Shown here in pieces: positions 1 through 64,000 of a DNA stretch of 64,000 bases. This DNA is from Octopus vulgaris (taxonomy: Eukaryota), in NCBI GenBank assembly GCA_951406725.2, contig OX597816.1, positions 149,296,001 to 149,360,000 of the forward strand. The letters run 5' to 3'. Every line of letters begins with the position of its first letter. Positions within the stretch are counted from its first letter, which is position 1. Both the position numbers and the translations under genes were made by a program. Below the pieces are notes generated by a model. That model was not told the DNA's origin. It ran no database searches and saw only the letters and a list, made by a program, of their open reading frames with translations.

Positions 1-1914
1 CATGACTGTGCTAATACATTCAGTCTGTAAGCTGAATCACTATAGTACATTTTGTCTAACTGACAACACCCATCTCTCTTTATGGTTGAATGATTAGCGA
101 AATATTCCATCCATGCTAGTTTAGTAATGTAAAATGAATAACAAGGACTGATAAACAGAGTTTAAGAAGTGGATTTTATAGTATCAAGAAAATAAAAGAT
201 ATATCTTTTCTTGGAGAATGTCAAACTTAGATAGCATTCATAGATGATCTGCTACCTATACTAAAGTGTGTAGAATTAAGTGAACACAATAAAATGCCTG
301 CAGTTGATTTAAACTCAAGATACATGCAGTCATATGCCAACATCATATGCACTCACCCATTTTACTACTATAAAGGAGAAAGATTTTGCTTAAATTCAAT
401 GCTCTATTAGAGACCTCTTTCTAAATCATAAATACCTGTGGAACTTATCTCCAGTTTCCACAGGTTTGATCTATATTCTTGGTTACAATGCTTACAAACT
501 AGTTTTTCCTAGAAGAGAATTAAACTATATCACAAGCCAATGAATCAGTCATCTGTTTCAAAGAATTGTTGTCTACAGTTGTGAATATACCAAATGATAT
601 CGGGTGCCCACTGAGAGCTAGGAACATAAGAACAAGTGAGAAAGGAAAACTGGACATGGCCAGTCAACATGCTACTAATAGCAGTCAGATCGTCTTCAAA
701 GTATATTCAACTGTTTTAGAAAAATACACAATATTTAAGAGGAAGATGAATAGTTAGTCATGCCTAAAATTATCTTTGATCTGCTCAGTCAGGACTGATC
801 TGTAGCCAAACAACGATTCAGTGGACCTAGCCGCTGAAAACCAAGTACCTTGACCATGAATGGTTTACATAGTGCTGGCTGTCTGGTATCATGTTGTGAG
901 AGATATCCAGTGAACACTCATTATTTTGTTGCAAAGACAATAATTCTCAGGCAAACAAAGTGTATACAGTCGTCCCCTTAAAATGATGCACAAATATAGT
1001 ATTCACTAGAGGGATACAGATAAGTAAACAATCTCTTAGCTTTAACTATCATTGATCAATGTTCAGAAAGGCAACATAAAATAATCATATATACGATCCA
1101 TCGCCTACCAAGTACATACACCAACAATACAGATATATTCTATAACTCAGTACTGAACATTTTCACATTCTATTTATCACACGGTATTGTAAACACACAG
1201 GAAAAGAACATGTGCCTGTTAATCAAAGACTACAAAAGTTCAAGCCAGTAGTTCCTTTGCTAAAATCCACATCGTCAACATTTGACGCTGTCTGTCATCA
1301 ATTATCACTCAGCGACTTCATTTCTCTAATTTTTCGAAAGAAAAGTGTCACTAACCATCATCCTGGCCAAAGACAAAAGAGTTTGTACACACGGAAAGGA
1401 GTTATAATGTTAGAATGTTGTATTAGACAATTTCTATTGAATAGCTCAACAGAAGTTCTATATTATAGCGAAAATTCTGCAAAAATGTTAATCTCGGTGG
1501 CTAAATCTATAAAATCCATGTGATAAAAAGTATAAAAACGTGGAAGGAGAGCTGACCGAATATCAAAGGAAAAGAGAATAATAGTGTGCATGTAATGAAT
1601 GAGAGAGAAAAATAAAAACTCTGAGATAGTTATACTTGTAAAAGAGTAACGGAAACAGAATGGCAACAGATCGAGTGGACAGAGTGAGATAAGATCAAAG
1701 AGGAGGGGTAAATAGCAGAGCGATCGTATTTGAAAGATATTTAGTCTCCGCTACTTCACTAACTTAGCTAACTAGAGTCTGATCCCGTGTACTAGGTACT
1801 TAGTGACTTCTGGAATTGTCATACGGAAATGAGTTAAATTGAAACAAACATTAATGGGTATAAGAAAACGGGAAAAAATCAAACAACAATAACAGCACAG
1901 AAAATTTATCTTAC

Positions 1915-1985
1915 CTGTGGAAGGAAATGCCGCTTCCAGTCTTGTGTTTACTGCTACAACCAAACACAGCACAGAAGTTCACCAT
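1915..1985 (-). CDS. First coding exon of a THAP zinc-finger domain (MVNFCAVFGCSSKHKTGSGISFH-R); rest of domain not found in window
   Basis: Manual translation; not in the ORF track. ATG at 1985, C-x4-C motif, SFHR, then donor CAG|GTAAGA (phase 2) at the position where THAP genes commonly have an intron. Confidence 0.8.
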
Positions 1986-3578
1986 CTTTCTACAGTGTTT
2001 TCATTCAAAGCAATATGGCTGCCCACATATACATCCAAGCATGTCGGCCGCTCACTCAGTTGGTCGGTGGGTTGGTCGGCTTAGTTCACTGCTGCTGCTG
2101 ATCCTTAGGATTTTATTCTTCCTTTCATTTTTTTTGTTGTTCTTTCATTCCATCATTTCATTCTTTATTGGTTGGTTTATCTTCCATTCGTTTGGGTGTG
2201 TTCTTCAAATTCCATCGCTATTTAATTCAGATTGGTTTGCTTGCTTTCTTATGAGATAATTCCAAAACGGAAGTGTAATCGATTAATGAATTATCTTGTA
2301 TTTTAACCACTGGAATCGACAACTATCAATGAACCAGCGTAACATATTTATTGAATGGACCTGCTCGAGTTTATAAACTTTATAAATTGCTTCAAAAATT
2401 GCTGCAGAAAACATTTTGGTGAGATTCTTTCTCTCTCTCTTTTTTTTTTTTTAGGGGTTTTCAGAGAGACTAATAAAAAATGAAAACGTTCACATTATAT
2501 ACAGAAAAAGCAATTCTTGTCAATCATCAGAACCACGAACACCACATTAATTATATGTGTTCACATGAGAGCATCAGTCCATTTGCTGGCATAGTTTTTC
2601 ATTTCTCGCAGTCAAAATACAAGATAACGAAATACACTTCCATTCGATCTTTGACTACGGATCGATTTTTTAATTTTTCAGGGTCATTTCCTTTACAACG
2701 AAGAAAATTAACTTTTATTTAATTATGAATACACCTCATAACAAACACGTGTGGAGCAAAACATTAAAAAAATCTAAGCATCGAATAAGATCATACATAG
2801 TGATTCCAACGATCTTAAAATGCTGGAAGATAAAATTCAGCAAACATTTTCCAAGCACTGACATAAAAACGCAGATAGGTGGGTATTAAGCAAAAAACAT
2901 CATTACACTTTAAATCAAATAAAAAAAACATTTCTTTCTCTAGAATGTCATATTTTAGAAAAAAATATCAACAATAAATATATGATATCTATATTTTCAA
3001 TCTGATTCATGCTATCATCATCCAAAAGCAAACAATTTTCATATCCTCATGTTCTATTGAACAGAAATGTCTTAAACCTACATAAGTAGAGCTTTATAGA
3101 GGTTGTAAAAACAACTAGGATCCTTCGCAATTCTAACAGAACAGTTACGCAACTGCGACGACCTTTATACACAAGTGGAGGTGAGGTGAGGATGATTTTT
3201 ATTAATTTCGAACAGATAAAACGAAAGTAAAGCGGTCAAGGATTTGTTGCAATTACGTCGCCATCCTGTTTATTCATTTCACAACACAATAACTACCTAA
3301 GAACATTACACGATTGTATAAACAAACAGTTGATTTTACATCAACAATAATTGTTGGATTTTATTTTGCTTTTCATAAATCAAAATTCATCCAAAAATCC
3401 AATACTTAAAAAAAAACAAAAAAAACATCTAGACTGCAACTACTCGTTATTGCCGAATCAATCGATTATATTCTCAACTTCAGCAATGTTAGAAATTATC
3501 ATTATTAATTCGGAAGTGTAAACTCACCTGTAAAAAAATGAACACATGGCATATCGATTTTGTCAGTACTTTTCTTAC

Positions 3579-3759
3579 CGCGATTAGAACATTTTGTCGG
3601 TGGCATATTCCGGAGTTCAGCTTCCTTTTTTCTCCAGTCCCGAACAAGTTTTTCATTAACACTAAATTGTCTCCCGGCTTCAGAATTATTGGTTTTCAGA
3701 GCCAGCATCACAACTTGTAGTTTAAATTTTGAAGTATATTTCATTCGTTTAAAACCCAT
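3579..3759 (-). CDS. Brinker-type HTH DNA-binding-domain exon (pogo-family transposase-derived)
   Basis: MGFKRMKYTSKFKLQVV...NNSEAGRQFSVNEKLVRDWRKK fits the BrkDBD pattern. Phase-1 donor GCG|GTAAGA after 3579; an alternative phase-1 donor CAG|GTGAGT follows 3528. Confidence 0.8.
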
Positions 3760-4277
3760 TTTTATTCAGATTTGTTTCCGTTTTCGAAGTAGTGCAAATA
3801 TTTCCCTAACCTGAGTTAGTTGATTTCAGTTTGTTGAAAGTTCTATTTAGAAAAAAAGCTAACGATTTTTCATCCGTGCAAGGAGAAATCACTTCCTCCT
3901 TTCACTGCATCTTTCCGAATGATTTCTAACTTAAAAAAAAAAAACAATAACAAAAAAAAAACACGAAGCTTGTTTTAACCGGAAGTTCGGATTGCGTCTT
4001 ACATTCCTAAGTCTTTTATAATGTTTGAAAATATCGAAAAGAATGAGAAGATGAATGGTTATTATAAAAATGGCTGCGAAGTTCTCAAACTATTTATCGA
4101 TCACTTTCTGTCTATTACAATTGGTGTTTGAGATTAAGAGGAAATGTTTATTCATTGGATGAACAATGCTTAATATGAAATGGAAATTTGAATCTTGTAA
4201 GTCGATTGTTTAGAAGGGAATTTCGAGTTTTAATCTCTATTTCATGCAATACAATCAATTCTGAACATTATACATAC

Positions 4278-4281
4278 AAAC

Positions 4282-4356
<75 letters not shown>

Positions 4357-4378
4357 ACGAGAGAGAGAGAGAGAGAGC
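4278..4378. repeat. (TA)n/(CA)n/(GA)n compound microsatellite
   Basis: Dinucleotide runs visible directly. Confidence 0.95.
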
Positions 4379-6407
4379 GAAATGATCCCTCCCTTCCAAT
4401 ATACTGATAATAAATTTTCCTTTATTTCTACTCGAAGCTTGCAAAGAAATACATTTTCTCATTAAATAGTGTCTGCATTCCTTTTTTATTTGGGTTCCTT
4501 AGCCCGTATTTCCCCCTGTACCAGTTCACTATTCCGATCACATCTCCACCCCTATACACACAATAAGAAAAAAGAAGTCCAATACAATACAATTTATTGC
4601 ATAGGATTGACAACCTTATATTAATTTAACATTAATGTCCTTTAAAAAAAAAATCAACAATAAGGAAAATAAACAGCAAAAAAGGTGTGAATAATGCTGA
4701 AGAATAAAAAGAAATCCACACTGGGAAAGAGAGATAGAAAGAGGGAAAGAGAAAGAGAGAGAGTTGTGAGGTTTTCAGCAAACCCAGGATCCGAACTAGA
4801 TTCCCGATGGAAATAGCTGCACAATGTTATTAACACTTGGAAGGGGATAGTCGTAATATCTTTTTCTCATTTCACATAAAACAATTTTTCTAATCTCACC
4901 TCTACAGGACTACATTTCTCTGAAATTCAATTGCATTCTCTTTACCTATTTTATCGAATCTCCATTTAGAAATACTAAAAACTGTTCATTGTTCTCCAAT
5001 AAGAAATGTATAATTTGAAAACAGAACCTCCTCAATTAAAAACCAATTAATAAAAGTATCTTCCACCTTATATAGAACATTTAATAACGTGTTAACTCAG
5101 CTCCACATTACTTAGTTTTGTAGGAGCAGGTAAGTGCCTACATCCCATTCTTTTGTTGAGGGTGAGTGTGGATATTGAAATCTTTCTACTTTGCGATATT
5201 CTGTATATTTTATTGTAATGTCTTCGTCAAAGAAGAACTGGGCCCAGAACACTTTTCAGAGCCTCAATAACTGCTTTCAGGAATTTTATCCTCAGATCGG
5301 GGTTCTGGTGAATATTCTCGCAATAGAATGGGCTCCGCTCACTCAAGGTGGGAATTAAACCGTACAAGAGATTAAGTTTTCCACCCAAGAACAGGAACGG
5401 TCCTTCCAATGAACTTTCACTCAGTTTCTCTCTAACTTCATTCACAACACATTGAAACTGTCAGAAAACCTTTGCCGAAGGTATTGTGTAGAGGAACCTG
5501 AAACAACGCAGCCACGAAGCGATGCTTCCATTTGCACAGCTATACTCACGCCCACTATATGCTTTGATTGTGCGTCTGCATCGATCAAGAGCTAGACAAC
5601 TGTTATTAATCATTCCAGTCCAGTAAATGCGTTAATGATTTTGTTTGGGCGGTATTAAAGAATTAAGTACTCAGAATGAAAGCTGCATCGGAAATGTATG
5701 CTCCTAACGCAAAGTTCCTAAGTCACCCTTTCAGTTCGTTTCTAAGTTTTCTGGGAAAAGACATAACGAATTTCTCCCACCCTCTTTAAGCAAAGTCTAT
5801 GCAAAGATGAACAGTTATAAATCCGTATTTTGCGCGAACTAACCTGAAGTTTGTTTATAAATCCATATTATTGGAGAAAAAAGAAAACCGGAGGTAATTG
5901 TTTACTATTAACGGGCTTGTTTACATTTGAACATGCGTTGCCAAAATCATTAAGACGGGATTTTATGATCCAAAGTAGTCACCATTCTACATTTACTTTC
6001 AAGGAAATGTACTTAGGAATACAGTATCCAATGAGTTCTTCCTTTATTTAAGACCGTGCCGTGTTCATTTGAAGGAAATAAGGATATCTTTAGCAGGTTG
6101 GGGCCCTGCATCGGGTTGCGTCATTCCTTGAAGTAAGACATACTTCTATAACTTCTGTGACGTCATGATAACTCGAATCTTAATCTGACCAATCAGAATG
6201 AGGTAGAAGGTTCGAAAAATTAAGCATCATTATAGAGATGGTGTTGGCGACACAGTGCTGAGTGAGAGAAGAAAACAGCACGAATTGGATAACTATGAAC
6301 AAACGAAACAAAGCAGAAAGGAAGAAACAATATAGATGGACTACAAATTATGCTCATGAACTGAAGAAAAAAAAACATAAAGCAGGTTTCATAGATAGTT
6401 TCTTTAC

Positions 6408-6648
6408 CAAGGTAAATCGTTGGGAGATCATAAGGACTTTCCTTACGGTTGTTCCAGAAATGCCTGCTGCACACCCGATGGTCACGACTTATATGCTTTA
6501 CTTCTTCGTAATTATTTGGGTCATAGCCAGCTCGTCGCATCCACTCATTTCTTAAATGGATATTTTTCCATGGCAGACGGTAGAAGCTAATCGGTCCACC
6601 TTTCTTCTGAAGGGACCGACAGCCTTTCACTATACATTTGGTTGGCAT
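6408..6648 (-). CDS. Complete THAP domain exon (copy A)
   Basis: MPTKCIVKGC...FYRLP...W...VCSRHF...LPTIYL contains the C2CH THAP signature and an AVPTIF-like box. 241 nt, phase-1 donor TTG|GTAAAG. Polypyrimidine acceptor ...TTTTGCTGTTGCAG| before 6726. Confidence 0.88.
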
Positions 6649-7264
6649 TTGTAGCAAACCGCAGAATAAAACCAGTTATGCAAATCAGTGAACCTACATG
6701 AATTTTTCTAAATTTCGAGATGACATCTGCAACAGCAAAAGGAAAAATACCCTAAAGATATGTCGTGTAAACCACCAATCTACCTGCTTCTGATTGGTTG
6801 GTTGATAGAACTATTTAAACAGCATAGAAACTCACTAACACCCGCATCTTTTCAAAATTCCACCTTAATTTAGAATATATTAAGAATAGCAATCACAAAA
6901 AATAATTCTTAAAATAGAGCGTATATTTTAATCTACAAGTAGAATTGATAAATTTCCGTTTGTCGCGATTAAATTTATAATGTTCAAATCACAAATTCCT
7001 ACAGAGAGAAACAATGGAAGATATAACAAGTACTTAATGTAATTCTTTTCTTAAGATCACAGAAGGATTGATACATTATTCAGTCGTTAATACACACTAA
7101 ACACCTTACGTGATAATTATGTAATTAAACTGACTGAAACAGATATACCTCACTGAAACTATATTTTTAGGATTGATAAAATTAATAACAAAAGTGCCGA
7201 TGTTCATGCAAAATAATAATAAAAAAAACAATTTTTACAATCACTTCAGTAATCCACTTTTTCA

Positions 7265-7700
7265 ATGCGGTCGTCGTCGGCATTAAATCATATCCGAGTA
7301 GTTAATCTGTAGCGAGTGATTAGGCCTCTTTATCCTGATGGCTAGGAAGGGTGCCGATGCCCGAGGTACCTGTTCAGGTATAGAAGGGCAATTATCGCAG
7401 AGGATTGGTCGTCGGTGGGTGGGTGGGAGTCACTGTTTGCGTCTTCGACGTCTGATCTCTACCTCTTGATGCCTGTTATTTTCCATCTGGTTCGTTCCCT
7501 CGACGATGACATGCTGCCACTTGGGCGGTCCTTGGCGATTCTCTCCCAGGTATTTGGGTCAATGGAGCAGCGGAGGAGAGTAGCTTTAAGCTGGTTTCGG
7601 AAATGGTCTGGTGCTTGAGGCCAACTCCACAAAGAGGAATTGGCGGGTGAGGGGAATTTGAGGTATACGTATGAAGCGACCCGACTAGCGGAGGAGCAAA
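7265..7700 (-). mobile_element. RTE-clade LINE 3' fragment
   Basis: Minus-strand translation contains ...FRNQLKATLLRCSIDPNTWERIAKDRPS..., typical of RTE ORF C-termini; GC-richer than flanks. Confidence 0.6.
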
Positions 7701-9199
7701 TGTTTTTGTTTTGAAACGTATTGCATCATAGACTCTATAAAAGTCAGAACTACAATTTTAACTTCGGGCTCATATTTTTAAAAATTAACTCTAAGGACAC
7801 CAAACCTATACAGAATACAAATATATGAGACCAAAACCTACAAATTACTTAATGGTATATATACAACAAAGATATATTCTCTCAGTCACCCACGTTTATA
7901 ATTGTAGAAGATATCACTCAAATCCTGCCATTTCTAAACATCAGCTCCAACCACTTAGTTGTTTCCAAACAATTAAATGAAAAGAAGCACATACCAGTTC
8001 CACTGCTTCCCTTACCAGCAAAATCAAATAAAAATATCCATCATACTCAATATCATAGATACACAGAAACAAAAATATCAGTAATTGTATGTAATGCCTC
8101 GAAGATATTTATAGTACAAATAGTAGACAGTCAAGAAAGCAAAATGCTGTGCAAACATCGCTCAGAAGTTCTCTGCAGTCATAGACCAGTAGATGTTCAA
8201 CATTAACATCAACTGCATTCATCTCACCAGTCTATGAGCACCTGCAAACCTTATGACCACTACCTATTTGATTAGCCCTTAAAAAATTGTTCAACACTAA
8301 TCCTGCAAGTAATACATTAGATTAATCACAGATTTATAAAAATAGCAACATCAATAGCCTTATTATTGCGGAAGAGCATGCTGAGATGCACATCATGAAT
8401 GGCAATGCAAAGGAACAGCAACTGTCATGAGTCAATTGAGTTTACCTTGACTGTAGTTACTAGAACAGCTCGATTATGTCCATAAACCAATAAATGTCAG
8501 AGTGCACAGTATAGACCTCAACTAGATGGCAGTAGAATGCACTTAGTGGCTTCAAAACAAAGAATATTTGTTATACACCGTTCTTAAGAGCCACAGACTG
8601 GTCATATAGTCTGTTTGAAATAACAAGAAAATCCCCCCAAATCACACAATATTATCTTACAAAATACTCAATAAATAATGCTGTTCTGAGCCTTCAGTTT
8701 AAAGGAAAACAACAGGTAGGTCATGTTTGGAATAACTCTGGTCATAGATCTGTCTTGATCAGGACTGACTTCGAGTTAAACAACAACAGTTACAGATATA
8801 AATCAAGTCCTCAATCTAATCTGACATTTAGTCATTATTATATTGATTTCTAATATGGCTACAAAATCACTAATTTTATGAGAGAATATAGTTAATTGTT
8901 ATAACACTGAAAAGATAAAGTGCAAAGTTGATACTGGGGCGATTTGAACCTAGAATATAAGGAAACATAGCTTACATAACTCAAAGCATTTTGTCATAGG
9001 CTCTATTGATGAAACCATCAACTGTCCTTTAATAATGATGTTTTCTTAACTCATGTACATTAAAAATGTATACTCTGTAGTTCTGGGTTAAAAGGAAAGC
9101 TTACTCCTTCAGCACAGTACTGCATACTAAATAATTTACTCCATCAATAATATATTCAAAAGATCAATATTGATTGTAAAGTGTTACACATATATGATA

Positions 9200-9945
9200 T
9201 ACGATGGCTGCCTTTGGGACCTAGTAAACATCTGAATATACAGAACAAAATGTCAAGTTGGTCGCACAGGTTGATTTTTGCATGAAATTATTGACCATTG
9301 GTTCAAACACAACCATAGTTATATTTTGTGACATGTAGAGCATGACTTTTAATACAGGTAGCATCATAGCAACTATTTGACAAGACATGTGATAACAAGC
9401 ACTTCAAACATGACTGCACATCAGTGAAAAGCAAGGCATGCTCAGGCAGGCCATCCACAAACTGAAATGAGGAGCTGATTCAGAAGGTCTGGCAAATAGT
9501 CTGAAAGACCATTGTGTAACAAGCCAGGAAATTGCTCACAAAGTGAGGAACAAGCACAAGTTCGAGGCATTCCATTTTAACAAGATTTGTACAAGCACAC
9601 AGTGTCAGCGAAATTCATCCCCAAAATGCAGAAGCATGGAAATCATTCAGGACATGCTGGAGTGTGCAAACCATGAAAACCATCATCACTGGTGATGAGA
9701 CATGGGTTTATGGCCTCTGCTCGATGTATATAGTCATCTTTTGTGAAAACGAAAATCTGATGAGAGGATACTACATGGCAGTATTCTAAGCGCAACAGCT
9801 GGGAAATGACATGGTCTGACAGTGTGAAAATTTTCATGTATGCACAGAAAATGTGGTGTTACCTCCCATCCAGATGATTTTGCCCACATGACATTAGTTT
9901 TGGCAGGAAAAAATAAAATTGGATACTTTTGGAATACACTTCATA
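9200..9945 (+). mobile_element. Decayed mariner (DD34D) transposon
   Basis: ITGDETWVYG motif at ~9685-9715; interrupted frames; TA-flanked ends. Confidence 0.7.
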
Positions 9946-12511
9946 TATATATATAAATATATATAGGCCTGCATTATCCACTGTGTAACTTTTTAATTAT
10001 AAATTACTTGTTTATAAGACTGATCTGTATATTTTGAGTAGGGTTAAAGGATATGGCTGCTTTTTCAGACAGGTAGAGATCCCACCATTAATCTGTACTA
10101 TGTCTCATGACAATAAATGAGATCAAGTAAATTATAATGAAAGAATCTATTCAGAATAGTTTGCAGCTAATTAATTGCTGCTGTCCTGTATGACAAAGGG
10201 TATCATATTCTACTCTTGTATAAATAATAATCTTCTATTGCAAGAGATGATTTTATATAGATCAATTAGATGACAATTTTGTTCAGGTTAGTTTTGATTC
10301 ATTCAGAAGTGTAAAATAATGAAATGTGATGAAATGAGATAACATCTAAAATAGATTTAAGAGACACAATTTACATTCTATATAAGAAAGGTATAAAGGG
10401 AAAACAATTCATTTGTATAAAAAGAAGAAACAAACTTGTACTTATATAATTAAATCTGCACTTAGTAAGTATGTAGTTTTGAACAAATATTATAGATACG
10501 TCAGAGTTAAGATGCACTAAGTAAACTGTGTCAATAAGAATCGTTTCATTAATATTAATAATGCAATGGGGAAAACGTTAACCCTTTAGCATTCAGATTT
10601 CTCTGACAAATATAATGCTTATCTATGCATTGCCATACAGCTTTGAGATTTTAATGACATGATTATTTATGATTAGAATAATATTGTAGGCTACGTGTGA
10701 GACGACAGATCTGGCTAATTTGAAGATAAAGCAGGTAAATTATTTTAGCCAGATATGGCCAGTTTAAATACTAAAAGGTTAAACATACTTCCCACCAAAC
10801 TCATAATGCTCCATGTATTTGGAAACATCATTTTTAATTCTACTGACAAAATCAACATAGGAAAAGCATTAAAAGAATCACTACTATCACTGTAACACAA
10901 TAGTGTAGTTTGTAGTCACCTTTATCAGTATGCTACAATTAAAGTCTTCATGTAACTATACCCTACGAAATATTCTCAAGTTCATTGAACACACTACTCT
11001 AACCAACTTTCAGAAGCTTTTCCTATACACACATCATCCACATATGTCATTAAATGTCTATGTGGTGAAATTTCTCTAAGGTAAAATTTATAGCCAAATT
11101 CACAACCCACTTATGATTCTATACTGGAACGGTTTTCAGGTGCCACTAATACTTTTGTAAAAGTCATGACCATTCCAACGCTACACACTCTTTGTTTTAG
11201 AGTGAATCGAAATTATATGTACATGTAAGGTGCACATAAAACTGAGTGGTTCGCTATGCAGTTAAATGGAACAAGGGAGGTAAGTACGGATTTTAGTAAA
11301 ATCCAGAAAAGGCTAATTTTAGGAATAACTGAAGAAAGTGGTAATAGCGAGATATTTTTTTATGCCAACGAAAATCATCGATGTGTTTTTTGTTTATTTA
11401 TATAATTTTACACAGATATAAAGCTTCAGATTTAATAACGTTCAATAGTAGTCATTTGGCATTGCAAGCTTAGTTTCAAAGATTCCATGCCAGAAACACC
11501 TTCAACCAAGAACATATACTTTCAACTATTCAATGGCACTGATCTGTACAAAAAACATTTGGATGCAATTACCAATCTTCTGTGGGTTGGTTTTTTTTTT
11601 TGTGTTTAAGAAATCCCACCACTAACAAAGAATTTTGAAAGCTCGTTTAACGACTTTTTCAGTAAAACAAGCAAAACCCACAGGGACGTTGGAGAAAAAC
11701 AATAAAACGTAGAATGTCAAATACAAACGTACTGATCGGGAAAGTAAAAACAAAAGGTCGATATTTCTAAGCAATCATCAGAACCTTAATTCACCAGCTT
11801 GTTCTCAAAATCTCTCTCGGAACAACTACTTTACTACAGTAGATCTAAATTTGTCGAATACAATCCCTAGCATCATACAGTAAAAAGGAAACAACTATAA
11901 CAATACTAACATCAAGCAATTAATTTTAAAATATATTTTCTCAAGTGTAGATGTTAACTCCATACAAGATTGAAAATCTCCATAAAGATTTTTGGGAAGA
12001 TACTAAGAAGCGCAAGTTTATTGGCCAACCTACTAGAAATGTGAATAATCATCTCGTTTTTCACTCAAAATTTGCGTTTAATCTCGGGAATATTCCCTTT
12101 ATTTTTTCAATCTCATTTAGAATATTGTTGTTTAGCCTCTGTAGTCATACATGATATAATAAAGCTGATTGGGATGTTTAACTTTTATTTTTAATTCTCA
12201 ATGCAACCCAAGAAGAGACTAACATTAATATATTATGATAAAACGAAATTCAGTAGCAGTGGAATATAAAGAACGAATATAGAACAATATAGTGAACAGC
12301 AAATAAACCTAATATATTCTTAAATTTCCCAGCTTATGCAAATCTGTAGGGCATGATCGGTAAAATTTTACTATAGAATAATTCTTACCAATTCTGGCAC
12401 ATAGTGAAAGAAGGGGGAAAAACAACAACCAATATACAAATAGATACATATACACTCATGCATATATGTGTACATAGAAGTTATGAAGTGAGAAGCAGAA
12501 CTTATCAGTAC

Positions 12512-12755
12512 CGTATTTCGGTATGTATAAACAGCATTTCTGCATAGCACTCAGCCATTCTTTCGCTTGCTTGTTATCATCAGCTGTATTTACTTTCGGC
12601 AGTTTCTCGAGCTTATCTTTCTGCTTTCGCCATTCTCTGACCGATTTCTCATCGACAGTGAATTGTCGACCAGCAGCTCGGTTCCCATGTATTTCGGCAT
12701 AAGCTATCACTTTTAACTTCTGTTTAGCAGAGAACGATTTTCGCGCACGACCCAT
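12512..12755 (-). CDS. Brinker-type HTH DNA-binding-domain exon (second copy)
   Basis: MGRARKSFSAKQKLKVIAYAEIHGNRAAGRQFTVDEKSVREWRKQK is a BrkDBD as in POGK-like pogo transposases. 3' boundary uncertain: weak phase-1 donor ACG|GTACTG after 12512, or phase-0 AAA|GTAAAT near 12593. Confidence 0.75.
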
Positions 12756-13697
12756 GATAAACACTAAAGTCTGCCTTTGTTGCTTACACAGTTATCCAAA
12801 CAGTTTGCAGCGCCACCTTATGATGCTAAATGAATTAACGATAACTCTCGACTTCAGTTCACTTTTTTCCCCCTAATGTAGCTGAACTTGCAATTATAAC
12901 TTGATACATTTTTTTTTACGAACTCGAATGATATAAAATGTTCCTTTACATGGAAAGTACTTTCGAGGCCAATACTTAAATTTTGCCTTAAGTAGGTAAA
13001 TTTTTTTGCACACAATCATTAAAACGAAAATTATTTCAACCAAATGTAAAATTCGTAAGGAAGTTGATTTACCGAAAATGTAAGAATTGTTCGTGCAACA
13101 GCGTGATGTTTTGGAAGGCAATTCAGTGAGAAAATAATAAGAGTTAGTTTCTCAATAAAATATAAAACATGAGAATTTCTTGAATATGTATGAGAAGTTG
13201 GGAATAATTGTCTCTATTCAACATTGTGTTCATTTCAAATGAGGCGCGTAAAACTCAGCTCTGAGAAAAGTTCTAAGGTTAAACCGAACAGAATAAACTT
13301 TTAAATATCTCATGTTATCCTCGTTATTACAAGCCTTTAATTCTTAATTTGGGGACATCTTGTGATTTATTTTCTAATGATGTAAGAGGAAATAATATCT
13401 ATTTGGGACATGTTTATCAAGAAGCGATCAATAAGATAAGCCTTTAATTTAGAGACAGAAATACATATACAAACATTAAGAGTCCGGGATAAGAACAAGA
13501 AATGACAGGAGGAAAAAAATATCCGTGATGCAAAAAGCATCAGAAAATTTTTGCCAATGTATCAACTACGTGTTTAGGATGGGATCCCTTCAAAAGAGTG
13601 ACATAACATGTTTTTAAGTTAATATTACATCCCGCGAAGAGGAAAGTATTGCAATTTCTTTTTGCTTTTATGTTTGTGTCAATCTTTACTTTTCAGT

Positions 13698-13940
13698 TCA
13701 AGAGCTTGTATTACTTTCTCCCTGCAAGCGGTGCATGATTATGTGCTTTTTTCTCTCGGATATCCAACCACCAAGTGCGTTAAAAAGTGGAACTCCACGA
13801 AGAGTTACAGAACCATTACAGCTTTTGTACTCACACCTGAAGTAATGATTCTTGTCCCGAGATCGTTGGTGTCGGTAGGTTGTATTCCCTAAAGGATAGT
13901 TTGCCCTTACCTTTCTAGGATTTGACAAATTTGTATTCAT
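13698..13940 (-). pseudogene. FLYWCH-like zinc-finger exon, apparently frameshifted
   Basis: Y-R...YFRCEYKSCNGSVTL. The expected HNH motif (KAHNHAP) is in a neighbouring frame just after an A-run at ~13747-13752. Confidence 0.5.
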
Positions 13941-15141
13941 CCATTATAGGCAAGACGATAATAAAAAACAAAACTTCGCTATTAACAAAAAAAAATAAAC
14001 GGCCAAATCCTCCAGAGTCAACTAAAAACACTCTAACCCTTTTATTTTAACGGTTACAGTTAAGTCAATAATTGTCAGCCGAATATCATTACAGGATTAT
14101 GAAGTCAATTACCAATGAAAAAGTTCCAAGTTTGAACCCTTCCCAAACAGTTTTGTCACTTTTTCAATCCCTAAACTATTTCCTTCTGAACATCATGTAT
14201 GATGAAAAGTACTGGTGCATCAAATTCTATCGCACATATTAGAGGTTTAAATTAAACATAATAGTTAACATATCTAAATTCGAAGCTGAGCTATGAATAA
14301 GATTATAGTTTTTCGGACTATTATCCTCATCTTAAGAAATTAAATATTTTAAAAATCTTAATGCAGGAGAGTTATTATATTTAAAATTCTCTGACAGAAA
14401 GGGGTGTATAGATGCTTAAAAGACAAAACGAGGGGAAATATCTGAGGTATGCATCAGTTTACTCTTTATCTCTATAAGACCGATATGAAAGGTAAACAAT
14501 AAATTAGTTGACAGTCTCTCGGCGGTAAAGCCTCCAGCATGACATCGGTGTTATAGAGTTAAACTATAAACTAACCGAAACGTTCCATTGATCAATTACA
14601 TTGCTATCATTAGAACACAACACATCTCTCGTTGAAATCAGTGTTGTTATTTGGGAACAATTACCTTCAACATCAACTCATACCGATAAATATGTATGTA
14701 CTGAGTGCTTTCTCAATGTTTTAAACTCATAACGCATACATATATATGTGTGTGAATGTGCATTATAGTATGAGGTTAATCGCTGTTTACTGATCTTAGC
14801 TTATTAATATTTTATATTTGTAAACAAATGAAAGCGATCATACACAGTATAACTCTCATTTATTTCCACCACGTTTGAAATATAAACACTCTCTCCCCCC
14901 ACTCAAACTCGTGTGACGTCACGATAACTTAGCTTCATCGACCAATGAAATTGAGGTAGAAATTTCAGGACGCCGACGACATATACACAACATTCGTTTT
15001 TGTATGTGTGTTAAGCTACTTAGTCGTTTTCATTATCACAAAATAGATAGAGGAAAAGAGAAGAGAAACGAGAGGGGTAAAGAGTGAAAATTATATTAAA
15101 AAGAGGAAAAAAAACCAAGTTTTAATAGATAGTTTCTTTAC

Positions 15142-15382
15142 CCAAATAAAACGTCGGTAGATCATAAGGACTTTCCTTGCGGTTGTTCCAAAAGTGCCTG
15201 CTGCATACTCGATGGTCACGACTAATGTGCTTCACTTCATCGTAATTATTCGGATCATAACCAGCGCGTCGTATCCACTCATTTCTTAAACGGACATTTT
15301 TCCATGGTAGTCGGTAGAAGCTAATCGGCCCGCCTTTCTTCTGAATGGAGCGACAGCCTTTCACTATACAGTTAGCCGGCAT
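15142..15382 (-). CDS. Complete THAP domain exon (copy B, paralog of 6408-6648)
   Basis: MPANCIVKGC...VCSRHF...LPTFYL. Same 241-nt length and same phase-1 donor TGG|GTAAAG as copy A; 72/80 identical residues by manual alignment. Confidence 0.88.
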
Positions 15383-17289
15383 TGTGGCGAACAATAAAGA
15401 AAAGAACTAGCGAGCCTCAGAATTGAAAATGAAGGCCAATTTGGCGATCTAGCACGGATTATTGTCACGTATCAGACGCTATCAAATACTAGCAAAAAAA
15501 CATATAATAAAGACACAATCTCATGTAGACCACCGCCTTCTACCGTCTACCCGCTTCTCATTGGTCTGTTGATAAAAGCTATTTGACTGGTTTAAAAACT
15601 CGATAACTCTCGTACTTTCACATTGATGTTTTGCTGTCACGTTGTTTTATTCTAAAATTACTATTTGGAATAATTAATCCTAATCCAACTAATAGTTGGT
15701 ATTACCAAAATGTTTTAGTACAATAAACGTCTGCATAAATTTTAACTGTTCAATCTAATGGACGGCACTTTTGTCTGAACACAATCTTAAAGGGAGTGGA
15801 ATAAAATAAGAAACATTAAGCTTTATTTTTTTTTTTACTGTTTTATTTGGATGCCCTTCCTATTGCCAATCTCTCAACAGTGAATAAGAAAGGAACAATA
15901 ATAGTAAAATTTAAAATAATTTCGTCAAAACTTGTGTTAGGTTATAAATTTGGATTTCTTATAAAAAGGAATGGCATAGTATGTGCAGTCTTAAAAATAT
16001 ATTTGTCTATTTCATATATTTATATTACTTTTGTTTTTCTTTTTTATATCTGCTTACTATGAAACAGAGATGTTGTAAGAGAATGAGAGCCTGCCCCCTC
16101 TTCCTGGATGCAAATTTTCCTCAGGCCTATCATACTTGTTAATTAAAAATTCCTCTGGTCTACCATACTTGTAAATTAAAAAATTTTCTGGCCTATCATA
16201 CTTGTTAATTCAAGTGCTCTCCTGAACACTGAAAACCCTTGCTAAGCTACTACTATGAAAGCATTGAAGGGTTTTGCCTGAAATGTGAGACTTCTTCCTC
16301 AGAGCATAAAATTATTTCATTGTTTGACTTATTGATTTATAATTAGATATACCATTTAAATGATTTATTCTGGTGAGATCTAATCATATCAGGAGTTAAA
16401 ACTTCTAATTTATCAGGGTTGATATGTATCCAATGTATAACAATGATGATGCAATCAACTAATCAGCAAAAAATCAACATACACTATCATATATTACTGC
16501 AGCTAAAGATCTCATTTGAAGTGAATATGCTGACATAAAACAATTAGTCTTAGCTGACTCAGTCTGCCTCCACAATAATAACTACAACCATCACTACTGT
16601 CACTGTTAAATACAAACAGTTGTCTAACTCATTTACACACACACAAAGGACTGGATTTAAACCATGGGAGGCCTGAAGCACTGCATGTTTGGTGGGCCCC
16701 TTATACACAAGAATTAAAATCTTAGGAAATTACCAAATTTAAATCTTAAAATCCATCTATTTCAAATAATTGAATTTGATGAATTAGCAGAGAGTTTAAA
16801 CAAATGACTGAAAATGTCACTTTATATATACACTTTTTCAAATTTCATTTTTCACACATCCATTTGCAGTGTTTCACTTTTCTTTCATTATGAATGACAG
16901 AAAATTACGAAAAAGAAACAAATAATTATTGTGGTTGTTGCTGTTCTAACGACATAATGAGTGTGTGAAAGAGAAAGAGTGGGGAAATACCAACATTTAA
17001 AAGACATGGATTTTAAAATTTCTTTTTTTAAATGGCTTCCCTTCATTCTTTTGCTATGCATGAAAAAAACAGGGGTCACCCCAACAAAGATGGAAAAATT
17101 CAAACAGCTATTCCCAAATACCTGCTTTTCCAGTAACATTTACTGCATTTTTGACTTTCAAGAAAATATATTTTTAACAAATGTTCACTAATGTGTCAAA
17201 ATTATATCAGCGAAGTAAATACCTTCTCTAAACTCAGTAAAACTTATATTCAGAACACTATTTCAGAAAATGATCACTGTTCTCTTTGA

Positions 17290-18650
17290 GCATCATCATC
17301 ATTTAATGCCCGTTTTCCATACTGGCATGGGTTGGATGGTTTGACTAGGCATTGGCAAGCCAGGAGGCTGCACCAGACTCCAGTCTGATCTGGCAATGTT
17401 TCTACAGCTGGATATCCTTCCTAACGCCAACCACTCTGAAAGTGTAGTGGGTGCTGTTTACAGGCCACCAGCTATGTTTGGATGGTGTTTTATACGTACT
17501 ACTGGCACAGGAGCCAGTCCAGGTGGGGGGAGGGGTTGACATCGACCACATTTGGATGGTGCTTTTCATGTGCCATTGGCACAGGGAGCCAGTTGGGCGG
17601 CACTGACAATGACCCCGTATGAATGGTGCTTATTGCATGCCACCAGTATGGGAGCCAGTCAGGCGGCATGAGCATGGGCTAGAACTACAATTACCATTTT
17701 TGATATCGATTTGATTGAGATTCTGATAGTAATTTTACTTGACTCAATAGGTCTCCTCAAGCATGGCATGTCACCCAACAATTCAAAGGTACTTTTTAAA
17801 TGGGCTGGTTATGCGACACTGGAAATAGGCTATGGCTGTGATCTCACTTTACTTGCCGGGTCTTCTCAATCACAGCATACCTCCAGAGGTCTCAGGCTCT
17901 TGTTGTTGCCTCTGTGAGGCCCAATGTTCGAAAGCCGTGCTTCACCACCTCATCCCATGTCTTCCTGGGTCTCCCTCTTCCACTGTTAAGGAGTGACACT
18001 TCTTCACACAACTTTCCTCGTCCATACACAGCACAGCTGTCTCTCTTGCACACATCTGAGGCTTCTTATGTCCAACATTTCTCTCAGGGTGCTTACATTC
18101 TGTTGTGTGTTCACACTGACATTACACATCCAGTGGATCATACTAGCTTTCTGCCGTGTAGTATGGGAATATACACACATGCATCATACAGTTTACCTTT
18201 TACTTTGAGTGAGAGGCCCTTTGTCACCAGTAGAGGTAGGAGCCTTCTGAACTTTGTCCAGGCTATTCTTATTCTAATGGCAACACTCTCTGAGCATCCC
18301 CCACCTTCCGCACAACAGACTAGGTCACCTAGGTAGCGGAAGCTATCAACTACTTCTAGTTTCTCCCCCTGGCGTGTGATGGAATTTGTTTTCTTTGCAT
18401 CTTCTGTGATTATTGCCCCTGTGCATCTGCTGCACACAAAAAGCTATCATCCCGGTTAACCTTCCTTTGATGTCGCTGCATCTCTTATGCATCCATAGCT
18501 TACACTGGGTACATCTTATGGGGTTTCTACCTACACTTTTTCTACAGATCAAGCAGGGCCATCTACCTAAAGGGGTTTGTGATTTGTTTGCCTTCCTACT
18601 TACTAGGACCTTGGTTTTTGCAACATTGATTCTAAGGCCCCCCACTCTTC
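17290..18650 (-). mobile_element. RTE-clade LINE 3' portion with (CAT)n-tailed 3' UTR, degraded
   Basis: ORFs 18346-18645 (GLRINVAKTKVL, CxxC motifs) and 18138-18437 (LEVVDSFRYLG...IRIAWTKFRRLLPLL...KGKLYDACV) are RT thumb/C-terminal regions; frameshifted. Confidence 0.75.
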
Positions 18651-19564
18651 CTGGCCTGTTTCTTTACTCTAATGGCCTTGTCAACTGTATTATTTCAGTA
18701 CCACATTACTCTAAGTCTGGAAGGGACTTTGCACCAGCCATAGATTTGGTCTGTGGTGCTCAGTAAGCTGTCCCATAGGAATTTCCAGTTACCCTCTATA
18801 TCCCAAGTCTCTAGCTCCTCCTCCCTCTAGTCAAATTTCTCAATGAGGATGTCCCTAAGTCTCTGACCATGCAAAAGGTTCTTTAGCTTCCAAATTCTTC
18901 TTTTCTGGATTGGTCTGCTTCTTTGTATCCGTCTGGCCTCGAGTGTAACGTCATTAATGACTAATCTATGCTGGGGGGGGGGGGGGGGTACATTCTTCAT
19001 GAGGGAGGGTCTTTGTATTTAAGAGCAACCTTGCATGTAAAACACGAATTTAGGCAGGGCAAAATGGATAAGACAAGACAAGGTAAATTTGCCCTTCCGG
19101 TTCTCCAGAATTAAATTTGAAAAACAAAGAGTCATACACATAAACATTCATCCTTAGACATCAGAAATTTTAAATATCTTGGTCAATTGAAAGAGGATAA
19201 GGGGAAAATAACACATAATATGAAATTAATGAAACTCAGCTAAGTCTAAAAATTCAATATAAGATATTCTTTATAGCTTCTTGGGCAAAAATTATCCAGA
19301 TATCTTATTAGCTACCTCAATTACAATTGAGTCAAATTTGAGGAAATATTTCTTGAAAATAATACCTGTCACCTATGTTTCAAACTCCCAACTTCAACAA
19401 CTATGTAAACCAGGGATTCTCAACCATTTTTTTACACTGATTCCTATTTCACTCCTGTGGACCCCCCCACCACCACCACACCCATTCAGTGTTTAAAAAA
19501 ATCATATTGTATTTTTATAATTAAATATTATTAGGACTTATATAAAAATTGTTAAAATATTTTG

Positions 19565-19770
19565 TGTGCACCAGTGCGGGTGGCACGTAAAAAGCACCCA
19601 CTACACTCACGGAGTGGTTGGCGTTAGGAAGGGCATCCAGCCGTAGAAACACTGCCAGATTTGACTGGGCCTGATGAAGCCTTCTGGCTTCACAGACCCC
19701 AGTAGAACCGTCCAACCCATGCTAGCATGGAAAACAGACGCTAAACGATGATGATGATGATGATGATGAT
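19565..19770 (+). mobile_element. Short interspersed repeat with (GAT)n tail (SINE or RTE 3'-end family); related copies near 17290, 32660, 37200, 49670, 54590, 56570
   Basis: Recurring core GGTTGGCGTTAGGAAGGGCATCCAGCCGTAGAAAC...CCAACCCATGCTAGCATGGAAAACAGACG followed by (GAT)n. Confidence 0.75.
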
Positions 19771-22027
19771 AGACCTATAACAAATTTCTTAACTGAATTC
19801 TATGAAAAATGAACGTTCACAAGTAAAATGAGTTATAAATATACAAGTATATATTTATTAAAATAAGATAGTACTTTAGTGTTAATTTCTTTAATGCAAA
19901 TCAGACAGTTGGTGCTGCTCTGCTAGTTTTAAAATATTCTACTCCAATGTTATCAATGATAATCAAAGATCACCTTTTTCTACAATGTAGATTTGAATGA
20001 TGATGATGATGTAAATTCAATTACAAGCTTTTGACAGTAAGTTTGTAGCAGTGTTATTTCTTTTCCATACATTGTTCTCCATCTTTAAATCTTTCCAGAA
20101 ATTCAATGAGATTCTCCTGCAAACAAATATCTACATCAGCAACATCAAAAAGAAATGTCACCTAACGTAGTATATTTAACTGCAGCAGGTCGTTAAACTG
20201 AGCTTGCATATCATTATGCAAGTTATTCAAATGTTCAGTATAGAAGGTTATCATCATGCAAATTACTGTTACTTGATTCCAAACTAGGAAATTGTAATAA
20301 TACACAACATACAAAATTTATTTTCTAGAGCTATACTTTCCTTAAAAATGCAGTAATAGCTCCTTTGGAGGATAGATAGCTTCTCCTTGAAGCTGTTTAT
20401 TAATCAAATTAATTTTATCAAATATATCTGATAAATAAAATATATCACACTTAGCTGCAACCATTCGTTGGCTGAGATTGATGTTAGCCAGAAATGAGAC
20501 AATAGTGTACCAAGGTGCAAAAAAAAAAAAATGACACAAACAATTACCTTTTGATAACCATTTCATTTCTGTGTGAATTCCAAAGCGGCAATGTGCACTT
20601 AATTGTTTTGCAAGTAAGTATTGCTGGTGTTATCACACGGTGTATACAAAATACAGAATTTATTAAATAAGCAATAAAACCTCTGTATCTGCCTATCATG
20701 GATGCACAGTCATTAGCACAAGCTATTATATTTCCGAGGGAATATTATGTTCCTTGAAATAAGTTATGGTTTTGAAAACTGCTTTGCCTTTAGTGTGTGT
20801 TATAAGATGTCTGAAAATAGCTTTACTATCTCTCAGGGTAGATTCATCAGGTTGAAAAGGAAATTTCTGTACTTGTAATTCAGCTACTAGCTGCTTTTCT
20901 ACATCTTAACCATTTCATCAACGGCACCGTGACACTGATGAGTTACTTAAAGGAATCTTACAAGTAATTTCATTCACCTTGTTTCATAAGTGATGAAACT
21001 ATGACAGATGCCACAGGCAAAATTAGTTTCATCGATATTATGGGGTTTCCCAACCTCTGCTATAATTTTAGAAATTTCATAAGACACCAGTCAACCATTA
21101 TTATTTTTTCATAATTCATTACTAAATATCTGATTCACCATTTTCCTTGCTTGAAATTCATTGCGCAGCTTTTTAAAATATTTTACTAGATTGTTTTACT
21201 TGTCTTTGAACTTGGTCTCTAAATAGATTTTAAGCTTAGCTGGCTTCATACTATCATTTGACAGCATATCCATACATATGAGAGACATTAGTTTCACTTC
21301 ATTCTGTGGCAAGAGAATACAGCCATAAGACAGATATTTAATGGAATACTGTCAGCATTTCTTAGTTAAAGGAGCAGAATTTTGGTTTAAGCACACCGTA
21401 TAACCCCTCATAACTTTTCTATTTTTTGGAATTTTCAGAAAATTTCTGCAAATTTGTCTTCTACACATGAGAATTCAAATGATTATGCAAATAAAGTTTT
21501 TATGTGTGATTTAGGCAATTTAGCCATTGTTTTTAGCACATCAAAACCTTCCTTGTTTCTTTGTCACTATGATGTAGTGATATTGTTCAAGAGTGGTCCA
21601 TTGCTGGAATCTAAGCAAAAAGTTCTGAGTGTCTGTATTTTAAACTCCAATTTTTTTTAAAAATTGAAAGAAGTAGGAAATTTTAGAATTGATGGGGTTT
21701 TAGATAAAAAATTTTTGGTTTTTTTTTGCAATAAACACATGAATTCTAGTGCATAGAACACAAATTCACAAAAATTTTCTGAAAATTCCAAAAAATAAAA
21801 GCCACGACCACCTGCCACCTTTGTTTCTACTCTTTGTTGTATTTCTTTTTTTAAATCACAGTTTGAAATATGGATAGTCCGAATTTTTGGCTCAAATCCC
21901 ACCCTTGGGTGCATTAACATTCCATTAAATGTGTTTTTGGGAGAAAAACATTGAAAAATATTAATACATGCCGGTGGCAAAGAAATAAAGATGGGGTCAG
22001 GTAGTTGTGAGATGTTCTAAAAATAAT

Positions 22028-22932
22028 GGGTCTGTTCAGTTTCGGTCACAGATTTAAAAAATTATTCTATTTTTTAACTGAACAGTTTGAAATTTCGTAT
22101 ACTGGTCTACTTTCAACATTTTTTACAAAATTTTGTATCTTAGAAGTTATCTCATGTTAAAGTTGTCGTATTTGGGTAATTTCAACCAATCAAGAAAGTT
22201 ACTGCTGTTTGTGATAGTAATCAAAGAAGAACAACTTCCAGGTCATCTCTACTAAATGTCACCACTCTGTTCTATTTTGTTTGTTTATTGCCTGTGTTGC
22301 ATAGTAGACACTTTTTTTCTTTTCGGTTCTCAGGTCAGAATAACCAGTAAACATTGAAAAATCAGCACCAAGAAGGAAGAAATATTATTTACATATATTT
22401 ATTTGTTTGCCTGACATGTAGTTAGAGATACAGCAATAATTTTAGTGGCAGTGACAAGTTCACTCGTTGGTTTTTAGTGGACAGTGTAGAAGTGGCTGTC
22501 TGCCAGTAGAGAGAGAAGAGTAAGGAATGCATGGTGCTGACTAGAAAGGAATAAAGGATAAAGGTGGCATTGTCTTTCTTTGGTGAAAAGCTTCTCTTTT
22601 GTGTCAGCTATGACCAAGGAGCAACACTTCCTTTTTGCCCTTCACTTGACATATGAACAGAACAGAGTAGTGACATTTAGTAGAGATGAATTGGAAATTG
22701 TTCCCTTTCGATATCTATCACAAACAGCAGTAGCTTTTTTAAACTAATACTTATCGTTGATTGGTTAAAATTACACAAATATGACTAACATGAAATGACT
22801 TCTAAAATAGGAAATTTCATCAAAAATGTTCAAAGTAAACCATGTTCTGCGTGAGAAATTACACCAGTATACAAAATTTTAAACTGTTTAGTTAAAAAAA
22901 AAAAAAATCTATGAGTGAAATTGAACAGATCC
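22028..22932. mobile_element. Non-autonomous foldback DNA element with ~250-bp TIRs (GG...CC ends, 8-bp TSD; Merlin-like)
   Basis: GGGTCTGTTCA... / ...TGAACAGATCC. Inner arms 22197-22272 and 22659-22737 are reverse complements. TSD AAAATAAT/AAAATAAC. Confidence 0.7.
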
Positions 22933-23411
22933 AAAATAACAGCTAAATCAACCTTAAATCACACACGATTTTTTTTCCATAATGAGTTGAATTGTCATGT
23001 GTAGAAGACAAATTCACAACAATTTTCTGAAAATTCCAAAACATATAAAAGAAGTTCTATGTAATATTATATTTATCAGTAATGGATTAAAATAATTGTA
23101 AATTTTTTCTTGGAATACATGTTAAAATACCAGTATAGAAGATATGAAAACTTTCTTATCTTTATCCTAACAAAACTAACTTGGAGAAGTCTTTCAAAAA
23201 TATGTTGAAATCAACTTGTTGATAAGAACTTTGGTATTTCTCCTGTGAATTTTCTGTCCTCCTCCTTTCTCTCTATACACACACACATGTATACTTATAT
23301 ATACATATAGCCACACTTATATACATACACACACGTGTATATGTATATACATGTGTGTGCATAGATAGCCAGACAGCCAGACAATGCAAAGGTACATACA
23401 AAAGCACACAC

Positions 23412-23457
<46 letters not shown>

Positions 23458-26209
23458 TTGTATATGTGTTTGTAGTACAAATAAACATTCTCTGGGGAGC
23501 AGTGAACTGGGTGGGGGGATTACTTTGAGTACCACTAACCTGCTATGCCAACCCTGTTCTTTGATACCAAAACTAAGAATGTATATATTCTTATAAATTT
23601 GTTGCTGCTGTTGTTGACATAGCCTTTTCTTGGTATTATTTCTTTCATCTTTCTAGGGAATTCCCAAAAGAATTTTATGACCAGCTTCATAGATATGTTT
23701 TCTTTTTATATTATATTTTTTCTTTATTCTTGAGTTGAAAAGTAGTAAAGAAATTAGTAAAGAAAGGATTTCTAGCAATGTATTTTAGGGTGTTTTAAAA
23801 ACAAGTTTCTTAGTCTCAGTGCACCATTGTACAGGGTCCACATTAAAAACTACTGGTCTAAAGCACAATTTTTCATGACCCTGGACAACCAATTTACTGC
23901 ATTCTATCTGTAGACCTCCAGAAATTTTGTATGGACCCCAGTTGAGAACCCCTGATATAAAGTATACTGACCAATTTTTATTCCCAACTACAAAACCTAT
24001 ATTGACCAAATTCTACTCCCAAAGATGATGGAATGGTACAAAATGAGAGGAAATCAGAAATTATTCATTTTGACAGAATGACAAAAAATATATGAAAAAA
24101 ATAAGAAAGAAAAAGGTTCTATTTAATGAAACATTCAAATATATATGCAATAATTCTAAAGCTGAAAAACAATGCTTTTAGCTGTTGAGAGATTAATTTT
24201 ATCATTAAAACTAAATTCAACATTTTTTTTTAGAAGTAGAAATGTATGTGTGTGTGTGCTTCTAACCACTATTGGTCAAGCCACGGTCAAGCTCAGTCAT
24301 GTGTTGGAAGAATTTCTTGCCTAGAGACAATAACATTTTTCTATCAATCTCTTTATACATTAATACTTACATACACAAACAAACACAGGGATATACATAG
24401 TCAGGGTTGTTCTGTTGTTTCTCTTTTCTCTGTTGTCCCAAAAGCAGCTACAATTCCCTTGCAAATTGTAAGTGCTTTGGAACAAGGTATAAATTGTTTT
24501 TTAATTGATTTGGTGTCTCAAGTGGCAAAGTCTTTATTTATCATAAAAAGAGGATCCATTACAGTTTTTAAGAAGTCAAGATACCTCTTGGAGGTGGTGG
24601 ACAGCTCACTGTACTGAGTGCTACATACCCTTCTTAGCAGGGGTACCCAATATCTAGATGCCTAGGGCAATTACTCCCCTCCCCTCCCTGCAACCCTTTA
24701 AATCTGTCCCTGTACACATACACACACTATACATCTAACATCATAAAATTTTGCAAGAAATTGTAACTGATTTTAGTGATTAACTTCTTTCAAATCTATT
24801 GAAGAAAACCTTATTTCTTGGCATCACAAATGATCAAACATCCATGAGTGGCCAATACAATCCAAAATATCATTAGCTCATTGTTCTCTTTCCTAATTGA
24901 TATATGTGATTTTACTTCAATTTTCTAATTTAAATTGGATTCAGTTTCTTATATTTTAACCAACATAACTATTATTATCATGCAATTCCCACTCCCACCC
25001 TATTTCTGCTAATAAATATACATCTTATAGTGATTCACTCTACTAACACTTCAACAGTGAAAACCCTAAACAAGAGTATAATATCTGGAGTTGTCTTTCA
25101 TACTTACCAATTACAAAATTATAATAGTCACCAACTAATGTTATTTCTCTCTTTCATTAGGTTTTTTTATATTACTTTCTGGAATTTTGCTCCCACCCAT
25201 GTAGTTTTTTCTGTTGTCAATGTAATTAATATCCTCAAAAAATGATAATGTTAACATCAACTACAGAGAACAAAACAGTAATTATTACAATAGAAGAAAA
25301 TCTATGAATGTTGAAAGAAATATTCTGGAGGAAGTAGCTGTCTTTTAAAAAAAAAATCTTGACTCAGATAGCAGACAGCAAAGAATGAAAACAGAAATTG
25401 GAGGATGAGACTGTAATATAATTACTGTTTCTAACATAAATGCAAGGCCTGAAATTTTGGAGTATAGGCGGTTTAACTGATTAAATCAATACCAGTCAGT
25501 ACCTGACTGGCACATTATTTTAATTACACCAAAAGGATGAAAGGCAAAATTGGGCTTGGTGGGATTTAAAATTAGAATGAAAAAAGTACTAGAAAAATAT
25601 TGCAAGGCATTTATTCCAACACACATGATTAATGCATACTTCATAAACTCTAAAATGAGGGAATGCAAAATTGACACCATAAGTACTTCAACTAAGAATA
25701 TAAGTAAATATGCTAATTCTGTTGAGGTCAACTTTGCCTTTCAACCTTTGGTGGTAGTGGGGGTGGGTTGGTCAATAAAATAAGTACTAGTTGAACCCTA
25801 GGGTTGTTGTAATCAATTTATTCTCTCCTTTGAAATTGCTGGCCTTGTGCCAAAATTTAAAGCCAGTATAAGTCAATGTCACAAAGCACTATTTCTATAA
25901 CCACCTACTTCCCTTAATAATAATATTAAGGCGAATGATCAGGGTTGTAGGGGTTTTCAGTACCCTTGAACACTTAAAACCATCACAAAAACACTTATTT
26001 GGGCCTCCACCTTAATAATTTTGTTTTTTCTTATTACAATAAAAAAAAACTGAAAAAGTCTCAGCCAACTGCCTGGAGTAGTTAAACAGCCAGCTGAAAA
26101 CAAGAATCAACAACATTCCAGTTGACAATTTTCATAGATCTGTAACTGTCAGAATTATATATATATAAACACACACACACACATATATATATAAGAACTT
26201 CAAACTTAC

Positions 26210-26249
26210 CAACATCATATTCTTCATTTATCTGATTTTGAGATTTCAA
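26210..26249 (-). CDS. 40-nt internal exon, phase 0 in / phase 1 out (LKSQNQINEEYDV-)
   Basis: Acceptor TTATTTTTTCTCCAG| and donor TTG|GTAAGT; only the phase-0 frame lacks stops. Confidence 0.6.
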
Positions 26250-26832
26250 CTGGAGAAAAAATAAACATATTCTATATTAGATAATATATAATGCATTTTA
26301 ATTTCGTTAGACACTAAAATAAACAAGCAAGCAAAATAGACAGTATGATGGGACTCCTGAAAGTTGTGTGAGGAGCGAGTGTATATAGCTGCCATTTCAA
26401 ACTATTAAAATAAGTAGCTAAGTCACTACAAACCACACATAACTCTCTTAAAATGGGCATGAATATTATAATCCTAAATATAACATTTGAAGTGATGGTC
26501 ATGTTTGTCAAATTTCTACTCAATGTTGCTACCAGGATTGATGGAAGGGAAGATGAATTTCACATCATTGCTTTGAACAAGATACTATATAAATACATCA
26601 AAGAATAGCGAGATGTGGTATCATATTTCATAATATTTGTTCGATTCTTTTCTACATTATATGATACTCATAATTTCACTCTGATATGATTCATATGAAC
26701 AAGAGCATTATCAGGGAAGGGATTTAGTGACTCTGCAAAAGCTCTAAGTAAATTAATTCTTCTATCTTAGCAGAACAGCTCAAGGGAGATTACTAGTTAT
26801 GGTCTCTATAACCTTTCAGTGTGATACAATAG

Positions 26833-26901
26833 TTAAATGTGGCTAACCTTTAAGGGTGGATGCTACTGTAGCATCCACCCTTAAGGGTTAGCTACATTTA
26901 A
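26833..26901. repeat. Near-perfect 69-bp palindrome
   Basis: TTAAATGTGGCTAACCTTTAAGGGTGGATGCTAC-T-GTAGCATCCACCCTTAAGGGTTAGCTACATTTAA; two mismatches. Confidence 0.85.
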
Positions 26902-27225
26902 GTGGCAAATGCTTCACGATGTCGTGCAGCTACTGTTTATAACTCGCTCAGAGATTTATTATTGCGTCTTAATAGAGTTTTCGGTTATAAAACTTTTACT
27001 CAATGGTGGGTTATTTAACAGTTAACGATAACAAAAGATATTGCTGTATTTAAAATAATTCGTAGTGTTGACTTTGCAGCAACACTTCTATAAATCTGTA
27101 TGTGGACACACTCATATAAATTTGTTTATAGTTTTATATTTGATAATGTTCAACAGACACACGCAAGGATTCACAGTGTGATCTATCTATCCTTCTCTCT
27201 CTCTCTATATATATATGTATATATA

Positions 27226-28739
27226 CAGTATCTTGCAAAAATATGTACACCCCTAAACAAATTTCAGTAAAATTGCCATTACTCTGATAATATCGAAGGA
27301 AATCAAACGAAATTTATACAGAATAAAGTATATTATACATGCAAATATACAAATTTGGAATACAAAACAATAAGCATTTTCAAACGATACAAAAATATGT
27401 ACACCCCAAAGAATTATTTGCCATATTCAATATTTGGTGTGACCGTCCTTGCTTTCAATGACAGTTTTCTGGGCATAGAGTCAACTAAATTTCAGCAGTT
27501 AACCGATTAAATCAACCTCCATTCATCCTGAATGATGGCTTTCAACTGTGTTACACTGCGGGGCTTTTTTCTCCTCAACCTTACTTTTCAAAACACCCCA
27601 CAGATGTTCTATTGGGTTGAAATCAGGGGACATGGTAGGTCAAGGCAATGCCTTTTCCTTTTTATATGTTAAAAACTAAGTCGTCATCTTCCTAGTTCTT
27701 TGAGGCTTTTCAACATTGCTTTCTGCAATAAGTCACAATAAAGCCTCGAACCCATTGTTCTCTCAATAAATGTGAGTCCTCCCACACCAGCCGCACGCAT
27801 GCATCCCCAAAGCCTAACACTTCCACCGCCATGTTTCAGGGCAGGCACGGTGCATTTGTCACTATCTTCACCTGGTGGTCGCAATACTCATTTAATACCA
27901 TCTGACACAAACAGGTTGATTTTAGGCTCGTCAGAAAAAAAAAAAACATTCAAAAACTCCTTCCCCTTACTTACGTAGGCTTCGGCAAAAGAAAGACGAC
28001 TTGATTTATGCCTGGTAGTGAGGAGAGGCTTCCTACGAGGAATACGTCCATGAAGACCACACTGGTTCAAACTTCGGCGAACTGTTTGAGCGGATACACT
28101 CTTTTCACTTACAGAAGACACTTCTTGGGCCAAAGATGAAGCGGTACGACGCCTGTCGTCCATCACGCAACGTTGGATGTGTCGAATATCACGCGCAGTT
28201 AAAATAGAAGGGCGACCTGGACGATGTTTATTGCTTAGCCGTCCAGTAGCTTTGTACTTCTGAATTACTTTGGCAATTGTGTTTACGCTAATATCTGTTC
28301 GTTCGCTAATTAACTTGTATCCTAAACCATTCTTGTGCAAATTAAAAATAATTTTCTTCAAATCTTCAGACAATTCTTTTCCTTTTGGTGCCATTTTAAT
28401 CACAATGAAGATTTTCACCACGGTACACAAATAAGAATTCCTGTAGATGCAATAACAGTAACCGGTGCAAAAATGCCAGAAGAAATAATTTATTAGAATT
28501 GAAATTATCAGCAATATTTTGATTTAGTGAAAAAAGTGGATAAAATATTGAATGTAGCAAATTTCCTCTATTGTGTACATATTTTTGTAACGTTTGAAAA
28601 TTAATATTTCGTTCCTATCTTTGAAAATGTTTATTATTTCATTCAGTATAAATTTCGTTTGATTTTCTTCGATATTATTAGTGTAATGGCAATTTTACTG
28701 AAATTTGTTTAGGGGTGTACATACTTCTGTGAGATGCCC
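27226..28739 (-). mobile_element. Tc1-family (IR/DR type) transposon with disrupted catalytic domain
   Basis: ~200-bp TIRs starting TA|CAGTATCTTGC, with repeated AAAAATATGTACACCCC sites. Transposase MAPKGKELSEDLKK...GRP...RRKPLL...FSDE, then frameshift to KHGGGSVRLWGC; second-D region missing; SPDFNPIEHLW remnant. Confidence 0.92.
27975..28394 (-). CDS. Intact Tc1 paired-like HTH DNA-binding region (140 codons); candidate exapted exon
   Basis: Open from ATG 28394 to a phase-0 donor TAC|GTAAGT after 27975; acceptor-like TTATTGCATCTACAG| before 28440. The visible lesions lie downstream of the donor. Confidence 0.45.
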
Positions 28740-29339
28740 TCTCTCTATATATAGATATATAGGTTATGTTTAAAATTAAAGTTTAGATAATATACTTTAA
28801 ATTGTAGTATCGAAAACTTGTTTTGGGCTAATGTCCTTAATAGTGTGCCTTGAGAGCATGTTTACCACATTCGGTTGCCAGGCGTCATCTGCGGTGCTAC
28901 ACTTTAGTCGCAGGATCTACATAAGGAATTCCTCAGTGGACATTTAGTATATTTTTAATAATTGATAGGGAAGACAATGTGTACTACAAGCTTTAATTAG
29001 CATGACAATCATTTCGGCTTACGTTTGAACTACTCCCTAGTGGGTGGAGGACGATATAATGGAAACTTCTAAATCACTATGCCGTGCTTGCACTTATATT
29101 AAACATATATATACACACATGTACATATATATATATATGTATGTATACACACATATATTTACATATATATATATATACATACATATATATACACACATAT
29201 ATATACATATATATATATGCATACATATACACGCACACACACGTATGCACACTTATAGAAATACATATGTGTACATATCTCTTTTACTCGTTTCAGCCAT
29301 GCAGCTGTGATCATGCTGGAGCACCACCATGATCTTTCT

Positions 29340-30125
29340 GACTTCCTCAGTCTGGGTGTTTCACATTACCACTCCTGTATGTGCCTTTGTCCCAGCTGTT
29401 GGTACATTTGGTGTATAAGGGAGTTTGATTCTGCTGCCCTCATGTCGGGCTGTTAGTTCATCCGGTATTGTGGAGAGGAGGATGTCTAGTTCCTTTTTGA
29501 AGACATCTATTTCTACCTTATGCAAATTTCTTAATTTTTGTGGCAGTGCATTGAAGAGCTGTGGGCCTTTGAGCCCTATACTACTGCAGTACCTGGTCCT
29601 GAATTTAGATGGAGTGGATGGCACCTTTGGTACAATACAATGGTGGCCAGTTCTGGCATTTGTATAACACTCAATGCCAAAGTTAGGTACTAGCCCTTCT
29701 AGGATTTTCAATATGTATATTATTGCACATCTCTCATGCCTTTGCTCCAGGGAGTAAAGCAGTAGTTTTCTCAGCTTATCCCTGTAGTTCATCTGCTGCA
29801 CTGTTTCAATCTTTTTAGTGTAGTGGCGTTGAACTGCTTCAAACTACTTAACATCTGTTTTTAAGGAAGTCATGCAGCCACTCTCCAAGATTATCAGCAA
29901 TGCCCTCTGCGAAGTCAAAGTGTATCACACTGACACCTGAATGGTCAAACAGCTGCTTCAAAGCCCAGTCATAGTGCTGTAAAAGCTGTGAGAAGCAGCT
30001 TCTTCCTGGACAGAGGCTATGCTGTGTATTGTTCAGTAGATCATTTTCTTCCAGGAACATTATCAACTTTCTGATGATTTGCTCCATAACTTTACTGATA
30101 TGCGAAGTCAGAGAGATTGGTCTGT
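29340..30125 (-). mobile_element. CR1/L2-group LINE reverse-transcriptase fragments
   Basis: YRPISLTSHISKVMEQII...LNNTQH...GRSCFSQLL...FDFA and C-terminal LYSLEQRHER...GPQLFNALP...FKKELD. Confidence 0.8.
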
Positions 30126-30325
30126 ACATATATATATATATATATACACGTACATCTATATACATGCAACAGGCAACAACAAAATATCCAGACAAATGAT
30201 ACAAAAAGGTAAAAGAAAAAACTAGGATGGGTCATTTCGAGTTTGCTTTGCTCAGTCTTGAGTTAAACCAGCCAAAGCTGCAAGCTTTGGCTGGTTTTAC
30301 TCAAGACTGCTCCAATCTGGCCAGC

Positions 30326-30356
30326 AGATGTATGTATATATATATATATATATATA

Positions 30357-30396
<40 letters not shown>

Positions 30397-30810
30397 TATA
30401 TATATATATACATACATATATACACACACACATATATATATATATATATACACACACACATACACACGTATTTTTACATCTATCTATATATATATATATG
30501 TATGTATATATACATATACATTTTATTTTTTAATCTTTTATTTTTTAACTCCTATCTTACTTTAAGGATCTCAATATCATTTAATACTACATATATGGAT
30601 ATGCAAGTGGATACATGTGTGTGGATATGATTGTGTATGTATATGCATATGGGTATATGTATATATGTATACTTATGTACCTGTATGCGTGTGCGTGACT
30701 GTAAGCGTGTGTGTGTCTGTCCATATCTGCGTGTGCATGCATGTATATAGATATATGTGTATGTATATGTGTATATATATATGTGTTGTGTGTATATGTA
30801 TGTATGTCAT
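30326..30810. repeat. Long (TA)/(CA)/(TG) compound microsatellite
   Basis: Directly visible; source of several spurious ORFs. Confidence 0.95.
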
Positions 30811-31529
30811 TATACTTAATTCCTTCCTCTCTGATTACTACCTATTACACTAACCTATGCAATCATATATGTCTATTTATAGAAATTTGACATCCTTGTA
30901 TTCTTCCCTCCACTTTAAAATTACTTCACACTTTGATAACACCCCACCCATCCCTTAATGCAGTTCTATCATATCACCCCTACTCATCTCTTCATATCCT
31001 TCCCCCATTCCTCCCCTCACATTATCTTAACCACCAATTACCACTCCTTTTCTCACTTCTTTCACCCTTCACTTTTTTCTTTTTCACTCTTTTTCTTACT
31101 GTCATTTTCTCTTCTTGTTTTCATTTTGACCTATCTCCTCATTCTAAACATACACATACCCCCCATCTATCCACAAATACTGCCAATACATTCTGAAATT
31201 TTCATTCATACCACAAGACCCTTTTGAATGAGCAAGACAGAATCCACTGCTCCATACTTTGAAATGAACTACTATCGGAACTCACATACCATGTATAGGA
31301 AACTTTTTTTTACCACTTCTATACACCACTTTCTTCAAATAATGGAACTGCAACTACAATATCTTTATATTTTGTATTTTTATTTATACTTTCATTCTCT
31401 TATTTCCCTCTATATTCCCTATCTCCTCCTTTTCCACAATAATTCCTTATTTCGAACTCAAATATTACCTGTGCTGATGGGACATTAAAAGCACCCAGTA
31501 GTCTTTCTTGTGGGGTAAGATTTCCTCAA

Positions 31530-32110
31530 AAGCCCAAGATCCTTAGTAGTAGTAGATAGTTTCCATTACCTAAGGGACCAAATTAGCAGTGGAGTAAGGT
31601 GCTCTGAAAGTGTAATTGCTAGAATAAGAACTGCTGCGTAATGTTCAGAGAGCTTTTATCTTTGTTGATAATAAAAACCTCTCTCATAGAATGAAAGGTA
31701 GATAGTATGATACCTATATATGAACAGCTGTGCTTTATGGTAGTGAAACATGGGCTGTGAATGCAGAGGACACGTGAAGTTTGAAAGAAATGAAGCAAGT
31801 ATACTCAGCTGGATGTGTGATGTTAGTGTGTATGTATGACAAAGTGTGAATGTGTTAAGAGAAATGTTGGATATAAGAGTCATCAGATGCTGTGTGCAAG
31901 AGAGAAGACTGCACTGGTTTGGTCATGTGATGCATATGAAGACAGCTGCATAAAGAAGTGCCAATCTTTAAATGTGGAAGAGACCCAGAAAAATGGGGAC
32001 AAAGTGGTGCAAAATGCTCTTCAGATGTTGAGCTTCATAGATGAAATGACAAAGGACCGAGACAATTGATGATTTGCTGTGCTTGAGAATACCTGACCAG
32101 CTAAGAAAAA
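31530..32110 (+). mobile_element. RTE-clade LINE 3' fragment, degraded
   Basis: Remnant LYGSETWAVNAED...ERNEAS; same family as 17290-18650. Confidence 0.65.
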
Positions 32111-34682
32111 CCAAGGCCAAAGAGGCATGTCTTTTATGTCCATGCTCTGTCTCTGACAAATCTCTCCTTGTCCAGTTTTCCCCAATACCTCCCTTTCTGC
32201 CCATCAGTGTCTACCACTCACTGTATTCTCCTCCCCTCTATCTCCCACTCTCCCTTGCAAATCCACCAGAACACTGTCTTTGTCAAATCTTTTCCCATCA
32301 AAATACCTGCCTAACACCCTTCCCTCTACCTGTGGCCATTCACTACATCCCTCTCCCCTCCATCTTCCACTCTCCTTTCACAACATTGCAAACATACCCT
32401 CCCTTCACTCTCCCCTATACCAGGTCTACTTCACTATGTACCCCTCCCTGTAACTTTGATGTATACTCTTTCACATCTTCACTATCTAATCTCTCCCCTC
32501 TCCTCTCTCTCTGAATGAGGTAGCCATGCATCTCATCTACTGTCCCTCTATTCTTCTTATTCTAACATATCACCTGGCACGAAGCCCTCCCTCAGTACTA
32601 TTCCATTCTCAGTTAAGGGGTTTTGTTTTGCAAATTACTAGATAACCTTACTGCTGCTGGTGGCACGAAAAAGGTCCCAGTACACTCTGTAAAGTGCTTG
32701 GCATTATGAAGGGAGCCCAGCTGTAGAAACCATGCCAGCAAGGAAGGAGCATGTTAAATGATGATGATGATGATATACATTATGTAATACACACATACAC
32801 ATACATATAGCATACCATCATCATTTAACATCCATCTTCCATTCTGGCATATATATTATATAAAACAGGGAAAAGATATTTACTTGCATCCAAGTATGAA
32901 TGTAGGCAAATTGATTTTGGAGTTAAAAATGTAATCAGGGCTTAAAATGGATTGTAGGTTTTTTTTTCAATTCAATTTTTTAAAGTCTATTGAAATACTA
33001 TATTAGTTTCAGCATTTAAAAAACTTTTCAATGGTAAATGAAAAGAAAAAAAGAGCAAACAAGATAAAAGAAAATGAACAAGAAAAGTTCCATAGCAACA
33101 AAATCTGTTCAAAAATCAATAGGTTTCAATACAAAATTACATTATGAAAATTTAAGTTTTCGATAAGTTTCATAGCATTAAGAAATGATGAGAGTTCAAA
33201 TATTCATAGTAATAATAATAATTGCAAGAATAGGTTTCAAAGTAATAAGTTATGATAGCAATTTGATATGATGATGATTTTAAGGAATAAAAAAATAATT
33301 TTTTACAAGTCCAATCATGCTGTGTTCATCATTTACTTTATTTGTGGAACTTGAACTAGGTTTTCAGCTGATATTGCTGTGTATAATTTCAGCTGATATT
33401 GTTGTGTTTTAAGACAGTTTCAAGTCCTGATTTGTTTTTCACTCAATGACATAATTTGTTTTTGACAACCAGTGGTCCAGCTTTCTGGTTGGCTGACTGC
33501 CGAAGTGCACTGTTTGTTTATCATATTTTCTGATGATACATTAATGCTCAACAGTAGTCTGAACATGTCTGTGTCCAATGGTGTGGTTGGTTGACTATTT
33601 AAGAACATTATATGTTTAGCAAATATCCTGGTCAGTTGTTTTTTTCTGACAGTTAGTTGGCTGATTCACTTATGATGTCACGGTTGGTTGTATGTATATG
33701 AGCATAACCTATTTTTCCCCCGAATAGACTCAGTTTTAAACAAAAACAAAAATCCCACATAGTGTAATTAAACAGTAATTTGAAGTTAAGTTTTCAAATC
33801 CCAGAGCAAGACAATTTTATAATATATACATATGATACTAATAATAATAATCTCTTATTATAAAAGGCAGATTTTATCTGCCTCCCTTTGTCAGTTATAG
33901 AAATCTACAATATAGGATTTCTTCAATTACAATTTACTTAGCATTTTTAAGAGTAGAATGCATCGGGTTTTGCCAGGTCAACTTTTTAAAATTTAAACTC
34001 CAATTAAGCAAAATTTACAGAAAACTCACATTCTGGTGTGTATGTCAAATGCTTTTCTTAATGTGTTTTACACCACACGCACACACACAGTATGCAACGA
34101 ATAAAATGAAAGTAATTCACCTTTTGTAGTGAGTGACTCTTTCAGTCTGCCACTTCCTCTTTACACACATAGACACGCAAATATATAAATAAAATTGTAA
34201 GCTAACGTGCGTGTGTGTGAGTGTGTGTGTGTGCGTGTGTGTGAGGGTGCGTGTGTGTGTGTGTGTGTGTGCGTGCGTGTGCGTGAGTGTGTGACAGGAA
34301 AGTATTTTAGGACGAATATAAGACCTATATCGGCGATGTTTCGCTTGTCGTAGCACAGGTTTCCATCGATTTCCGTAAAAAACTTTTATTTTTTTACATA
34401 AGTAATGAGAGCGAAAGAGACTAAGAGAAAGCGATTGTATGACGAGGGAAGTTCTTTTGAAGTTACCGTGCATGGGACGCATTGATGTACATGTGTGTGT
34501 GTGTGTGTGTGTTTGATGGAGTGTGGGAGACAGACAGTATGTTGTGTAAGTGAAGTGCTTCTGTTAGTGTGTGTGAAGAGACAGAGAGAGTGATGTGTGA
34601 AAGAGAGAGATAACTGAAATTTTTTACTCGGTTTATGTTATATGTATGTATGCATGTATGTGTGTGTGTGTGTGTGTATGTA

Positions 34683-34713
<31 letters not shown>

Positions 34714-34799
34714 ATGTATGGCCGATTCAGTGTTTACATTTTTTACGGAAATCGACGGAAACGTGTGCTACGACAAGCGAAACATCGCCCCTATATCCA

Positions 34800-35280
34800 A
34801 GTAGCACAGAAAGATCGCCCAAAAGTGTATATAGATATTTAAATGTATTTATATATTCATCTATACACAGATGTATGTATAATGTGTGTGTATATATTTC
34901 CATACACGTAACCATTCACTCCCACAAAGTTTTTTAGGACGAAAATAAGATCTAAAGTTATCTCTAAGTAGCACAGAGATCGCCAAAAGTGTATATAGAT
35001 ATATAAATGTATTTATATATTCATCTATGCACACATGTATGTATAACGTGTGTGTATATATTTCCATAGAGGTAACCATTCACTCCATACAAAGTTTTTT
35101 AGCACGAAAATAAGATCTAAAGTTATCTCTAAGAAACAGAAAGATCGCCCAAAAGTGTATATAGATATTTAAATGTATTTATATATTCATCTATACACAC
35201 ATGTATGTATAATGTGCGTGTATATATTTCCATAGAGGTAACCATTCAATCCATACAAAGTTTTTTAAGGACGAAAATAT
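34800..35280. repeat. ~165-bp tandem repeat, about 3 units, inside the Helitron
   Basis: AGATCGCC(C)AAAAGTGTATATAGATAT recurs near 34812, 34977 and 35142. Confidence 0.85.
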
Positions 35281-35511
35281 TTATATATAAAAGAAAGGTT
35301 GTGTGTCTGTCTACTCCGATTTAGATTCCTAACTACTCCCACATTTTGCGATGCGGGTATCTTATAGTCATGATTCATATCGAGCCCTTCTGGGTATTAG
35401 CGCGCGTCTACGATGAGACTATGATTTTACAAATAATTTACCATCATTTTTTTCCATTTTAATGCATATTTTAAAAAATAAACGGAAGTAACTCTCAAAC
35501 TTCACACCAAT

Positions 35512-36030
35512 ATGCGTGCTCATATGCGACGTAATATCACATCAGCAGCATTTCCTCACACCCTCCTTGCACTTGGCGAAGGCAAAATACCAGGGGATGA
35601 AAATGGTAATATTGCCATCGATTCCATTTGTACCATTGTTAAGACGCCTTCTGATCTCAGAGATGCAGTGTTCCCAGATCTACAAGCTAATTATCAGAAT
35701 ATGGATTGGATTGGCAAAAAGGCTATACTGGCCCCGAGGAATAAAACTGTTCACCATATTAATGATGAAATGCTAAAACTCATTCCTGGGGAAGTCTATG
35801 TATATCAGTCTATCGATACAACTCCTGACCCAGAGGACGTCATCAACTATCCAATAGAGGTACTCAATTCCTTTGAGCACCCCGGACTACCACCACACTT
35901 TCTCAAACTTAAAGTTGGTGCCCCTATAATGCTCATCAGAAATTTGGTTCCCCCAAAACAATGCAATGGCACACGTTTGATCGTTAAGTCCTTATCTCCC
36001 CACCGTAAGCTTATATCAATATTTGCCTGA
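35512..36030 (+). pseudogene. Helitron RepHel PIF1-like helicase fragment
   Basis: AILAPRNKTVHHIN...YPIEVLNS...GLPPHFLKLKVGAPIMLIRNL...CNGTRLIV. Confidence 0.85.
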
Positions 36031-36789
36031 ATAATCATCATAATTCAGTGCAATCATTAACAGTACTTTCAAGCAATTCAGCCCCGAGCAACGCCGGGCA
36101 ATTCTGCTAGTAATAATAATAAATGCAAAATTCTGTCTGTTTGGGACCCCTGTATCTCAGTCTACATTTGCTCTACATAGACGTATTATAACTTTTTGGA
36201 ATTAGGATGATTCTGAGATTGAAAAGCTGCCCTTCATTTGGTTCTTGAACATCCAGTGTTGTGATCTGATTTTAAAACATTTGGGTTACTATTTCTAGCA
36301 GGTAAAGCTTGGCTGATTCATGCCATCTTGGCTGGTGTTTGTCAGATGAAATCAGAAATCAAGGGGGATATAAATGACATTTGCTTTGTTAATTTTATAT
36401 CAAGAAAAAAACTTTGGAACAAATTGGCCAACAGTTGGGATTCAAATTGGGACTGGAACAAAAGAATGATTGCAGTACAAAATTAATTCTCACCTGTCCT
36501 TAAAATATGATCAAACACCACTGGGGCATATAGTCATTATAGACATATTATAGTCATGCTTTTTAGCTGTCTTTAGTTTTGAACCACAGGCCCAATTAGC
36601 CCTTTGCAGGAGATAGCTTAAAAGTCTGCATAGAGTGTGGATTTTAAGCTAATATATATATATATATATATATATATTAGTATCTTAACTTTAAATTCAG
36701 TTTCATTAGTAGGCCAGGACCTATAGAAGGCACGTGCCTAAGATGCAGTGGGACTGAACCCAGAACTATACTACACTTCCACTACTTAA

Positions 36790-37040
36790 AACCTCCTCTG
36801 ATATGTGGCATTTAGTGAACAGTTGCTACCTCATCTGTATTTTCAGCCACAAGGCGGGTTCATCTGGAATTCTTCACAAGAGTAGAGCCAGCTCTGTTTT
36901 GAAGACACCTACATCCACCTCATGTAGGTCTCTCAGGCTTTTTGGGAGAATACTGAAGAGCTATGGCACCATGAAACCCAAGTTGTTGCAGTATCTGGTT
37001 CTGTGTCCAGATGGCAATGCTGGGATCTTTGTGAATATAC
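36790..37040 (-). mobile_element. CR1/L2-group LINE 3' fragment
   Basis: Homologous to the 29400-29650 region (RTRYCN.LGF.VP.LF..LPK.LR.LH). Confidence 0.6.
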
Positions 37041-37520
37041 AATAGTAATGTATAATAATATGTATTAATGTAAACATGTATGCATAATTTCTTCAATACT
37101 GAAATCATACTCCATAAAGAAGGTTGTGAAATAGAGGTCATACCTCCTCTTTATGGTTTTATACATGTGTGTGTGTATGTATGTAGGCATGCATATACAT
37201 GCCATGTTAAAAGCACCCAGTACACTCTATGGAGTGGTTGTCATTAGGAAGGGCATCCAACCATAGAAACCATGCCAGAACAGACAATGGAGCCTAGTGT
37301 GACCCTTGGCCTTACCAGCTCCAGGCAAACTGACCAACCCATGCAAGCATGGAAAATGGACATTAAATGACAATGATGATGATATACAAATATGTATGTA
37401 TATACATCAAAGCAAGGCTCAGCAACAGGAAGAACATCTCATCACAAAACTTTGCCTCAATTTCCTCCTAGTTAAACCATGCTAGCATGGAAAAACAAAT
37501 GTTAAATGGTGCTAATAATA

Positions 37521-38304
37521 TACAAGGCCTGATCGATAAGTATCTGGACTGTTGCCTGAGTAACAAAGCTAAAGCATGAAGAGTGAAGCCGCTTGGCAAA
37601 GATTGACTTTGAACTCTGCTGTGCATTGACCATGACAGAGATCGTTGCATTGACCATGACATAGAAAGTTGTCATGGCGATACCTGCTCAGAGGCCAATG
37701 TGAAGTTGTAGAAAGTGTATGAGCCACACACAAGTGTACGAGTGGTTCAGACGTTTCTAAGATGGCCAAGAAAATGTTGATAGGGACAAACGTTCTGGGT
37801 GACCCACAACCAGCAGAACTGAGAAAAACATTGCAGATGTGTGTGTAGCTAAGAGAAATTGTCGAATCACCATCCATGAGGATGTGCAGATTAGTTATGG
37901 CTCAGTTCAGTCCATTATCACTGAAGATTTAGGTATGAGATGCATGTCTGCCAAGTTTGTGCCATAACTGCTTTCAGCTGACCAAAAAGCACTTGGGTTT
38001 CAGTTGTAAAAAATCTCCTTGATTGTACTGAGAACAATGAAAACTTTGCATAGGCCTCTGAGCAGGTATCGCCAAGCTTTCAGCAAAATTTGATTCAGAT
38101 TCTCTGCTCAACTTTCTCTGTCCTCGTCAATGCAATGATGACATGCTACACACATTCCTTCCAAGCACTGCTTGGAAGGAAGCAGAAGTGAGCTAGAACT
38201 AGGTAAAACTTAGTGCATATGCATAGCAGTGTTCAAGGTCAATCTGTGCTAAGCGGCTTCATTACTATGGCAACAGTCAGGTCACTTATTGATCAGATCA
38301 CATA
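37521..38304 (+). mobile_element. Internally deleted mariner element
   Basis: TIRs CTGATCGATAAGTATCTGGACTGTTGCC / GGCAACAGTCAGGTCACTTATTGATCAG; remnant SHTQVYEWFRRF and SAKFVP motifs. Confidence 0.75.
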
Positions 38305-38319
38305 TTTATATTGTTTATC

Positions 38320-38685
38320 TTTTACTTTTTACAGTCATTAGACTGTGGCCATTTTGGAGCATTGCCTTGAAGAGTTTTTAGTCAAATGAATCGACCTCAG
38401 CACTTTTTTAAAGCCTTGTACTTATTCCATCAGTCTTTTGTCGAACTGCTAAGTTATGGGAACATAAACTAACCAACAATAATTGTGAAGCAGTGGTGGG
38501 ACAAGCACAAAGACACACACACACATATGATGGTCTGTCTGTTTCCTTCCATAAAATCCATTCACAAGGCTTTAGTTTGCCCAAGGCTGTAGTAGAAGAC
38601 ACTTGGTCAAGGTGTCATGCAGTGAGACTGAACCTGGAATGGTGCAGTTGGGAGCAAACTTCTTACTACATAGTCATGCCTGGTA
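38320..38685 (-). mobile_element. tRNA-derived SINE with internal (TG)n; other copies at ~47380-47760 (-) and ~62250-62630 (+)
   Basis: Shared head GGTTC(C/T)(A/G)GGTTCAGTC(T/C)CACTGC..G(G/A)CACCTT and tail ATGGCCACAGTC.AATGACTG.AA. Confidence 0.75.
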
Positions 38686-40589
38686 GAAGACCCCAATTTG
38701 GTGGTGGTGATGTGTAAAACAGCTGATAAAATATACGATTCTTGACTAGTACTTAATATGTCAAATCTAGAAGGCAAGGCTAAGTCAAGTCTCAGAGAGA
38801 TTTGAAGTTAGAACATGAAGAAATATAAATACTGTAAGGTATTTTGTCCATGATCCATCAATTCTGCTCTTCACAAATCAGCAAAAATAAACTGCAAATT
38901 ATATTACTGGTTCATTCATATATTAATATTTAGTCATTCACTGGTGTATTTTGAACTCACACAATGATTAAAATAGCTTTCATTTTTTACTCTACAGATG
39001 GTCCATTAGTTTTCATAATACATTTAAACATTTGAATAAAAATACTTGGCTCAAGTGTCACAAGAAAAAAATGTTGGTTTCTAGGAAAAATTGTTTCGCT
39101 TTTACTGTCATAGATTTGCTTTGATTGCTTGACAACAAGCTACTTAACTCCTTTTAAGAATATTCATTTCTTTTATTGTTCATTTTGTTCTCTGAGATTG
39201 CCTGAAACGGTGAATATGTAATTTCTCATTGTTTGAAAGCAGTTGCTTGTTCTGGTTGTCAGCCAACTTGTCTGCTGCTTTTCAGCAGTGCCTTTAGGTC
39301 ATCTGATGACTACTGCTTCATCAAGTGTTTCTGTGGGTTTGTAGCTGCTTCTTTAGCTTGATTTCAGCATATTGTCTGTTTCTGGTAACTTCTTTTGCTT
39401 CTTTCTGTGTTTTACTAGCATGTTTCTGTTGTCTTGTAGTAGCAGACAGAGTTTGTAAAACTGGTTTACATGCAATAAGACCCCCAGATGAGTCTTTGTT
39501 AATGACAAAGATTGGGTTCAAATTTCCTCTTTCCATATCTTCCTCCCAATTGAAATCTCTCCCTTCAAACACTAACTTACTAATGAAGCTACTTTGCTCT
39601 CATATATCTCCTTTCTCTACTTTTCTTAAAATGATCTCTTTTCTTTAATTTAGATGACAGTAGTTGGATGCTTGTAAATGTGGAGATTAGAAAAGTTAGA
39701 TATTTATTCAATAAAATATTCTGAAAAGGTTTAAATTGCCTTTTTTATACCTCTATATTATAGATTAAATATATCTCAAATACGATACACCTATTTCTCT
39801 TGCTTGAGGTAAACACCTTTGTGCAAGGTGTAAGCTTAAAATGTTAATTATGTTAATTTCTATCACATTTGCTCCTTATCAGTTTGGTTCACTTCTATTA
39901 CTCTCTTTCATCTACCACTTTGTCTTATGACTACTGAGAATGAGACACCATCTGGCTGGTGCCAATGAATGAATGAAGACTCTTATGTGTTGTGAGAACA
40001 AGACAGCTTTTCTACTAGTGATGGTGTTAAGATAAAATATACTCAGTATTTTCTTGGCAAACAAATGGAGACAACATAAAGGAAGTCTCTAATCTTTTCA
40101 AGAACATGATAATCTTTTTAGCAGTGGTGCCTAGATAAAATGGATTCAGTGAACTGTGTAAAGTGGTAAACAATAGGAAGGGCATTCGACTATAGAAACC
40201 ATATCAGACTAAGATGTGGTCCCCATCTCACCTAGCAGGGCAGTTATTCTAAATAAAAACCAAATTGGCACATAACCCAAACAACTCATGCCAGCATGTA
40301 AAAGTAGACATAAAAGATGAGTGCTCTTAGCAATTCAAGACTGTGATTTGATTTTGATTCCTAATACCCTAGGGTAAAACAAACATAATTCTACATTTCT
40401 CCTTCCTCAATCTGGTGCTTTGTTCTCAGCAAAAGAAAATATATTATTTATCCTAAGCAAATGATATTGGGTCAGTTAGCAGGCACAACAGCACTCAGTG
40501 TTGAATTAAATTTCTCCTGAAGAAGGCAATGATAACCACATCTGCTTGTCATTAACATGATAACAAATTTCATTACATCGACTCTTAAT

Positions 40590-40962
40590 GTTCAACAAGT
40601 ACTTATTTTATTGACACTGAAAGGATGAAAAGCAAAGTCGACCTTGGCTGAATTTGAACTCAGAACAGAGCAATGGGCAAAATACTACTTAGTATTTCGT
40701 CCAGCATGCTAACAATTCTGTAAGCTTGCCACTTTAATAATGATAATAATAATCTTATTTAATATAGACACAAGGCCTGAAATTGTGGGGAGAGGACTAG
40801 TTAATTACATCAACTCCAGTGTTTCACTGGTACTTAATTCATCAATCCCGTAAGGATGAAAGGCAAAGTCAACCTCGGCAGAATTTGAACTCAAAACATA
40901 GCGATGGGTGAAATAACGCTAAGCATTTCCTAGTGTGTTAACAACTCTTCCAGCTCGCAGCC

Positions 40963-41001
<39 letters not shown>

Positions 41002-42320
41002 TTCTCATGGCTACAACTTACATCCCCCCCCAAAAAAACAGTTGACCTGAAAATATTACAAAAAACCTTTACAAGTATCTCAATACTCAGCATTTGGTCT
41101 CCTTTCCCTAAAAGATATCATTGCTACTCATAAATAACATACACAATAAAAAGTCCAACTAGCAGTTTACGGAGATCTTTGGCTGAGACTTGGAATAGCT
41201 TATCTAAATCAAAGCAACAACAACAATGCAAACATAAAGACGTTTTCTAATTTTGGCATAAGGCCAGCAATTTTGATAGGAGTGGGCAAGTTGATTAATT
41301 GACTCTAGTACTTAAATTTTATTTAACAACCCTTGAGCTAAGCAGGATTTGAACTGAGGATGTAAAGTGCCAGTAAAAATGCTGCATAACATTTTTTCAG
41401 CATGTCATGATTATGTCACATTAATAATAATAATAATCCTTTCTACTATTGGTACAAGGCCTGAAATTTGGGGGAGGAGGCTAGTTGATTATATTGACCC
41501 CATTTCTCATTGATCCTGTTTGGATAAAAAGAAAAGTCGACCTTGGCAGAATTTGAACTCAGAATGTAGAGAGGAATGAAGTGCCACTAAGTATTTTGTC
41601 TGTGTTAACAATTCTGCCAGTTTGCTGCCTTACTAATAATAATATCTTTTATCAACAATAATAGATGAGGAAGACATTACAAGAACAGACAACAATTTGC
41701 GTGGGGATTTGCATAAAGGACGAGGAGAAATAAATGGAAAAGACAGTGAAATGTTTATAAGGTATGTGAAAACATGAAAGGTGCAGTCCTCCTGATAGAG
41801 AAGAAACTCAAACTAGGGCCAATCAAGTCACCCCCACAGATACAAAATTACTCTGACCACCAAAGGTATGAGCTGTCTCTCCTGTTCTCCAGGCACATAC
41901 TTAGAGTAGGGCCATTCACTCTAACCATTTTTGCCAATAATAATGGTTTCTAATTTAGGCACAAGGTCAGCAATTTTTGAGGGGAGGGAGTCACTTAATT
42001 ACATTGACCCTAAGTACTTGACTGGTACTTTATTTGATTGTTCTGGAGAGATAAAAGATAAAGTTACCTTTGATGGGATATGAACTCAGAAAGGAATGCT
42101 GCACAACATTTCTTCTTTTGCATTAGCTAAAAGGCTAGAAATTTGGGGAAAAGGAAGACATGGTCAACTGTATCAACTTCAGTATTTGATTTTTCTTTTT
42201 GTTTACCTTGGAAGGATGAATGCAAGTTAACTTGAGCAGATTTGAACCCTGAATGTAAAGAGCCAGAGCAAATATCACAAGGCATTTTGTTAATGCTCTA
42301 ATGATTCTGCCATTTCAAAT
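40590..42320 (-). mobile_element. Cluster of degenerate tRNA-derived SINE copies within (TAA)n tracts
   Basis: Repeated GGATGAAAGGCAAAGTC(G/A)ACCT(C/T)GGC(A/T)GAATTTGAACTCAGAA, the reverse complement of the SINE at 48186. Confidence 0.75.
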
Positions 42321-42951
42321 AATTAATATAATAAAATAAATCATTTTTGTTATATTGATGTAAAATATTGCAATCCTAAGTATAAGGATTTCTTATATTG
42401 ATAAAACTCACAAAGAAATTACTGGTATGTGGTCACTTTCTAGGACCAATAGAATAAGAAAATATGAAAGGCTAAGCCAGTCCCTTACGTATAACTTAAA
42501 GAAGCTATAATATATCGATTTATTCTGAATAAAGTCCCATTATTATGGGAGAGAGAAATATTGATACTTATTTTTATCAAAATGTGACAAATAAAGATAA
42601 AACAATTTTGGCAGAACAATTCAGAACTTAGGGATCAATCTGAAAACTTTACTGTATATAGACCAATATTTAGTCAGCTCATTTCGATTGTCTGTCTTGA
42701 GTTACGAAATTTATATTTCGAAAGTACAAAATATTTATGAAATATTAATTTATGTATGCGAAGAGAAGGTTCGATTGAACAAATCTCAGTAGCTGGAACT
42801 GGCACATATTCTAACAACTCAAAAAGGATTAATGACAAAGTTGATCCCAGCAAATTTGAACTCTCTATGACGTAATTAAATACAGGCCAACCTACTTCCT
42901 TGCCTGTCGTCTTAAATATAAACGCTAATATTAACAACGGTAACCACTTAC

Positions 42952-43479
42952 CAGAGAATTTCCTTCAGATAATTTTGGATCTGATGGATTTCTGCCGGAC
43001 AGGACTATATTATCGTTTTTCGCTTTACGACTTACTAAATCCTGCCATTGCTCTGTAGGCTTTTCTGTGCTCAAAACAAATTGTGTGGTGGGTGAATTTT
43101 GAAAAGTTTGCAATGTCATTTTAGGGCACTGTATTGTGGGTATCGCTCCTGGCTTCAAGAACACGCGTGTGCGGCATCCGAATTTCTTCATTAAAACCCC
43201 TAGAGAATCATCGCTGGTGAAATGAAGAGAACATATGGCAGATGAAACACATGGTGCCCAGTTTTTACGCCCAGTCTGAACGAAATTGATCCATTTGGAC
43301 CTTAAAACGGGATCCTTCGGAAAGCGATGTAAACTGGTCCCGGATCCTGCACTCGAAGACTGAATGGTATCACAAAATCTAACCACGCAATGTTGGGGCA
43401 TTATTTCGATCGATCTGCTTATCTTCACGATAGATCCAAAACTATCTCTTTTCAAAAATATTTCAGTGAAAATTGCCAC
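42952..43479 (-). CDS. THAP domain exon with C-terminal linker (phase 0/0)
   Basis: MPQHCVVRFC...SLHRFPKDPVLRSKW...ICSLHF...LKPGAIPTI. Acceptor TTCTTTTCTGTTTATGTAG| before 43479; donor CTG|GTAAGT after 42952; 528 nt open. Confidence 0.88.
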
Positions 43480-44150
43480 CTACATAAACAGAAAAGAACG
43501 TAAAGTTCCAGCCTGTCTCATTTATTATTTATTCACTGGGTGTTCACTTTTATTAGCTATTTTACTCTCCGGAAAACAAAAAAAAATCAAATTCTCGTAG
43601 AACATTTTCACTTTTCTATCAGTATGGATATTTTCTAACGATACCATCCAGATTTAACATTGACGTATGTATACGAATAAATGAGAGAGGGAGTGAGAGA
43701 TAATATTTATGTCTGTGTAGGCGTCTGATAGAAATTGTGTTGGTGTGAGAGAATACGCGGATGTATAAGAAGAAAAGCGTGGACCAAGAGATTGCACGCC
43801 TAAGTGCGAGTATGTGTGTGTGTGTATATATATATATATGGGGAAAATACGAAGGAAGAGTATTTTGTGTATGTAGTCGGCTATCTGTTAGTGTGAAAGT
43901 AAATATAAGAAATAAAAAGGCGTTGTTAACCAATTCATTTCGTTTCAAGTCAACCTACATTACGAGTAACGATGCATAACAGGTTACTCCTTCTCTATCC
44001 CCCTCATACTTTTTCTATCAAACACATGTCACTGACAAATAGCAGTTTTTCATTGAATGAAAACTGATAGAAATGTGACAACAGCAGAAACTACTTTACT
44101 AATTTTCAATAGCTTTTAAGGATAAACTATGTCAAAAATAAATGATCTAC

Positions 44151-44243
44151 CTTGTTTTTATTGAGTAACAAATCATCTTCATTTATTACATTTTTCATAA
44201 TTTCATTCAGTTTAACGATAACATTTTGCAAATCGCCTGCCAT
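44151..44243 (-). CDS. Candidate first coding exon MAGDLQNVIVKLNEIMKNVINEDDLLLNKNK (phase 0), in frame with the THAP exon at 43479
   Basis: AAAATGGC start context, 31 open codons, donor AAG|GTAGAT; CpG-richer promoter-like region at 44260-44560. Confidence 0.45.
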
Positions 44244-44777
44244 TTTCTTCTTTTTGTTTTGGTAACACGTGCTGCCACCTGATGAGTGTTACCATGTGAT
44301 AACAATCATTCCGTAGCAACAATACAGTTATCTCCCTTTATTTATGTTTCCGAGGCTTCGGAATTCCCGATGACCAATTTTCGATTGTCTAACTTATGAT
44401 ATCACTATGGTGAACTACCTTCTTGTGGCTCTGTCACGAATTAAACTGACGTCATGGCAACAGTATAATGATATTTTTTCTCACACAGCGACAAGGTCAC
44501 ATACATTTTGAGAGACGAGGAAGGCGAAGTTCGATCTCGGAGGGATTTCAAATAACTGTCTGTGATATTTCGTTTTATAATCAGAAAATGAAAGTGGAAA
44601 TACTGACACTAATCGGCAATGACTAGGCGGGTGTTTTGAACAGGCAGAGCACACTTTCCCTCCCCACCATTTTTTAAATCAAAAATTTCTTCGAATTCTG
44701 TTTTCAACAATTTTTTAAAAAAAGAATTCTTAAAAATCCTGAAACCGCTTTCCCGTTTAAAAAATCCAAAATAATAC

Positions 44778-46564
44778 GGTTAATATAGGGCGTTACGATT
44801 ATCAGAAAATCAAAAAAAAAATGTGTGTAATAGGTGTAAAACAACTTCCTATGAACGAATATGAAAAAAAAAAATGCGCTCTCGCGAAGGAGGGGTGGGG
44901 GAGAGGCCTCGGAAAATTTATATCGGGAATTTCCGAAAGCGTCTGAACCGGGCACAAAAACAAAAACAAAAACAGCGTAATAGGTGTAAAACAACTTGCT
45001 CTAAACGACTATGATGAAAAAAATGCGCGCTCGCGAAAGGGGGGTGGGGGAGAGGCTTCGGAAATTTCACATCTTCAGTCCACGGCCTTTAAACTAAGAA
45101 AAAATAGTGTAATTGGTGTAAAACTACTTGTTCTAAACGAGTATCAAGAACACACACTCACACATGAATCATAAACTCCGTATTTTTGTACATATTTCGC
45201 AAAAAAAACAAAAAATAAAGAGAAGAAATTCTGGAAAAAGTGAAGAAATGTTGGATCTCATTCCTTAGTTAAAGCTATTTTAAACATTAAATTTATGCTT
45301 TTCTTTGAAATAGTTCAGATATATGCAATTCTTCTCACTTATTAAGATGCATTTATCAGAAAAAAAGAGACAGAAAAAATTATTATTTTGTGTCAATCCT
45401 TCCCTAATTATCCTTTATTAATTAGTTTTGGCGTGTATTTTTTTCCCAAATTTATTTTTTCACCTTTACAACACTGTTTAGTAAAGCAATTAATTATCTT
45501 TATAATTTGCATATTTGACTTATTAATCAAAATTCTCTCGATGTAATATATACTAAGTAATGCATCCTTCATTTATGTGTTGCGTTCTGTATTATGCATG
45601 CGTGACTGTTTGTATGTAAGTGTGTTTAACTGTGCACATGAATGTGAATATTAAAGAACATATTTATTTACTATGATTGTTATTTTCAGAACAAATAAAT
45701 CTTTTGGCTGTTATGTTATTGATGTTATTATTATTGCTAGTTAAAGGGTGGTGACTTGGCTGAATATTTTGAGTCTTGTAGTATGTAGTTGTGTTAGTCA
45801 ATATTCTGAGTTCAAATCCAACTCATTTCTTTATCATCATTATCGATGGACCACTCAAAGAGGTATGTATACATTATCATTTTCGTAACATAATTTCTGT
45901 AGTATTTCAAGATGTTTCTGACACGTATTTTGATTCACATGGCGGAGATCCAACATTTCTTCACTTTTTCCAGAATTTCTTCTCTTTATTTATTTTTTTT
46001 GCGAAATATGATTTTATGATTCATGTGTGAGTGTGTGTTCTTGATACTCGTTGAGAACAAGTAGTTTTACACCAATTACACTATTTTTTCTTAGTTTAAA
46101 GGCCGTGGACTGAAGATGTGAAATTTCCGAAGCCTCTCCCCCACCCCCCTTTCGCGAGCGCGCATTTTTTTCATCATAGTCGTTTAGAGCAAGTTGTTTT
46201 ACACCTATTACGCTGTTTTTGTTTTTGTTTTTGTGCCCGGTTCAGACGCTTTCGGAAATTCCCGATATAAATTTTCCGAGGCCTCTCCCCCACCCCTCTT
46301 TCGCGAGAGCGCATTTTTTTTTCATATTCGTTTAGAGCAAGTTGTTTTACACATATTACACTATTTTTTTTTTGTTTTGGTGCCCGGGTCAGCCCCTCAG
46401 ACGCTTTCGGAACTTCCCGATGTGAATTTTCCGAGGCCTCTCCCCCATCCCCCTTTCGCGTGCGCGAATTTTTTTTTTCATATTCGTTCATAGGAAGTTG
46501 TTTTACACCTATTACACAAATTTTTTATTTGATTTTCTGATAATCGTAACGCCCTATATTAACC
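44778..46564. mobile_element. Non-autonomous foldback element with long tandem-repeat-containing TIRs (Merlin-like)
   Basis: Ends GGTTAATATAGGGCGTTACG / CGTAACGCCCTATATTAACC; exact 8-bp TSD AATAATAC. Arms ~44778-45260 and ~45945-46564 contain ~125-bp subrepeats. Confidence 0.88.
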
Positions 46565-48185
46565 AATAATACTTTGTCTTGGTTTTGGTTTTAAAAATAC
46601 AAAGATTATGATTCTGCAAAAAAAAAAAAAAAAAACTTTTTTTGTAAAATCTGAATTTCTTAAGGACGATTGCTTACGATAATTTTCCACTTTCATTACG
46701 TTATAAAACGAAAGAATACAAAGGCTGTATATAGGGAGAGTCATTATGCCAATATTATTAACACACACACACACACTGGTTTAATTCCACTCCTTTATAA
46801 TTCATCAGTTAAATATCCAACTAATTGATTGTTTGTTTAATTTGGCTAAACAGTAAGTCATTTGTTTTGTTTTCGTTTGTCAAAGTTCTTTCGTTGCTGC
46901 TTGCAGTAACTTTTGACTTAGTTTGTTACAGAGCATTTTGTCGGTGGAGGTAAAGAATACGTACACCACCGGTTTTCGGCGTAACGAAAACCCTAAACCT
47001 AACCACCGTGTGTACGTATTCTTTACCTTCGCTGCATTTGTCTGCTTGAGATCTTGTTGCATGTGTGTGCGTATGTGTGTATGTATGTGTTTGTGCGCGT
47101 GCGTGCATGCTTCAGTGTGTCTATGCATGGTCATGTCTCTGTCTCCTAGTGTACTTCTGTGTGTGTGTATGTATGTACGACTCTGTCCGTACTACCTATG
47201 AATGTGAATATGGTTACCATAATCTTCTCTGAATGCAACAGCATAATTAACAAAGTGTGATTTAAAAGAGCCTCAACACTTCTTATGAACCACTCCAACT
47301 CTATTCAGCCTATATTTCCACAATGATCACTGGAAATCAGTTAAAGATAATTTGGTTCAAAATTCTCTGTATTTTTTATCTTTTACTTCAGTCATTAGAA
47401 TGTGGCCATGCTTAGACACCACCCTGGAGAATTTTTAGTCAAATGAATCGACCTCAAGACTTATTTTAAGTCTGGTACTTATTCTATCAATCTCTTTTTG
47501 TCAAACCGCTAAACTACGGGGATGTAAACATTAGCACTGGTTGTCAAGCAGAGGGAGGGACAAACACAGACACAAAGATACACACACACACACACACACC
47601 CGATGGGCTTCTTTCAGTTTCCCTTTACCAAATCCACTTACAAGGCTTTGGTCAGCCTGAGGCTATAGTAGAAGACACCTGCCCAAGGTGCCATGCAGTG
47701 AGACTGAACCTGGAACCATGTGGTTGGGAAGTAAGCTTCTTAATACATAGCCACACCTGCATGACATTGATATGAAAATATATTAAATCATGTCAAGTTA
47801 TAACTTAAATATTTTCCAAAAAGGAAGATCCACATTACAGGAAAAAAACAAAATCAGTGACAGGACTATTCTCATCAGTTGAAGAACAAAGATTTCTAAT
47901 TAATTAAATGTACAAACCACTCACACTTAGAAATGTCACTCACAGGCTTTGAACATGAAATAAAATGCCAGCTCTCAAAGCAGGCAGAAACAATTGTTAA
48001 ACAATCATTCCCTTGGATATCATACCTTCCCCAGTGACCACCAGTATGGCATCCATAAAGCAATCTATTAGACACTCTCATATGCCATTCACTAGTGGCT
48101 CTTCATTTTCAACGAAAGTAATGTTATTACATTTTAGATCAGTAAACCTTTGGCTCACTAAGTTAAGTTGCTTGCCTATGGTCTA

Positions 48186-48412
48186 CGACGAGCTGGCAGA
48201 AACGTTAGCACACGGGCGAAATGCTTAGCAGTATTTCGTCTGTCGTTACGTTCTGAGTTCAAATTCCGCCAAGGTCGACTTTGCCTTTCATCCTCTCGGG
48301 GTCGATAAATAAAGTACCAGTTTCACACTGGGTCGATGTAATTGACTTAATCCCTTTGTCTGTCCTTGTTTGTCCCCTCTATGTTTAGCCCCTTGTGGGT
48401 AGTAAAGAAATA
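48186..48412 (+). mobile_element. tRNA-derived SINE, well-preserved copy
   Basis: A box GAGCTGGCAGAAACGTTAGC, B box GAGTTCAAATTCC, then Nin/Deu-like central motif GTCGACTTTGCCTTTCATCCTCTCGGGGTCGATAAA. Confidence 0.8.
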
Positions 48413-50555
48413 CATGGTCTACATTCATATATCATTTCTCAAAACAGAAGGTTCTTGTTAGACTGTACCATTGGAGCATGTATCAAAAGGCTCTCTCTCT
48501 CTCTCTCTCTCTCTGTTCCCCACTCTAATGACCCTGGCATACCTCAAGATTTGATAATATCTTCTATAAAAATCTGTCTGTACATTAATTTGAGGACAAT
48601 ACAGACTGTCCCATTGACCAATATATGCTCCTCACAGATGATAGCTTTCACACATAGACGTCATCCATAGAAACTAAACACATGCTAGAAACACACTAAC
48701 TCCAAGGATAGGAAACACCAAGAACATTTTTCAATGGGCATTTTCCAAAAATGTTTACAGGGACTATATTTATACAGTCTCTGTAAATATATAAAAACAC
48801 AATCACTACATATAACACAGAGAGAGACTTACATTACTCTCTATCGTCGAAGGTGTGACCTTAATGGTCACAACAGATACTAAGGATCAAAATCTCTAAT
48901 AGTTTATCATGACAAGCTAAAATATAGTTGCCTAAACAGTATCAGAAAGACCAAGATTTCATTTCAGATGAGGAAATACTTCAATATTGTTCAGTTGCTG
49001 ACCTTACTAAGTGGAAGAAAGACTCATCATAATCATTGTTGTCATTGTCACCATCATCATCGTTTTGATGTCTACTTTTCCATACTTGCATGGTTCAGAT
49101 GAAGTAGATTTTCTATGGCTGGATACACTTTCTGTCACCAACATGCACTTGTTTTAAAAAGCAAAGTAATATTTTCCCATGGTCAGACATGTTTTCACAC
49201 AAGACAGGAAACAAACAACACTGCTTATATTGACAAAGATGCTCATTTACAGGGACACACACATATAAAACCTACTTAATCTATAAGCATTTATCTGACA
49301 AAATATATAGCAGCAGAGAAGGATGTACTGAATGTTTAATTCTTGTGAGAGATGCAGCACTGAGGATGAATGAAGCCAGCTCAACCCACCCCGGGTGAAT
49401 GCTGTCTCAAGACAAGACAAAAGGATGGAGAAAGATCAGAGAGCTTTTACCTCTGTTAGATGATTCCAATTAGGCACATATACTGTATACTTTTAATCAT
49501 TTCAGAAATATATGGTTAGTTTAATTTCAACTAGAGGAATTGGAAGCAAAAGTTTTGTATACTGCTTACTCTTTCACTGTATAATGCTTCAGCCTTTATT
49601 AATTCATAATTTAAATGAATATTTTGTCGAGCATTTTAGTGGAAGTTATCATTCATCTTCATTTACTGTCCATTGTCCATGTTGGCATGGGTTGGATGGT
49701 TTGACCAGGTCTGGTAAACCGAGGGGCTGCATCTGACACAAGTCTGATTTGGCATGGTTTCTATAGCTGGATGCTCATCCTAATGCCAACCACTACAAGA
49801 GTGTAGTGGGTGATTTTACATGACATCAGCACGGGTGCTAGTTGCGTGGCACCAGTATCATCCAGTAGAGTATATGTGAGTTTTATTAACAAGTATGTGT
49901 GTGTGTTACTTGCTCATTGAATTAACATGTCAGTGGCTGAGTATTCCACAGATACAAGTACCCTTAACTTAATTTGGAGGCAGAATCAGCATGACACTGT
50001 ATGTGACAATATTATTTCTATATTCTGAATTGATCCACTCAATGGGTTCTATATAATTTTTGTCTACCCAATTTTATTCACAAAGTGTGGGTCAACATAT
50101 GTCTCAGATTCCATGCAATGGGATTGAACTAAGGATCTTATGACTGAGAAACAAACTTCTTAACCAATTAGACATCTCTCTCTCTCTTATATATATATTC
50201 AAATAAGTAAAACATAATATCATGAATAGCGATAGCGAAACCAGTCGATATATTAAAATTATATTAAAACTATGTAAGTGTGCGTATTTTCCTTTTTTAA
50301 TTTCTTATATATATATAGGAAAATTTTATTAGAAATATCCATTTTTCAGGAATTTATGAGGAAACAAAGTGGGTGGGGGCTACACTTCTGTAGATATGTC
50401 GGAAAAGCCCCTCCCCTTTTTTAAAGCATATTGAAGAAGCAGAGATCAAGTTTTAAAAATTCACGCTTAATCAAACAAACAAATGCCAAGAAATCTGAGA
50501 CTATTCTATGGAATTTGTCCAAATTCTATAACAAAAGTAAAGACAACAGTATAGA

Positions 50556-50775
50556 CCAGGGCTCCCAAACTACGGTCCACGGGGTCAGTTCATCCATGCT
50601 TGGAACATCTTATATCTGTGAGCAAACATTTTCAAAAATGAAGTATGTGAAGTCAGCACATGGAACGAGGTTGACTGATGAAAATTTGAAAGCAATTCTC
50701 TTGGTTGGATGCAGCAATTCCAAAGCAAATATTGATATCTTAAAAGCTAAATACCATTTTCACAAATCTTATTAA
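50556..50775 (+). mobile_element. hAT (SPIN/GTF2IRD2-like) remnant: TIR plus C-terminal dimerisation region
   Basis: CAGGGCTCCCAAACTACGG terminus; SMLGTSYICEQTFSKMKYVKS..TRLTDENL. Confidence 0.7.
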
Positions 50776-52657
50776 CGTTTTTTGCTGCTTAGTTTGTGAG
50801 ATTCGGATATGTGCGCACTGGGTGTGATAAACTATCTCATTGCTAACGCCACCTTCTTTGATAACTTTTTGGTAAATATGTTGGTTGTCTTTATTTGTTG
50901 GGTATTCAATGTATTGTATTAAACAAAACGGTTGTTCGGCTCGCTCTCATCATTCTCTTAGTTATCTGGCCAGCTTTGAAAGAACTTTCATGACCCCTTC
51001 CTGGTATAGACGAATGGGGAAGGCGCAAGAAATGAAGAGAACCAAATACACGGTGAAGGACTGCAGCAATATTGGGGTGTTTGCCAGTGGTGGTTGGCAG
51101 TCAAGGATACCTATGGAATTCTGTGCATTTAATAATTACAGGAGTGAACAGAAGAGCTATCAAGAACAACTGGTCCACTGATCGGTGGGGTTTGTAGGAG
51201 GTCGCTTGGATACTGGGCTGGGCTTGATCAACCTCGATAGGGTTGCCTGGATGAGGATGTATGCTGTATGAAACCCAAAACACCCAATGACTCCAGCAAA
51301 CAACACTGACGATGTGTCCATGCATTGCATCTATAAATGTATGTTGAACAGAATTTGTCAAAATATAACTTAGATTTCGGCCAGTTTAGGCTCAGGCTAT
51401 GTCTAACTTAAAAGCACCGCCAATAGAAGACAACACATGTAGAATTTATTTGTGTGTGTGTATGAAAGAGAGAGGGAAAGATTAAATACATTTTTTTAAT
51501 TATTTATATTCTTACACACATGGATAAATTATCAATGCAGCGAATCTTTGAAAAGTAAAACTGTCTAAACTTTTTCCACGTCTTTGTTGTTATTCGAAGA
51601 GACCTATGATCAAAAACGTTCCAGCTACGACCATCCCGTATTTTATTCAGATTTAATGTATCTAGAACCATGTTATCTGTCCTTCTTTTAGGACAGTAGA
51701 ATTGGGGTTTAATGAGGGAGATGTGGTTGCGCCTTCTAGCTAGTCTAGTAAACAAAAAACTTTCTCGTTGGATCTTTGTTTACTATCATACCAAACTTGA
51801 GGAGCTCTTGATTTAATCCTGTACTCGTTTGATTGTTCTTAGCGTTTGATTAGCGCGAGGGGCTCTCTGCAGTTGCTCGAACTGCTATGAATAACAGCCA
51901 AATCTCTCTTAAATCATCCTACAGTCTTAACAAAGGAAAGGTATTAGATTGCATAGCTTAGCTTACGTACTCATAAAAAGATACGGTGGTGGCGAGTAGA
52001 AAAATATTGGTTACAGACCTATTCAATCAAAGACGATTTGGGGCTGAACAACTACTTTCGGTTACTTTTTTCACGGCCCTTAAGTTGTTAATATCGAAAT
52101 AAGCGCAGTTTTCATAACATTTCGCTTTTTTCCCCAGTGACTAGTAGCATGTTATCAGTTTCTTTTTATTTTTCATTTTCACATCTTTCCTCTTATCAAG
52201 GTACATGTATTGCACAATTAATGCAATAAAATAATGAATGTCGATTGCGCAGTGTTCTAGGTAAAATGCATGAAAAAAAACTATTCACTGCTTATTGTCA
52301 ACTACTAATTAGAATTTTTGAAAGCAACTTCCGTATCCTACACCGTCCCGGTTATTAGCAGACAGTCAGCAGTAAGATCGTTTTTACGTGTACTTTTAAT
52401 CGAGAGCAGTCTATCAATACTTGACAAAAATAACTGTCACTAGTTACAATGCGGAGATGCGCGAACAAAAATTTCTTCATAATATTTTTTAAAAAATCTT
52501 TTGAAACAGAATTTATGTCCGCGAAATCGGTGTCGAGAAAAAGAGTAATTGATGAATTATGGGCCGCCAGATTTAAATCGAGTTATTCAGTTGACGAGAT
52601 TCATTCACTAAACACATGTAAACAAACGCTTTCACATACACACGTGAATATACTTAC

Positions 52658-53062
52658 TTTGTTCGTGTTTCTTTGTCTTATACATCCAGGAGTATTTGTG
52701 ATAGCCAGTATTTCTGGAACAGATATTGTTGAAATGGGACTGTTTATTGCGACAGATAATCTTGTTGCATGTGATTCCATCGCTCGTATCATCTCTCCTT
52801 CCGCTCTAAACTTATTACTTTTCTCAATGTTCGTCGAATCTTCAGTGTGGTTGTGAGTCTTGTGCAATTTTGTTATTGTGTTGTTACAGATGTGCAACCT
52901 TGCTTTGCAACGCAACGATTTTTTTCTGTAACATGAGTAAAAGCGTGTGTCTTCATCTGTTTTACTCATTTTTTCATAATTGAAAATATATCCTTCGTAC
53001 ATCACTTTGTCGTGACCGTCTGTTACAGGAATCCATATACCGTTATATGGGTTTTGCTCCAT
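52658..53062 (-). CDS. FLYWCH zinc-finger exon (Mutator-transposase-type DNA-binding domain)
   Basis: VMYEGYIF...FYSCYRKKSLRCKARLH...HNH; 135 open codons; phase-0 donor AAA|GTAAGT. Confidence 0.85.
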
Positions 53063-53299
53063 TCTGGAAGCCCTGTTTATTTCCTAGGCCGCTTGTAACC
53101 AAACGAAGTAACCGAATCTTTAAAATGACAGCTTGAAATTAAGAGTAAATTTTAAAGTTCTAAAAAAATTAAATACATTATTCTGATGAAATGGATAAAA
53201 TTGATACTGAAATCAATCGTATCCTGTTTGAAAAAAATTCCGTTCTTTCTGTGCAAGTCGTGAATACAGTTACAGAGTGTAAAATTATGATGACTTAAT

Positions 53300-53350
53300 C
53301 CAAAAAATGGCGCCGGAAATTTATTTCATCGACTGAAATATGGCGACAGA
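53300..53350. promoter_or_regulatory. Promoter-like motif cluster (YY1-like AAAATGGCG, ETS-like CCGGAA) upstream of the FLYWCH exon
   Basis: AAAAAATGGCGCCGGAAAT and AATATGGCGAC within a locally CpG-rich patch. Confidence 0.4.
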
Positions 53351-53863
53351 GAAATAGCATCAAATTCGTGTACGTGTATGTATTAACATATATTTTGACA
53401 TTCCAAACTGATGATTCACTCTAAGGCTACTCCGAGTTTCCGCGTGCATGCGTTCATTCAGTCTTAACAACATACCCCTTTAAGAAACGAACACTGATAC
53501 TTCTAAATCTAACCCTAAATGTCTCATCTGAACGAACGCATACAAATGAGAAATGCTGAGTAGCAACTAAATGAATAAACAGCTTTGAATGAATGAAAAA
53601 AATAAACATATATTAAAAGTTGAAGGGTGTCTTGTATATACAGTGCCTCCTCATTGAAGCAAACTAAGGTGGGGGGAGGATGTCCGTTTTAGTCAACTGT
53701 CCGAATTAACCGATGGTAGAATTTAATATTGTATACGTACATGATATTGGAAGTATATGCAACATTTGAGTACATACTGTAAAAATATATAACTATGCAA
53801 GTATAAATTCTGTTTTTAAAATTATTTAACATTAATACATAAAATTAAAAAAAAAGTTCATAC

Positions 53864-54349
53864 CGTAAGTTCCCCGGTTGATGGGCTACCTGCTTCTCCA
53901 GTGGTAATTTTATTACACATTCCATGGCGATTTCTAAATCGCCATAACCACCCATCACTAGCTACAAAATTGTCGATGCCCATGTCCCTAGCTAACTTGA
54001 CAGCAGCACTTTGAATTTCCACACCACGGATGTTATTACCACAAGATCGTTGATGGATAAACCACTTCGTCACAGCTTCCTCAAGATTTGTATCTTTTGC
54101 AACTCTCATACGCTTCCTTGCACCAACAGATAGTTTAGAATTTGCAGCAACATTATATTTCAAAGAAAATGTAGTAAGTTTGTCCTTAGCTTTGCGTATA
54201 CCTGAAACTGTCTGTTTTTTAATACCATATTGAACACAAATACTCGTCACCGAAGCACCAGCCTCTAACTTCTTTATAAGTTCCAGTTTCTGGATCACAG
54301 ATAGAGTAACATGCTTTTTCTTTGGCTTCTTACTTTCTCTTGTAGCCAT
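53864..54349 (-). CDS. CENP-B-type / Tigger-jerky double HTH DNA-binding exon, no DDE domain
   Basis: KKKHVTLSVIQKLELIKKLE...YGIKKQTVSGIRK and LEEAVTKWF...FVASDGWLWRFRNRHG...GEAGS. 162 codons; phase-0 donor ACG|GTATGA; acceptor TAACTTTCAG| before 54365. Confidence 0.88.
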
Positions 54350-54589
54350 CGTGTATATTACGAGTCTGAAAGTTATCTAATTCCAGAAATGCGAAAGGAA
54401 ATTGCAAAGAGAAACATTACCAGTGAAATGGCAGTGAAAATCAACATTGTCAGTCTCTCGCTTAATTCAGATTTCGACCGGTTTATCCGATATCTGATTT
54501 TAACGAATGCATGTATATACGTGTGTGTGTGTGTGTCTCTAAATATGCATCTTTAAGATTTACGTTAATATATATAAATATATATCATC

Positions 54590-55085
54590 ACCTTCATTTA
54601 ACGTCCGTTTTCCATGCTGGCATGGGTTGAATGGTTTGACTGGTAAGCTGGGGAGCTGCACCAGGTTCCAGTCTGATTTGGCACGGTTTCTGTGGCTGGA
54701 TGCCCTTCCTAACGCCAACCACTCCAAGAGTGTAGTGGGTACTTGTTATGCGACACTGGCATTGGCCACACTTATGATTTCACTTGGCTTGATGGTCTCC
54801 TCATATCGCCAAAGGTCTTGGTCACTTGTCATTGCCTCTGTGAGGCCCAATGTTTGATGGTCATGCTTCACCACCTTGTCCCATGTCTTCCTGGGTCTAT
54901 CTCCTCCACACATTCCCTCCACTGTTAGAGTTTGGTACATTTTCACACAGCTGGCCTCATCCGTGCACGTCACATGACCATACCAATGCAGTCGTCTCTC
55001 TTGCACACCACATCTGATGCATCTTATGCCCAACTTTTCTCTCAAGACACTGTTGTGCATTCACACTGACATTACACATCCAGCT
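54590..55085 (-). mobile_element. RTE-clade LINE 3' end
   Basis: LREKLGIR...QERRLHWYGHV...VEG...RPRKTW. Confidence 0.8.
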
Positions 55086-55179
55086 TCATTTCTTTCAAAT
55101 CTGCAATCAATTTTACATCTGACACGTGACACACTGTACACCAGTACAGGTAAATACTCTTTTGATAGAGAGAGTGTGC

Positions 55180-56330
55180 ATTGTGCATCGTCCAGGAATG
55201 ATGGCATATCAGCTGAGGTATATGAATATGGTAGCAGTCACCTGCAGAACAAGTTACGTGAACTCTTAATCTGGGAATTAAGATCAGTCCCACAGGAGTT
55301 TAAAGATACCTTTATTGTCCATCTTTATACGCATAAAGGCAACAAATGTGAAAGTGACAACCATAGAGGTATCTCCCTTTTGTGTGTTGCTGGGAAGATC
55401 CTTAGAAAGTTTATCTTAAACAGACTAAATGATGCCCTTGCCAGCTTAGTGTTGCCTGAATCTCAGCATAGATTTTGGGCTGGTAGAGGCACAGTAGATG
55501 TGATTTTTAGCCTAAGGCAGCTGCAGGAAAAGGTTTGTGAGCAGAACCAAGAACATTTTGTTACTTTTGTAGATCTAACTGAAGCTTTTGACACTATATC
55601 TAGGGATGTTCTTTTGGTTGTCCTTAGAAAGCTAGGTGTTCCCAAAAAGATGCCCAATGTCATCATTTCTTTCCATCAAGGGATGATGGCTTCTGTCAGA
55701 TCTAGCGGGTAAGTGTCCGATTCATTCACAGTTTCAAATGAGATGAAACAAGGCTGTGTTCTTGCACTGCTCTTATTTGCTTTGTATTTCTCCATCATGT
55801 TGGAAACAATGTTTGTGGGTGTTAAAAAAGGAGAAAAGTTTGAGTACAGAACTGGTGGTGGCTTGTTCAACCAACTGCACTTCAAAGCAAAAACTAAGAT
55901 TTTGGTACAAGCAGTTCAAGATTTGCTCTTTGCAGATGATTGTGCACTTGTAGCATACACTCTTGAGGACATACAATGGATTCTAAACAACTTTTCATGT
56001 GCATCGAAGGCTTTTGATCTGACCATCAGCATCAAAAAAACTGATCTTGTCCATCTGCTCATTCTTGACCATCTTCCCACTGTTGCCCCTATTGTATATG
56101 TTGATGGGAAAGCATTAAAAACTGTTCTTGGTTCCATTGTGTCCAATGATGCTAAGATGGATAAAGTAATTGTGTCCAGAATCAGGAAGGCTAATTCCAC
56201 TTTTGGTAAGCTTTATCATAGGCTTTGGAACAGCCACAACGTATTGTTGAAGGTGAAAGTCAATGTAAAGAAGTCAGAGGTCTTGACAACATTGCTTTAT
56301 GGTGCTGAATCTTATGAACTTTTCAGCTGA
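55180..56330 (+). mobile_element. RTE-clade LINE reverse transcriptase, disrupted
   Basis: DGISAEVY...NHRGISLL...LPESQ..F..GRGTVD...FVDLTEAFD, stop, KQGCVLA...LLFADDC...LLYGAES. Confidence 0.9.
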
Positions 56331-58118
56331 TCCTCACATATATATATACATAGGTTTGGTGATGATAAGTGTTAATGCACAAAACTCTTGGCCTTTGAAT
56401 TAACAACCTCAGAATGCTGAACCATTCAGACGAGATGACAAAAGACTGAGATACCTAGCACTTTGCTATACTGAAGAAGACTTGTACTCTACAGCAGAAG
56501 TATTAAGGCTGCATCTCTTGGTGAAGAGGCCCAGCTTGTAAGAGTCCTGTGCTGGTTCTATGTAAAAAGCACTTGTGCCAGTGCCATGTAAAAGCACTCA
56601 GCACACACTGTAAAGTGGTTGGCATTAGGAAGGGTATTCAACCATAGAAACCAAACTAAATCAGACTGGAACCTGGTGCAGCTCTCTGGTTAAATCATCC
56701 AACCCTTGCCAGCATGGAAAACAGTCATTAAAGGATGATGATGGTGATAATGAAATATACACTCACACACACACTCACACACACACACACTCGCATGCGC
56801 GCACACACACACACACACGTCATCATCATCATTTAATGTCCATGTTCCATGCTGGCATAGGTCGAACAGTTTGACAGGATCTGATGAGTCAAGGACTGCA
56901 TCATGCTCCAGTGTCAGCTTTAGCATGGTCTCTACAGTTGCATCTTCATAAAACCAACCACTTCACTGTGTGTACTAGATGCTTCTTTTCAATGAGCACT
57001 AGTGAGGTTACCATGCAGCTTGCAAGGCTACATACCTTGAGTGAGAAGGAGGAACCTTATGTTAGGAGAATAAAGAATAGAGAGGAATAAAGTATGAGGG
57101 AAAAGGGCTGGAGCTGAACAGGTTTCTTGCTATATGATCACTCATGTTTTAGATGAGAGGTGGAAATTGGAGATAAAGTGTCAGAGTGGACCTTGATGGT
57201 ACAAGGTGGGTAGGAATGAGTGAGACAGAGGTGCTAGGAGTGAATGAGAAGAGTAAGAGAACCAGCATGGCCACAGCTCTGAGCTGAAACTACAAAGAAA
57301 ATATTTTATCAAACTCAGATGGATGGAAAACAAGTGCGACTTCAGCTGGATTTGGACTCAGGATGTACCTTAGCTCACTCCTTCCATCAAATCGACACTG
57401 CCTGAAGAGGTGAATGGTGTACCATATGTCAGGTGTTAAAGTGATCACAGAGCAATGCGAGATGAAGTGTTTTGCTTAAGAACACAACGCACCATTTGGT
57501 CTAGGTATTGAAACCATAATTTCGCAATTATGAATACAACACAATCATAAGGTCATGATTTAATAGTAATGATGATGATAATAATAATAATAATAATAAT
57601 AATGGTTTCTAATTTAAGCACAAGACGGGTGATTTTAAATGGAGAAGGGAGCTTAGCTCATACCCAGTCCAACTCAGCAGTTGACATATTTATTTTACCA
57701 ATCTTGAAAGCATGAAAGGTAAAGTTGATCTTGCTGGGACTTGAATGCAACCCGAAGAAAGCTGGAATAAATACAGTTATAAATATTCTATTTGATGTTC
57801 CAGTGATTCTATCAGTCTATCACCTTCAATGACAATAATCCTTTGGGAGGGGGATAGGTCATTACATTGGCCCTAGTGCTCAACTGGTACTTATTTTATC
57901 AACTCTGAAAGGACAAAAGCAAAGTTCACTTTGGCAGCATTTGAAGTTAGAATGTAAAGTTGGAAGAAGTGCTTTAAACATTTTGTTGCTAAGCATTTCT
58001 GATACCTGACTCAAATGTATCAACAGTATTTGACTTGTCAATAAAACAAAGCCACTTCTCAGTAGAAAACTGCATTTTTTCCATGTAATTGCTAAAATAA
58101 ATAAACTTTAACACTTAC

Positions 58119-58295
58119 CATCATAAAGTTTTTATGTTTCTTTACATAACGGATTAATGTTGTTTTTGGAATGCTAAATATTTTAGAAGCTTTCATGTAA
58201 CCCAGCTCTCCTTTCAAGACAGCCATAATAGCTCCTTGAAGATTTTCTTTGTGCCATGAACCCTGTTGTGTTTTTCTGCAATAATTCCTCACCAT
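58119..58295 (-). CDS. Pipsqueak-type HTH (HTH_psq) DNA-binding exon
   Basis: MVRNYCRKT...W.KENLQGAIMAV..G.LGYMKASKIFSIPKTTLIRYV. Acceptor TTATTATTTTCAG| directly before the ATG; phase-0 donor ATG|GTAAGT; 177 nt. Confidence 0.88.
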
Positions 58296-59489
58296 CTGAA
58301 AATAATAAGCAATTGCATAATTGTTTTAACTGATAAATCATAATAGTTATTTAAAAAAGATATTTCATTTTTAAATATTTCAACTATGAATTATATTATC
58401 TAAGTGACCTGATTTTGAGTCAAGCATTGCTTACCTCTGTAACAAAAATATAAAAAATAATAATAATATGTACAAATGTACAGAACCACCATGAATGTTC
58501 TTAAAATTTTGTTACCAAAGCAACTTTGGACTAACAATGTAAAGGGATGCATGCAACAAAATATAGTAGTATTTTGTCTACCATTCTACTAATTTTATCA
58601 ATCTATTGGCCTTAATAACACTACCAACAACAACAACAATGATAATAATAATAATGGTTTCACATTTTGGCACAAGGTCAGCAAGTACTGTCTGTCAAGT
58701 CACAAGGACCTCAGACAGACAGTACTTTATGCAGTATGTTCCAAGTAGAGCTGATTTTTTGCAAATATGGAGACCTGAAAATTGAGATCACCAAGATGTG
58801 GCAGCTGTGAGAGTCAAATGTAAAGGTTGTCCTTGTTATCATCAGAACACTGAATTCAATGCTACCCAACCTGAAAAAACGTCTGGACACTTTAGAAAGT
58901 TCGATTACATCAACCCCAGTGATCATCCATCATCATCATCCAGTGTTTTAAATCCAGGTTTTGTCCCAGTTAACGGGGATGGCTGGATCTACCTCAATGC
59001 CATAGCAACTGAGGTAGGCAGGTGCAGCCCACCCCTACCTTTGGGCTGGCTGGTGCCCTTTCTTCTTTGCTATCATGAGGCTTTTTTGGAGCTGGATTTT
59101 CTGTGGGGAGCATGCCCTTGCTTACCCGCAACCTTAGTTTCTGGACATGAGTGGTCCTGAGACCAAGGCCTCTACCACAATTTTTAAGAAATTTGTTGGA
59201 AAACTAGCTCAGGAAGGCAGTACTTGCTGACTTTGTGCCAAAATGTGAAACCATTATTATTATTATCATTGTTGTTGTTGGTAGTGTTATTAAGGCCAGT
59301 AGATTGATAAAATTAGTAGAATGGTAGAAGCTATTTATTTTATTGACTCGGACAGGATGGCAGGTAAAATCCACCTAGGCAGAATTTGAACTCAGAATAT
59401 GAAGATGGATGAAATGATGCTAAGCATTTTGCCCAGCATGCTAATGATTCAGCCAACTCATGCCAGATCAGCATATTATCACAAAAAAA

Positions 59490-59790
59490 AGAGAAAAGGT
59501 CAATCAATATGGAGACCTGAAAATTGAGATCATTAAGATGTGGCAGCTGTGAGAGTCAAATGTAAAGGTTGTTCCTGTTGTCATCAGAGCATTGGGTTCA
59601 ATACCACCCAACCTGAAGAAACATCCAGAAATATCCTACAATCATGGTGTTTTGCAAAAAATTAGCTTTACTTGGAACATACTGCATAACATACTGTCTG
59701 TCTGAGGTCCTTGTGACTTGACAGACAATACAGATCCCTAGTACACACAATATCTTCAATCTACAATATAGGATACTGCATGATGTCTGC
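59490..59790 (+). mobile_element. R4/Dong-like non-LTR retrotransposon 3' end (restriction-like endonuclease region); partial duplicate at ~58765-58890
   Basis: YGDLKIEIIKMWQL...KVVPVVIRALGSIP...LQKISFTW remnant, followed by a (CAA)n tail. Confidence 0.65.
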
Positions 59791-62700
59791 AACAACAACA
59801 ACAACCCTTTCTACTATAGGCACAAGGCTTGAAATTTTGGGTGAGGGGACTAGCCTATTTAATCAACCCCAGTGTTTCACCGGTACTTAATTTATTGAAT
59901 AATAATAATAATCATATCACGCACATATGCATGTGCCTGGTGTACTCTTATCAGACAGGTAGTCATAATGGGTATATTGGGTTTCATGTATTTGTACCCC
60001 ACTGTCACTTTGATGGCATACATTGCTCTCTCACTCAATAATAGTATAATCCTTTCTAGTATAGGCACAAAGGCTGAAACGTTAGAGGAGGGCGTTAGTT
60101 GATCACATTGATCTCAATGCTTGACTGGTACTTAATTTATCAACCCTGAAAGGATGAAAGGCAAAGTCAACATCAGTGGTATCAGAACATAAAGCTGGAT
60201 GAAATGCCATTAAGCATTTTGTTCAGTACAGTAATGATTCTGCCAGCACCCTGCCTTATAATAATAATAATAAAGATTATGATGATAATGATAATTTCTT
60301 TTATAGGCCACAAGGACCCAAGACATGGAGGACAATATCAAAGGACAAGATACAACACACAAAAACAGGTAGGGTTTGCATTCATCAAAGGTAGACACTG
60401 CAAGATTAAAGGCTGTAGCAAAGGATATATAAATAGAAATTAGAGAAATAAATAAATAGAATCCCGAAGAGCAGTGCAGTCCACTTAGGGTAATTCAGAA
60501 AACTTCATGCAAAAGACCCAGATTACTCTGCCATCTCCAAGGCATGGGGAGTGCCCTCTTCCAGTTTCTTTCCTCCTACTTAGAAAAGCATAGTCACTGT
60601 AGATCCATTCAGTCACACCAGACTTGCCACTCTTGTCCACCTTTTGATAAACATACTAGATGGCAGCACCTCCCTCTTCAATGATATTTGAAAAAATTGA
60701 TTAAAACTTGACCAGATAGTAAAGTGCTTATCTTCAAACTTTTCAGATGGGTCCACCACACAGCCTCTTTTTCCTCAGCTAGAAGGGTAAAGACTCCTTT
60801 GGTCATGAATGATCATGAGTTTGCACCTGGAAAGTTCCCCTCCAAGACTCAAGTTTGGGCAAGTTTGTTTATGGAAGACCAGCAGCCACCCATGCATAAC
60901 AGCCTCCCCTCTTCACACCACCGATGTTATCCAAGAGAAAGGCAAAGGCTGATACAGCTTGGCACCAGTGATATTTCTACAGCTGAGCAACGTGAAATAC
61001 AGTGTCTTGCTCAAAAACTCAACACAGCCTGGCCTAGGAATCAAACTCACTACCACATGATTGTGAGTCTGACACTTTAACCACTGAGCCATGTACCTGC
61101 CTTCCATCTCTGCTAAAGGAAGGTGGTGCATTGATCTTCACTATACAGCTGGATTCATCTTACATGAGACAGCAACTGCTCAGCACAATGCTGCAGGTCT
61201 CTAATGCATGTATACTGAATGATTGCATGCTAGACAGTTTCATCTACCTGCATGCATCTTTGGCAGGTTCAGCTGTTGGCACTTCCATGCCTAATAATGA
61301 TAATAGTAATAATCAGAGAGCACAAACCTCTGCCAAGGCAACACCAACGATTAGCCAGAGATGATTTTTAAAATGAGAATATCTGAAATAAACTCAACTG
61401 CTCTCACAAACGAGAATACTAAAAATGAACCCAACTGCTCTCAAAAATTAAGTAAAAAAAAATGGAAAAATAATCCAGAATCCTTGTCCAGTACTGGATT
61501 GATCCCCAAATCTAATCATTTCATGCCAGTCATGAGGCCAAACATCCCTGAAAGTTTCATCTGAATCCATCCAGTGGTTCTTGAGATATCTAGTTCACAG
61601 AGAAACAAACAAATATGACTGAAAACAATACCTCTGCCTTTGCTAAGGTGGAGGTAATAATGATTTCAAATTTTGGTAGCAATTTTGAAGGTAGGGGATA
61701 AGTTGATTACATTGACTACTGTTCTACTGGTCCTTATTTTGTCGACCCCGAAAGGAGGAAAGGCAAAGTTGACCTCAGCAACATTTGTCAAAGTGATGCT
61801 GAGGTACAAATATATGAAACCCAATATACTCATCACGACTACTGTCTGATAAGGAAGGGTACACCAGGCATCACAACAATACATGTGCAACAAGGTGATC
61901 TTGTATCAAGATAAGCAGCACATGATCTTGTACAGTTAGAAATTTCTTCAGGTCGAGTAGTCTATCCTGCTCAAAAAGTCTCTGAATAAGGGTTGTTTAA
62001 TAATGATGATAATTCATTCCAGAGGTGAATTATTCAAACTCCAAAGAATTCCTCTCAACAATGCTATTTCCAACAGTTTGAACAGTTTATGAGAGACTTT
62101 TTTTGTGGGCCTTCTTGACTAAACTGATGGACATACAAAATTCAAATCTCAAGATGTTCCTATTACTTTTGTTTACAGGAAAAGATGTGACAGACTATTA
62201 GTGGTTCATTTCAGTGATAAATTATTTGAAGTCAACTGATTAATATGAATGCTTGTGGCCGTGAAGCAAGAAGCTTCCGTTCCAACCACATGGTTCTGGG
62301 TTCAGTCCCACTGCGTAGCACCTTATGCAAGTATCTTCTACTACAGCCTCAGGCTGACCAAATACTTGAAACTGTAAGAAGCCTGTCATGTGTGTGTGTG
62401 TATGTATGTGTGTGTCTTTGTGTCTGTGTTTGTCCCTCTACACCACTTGACAACCGGTGTTCGCGTGTTTTATGTTTACGTCCCCGTGACTTAGCGGTTC
62501 AGCAAAGGAGACCGATAGAATAAGTACAAGGCTTAAAAATAAGTCCTGGAGTAGATTTGTTCGACTAAAACCCTCGAAGGTAGTGCCCCGATATGGCCAC
62601 AGTCAAATGACTGAAACAAGTAAAAGAATAGAATAAGCATGTTTTGACATTTATTACCCAAATTACATTGCAGGGGAGATAACTTTACTAACGCTATTAA

Positions 62701-63599
62701 CAAGTTTACAAAATAGCTTTCAAAGCACTTTTCAGATATTTAATCCCATGTTGAATAAAATTAGGTCTGAAAGTAGGAAGGAAAAAAAATCTAATCTAAA
62801 ATCCTCGTATAACAATGGACAGAAAAAATTGTTTTCTATTTTAGAAATAACGATGACCGAAAAGTAGAAGATCGCCTCAAATATATGTAAATGAATTTTG
62901 TGTCAATGTGATTGTGTACATAATATTGTTAAACACATTTTAATATCTAATAAATTATTACAACAATGATGTTTTTAAAAATTAATGATTGGCCTTTTCA
63001 ATAATATCTGGGGACCTGATTTTCCTATTTTTGGGAATTGTGTATAAGCGTATCTACATTGTATCTACTTGTATTACCTTTGATAGGTTTTGAAACTTTA
63101 CATTTCACTTTCAGTAGCATCACTTCAACGTATAGCTTTGTTATCTTTCCACTCTACAGAATTATGAACTTTTTAGTACTATCATTATTGAGTGAGAAAG
63201 TAATGCATGCCACCAAACTGACACTGGAATACAAATATAAGATGCCCAATATATCCATCATGACTACCCGCCTGATAAGGGTACACCATGCACATGCATC
63301 ACAATCATATGTGCGCAACACGATGATCTTATATCAAGATAAACAGCGTATGACCTTACAACCGGGGCCCAGTTAGAATTTTTTCTTTTTTTTTTTTTTG
63401 ACCTCGAGTAAATCGAATTTTTATTTTCATATATAACATATAAACATGTGCATGTTTTAGAACATTGTCATTTTATAAAATTTTACTGGCAAATTTTAAA
63501 ATTAAGATAGATATTTATTTACATGAAAAAAAATTACCGGAGAACTTTCATTTAATTTTTCCAAATCTTTCTGTTAAAACTATTTGTGGGGAATTTGTT

Positions 63600-64000
63600 T
63601 TATTACAGCAACTGGTCGCACACCACAAGGTTTAACGGAACCTACTGAAGCAAACCAGCATTACCACGGGCGATGGCGAGGCTAAGGACGTTGGGAAAGC
63701 CAAGCGCCCTTACTGGTATCACCTCACACCCTAGTGAGGCGAGCTGCCAACGTTGACAAGAACTTCGCGGTTAGTGGCCCAGTTCCTCCGAACGTCTCAA
63801 ATGCCACAAATTGGAAGAAATAGTTCACTGTCAGGTCCCGATACTTCAGGGTTTTCTTCCGTTCGGTTACGGAAGCAGTGACCCTCCCATTAACTGCTGC
63901 ATCCAGGATGTGGGAGGAAGCAAAGGAGTCGCAGACTGTGGCATCCGAAATGAGGTACCTACCTCTAACCCAGGGACAGAGGGTAAGACTATCTAGTCTC
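63600..64000 (-). mobile_element. CRE-like non-LTR retrotransposon 3' end (restriction-like endonuclease), truncated by window edge
   Basis: DATVCDSFASSHI...ERKKTLKYRDL..NYFF..VAFETFG..GP....FL..LA.RL...GD....WLSQR on the minus strand. Confidence 0.7.

What the first reader, a model, noticed from the sequence alone, without database searches (positions are those of the whole stretch)
26210..26249. Splice phases partition by position, with a 40-nt phase 0-to-1 adapter exon between the two groups
Seen: donors of the distal exons (58119, 53864, 52658, 42952, and Tc1 27975) are all phase 0. Donors of the proximal complete-domain exons (15142, 6408, 3579/3528, probably 12512) are phase 1. Between them lies a strongly bounded exon (TTTTTTCTCCAG| ... 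TTG|GTAAGT) of 13 codons + 1 nt, open only when entered in phase 0. Inference: distal exons splice through this adapter so both groups reach the same phase-1 constant acceptor in frame. This supports the single-gene model independently of the domain calls.
Basis: partly seen in the sequence, partly recalled or inferred. Interest (0 to 1): 0.82.

Follow-up and report, generated by a model that had tools for sequence, protein, structure and literature searches.

The report
Shared exon in swappable-head BTB gene
A 40-base exon in an octopus gene is, in public gene models, the first of four small shared exons that join about two dozen different, likely transposon-derived DNA-binding heads to one BTB protein body, so that one gene likely acts as a whole transcription-factor family.

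Summary
Confirmed. The 40-nt exon (26249-26210, minus strand) has strong splice sites and is open only in phase 0. The window is the Octopus orthologue of O. bimaculoides LOC106877732 (isoform names to X36). In gene-model proteins the exons ending at 58119, 53864, 52658, 44151 and 42952 (all phase 0) are followed by this exon; 15142, 12512 and 6408 (phase 1) skip it and join the same next exon. All end in one BTB region.

Correction: that acceptor is not the constant acceptor. It is rung 2 of four nested entry exons, entered in phases 0, 1, 0, 0. Rungs 3 and 4 would take phase-0 exons in frame, so the exon is not an indispensable adapter; likely each first exon splices to the nearest downstream rung. 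Rung 3 supplies the last zinc ligand of half-THAP exons. Abalone has a similar tiered locus. The Tc1 (27975) and 3579/3528 donors are unverified, and no read-level evidence was obtained.

It works like a mirror-image mod(mdg4)/lola with protocadherin-like first exons but is not a member of either. Ten searches found no description of the locus.

The parts
26210..26249 (-). 40-nt shared exon, rung 1 (entered in phase 0, left in phase 1; 13-residue acidic linker)
   Evidence: present in models P0001, P0003, P0005, P0006, P0044, P0047, P0053, P0054, P0069
58119..58295 (-). HTH_psq exon, internal in the models (upstream THAP exon lies outside the window), phase-0 donor to rung 1
   Evidence: PF05225; 57/59 identical to P0054; CpG o/e 0.04
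53864..54349 (-). CENP-B_N + Tc5 HTH variable exon, phase 0 to rung 1
   Evidence: 153/162 to P0005
52658..53062 (-). FLYWCH variable exon, phase 0 to rung 1
   Evidence: 135/135 to O. vulgaris P0069
   Evidence: P0044, P0003
42952..43479 (-). THAP-A variable exon (ATG 43401, acceptor 43479), phase 0 to rung 1
   Evidence: 146/150 to P0001
27975..28394 (-). 5' ORF (HTH domains) of a decayed Tc1 element of about 27226-28740, with an in-frame GTAAGT in phase 0; candidate captured exon, unverified
   Evidence: (inverted repeats 166/191 identical; 168 codons open, then stops and frameshifts)
15142..15382 (-). THAP-B variable exon, phase 1 to rung 2 (outside window)
   Evidence: 80/80 to P0052; cDNA junction
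13701..13943 (-). FLYWCH-like remnant with early stop/frameshift; possible dead variable exon
   Evidence: own HMM E 0.11, no Pfam hit: weak
12512..12755 (-). Brinker-type HTH variable exon, phase 1 to rung 2
   Evidence: 79/81 to P0049
6408..6648 (-). THAP-C variable exon, tandem duplicate of THAP-B (90% aa), phase 1 to rung 2
   Evidence: 80/80 to P0045; cDNA junction
3579..3759 (-). second Brinker-type HTH exon, phase-1 donors at 3579 and 3528; not seen in retrieved models
   Evidence: PF09607 E 2e-11
1915..1985 (-). first exon of a multi-exon THAP-D unit (phase-2 intron inside the domain); its last exon, outside the window, joins rung 2 in phase 1
   Evidence: 23/23 to P0041; Argonauta P0009; read-through cDNA of KOF74722

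Best explanation
The 40-nt exon is, in public gene models, the outermost of four nested shared exons of one octopus BTB gene, and each upstream DNA-binding exon likely starts at its own promoter and likely splices in cis to the nearest shared exon downstream. Shown in sequence and gene models: four tiers of 5' units enter at rung 1 (phase 0, this exon), rung 2 (phase 1), rung 3 (phase 0) or rung 4 (phase 0), keep all later rungs, and end in the same BTB-bearing region; tier order equals genomic order. Inferred: the phase partition follows from position, because a new exon survives only if its donor phase matches the first rung it meets. The exon does shift phase 0 to 1, but likely as an inherited linker rather than a part recruited to rescue a phase-0 group. 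Inferred origin: 5' ends of DNA transposons (THAP, pogo/CENP-B, psq, Brinker-type, FLYWCH, Crypton DUF3504) were captured upstream of the BTB exons and then duplicated or lost; rung 3 is itself a THAP tail that completes half-THAP exons. Inferred from BTB biology: isoforms would dimerise through the shared BTB and bring one co-regulator surface to many DNA sites.
For: 9 of 9 window exons matched to models end exactly at a GT in the expected phase, 94-100% identical. 24 distinct 5' units among 34 retrieved proteins of this locus fall into four entry points, 6/5/8/5 units (one fused model, P0067, not counted as a unit). All 9 rung-1 models keep rungs 2-4. 13 of 13 distinct rows of this locus with scaffold coordinates in Table1.XLSX of PMC10027918 lie on one strand in tier order r1 500111-475194, r2 449631-440936, r3 376125-352005, r4 325126-320408 (of 15 hits one is a duplicate row and one belongs to neighbour LOC106877745). 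Read-through proteins continue with Val (GTN) at 2 of 2 rung-3 and 2 of 2 rung-4 junctions tested, so entry is phase 0. 9 of 9 putative first exons sit at CpG o/e 0.68-1.20 (33% of 1-kb windows reach 0.68), whereas this exon (0.19) and the internal psq exon (0.04) do not. Argonauta P0009 keeps rungs 2-4. Haliotis models show THAP, CENP-B and FLYWCH heads entering one BTB region at three depths.
Against: No reads or contigs were laid, so junctions rest on annotation-pipeline models; the O. vulgaris models carry names copied from their RefSeq hits and may be homology-guided. Own promoters are inferred from CpG only, and the 9 exons fall in about four islands, so they are not independent; the promoter-motif scan showed no clear enrichment. 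Some units are multi-exon or chained (P0003, P0053), so 'one first exon per isoform' is too simple. The origin of rung 1 is unknown: no homologue was seen outside Octopus. DNA binding, dimerisation and regulatory function are untested.
Confidence: 0.8

Rival explanations
1. Dedicated adapter: a pre-existing phase-0 cluster could only be joined to the gene once a 3n+1 exon was recruited, so phase conversion is its selected job.
For: Length 3n+1, open only in phase 0; lies exactly between the groups; present in 9 of 9 distal-tier models; rung 2 sits between it and the later rungs, so if splicing cannot skip rung 2 the shift is needed.
Against: Rungs 3 and 4 accept phase 0, and rungs 1+2 add 30 codons, a net zero shift (from P0001). 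The same position-phase partition holds at every rung, which a nearest-rung rule explains without special adapters.
Confidence: 0.12
2. The same products are made by trans-splicing, as at mod(mdg4) and lola: short head transcripts join a separate rung/BTB transcript.
For: About 180 kb separate the outer tier from the inner one in O. bimaculoides; read-through head-only proteins exist (P0004, P0059, P0062, P0066, P0068); BTB loci with variable exons are trans-spliced in Drosophila (PMC11426971, passages).
Against: All 13 mapped units are on one strand and collinear, and entry rung tracks position, which cis-splicing predicts and free trans-splicing does not. The read-through proteins may come from unspliced RNA or DNA.
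Confidence: 0.07
3. Annotation artefact: separate small transposon-derived genes or relics were chained to a BTB gene through rare read-through splicing.
Against: Exact canonical junctions at 9 of 9 exons; heads lack their own catalytic domains and end at donors; high conservation between Octopus species; Argonauta keeps a head-rung junction; the design recurs at other octopus loci and in three Haliotis species.
Confidence: 0.04

Closest known systems
Drosophila mod(mdg4) and lola (PMC11426971, passages read; other papers seen as search listing)
   Same: One BTB domain shared by 20-30+ isoforms with alternative DNA-binding domains, FLYWCH among them.
   Different: Order reversed (variable N-terminus, internal BTB); BTB lacks the TTK FxLRWN motif; heads come from at least six unrelated domain classes; four nested entry exons; all mapped units collinear, no sign of trans-splicing.
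Clustered protocadherins and UGT1A (variable first exons + constant exons; recalled, plus search listing)
   Same: Tandem 5' variable exons, likely each with a promoter, spliced to shared 3' exons.
   Different: Variable exons here are not paralogous copies of one exon; they enter at four rungs in two phases, not one acceptor; the product is a DNA-binding protein; a shared exon completes some variable domains.
Host-transposase fusion genes (bioRxiv 10.1101/2020.05.07.082677, passages) and KCTD1 isoform b (PMC3212892, passages)
   Same: Transposase-derived domains joined by splicing to a host interaction domain; KCTD1b is a Crypton DUF3504 captured upstream of a BTB, as in P0007, P0008, P0011.
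   Different: Those are single captures per gene; here about two dozen heads serve one BTB region.
Octopus THAP-BTB and CENPB-BTB factors in Mukherjee and Moroz 2023 (PMC10027918; passages, section 5, rows of Table1.XLSX)
   Same: The very same proteins: 11 rows carry LOC106877732.
   Different: Listed under separate gene names, with BTB treated as a transposon part; 'isoform' occurs 0 times in the main text and the passages read describe no single locus, tiers or shared exons.

Membership tests
mod(mdg4)/lola-type BTB loci | One BTB shared by many isoforms with alternative DNA-binding domains | tested here: met
   PF00651 in 18 of 18 models of this locus, with THAP, CENP-B, psq or DUF3504 heads on most;
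mod(mdg4)/lola-type BTB loci | BTB in constant 5' exons, variable domains C-terminal | tested here: not met
   BTB at residues 372-475 of P0001, behind the variable part
mod(mdg4)/lola-type BTB loci | TTK-type BTB with FxLRWN motif | tested here: not met
   0 of 23 family proteins; PMC11426971 reports no TTK motif in Mollusca
mod(mdg4)/lola-type BTB loci | Isoforms made by trans-splicing | not testable with these tools
   13 of 13 mapped units collinear on one strand makes it unnecessary but does not exclude it
Pcdh/UGT1A-type variable first exon clusters | Each variable exon has its own promoter | tested here: inconclusive
   CpG retention at 9 of 9 putative first exons; motif scan unclear; no start-site data
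Pcdh/UGT1A-type variable first exon clusters | All variable exons join one constant acceptor | tested here: not met
   Four entry points
Pcdh/UGT1A-type variable first exon clusters | Variable exons are paralogous copies | tested here: not met
   THAP, FLYWCH, CENP-B/Tc5, psq, BrkDBD, DUF3504; only some pairs are duplicates
Host-transposase fusion genes | Transposase-type domain on an exon separate from the host domain, joined by splicing | tested here: met
   domain families by Pfam; transposon origin of the families from PMC10027918 and PMC3212892, of BrkDBD recalled
Host-transposase fusion genes | Splice site supplied by the transposon itself | tested here: inconclusive
   Only the Tc1 candidate has its donor inside native transposase coding sequence; its use is unverified; no donor elements traced for the other heads
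Obligate phase adapter | 3n+1 exon open only in the upstream group's phase | tested here: met
Obligate phase adapter | Only in-frame route from the upstream group to the constant domain | tested here: not met
   Rungs 3 and 4 are entered in phase 0

The most novel reading that the evidence does not exclude
An ancient molluscan transposase-trap locus, shared by descent between octopus and abalone: one BTB body that keeps absorbing DNA-binding heads from unrelated transposon superfamilies through a ladder of shared exons, builds split THAP fingers across a variable-shared junction, is capturing the Tc1 at 27975 now, and serves as a one-gene repertoire of transposon-recognising regulators, a molluscan counterpart of KRAB zinc fingers.
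Probability: 0.3. Interest if true: 0.92.

Novelty: new variant of a known kind. Interest (0 to 1): 0.74.

Why it matters
It would be a second, independent invention of the mod(mdg4)/lola strategy, with reversed polarity and far more diverse heads, in molluscs. It changes counts of transposon-derived transcription factors in Octopus: many listed THAP, CENP-B, psq and FLYWCH 'genes' are isoforms of one locus. The ladder gives a testable rule for how such clusters grow (nearest shared exon fixes the permitted phase) and a natural series of captures of different ages. With promoter choice and BTB dimerisation, one locus could give cell-specific combinations of DNA-binding specificity.

Tried and rejected
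No whole genome is held for this window, so rungs 2-4 and the BTB exons were seen only as proteins and cDNA fragments. The run search listed no holder on record as RNA, which is no evidence either way; no reads were laid. No structure model was obtained. ESM Atlas gave no usable hit for P0042 1-370 and only generic BTB clusters at 0.76 for P0127. The nearest solved structures are generic BTBs (NS1-BP E 1e-9; ZBTB18, SLX4, BCL6 weak). The scan's earlier notes returned nothing. The promoter-motif scan (recalled motifs) gave at most about twofold excess on tiny counts. The donor of the 'MQ' model P0047 was not identified (4 candidates). The upstream THAP of P0053, later exons of P0041 and the CENP-B head of P0057 are not in the window. 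The BTB tree (57 rows) supports a 29-row clade holding most cephalopod rows (97/96) but does not place Haliotis as its sister, so orthology is not shown. The rung-3 match to Haliotis (score 98, best of 1000 shuffles 46) is weaker evidence than it looks, because the same tail occurs in stand-alone or transposase-linked THAPs of Lingula, Capitella and Nematostella. Absence of the Tc1 and 3579 heads from the paper's table is no evidence, as that table does not cover these families. Literature: searches found no paper describing the locus; the library lacks most subscription papers and does not search supplements (one search gave 0 for LOC106877732 although a supplement holds it).

Full report
Observation. 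It is open only when entered in phase 0. With simple, recalled splice weights it was the only open one of 3 strong acceptor-donor pairs of 25-150 nt in the window. A Pfam scan of 210 ORFs found minus-strand DNA-binding domains at HTH_psq 58325-58095, CENP-B/Tc5 54376-53861, FLYWCH 53083-52604, THAP 43479-42934, Tc1 HTH 28523-27891, THAP 15406-15125, BrkDBD 12791-12459, THAP 6675-6223 and BrkDBD 3765-3508; the other hits were mostly retroelement and Helitron-like debris.

What it is. A search with the 42952 THAP exon returned O. bimaculoides LOC106877732 isoform X6, in which the THAP part is followed by the peptide of the 40-nt exon and later by a BTB domain. Further searches gave 34 proteins of this locus from O. 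bimaculoides, O. sinensis (LOC115209932), O. vulgaris and Argonauta, with isoform names up to X36; only 15 of 32 members of the largest cluster were listed. The window's FLYWCH exon is 135/135 identical to the O. vulgaris model, so the window is Octopus, close to O. vulgaris. Nine window exons match model N-termini at 94-100% and end exactly at a GT: five in phase 0 followed by the 40-nt exon (58119, 53864, 52658, 44151, 42952), three in phase 1 followed by the next shared exon (15142, 12512, 6408), and one in phase 2 inside a multi-exon THAP (1915). cDNAs in the supplement of PMC10027918 show the 15142 and 6408 junctions at nucleotide level. I obtained no read-level evidence; that RefSeq isoform models normally rest on RNA-seq introns is my own knowledge and was not checked.

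The phase-1 acceptor is only rung 2. The 34 proteins hold 24 distinct 5' units that enter the shared region at four points: 6 at the 40-nt exon, 5 at rung 2, 8 at rung 3 and 5 at rung 4 (one fused model left out). Scaffold coordinates in Table1.XLSX of PMC10027918 put 13 of 13 distinct rows of this locus on one strand in exact tier order over about 180 kb. Unspliced read-through proteins continue with Val at both rung-3 and both rung-4 junctions tested, so those rungs are entered in phase 0. The series is 0, 1, 0, 0. Distal exons could thus reach BTB in frame by skipping rungs 1 and 2, yet all 9 rung-1 models keep every later rung. The exon shifts phase but is not the only in-frame route. Rung 3 is the tail of a THAP domain: P0042, P0043 and P0046 end their variable part just after the third zinc-ligand Cys and take the final His from rung 3 (THAP C2CH ligands recalled). 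The 58119 exon is internal in the models, fed by a THAP exon beyond the window (P0053, P0054).

Mechanism. Shown: exon structure, phases, tier order, shared BTB. Inferred: separate promoters, from CpG o/e of 0.68-1.20 at 9 of 9 putative first exons against 0.19 at the 40-nt exon and 0.04 at the internal psq exon (about four islands, and the link between CpG retention and unmethylated promoters is recalled). Inferred: cis-splicing to the nearest downstream rung, with selection keeping only heads whose donor phase matches it. Inferred: heads derive from DNA transposons and turn over, as suggested by the 90% identical THAP pair, a weak FLYWCH-like remnant at 13943-13701 and a Brinker+Tc5 segment in the Argonauta model with no orthologue in the window. 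Inferred from BTB biology: dimerisation and co-regulator recruitment.

The Tc1 donor. The element has inverted repeats 166/191 identical, its first 168 codons are open and the rest carries several stops and frameshifts (read by eye). CpG o/e is 1.15 before the donor and 0.47 after it. This fits capture, but the donor lies in ordinary transposase coding sequence, ranks only 93 of 3685, and no retrieved model uses it. It stays a candidate, as do 3579/3528.

Breadth. A profile search of 1.84 billion representatives gave 166 hits at E 0.001. Among 30 scanned, several have THAP, FLYWCH, CENP-B, DUF3504, STPR or CG-1 domains ahead of an internal BTB. Names for 10 showed further multi-isoform octopus loci (LOC106879774/LOC115220336, with at least two entry points; LOC106872006) and Haliotis rufescens LOC124116851. 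Three Haliotis species have a complete THAP followed by a rung-3-like peptide, and CENP-B and FLYWCH heads entering deeper. An unnamed protein, P0199, has half-THAP, the same tail and a distant BTB. Against common descent: the BTB tree does not group Haliotis with the cephalopod clade, and this THAP tail is widespread in non-BTB THAPs. The design is shared; orthology is open.

Comparison and novelty. It works like mod(mdg4)/lola turned round and is laid out like protocadherin or UGT1A clusters, but fails defining features of both: BTB position, TTK motif in 0 of 23, single acceptor, paralogous variable exons. KCTD1b is a one-head precedent (PMC3212892, passages); host-transposase fusions give the general route (bioRxiv 10.1101/2020.05.07.082677, passages); PMC12062965 (passages) does not mention molluscs or THAP. 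Mukherjee and Moroz (PMC10027918; passages, section 5, supplement rows) noted Octopus THAP-BTB and CENPB-BTB proteins but listed isoforms of this locus under separate gene names. Ten full-text searches found no description of the locus, within an open-access library that omits most subscription papers and all supplements. The isoforms are in RefSeq as uncharacterised.

Noticed in passing
window 13701-13943 (-): FLYWCH-like remnant with an early stop and frameshift between two live heads; possible dead variable exon (own HMM E 0.11, no Pfam hit).
   Followed up: partly
window 6140-6200 and 14900-14950 (-): A CCAAT-like box and TGACGTCA palindrome lie about 200 nt downstream of the donor of both duplicated THAP exons, so the duplicated unit carried a promoter-like element in its intron; another TGACGTCA lies at about 44450, upstream of the short exon.
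   Followed up: no
window 34000-36030: CpG-rich island with a 166-bp tandem repeat (34806-35279) beside a Pif1 helicase fragment on the plus strand (35482-36030); Helitron-like debris.
   Followed up: no
window 44500-47000: CpG-rich stretch with 155-bp repeats (46115-46536) and a duplicated ORF (44947-45174 and 46014-46241, +) just upstream of the short exon and THAP-A.
   Followed up: no
window 62500-64000: CpG o/e rises again at the window end; may be the edge of the promoter island of the next upstream unit.
   Followed up: no
P0002 (Argonauta) against window 42952: After the THAP-A orthologue the Argonauta model continues with Gly where Octopus read-through gives Val, which could mean a phase-1 donor and no rung 1 there; the model is unreliable.
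   Followed up: no
P0078, P0239, P0240 (LOC106872006): A paralogous BTB gene has isoforms that include an HTH + DDE_3 transposase-like segment between head and BTB, while the close relative P0077 lacks it.
   Followed up: partly
P0016, P0018, P0021, P0014, P0020, P0072 (LOC106877738-45, LOC115209901): A tandem array of further head-plus-BTB paralogues lies next to this locus; LOC106877745 has FLYWCH and CENP-B isoforms and starts about 20 kb past the last mapped tier.
   Followed up: partly
window 17400-18700, 29360-30230, 54700-56330: Decayed non-LTR retrotransposon (RVT_1) pieces in the introns between heads.
   Followed up: no

Follow-up and report, generated by a model that had tools for sequence, protein, structure and literature searches.

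In a BTB gene of Octopus vulgaris, a Tc1-family transposon has probably supplied a variable exon. The explanation favoured here is that codons 1–140 of its transposase are spliced from position 27975 to a shared 40-nt exon, giving a Tc1-HTH/BTB isoform that would be kept by purifying selection while the catalytic half of the transposase decayed. The observed basis for this consists of the position, orientation and frame match of the element, the use of the 40-nt exon by four of its neighbours in the available gene models of O. bimaculoides, and the asymmetric decay of the transposase. The element is likely to represent a host-transposase fusion exon within an array that mirrors the layout of mod(mdg4) and lola.

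The host BTB gene and its variable exons

The window, i.e. the whole stretch of 64,000 nucleotides that was analysed, is AT-rich animal DNA and is part of an octopus BTB gene, the counterpart of O. bimaculoides LOC106877732. Stop-to-stop segments were scanned with Pfam (13 first, then 147 of 173 on the minus strand and 139 of 166 on the plus strand). Besides the Tc1 element, eight short open reading frames with DNA-binding domains were found, namely psq, CENP-B-type, FLYWCH, three THAP and two Brinker-type, all on the minus strand; none was detected among the 139 plus-strand segments scanned. The Tc1 element, with its ATG at 28394 on the minus strand, is co-oriented with all eight; the original prediction had stated this for the array. 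The features of the array are as follows.

58119..58295, minus strand: HTH_psq variable exon, internal, phase-0 donor (Pfam, O. bimaculoides models)
53864..54349, minus strand: CENP-B-type HTH variable exon, phase-0 donor (Pfam, O. bimaculoides models)
52658..53062, minus strand: FLYWCH variable exon, phase-0 donor (Pfam, P0051)
42952..43479, minus strand: THAP variable exon, phase-0 donor, preceded by a short coding exon at 44151-44198
26210..26249, minus strand: shared 40-nt exon, phase 0 in and phase 1 out; psq, CENP-B, FLYWCH and THAP isoforms all include it in the available O. bimaculoides models
15142..15382, minus strand: THAP variable exon, phase 1, direct to the next constant exon
12594..12755, minus strand: Brinker-type DNA-binding-domain ORF, presumed variable exon, putative donor
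6408..6648, minus strand: THAP variable exon, phase 1
3528..3759, minus strand: Brinker-type DNA-binding-domain ORF, presumed variable exon, putative donor
1915..1985, minus strand: first coding exon of another, intron-split THAP isoform

A query with the FLYWCH domain returned protein P0051, which is isoform X9 of O. bimaculoides LOC106877732. In P0051 the FLYWCH exon is followed by the 40-nt exon (26249-26210) and then by a constant region with a BTB domain at residues 357-460, which is encoded outside the window. Further isoforms of LOC106877732 are tabulated in Table1.XLSX of PMC10027918. In the supplement rows available, the psq, CENP-B and THAP (43479-42952) exons join the 40-nt exon in phase 0, and the THAP exons at 15382 and 6648 pass directly to the next constant exon in phase 1. 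Because the psq, CENP-B and THAP exons all join in phase 0, that phase is the rule upstream of the 40-nt exon, and the Tc1 donor obeys it. The 40-nt exon has no paralogue elsewhere in the window. As far as the available models go, the array and its adapter exon are real in the annotation of this close species. Atlas searches returned the names BTB and Tc1 HTH only.

The accessible text of PMC10027918 speaks of THAP and CENPB genes from BTB sources, and the word 'isoform' is absent from it. As they carry the same locus identifier and the same constant region, several of the octopus THAP, CENP-B, psq and FLYWCH 'genes' in the available rows are isoforms of one gene, and the published count reads differently when they are so regarded.

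The array runs from 1915 to 58295 on the minus strand and gives one BTB gene a choice of nine or more DNA-binding exons, which belong to five domain types. The O. bimaculoides rows available list more THAP exons, spread across ~180 kb, and four distinct entry points into the constant region; a neighbouring FLYWCH-BTB gene, LOC106877745, is given in one row. The best donor of the Brinker-type ORF at 12594-12755 is in phase 0 though the ORF lies downstream of the 40-nt exon, and another linker exon or donor would therefore be needed. In model P0053, the THAP exon at 15382 is joined to a short terminal exon (2602-2690, minus strand) in place of the BTB region; the model may be mispredicted or may represent a truncated isoform. 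Other features of the window are an inverted duplication of ~450 nt (94% identical, 44778-46564) upstream of the THAP exons at 44198, a Helitron-like Pif1 helicase fragment at 35482-36030 beside CpG-rich repeats, and retroelement fragments on both strands with RVT_1 matches (18349-18663, which has a PHD-like finger, 29851-30231 and 54978-56330).

The Tc1 element and its candidate splice sites

The element lies in sense inside the host transcription unit, downstream of the THAP exon (42952) and upstream of the 40-nt exon. Its parts are listed below.

27226..28739, minus strand: Tc1-family DNA transposon with long TIRs that contain internal direct repeats, non-functional as a transposase
28543..28739, minus strand: 5' TIR, outer end degenerate, with no terminal CAG and no TA
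28440..28460, minus strand: candidate acceptor CTACAG/G in the element 5' UTR, first exon base 28440
27975..28394, minus strand: codons 1-140, which encode the bipartite HTH DNA-binding domain; better conserved than in other copies and a candidate variable exon
28107..28112, minus strand: second phase-0 GTAAGT, after codon 94 (28113), rival donor
27969..27974, minus strand: phase-0 GTAAGT following codon 140, where the second HTH region ends, putative donor
27427..27974, minus strand: decayed catalytic region, from alignment to intact relatives
27226..27424, minus strand: 3' TIR, whose plus-strand reading ends TA|CAGT

The original prediction that both TIRs are kept holds for the inverted repeats of ~200 nt found at both ends, not for the outermost 5' end, which has lost the terminal CAG and the TA. 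The two TIRs show 26 mismatches in 184 aligned columns and eight gap runs, with seven differences in the outer 20 nt; the TA is kept at 27224-27225 and gone at the 28739 end. TIR divergence was not taken as a strict clock, since the two TIRs of such long-TIR elements need not begin identical. A 23-nt (CT)n(AT)n direct repeat is present on either side of the element (27199-27221 and 28739-28761) and abuts the damaged 5' TIR end; it is of low complexity and possibly reflects chance or a local duplication. A search for DNA of the family in bacterial and archaeal genomes gave one weak locus in 279 stretches, which was not used.

From the ATG the transposase frame is open for 168 codons, so that the 140 codons proposed as an exon are intact and the open frame continues beyond them. 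These 140 codons encompass the whole bipartite HTH, with Pfam domains HTH_SB at 4-52 and HTH_Tnp_Tc3_2 at 71-140 (profile positions 2-70 of 72). The first HTH matches the PAI subdomain of Sleeping Beauty (PDB 2m8e, E=6e-6). The predicted fold has a mean pLDDT of 84.9, resembles the DNA-binding domains of paired, Tc3 and SETMAR, and has its last helix at 127-139; the codon-140 donor thus coincides with the end of both the Pfam Tc3 HTH domain and the last predicted helix.

The junction at codon 140 reads TAC/GTAAGT (27975), in phase 0, and is 1726 nt from the acceptor of the 40-nt exon at 26249, in agreement with the earlier estimate of about 1.7 kb to a phase-0 adapter exon that the available O. 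bimaculoides models join to phase-0 variable exons. If 27975 is joined to 26249, the reading frame passes through with no stop. The hexamer GTAAGT is common, with 14 copies per strand of the window, and alone is weak evidence for a donor. On the 5' side, gene model P0006 enters the element at the candidate acceptor at 28440; this site lies 46 nt before the ATG, so that a join to the phase-0 THAP donor would not preserve the reading frame. A run of ~14 T residues (minus strand, 27936-27949) is found ~25 nt after the donor, where it replaces the codons before SDE and leaves the frame unshifted; that such a U-rich run might help donor use is speculation.

Beyond the donor the transposase is heavily damaged. 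In comparison with two intact relatives of 340 aa, there are five stops (codons 169, 256, 268, 312 and 317) and three frameshifts (27686, 27573 and 27464), as well as an in-frame 3-nt deletion at 27863. The frameshift at 27686 is a 46-nt deletion that takes out the second catalytic Asp: of the DD34E triad, D155 and E279 are present and D244 is deleted, and the triad is complete in relatives P0002 and P0004. All eight disabling lesions fall after codon 168 and hence 3' of the donor (P ~0.011), as had been proposed for the frameshift, the stops and the loss of the second Asp. The proposed loss of conserved Trp residues is clear for W148L; position 153 is W, L or C among relatives.

Conservation, age and alternative readings

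Conservation was assessed entirely at the protein level. The family search yielded 38 matches among 125 candidates, 10 of them named O. vulgaris. Eight of these 10 were used as controls in the rate tests, after trimming where homology stops; P0035 and P0037, which match just 27% and 19% of the query, were left out. The controls are predicted proteins and not a random sample of copies, and one of them (P0027) spans the catalytic region. They were found with this copy as the query and are open-frame gene models, which would bias them towards less divergence, not more.

Secure sites are defined as positions with the same residue in both intact relatives and in most copies. At such sites in codons 1-140, this copy has 1 change among 83 relative to the inferred ancestor, compared with 70 of 543 in the eight controls (Fisher P=6e-4), whose individual rates of change range from 10.4 to 16.7%. 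Measured against the majority of the other copies, changes number 6/131 here and 113/831 in the controls (P=0.002); two of the six (V40I and T139A) are common to another copy. The deficit is also found at non-CpG sites, with 4/103 versus 85/711 (P=0.011) if codon 31 is uncounted and 5/104 if it is included. CpG-type changes amount to 20 in 128 cells of the other copies and to none at 21 codons of this one (P ~0.03).

Within the element itself, 2 of 76 secure sites are changed up to codon 140 and 18 of 90 beyond it (Fisher P=5e-4). The same split in control P0027 gives uniform values, 5/48 and 7/64. Divergence is thus lower 5' of the donor than 3' of it, as the original prediction had anticipated, and the same comparison rejects uniform neutral decay. 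A change point fits best at codons 137-138 (permutation P=0.0008), with an interval of 86-143. Codons 1-50, which hold the first HTH, display no deficit (4/50 versus 39/400, P=0.45) and carry the radical private changes K31E, I33T and H34D; the conservation signal therefore rests on the linker and the second HTH. The open frame of 140 codons is unremarkable alone, as the probability of finding no stop is ~0.4 at 6% neutral divergence. It is the low substitution rate that goes beyond chance. Judged from these sequence comparisons, the pattern looks like purifying selection on a long-established exon and not like recruitment in progress.

The donor after codon 140 is probably largely ancestral to the family. 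P0003 shares V141 with this copy, and models P0001 and P0005, on other contigs, exit the transposase exactly at Y140 with tails that match no element frame, a pattern to be expected had gene predictors taken the same donor. P0033, which is more distantly related, differs at codons 141-142. Ancestral splice sites were reported for nine traced fusions in the accessible part of Cosby et al. (bioRxiv 10.1101/2020.05.07.082677). With respect to age, the catalytic half has lost ~20% of its conserved residues. Exons of the host gene are nearly identical in the two octopus species, with 5 of 482 nt different in two THAP exons, all synonymous in a comparison by eye, and 5 of 135 residues different in the FLYWCH exon. 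Set against these exons, the ~20% decay at conserved 3' sites would place the insertion before the species split; both insertion and capture are likely to be old and to predate the separation from O. bimaculoides. The original description of an element 'being recruited' is therefore not upheld. That recruitment is recent or ongoing through a newly arisen donor is extremely improbable: both TIRs and a catalytic remnant are still discernible and the hexamer may be partly derived, given P0033, but the gap between the 5' and 3' parts requires long-standing constraint, and the extent of 3' decay, the V141 shared with P0003 and the exits at Y140 in P0001 and P0005 oppose a late origin.

A different view is that the element is an unspliced neutral fossil, whose 5' half would look conserved only through a low local mutation rate in unmethylated DNA or through an old gene conversion from a then-young copy. 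Consistent with this, the CpG observed/expected ratio is 1.15 in codons 1-140 versus 0.48 in the 3' coding part, no annotated fusion came from the 543 candidates considered below, and the open frame and the GT at codon 141 are found in other copies also. This reading is nevertheless unlikely. The deficit remains at non-CpG sites, 14 of the 22 CpGs are in Arg codons that selection alone would keep, the adjoining 5' TIR has decayed, and the conservation boundary coincides with the donor. In addition, no near-intact octopus copy able to convert this one was found among the 38 family matches. CpG richness was also considered as a sign of a promoter and is indecisive on account of the same Arg codons. 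Rather less probable is a real exon whose main donor is the GTAAGT after codon 94 (28113), alone or with the codon-140 site, so that a shorter DNA-binding module would be made. The two hexamers are identical, share a phase and both lead in frame into the 40-nt exon; conservation is highest in codons 51-94 (0/42), and the change-point interval takes in codon 94. However, codons 95-140 are also conserved (1/28 versus 23/122, P=0.02, position 139 being dropped for low coverage), and a donor at codon 94 would divide the second HTH, separating predicted helix 85-96 from helix 102-112. The frame, open from the ATG to codon 168, could also encode a stand-alone truncated transposase of 168 aa, unspliced and unrelated to the BTB gene, that represses its own family; truncated transposases can function as repressors. 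This is very doubtful, since codons 141-170 have decayed, with five private changes versus one in control P0003, and conservation ends at an in-frame donor for an exon that the neighbours use.

Proposed mechanism and relation to known systems

The favoured Tc1-HTH/BTB isoform would have arisen as follows. A Tc1 element inserted in sense within the variable-exon array, and its mostly pre-existing donor after codon 140 would have been joined to the 40-nt exon. The product would be a protein of ~736 aa, comprising 140 residues of the transposase and 596 constant residues of P0051, i.e. a paired-like sequence-specific DNA binder tethered to a BTB domain. Selection would then probably have kept the DNA-binding half as the catalytic half decayed. 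The Tc1 sequence would be either a first exon, with transcription driven by the element, or an internal exon entered at 28440. By analogy with SETMAR and KRAB-transposase fusions, the protein would probably recognize the direct repeats in the TIRs of its own family, and if so, old Tc1 copies would constitute a ready-made set of binding sites.

A search for an octopus Tc1-HTH/BTB fusion among 543 candidates of 371-2000 aa produced 12 matches, none from octopus and none above 57% identity; this negative carries little weight, as such a protein would have ~81% of its length in common with P0051 and could be concealed in the P0051 cluster. One ambiguously labelled supplement row of PMC10027918 shows 350 residues, in which there is no Tc3 domain; judged by the length of its cell, the protein would be of ~788 aa, too short to accommodate one. 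The THAP exon and P0051 give not even a weak match to the Tc3 domain. The label may come from another isoform and is a lead only.

Host-transposase fusions such as KRABINER, SETMAR and PGBD3-CSB (10.1101/2020.05.07.082677) follow a common course in the portion of that work available: the element inserts in a host gene and contributes a splice site, its DNA-binding domain becomes linked to a regulatory domain of the host, and selection follows. The octopus locus appears to work in the same way: two of the four defining features are indicated by the sequence, the in-sense insertion and purifying selection on the captured domain, the latter from the protein-level rate tests. There are differences. 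In the same source, eight of nine traced sites are acceptors before the transposase ORF, whereas the candidate octopus site is a donor inside the ORF. That donor would cut off the catalytic domain and place the HTH at the N-terminus, the partner is a BTB domain, and the exon is one of many alternatives.

The F-box A2 genes of Caenorhabditis (PMC12062965, seen in part) are comparable in that a single-exon N-terminal Tc1/mariner HTH is combined with a protein-interaction domain. These derive from one capture followed by gene duplication and have a single HTH and no flanking transposon, whereas in octopus the whole element is visible. Resemblance to Sleeping Beauty-like Tc1 elements is found in the PAI-type first HTH, the long TIRs with internal direct repeats and the intact relatives of 340 aa; the octopus copy differs from these in being catalytically dead and damaged at its 5' end.

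Drosophila mod(mdg4) and lola, as described in the available part of PMC11426971, likewise combine one BTB region with many alternative DNA-binding exons, FLYWCH included. There the variable part is C-terminal, the BTB domain belongs to the TTK type, which is specific to arthropods, and use is made of trans-splicing. In octopus the variable parts are of mixed types, are N-terminal to the BTB domain and are co-linear on one strand, so that cis-splicing is enough. The octopus locus works like mod(mdg4) and lola with the layout reversed, and is not a member of that group. The openly accessible literature searched contained no account of this Tc1 exon, nor one that treats the locus as a variable-exon array. 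Captured transposase domains are usually found without the parent element, and the route of capture has then to be inferred; in octopus the TIRs and the donor can be seen together with the conserved and the decayed half of the transposase, which makes the route datable and testable.

More tentatively, and with somewhat less than even confidence, the BTB gene can be viewed as a standing trap for the DNA-binding domains of transposons. Any in-sense element upstream of the shared exon that has an in-frame donor could give rise to a new transcription factor isoform. The Tc1 exon would be the most recent capture, with its parent element still complete around it, and the cephalopod system would mirror mod(mdg4) and lola by convergence. 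It is plausible that the rest of the array grew by the same transposon route. Catalytic remnants were looked for behind the other eight exons, and there were no relevant Pfam matches in the 85 short segments scanned of 87 listed, or in the 147 of 173 minus-strand segments. Two THAP exons (6363-6659 and 15103-15392) are 85% identical in DNA, and exon duplication thus also enlarges the array. Proteins P0056 and P0058 represent a paralogous BTB gene (39% identity over 257 columns) with a THAP front end. The P0058 model places a whole HTH+DDE_3 transposase between the THAP and BTB parts, a composition that hints at repeated capture in this BTB gene family.
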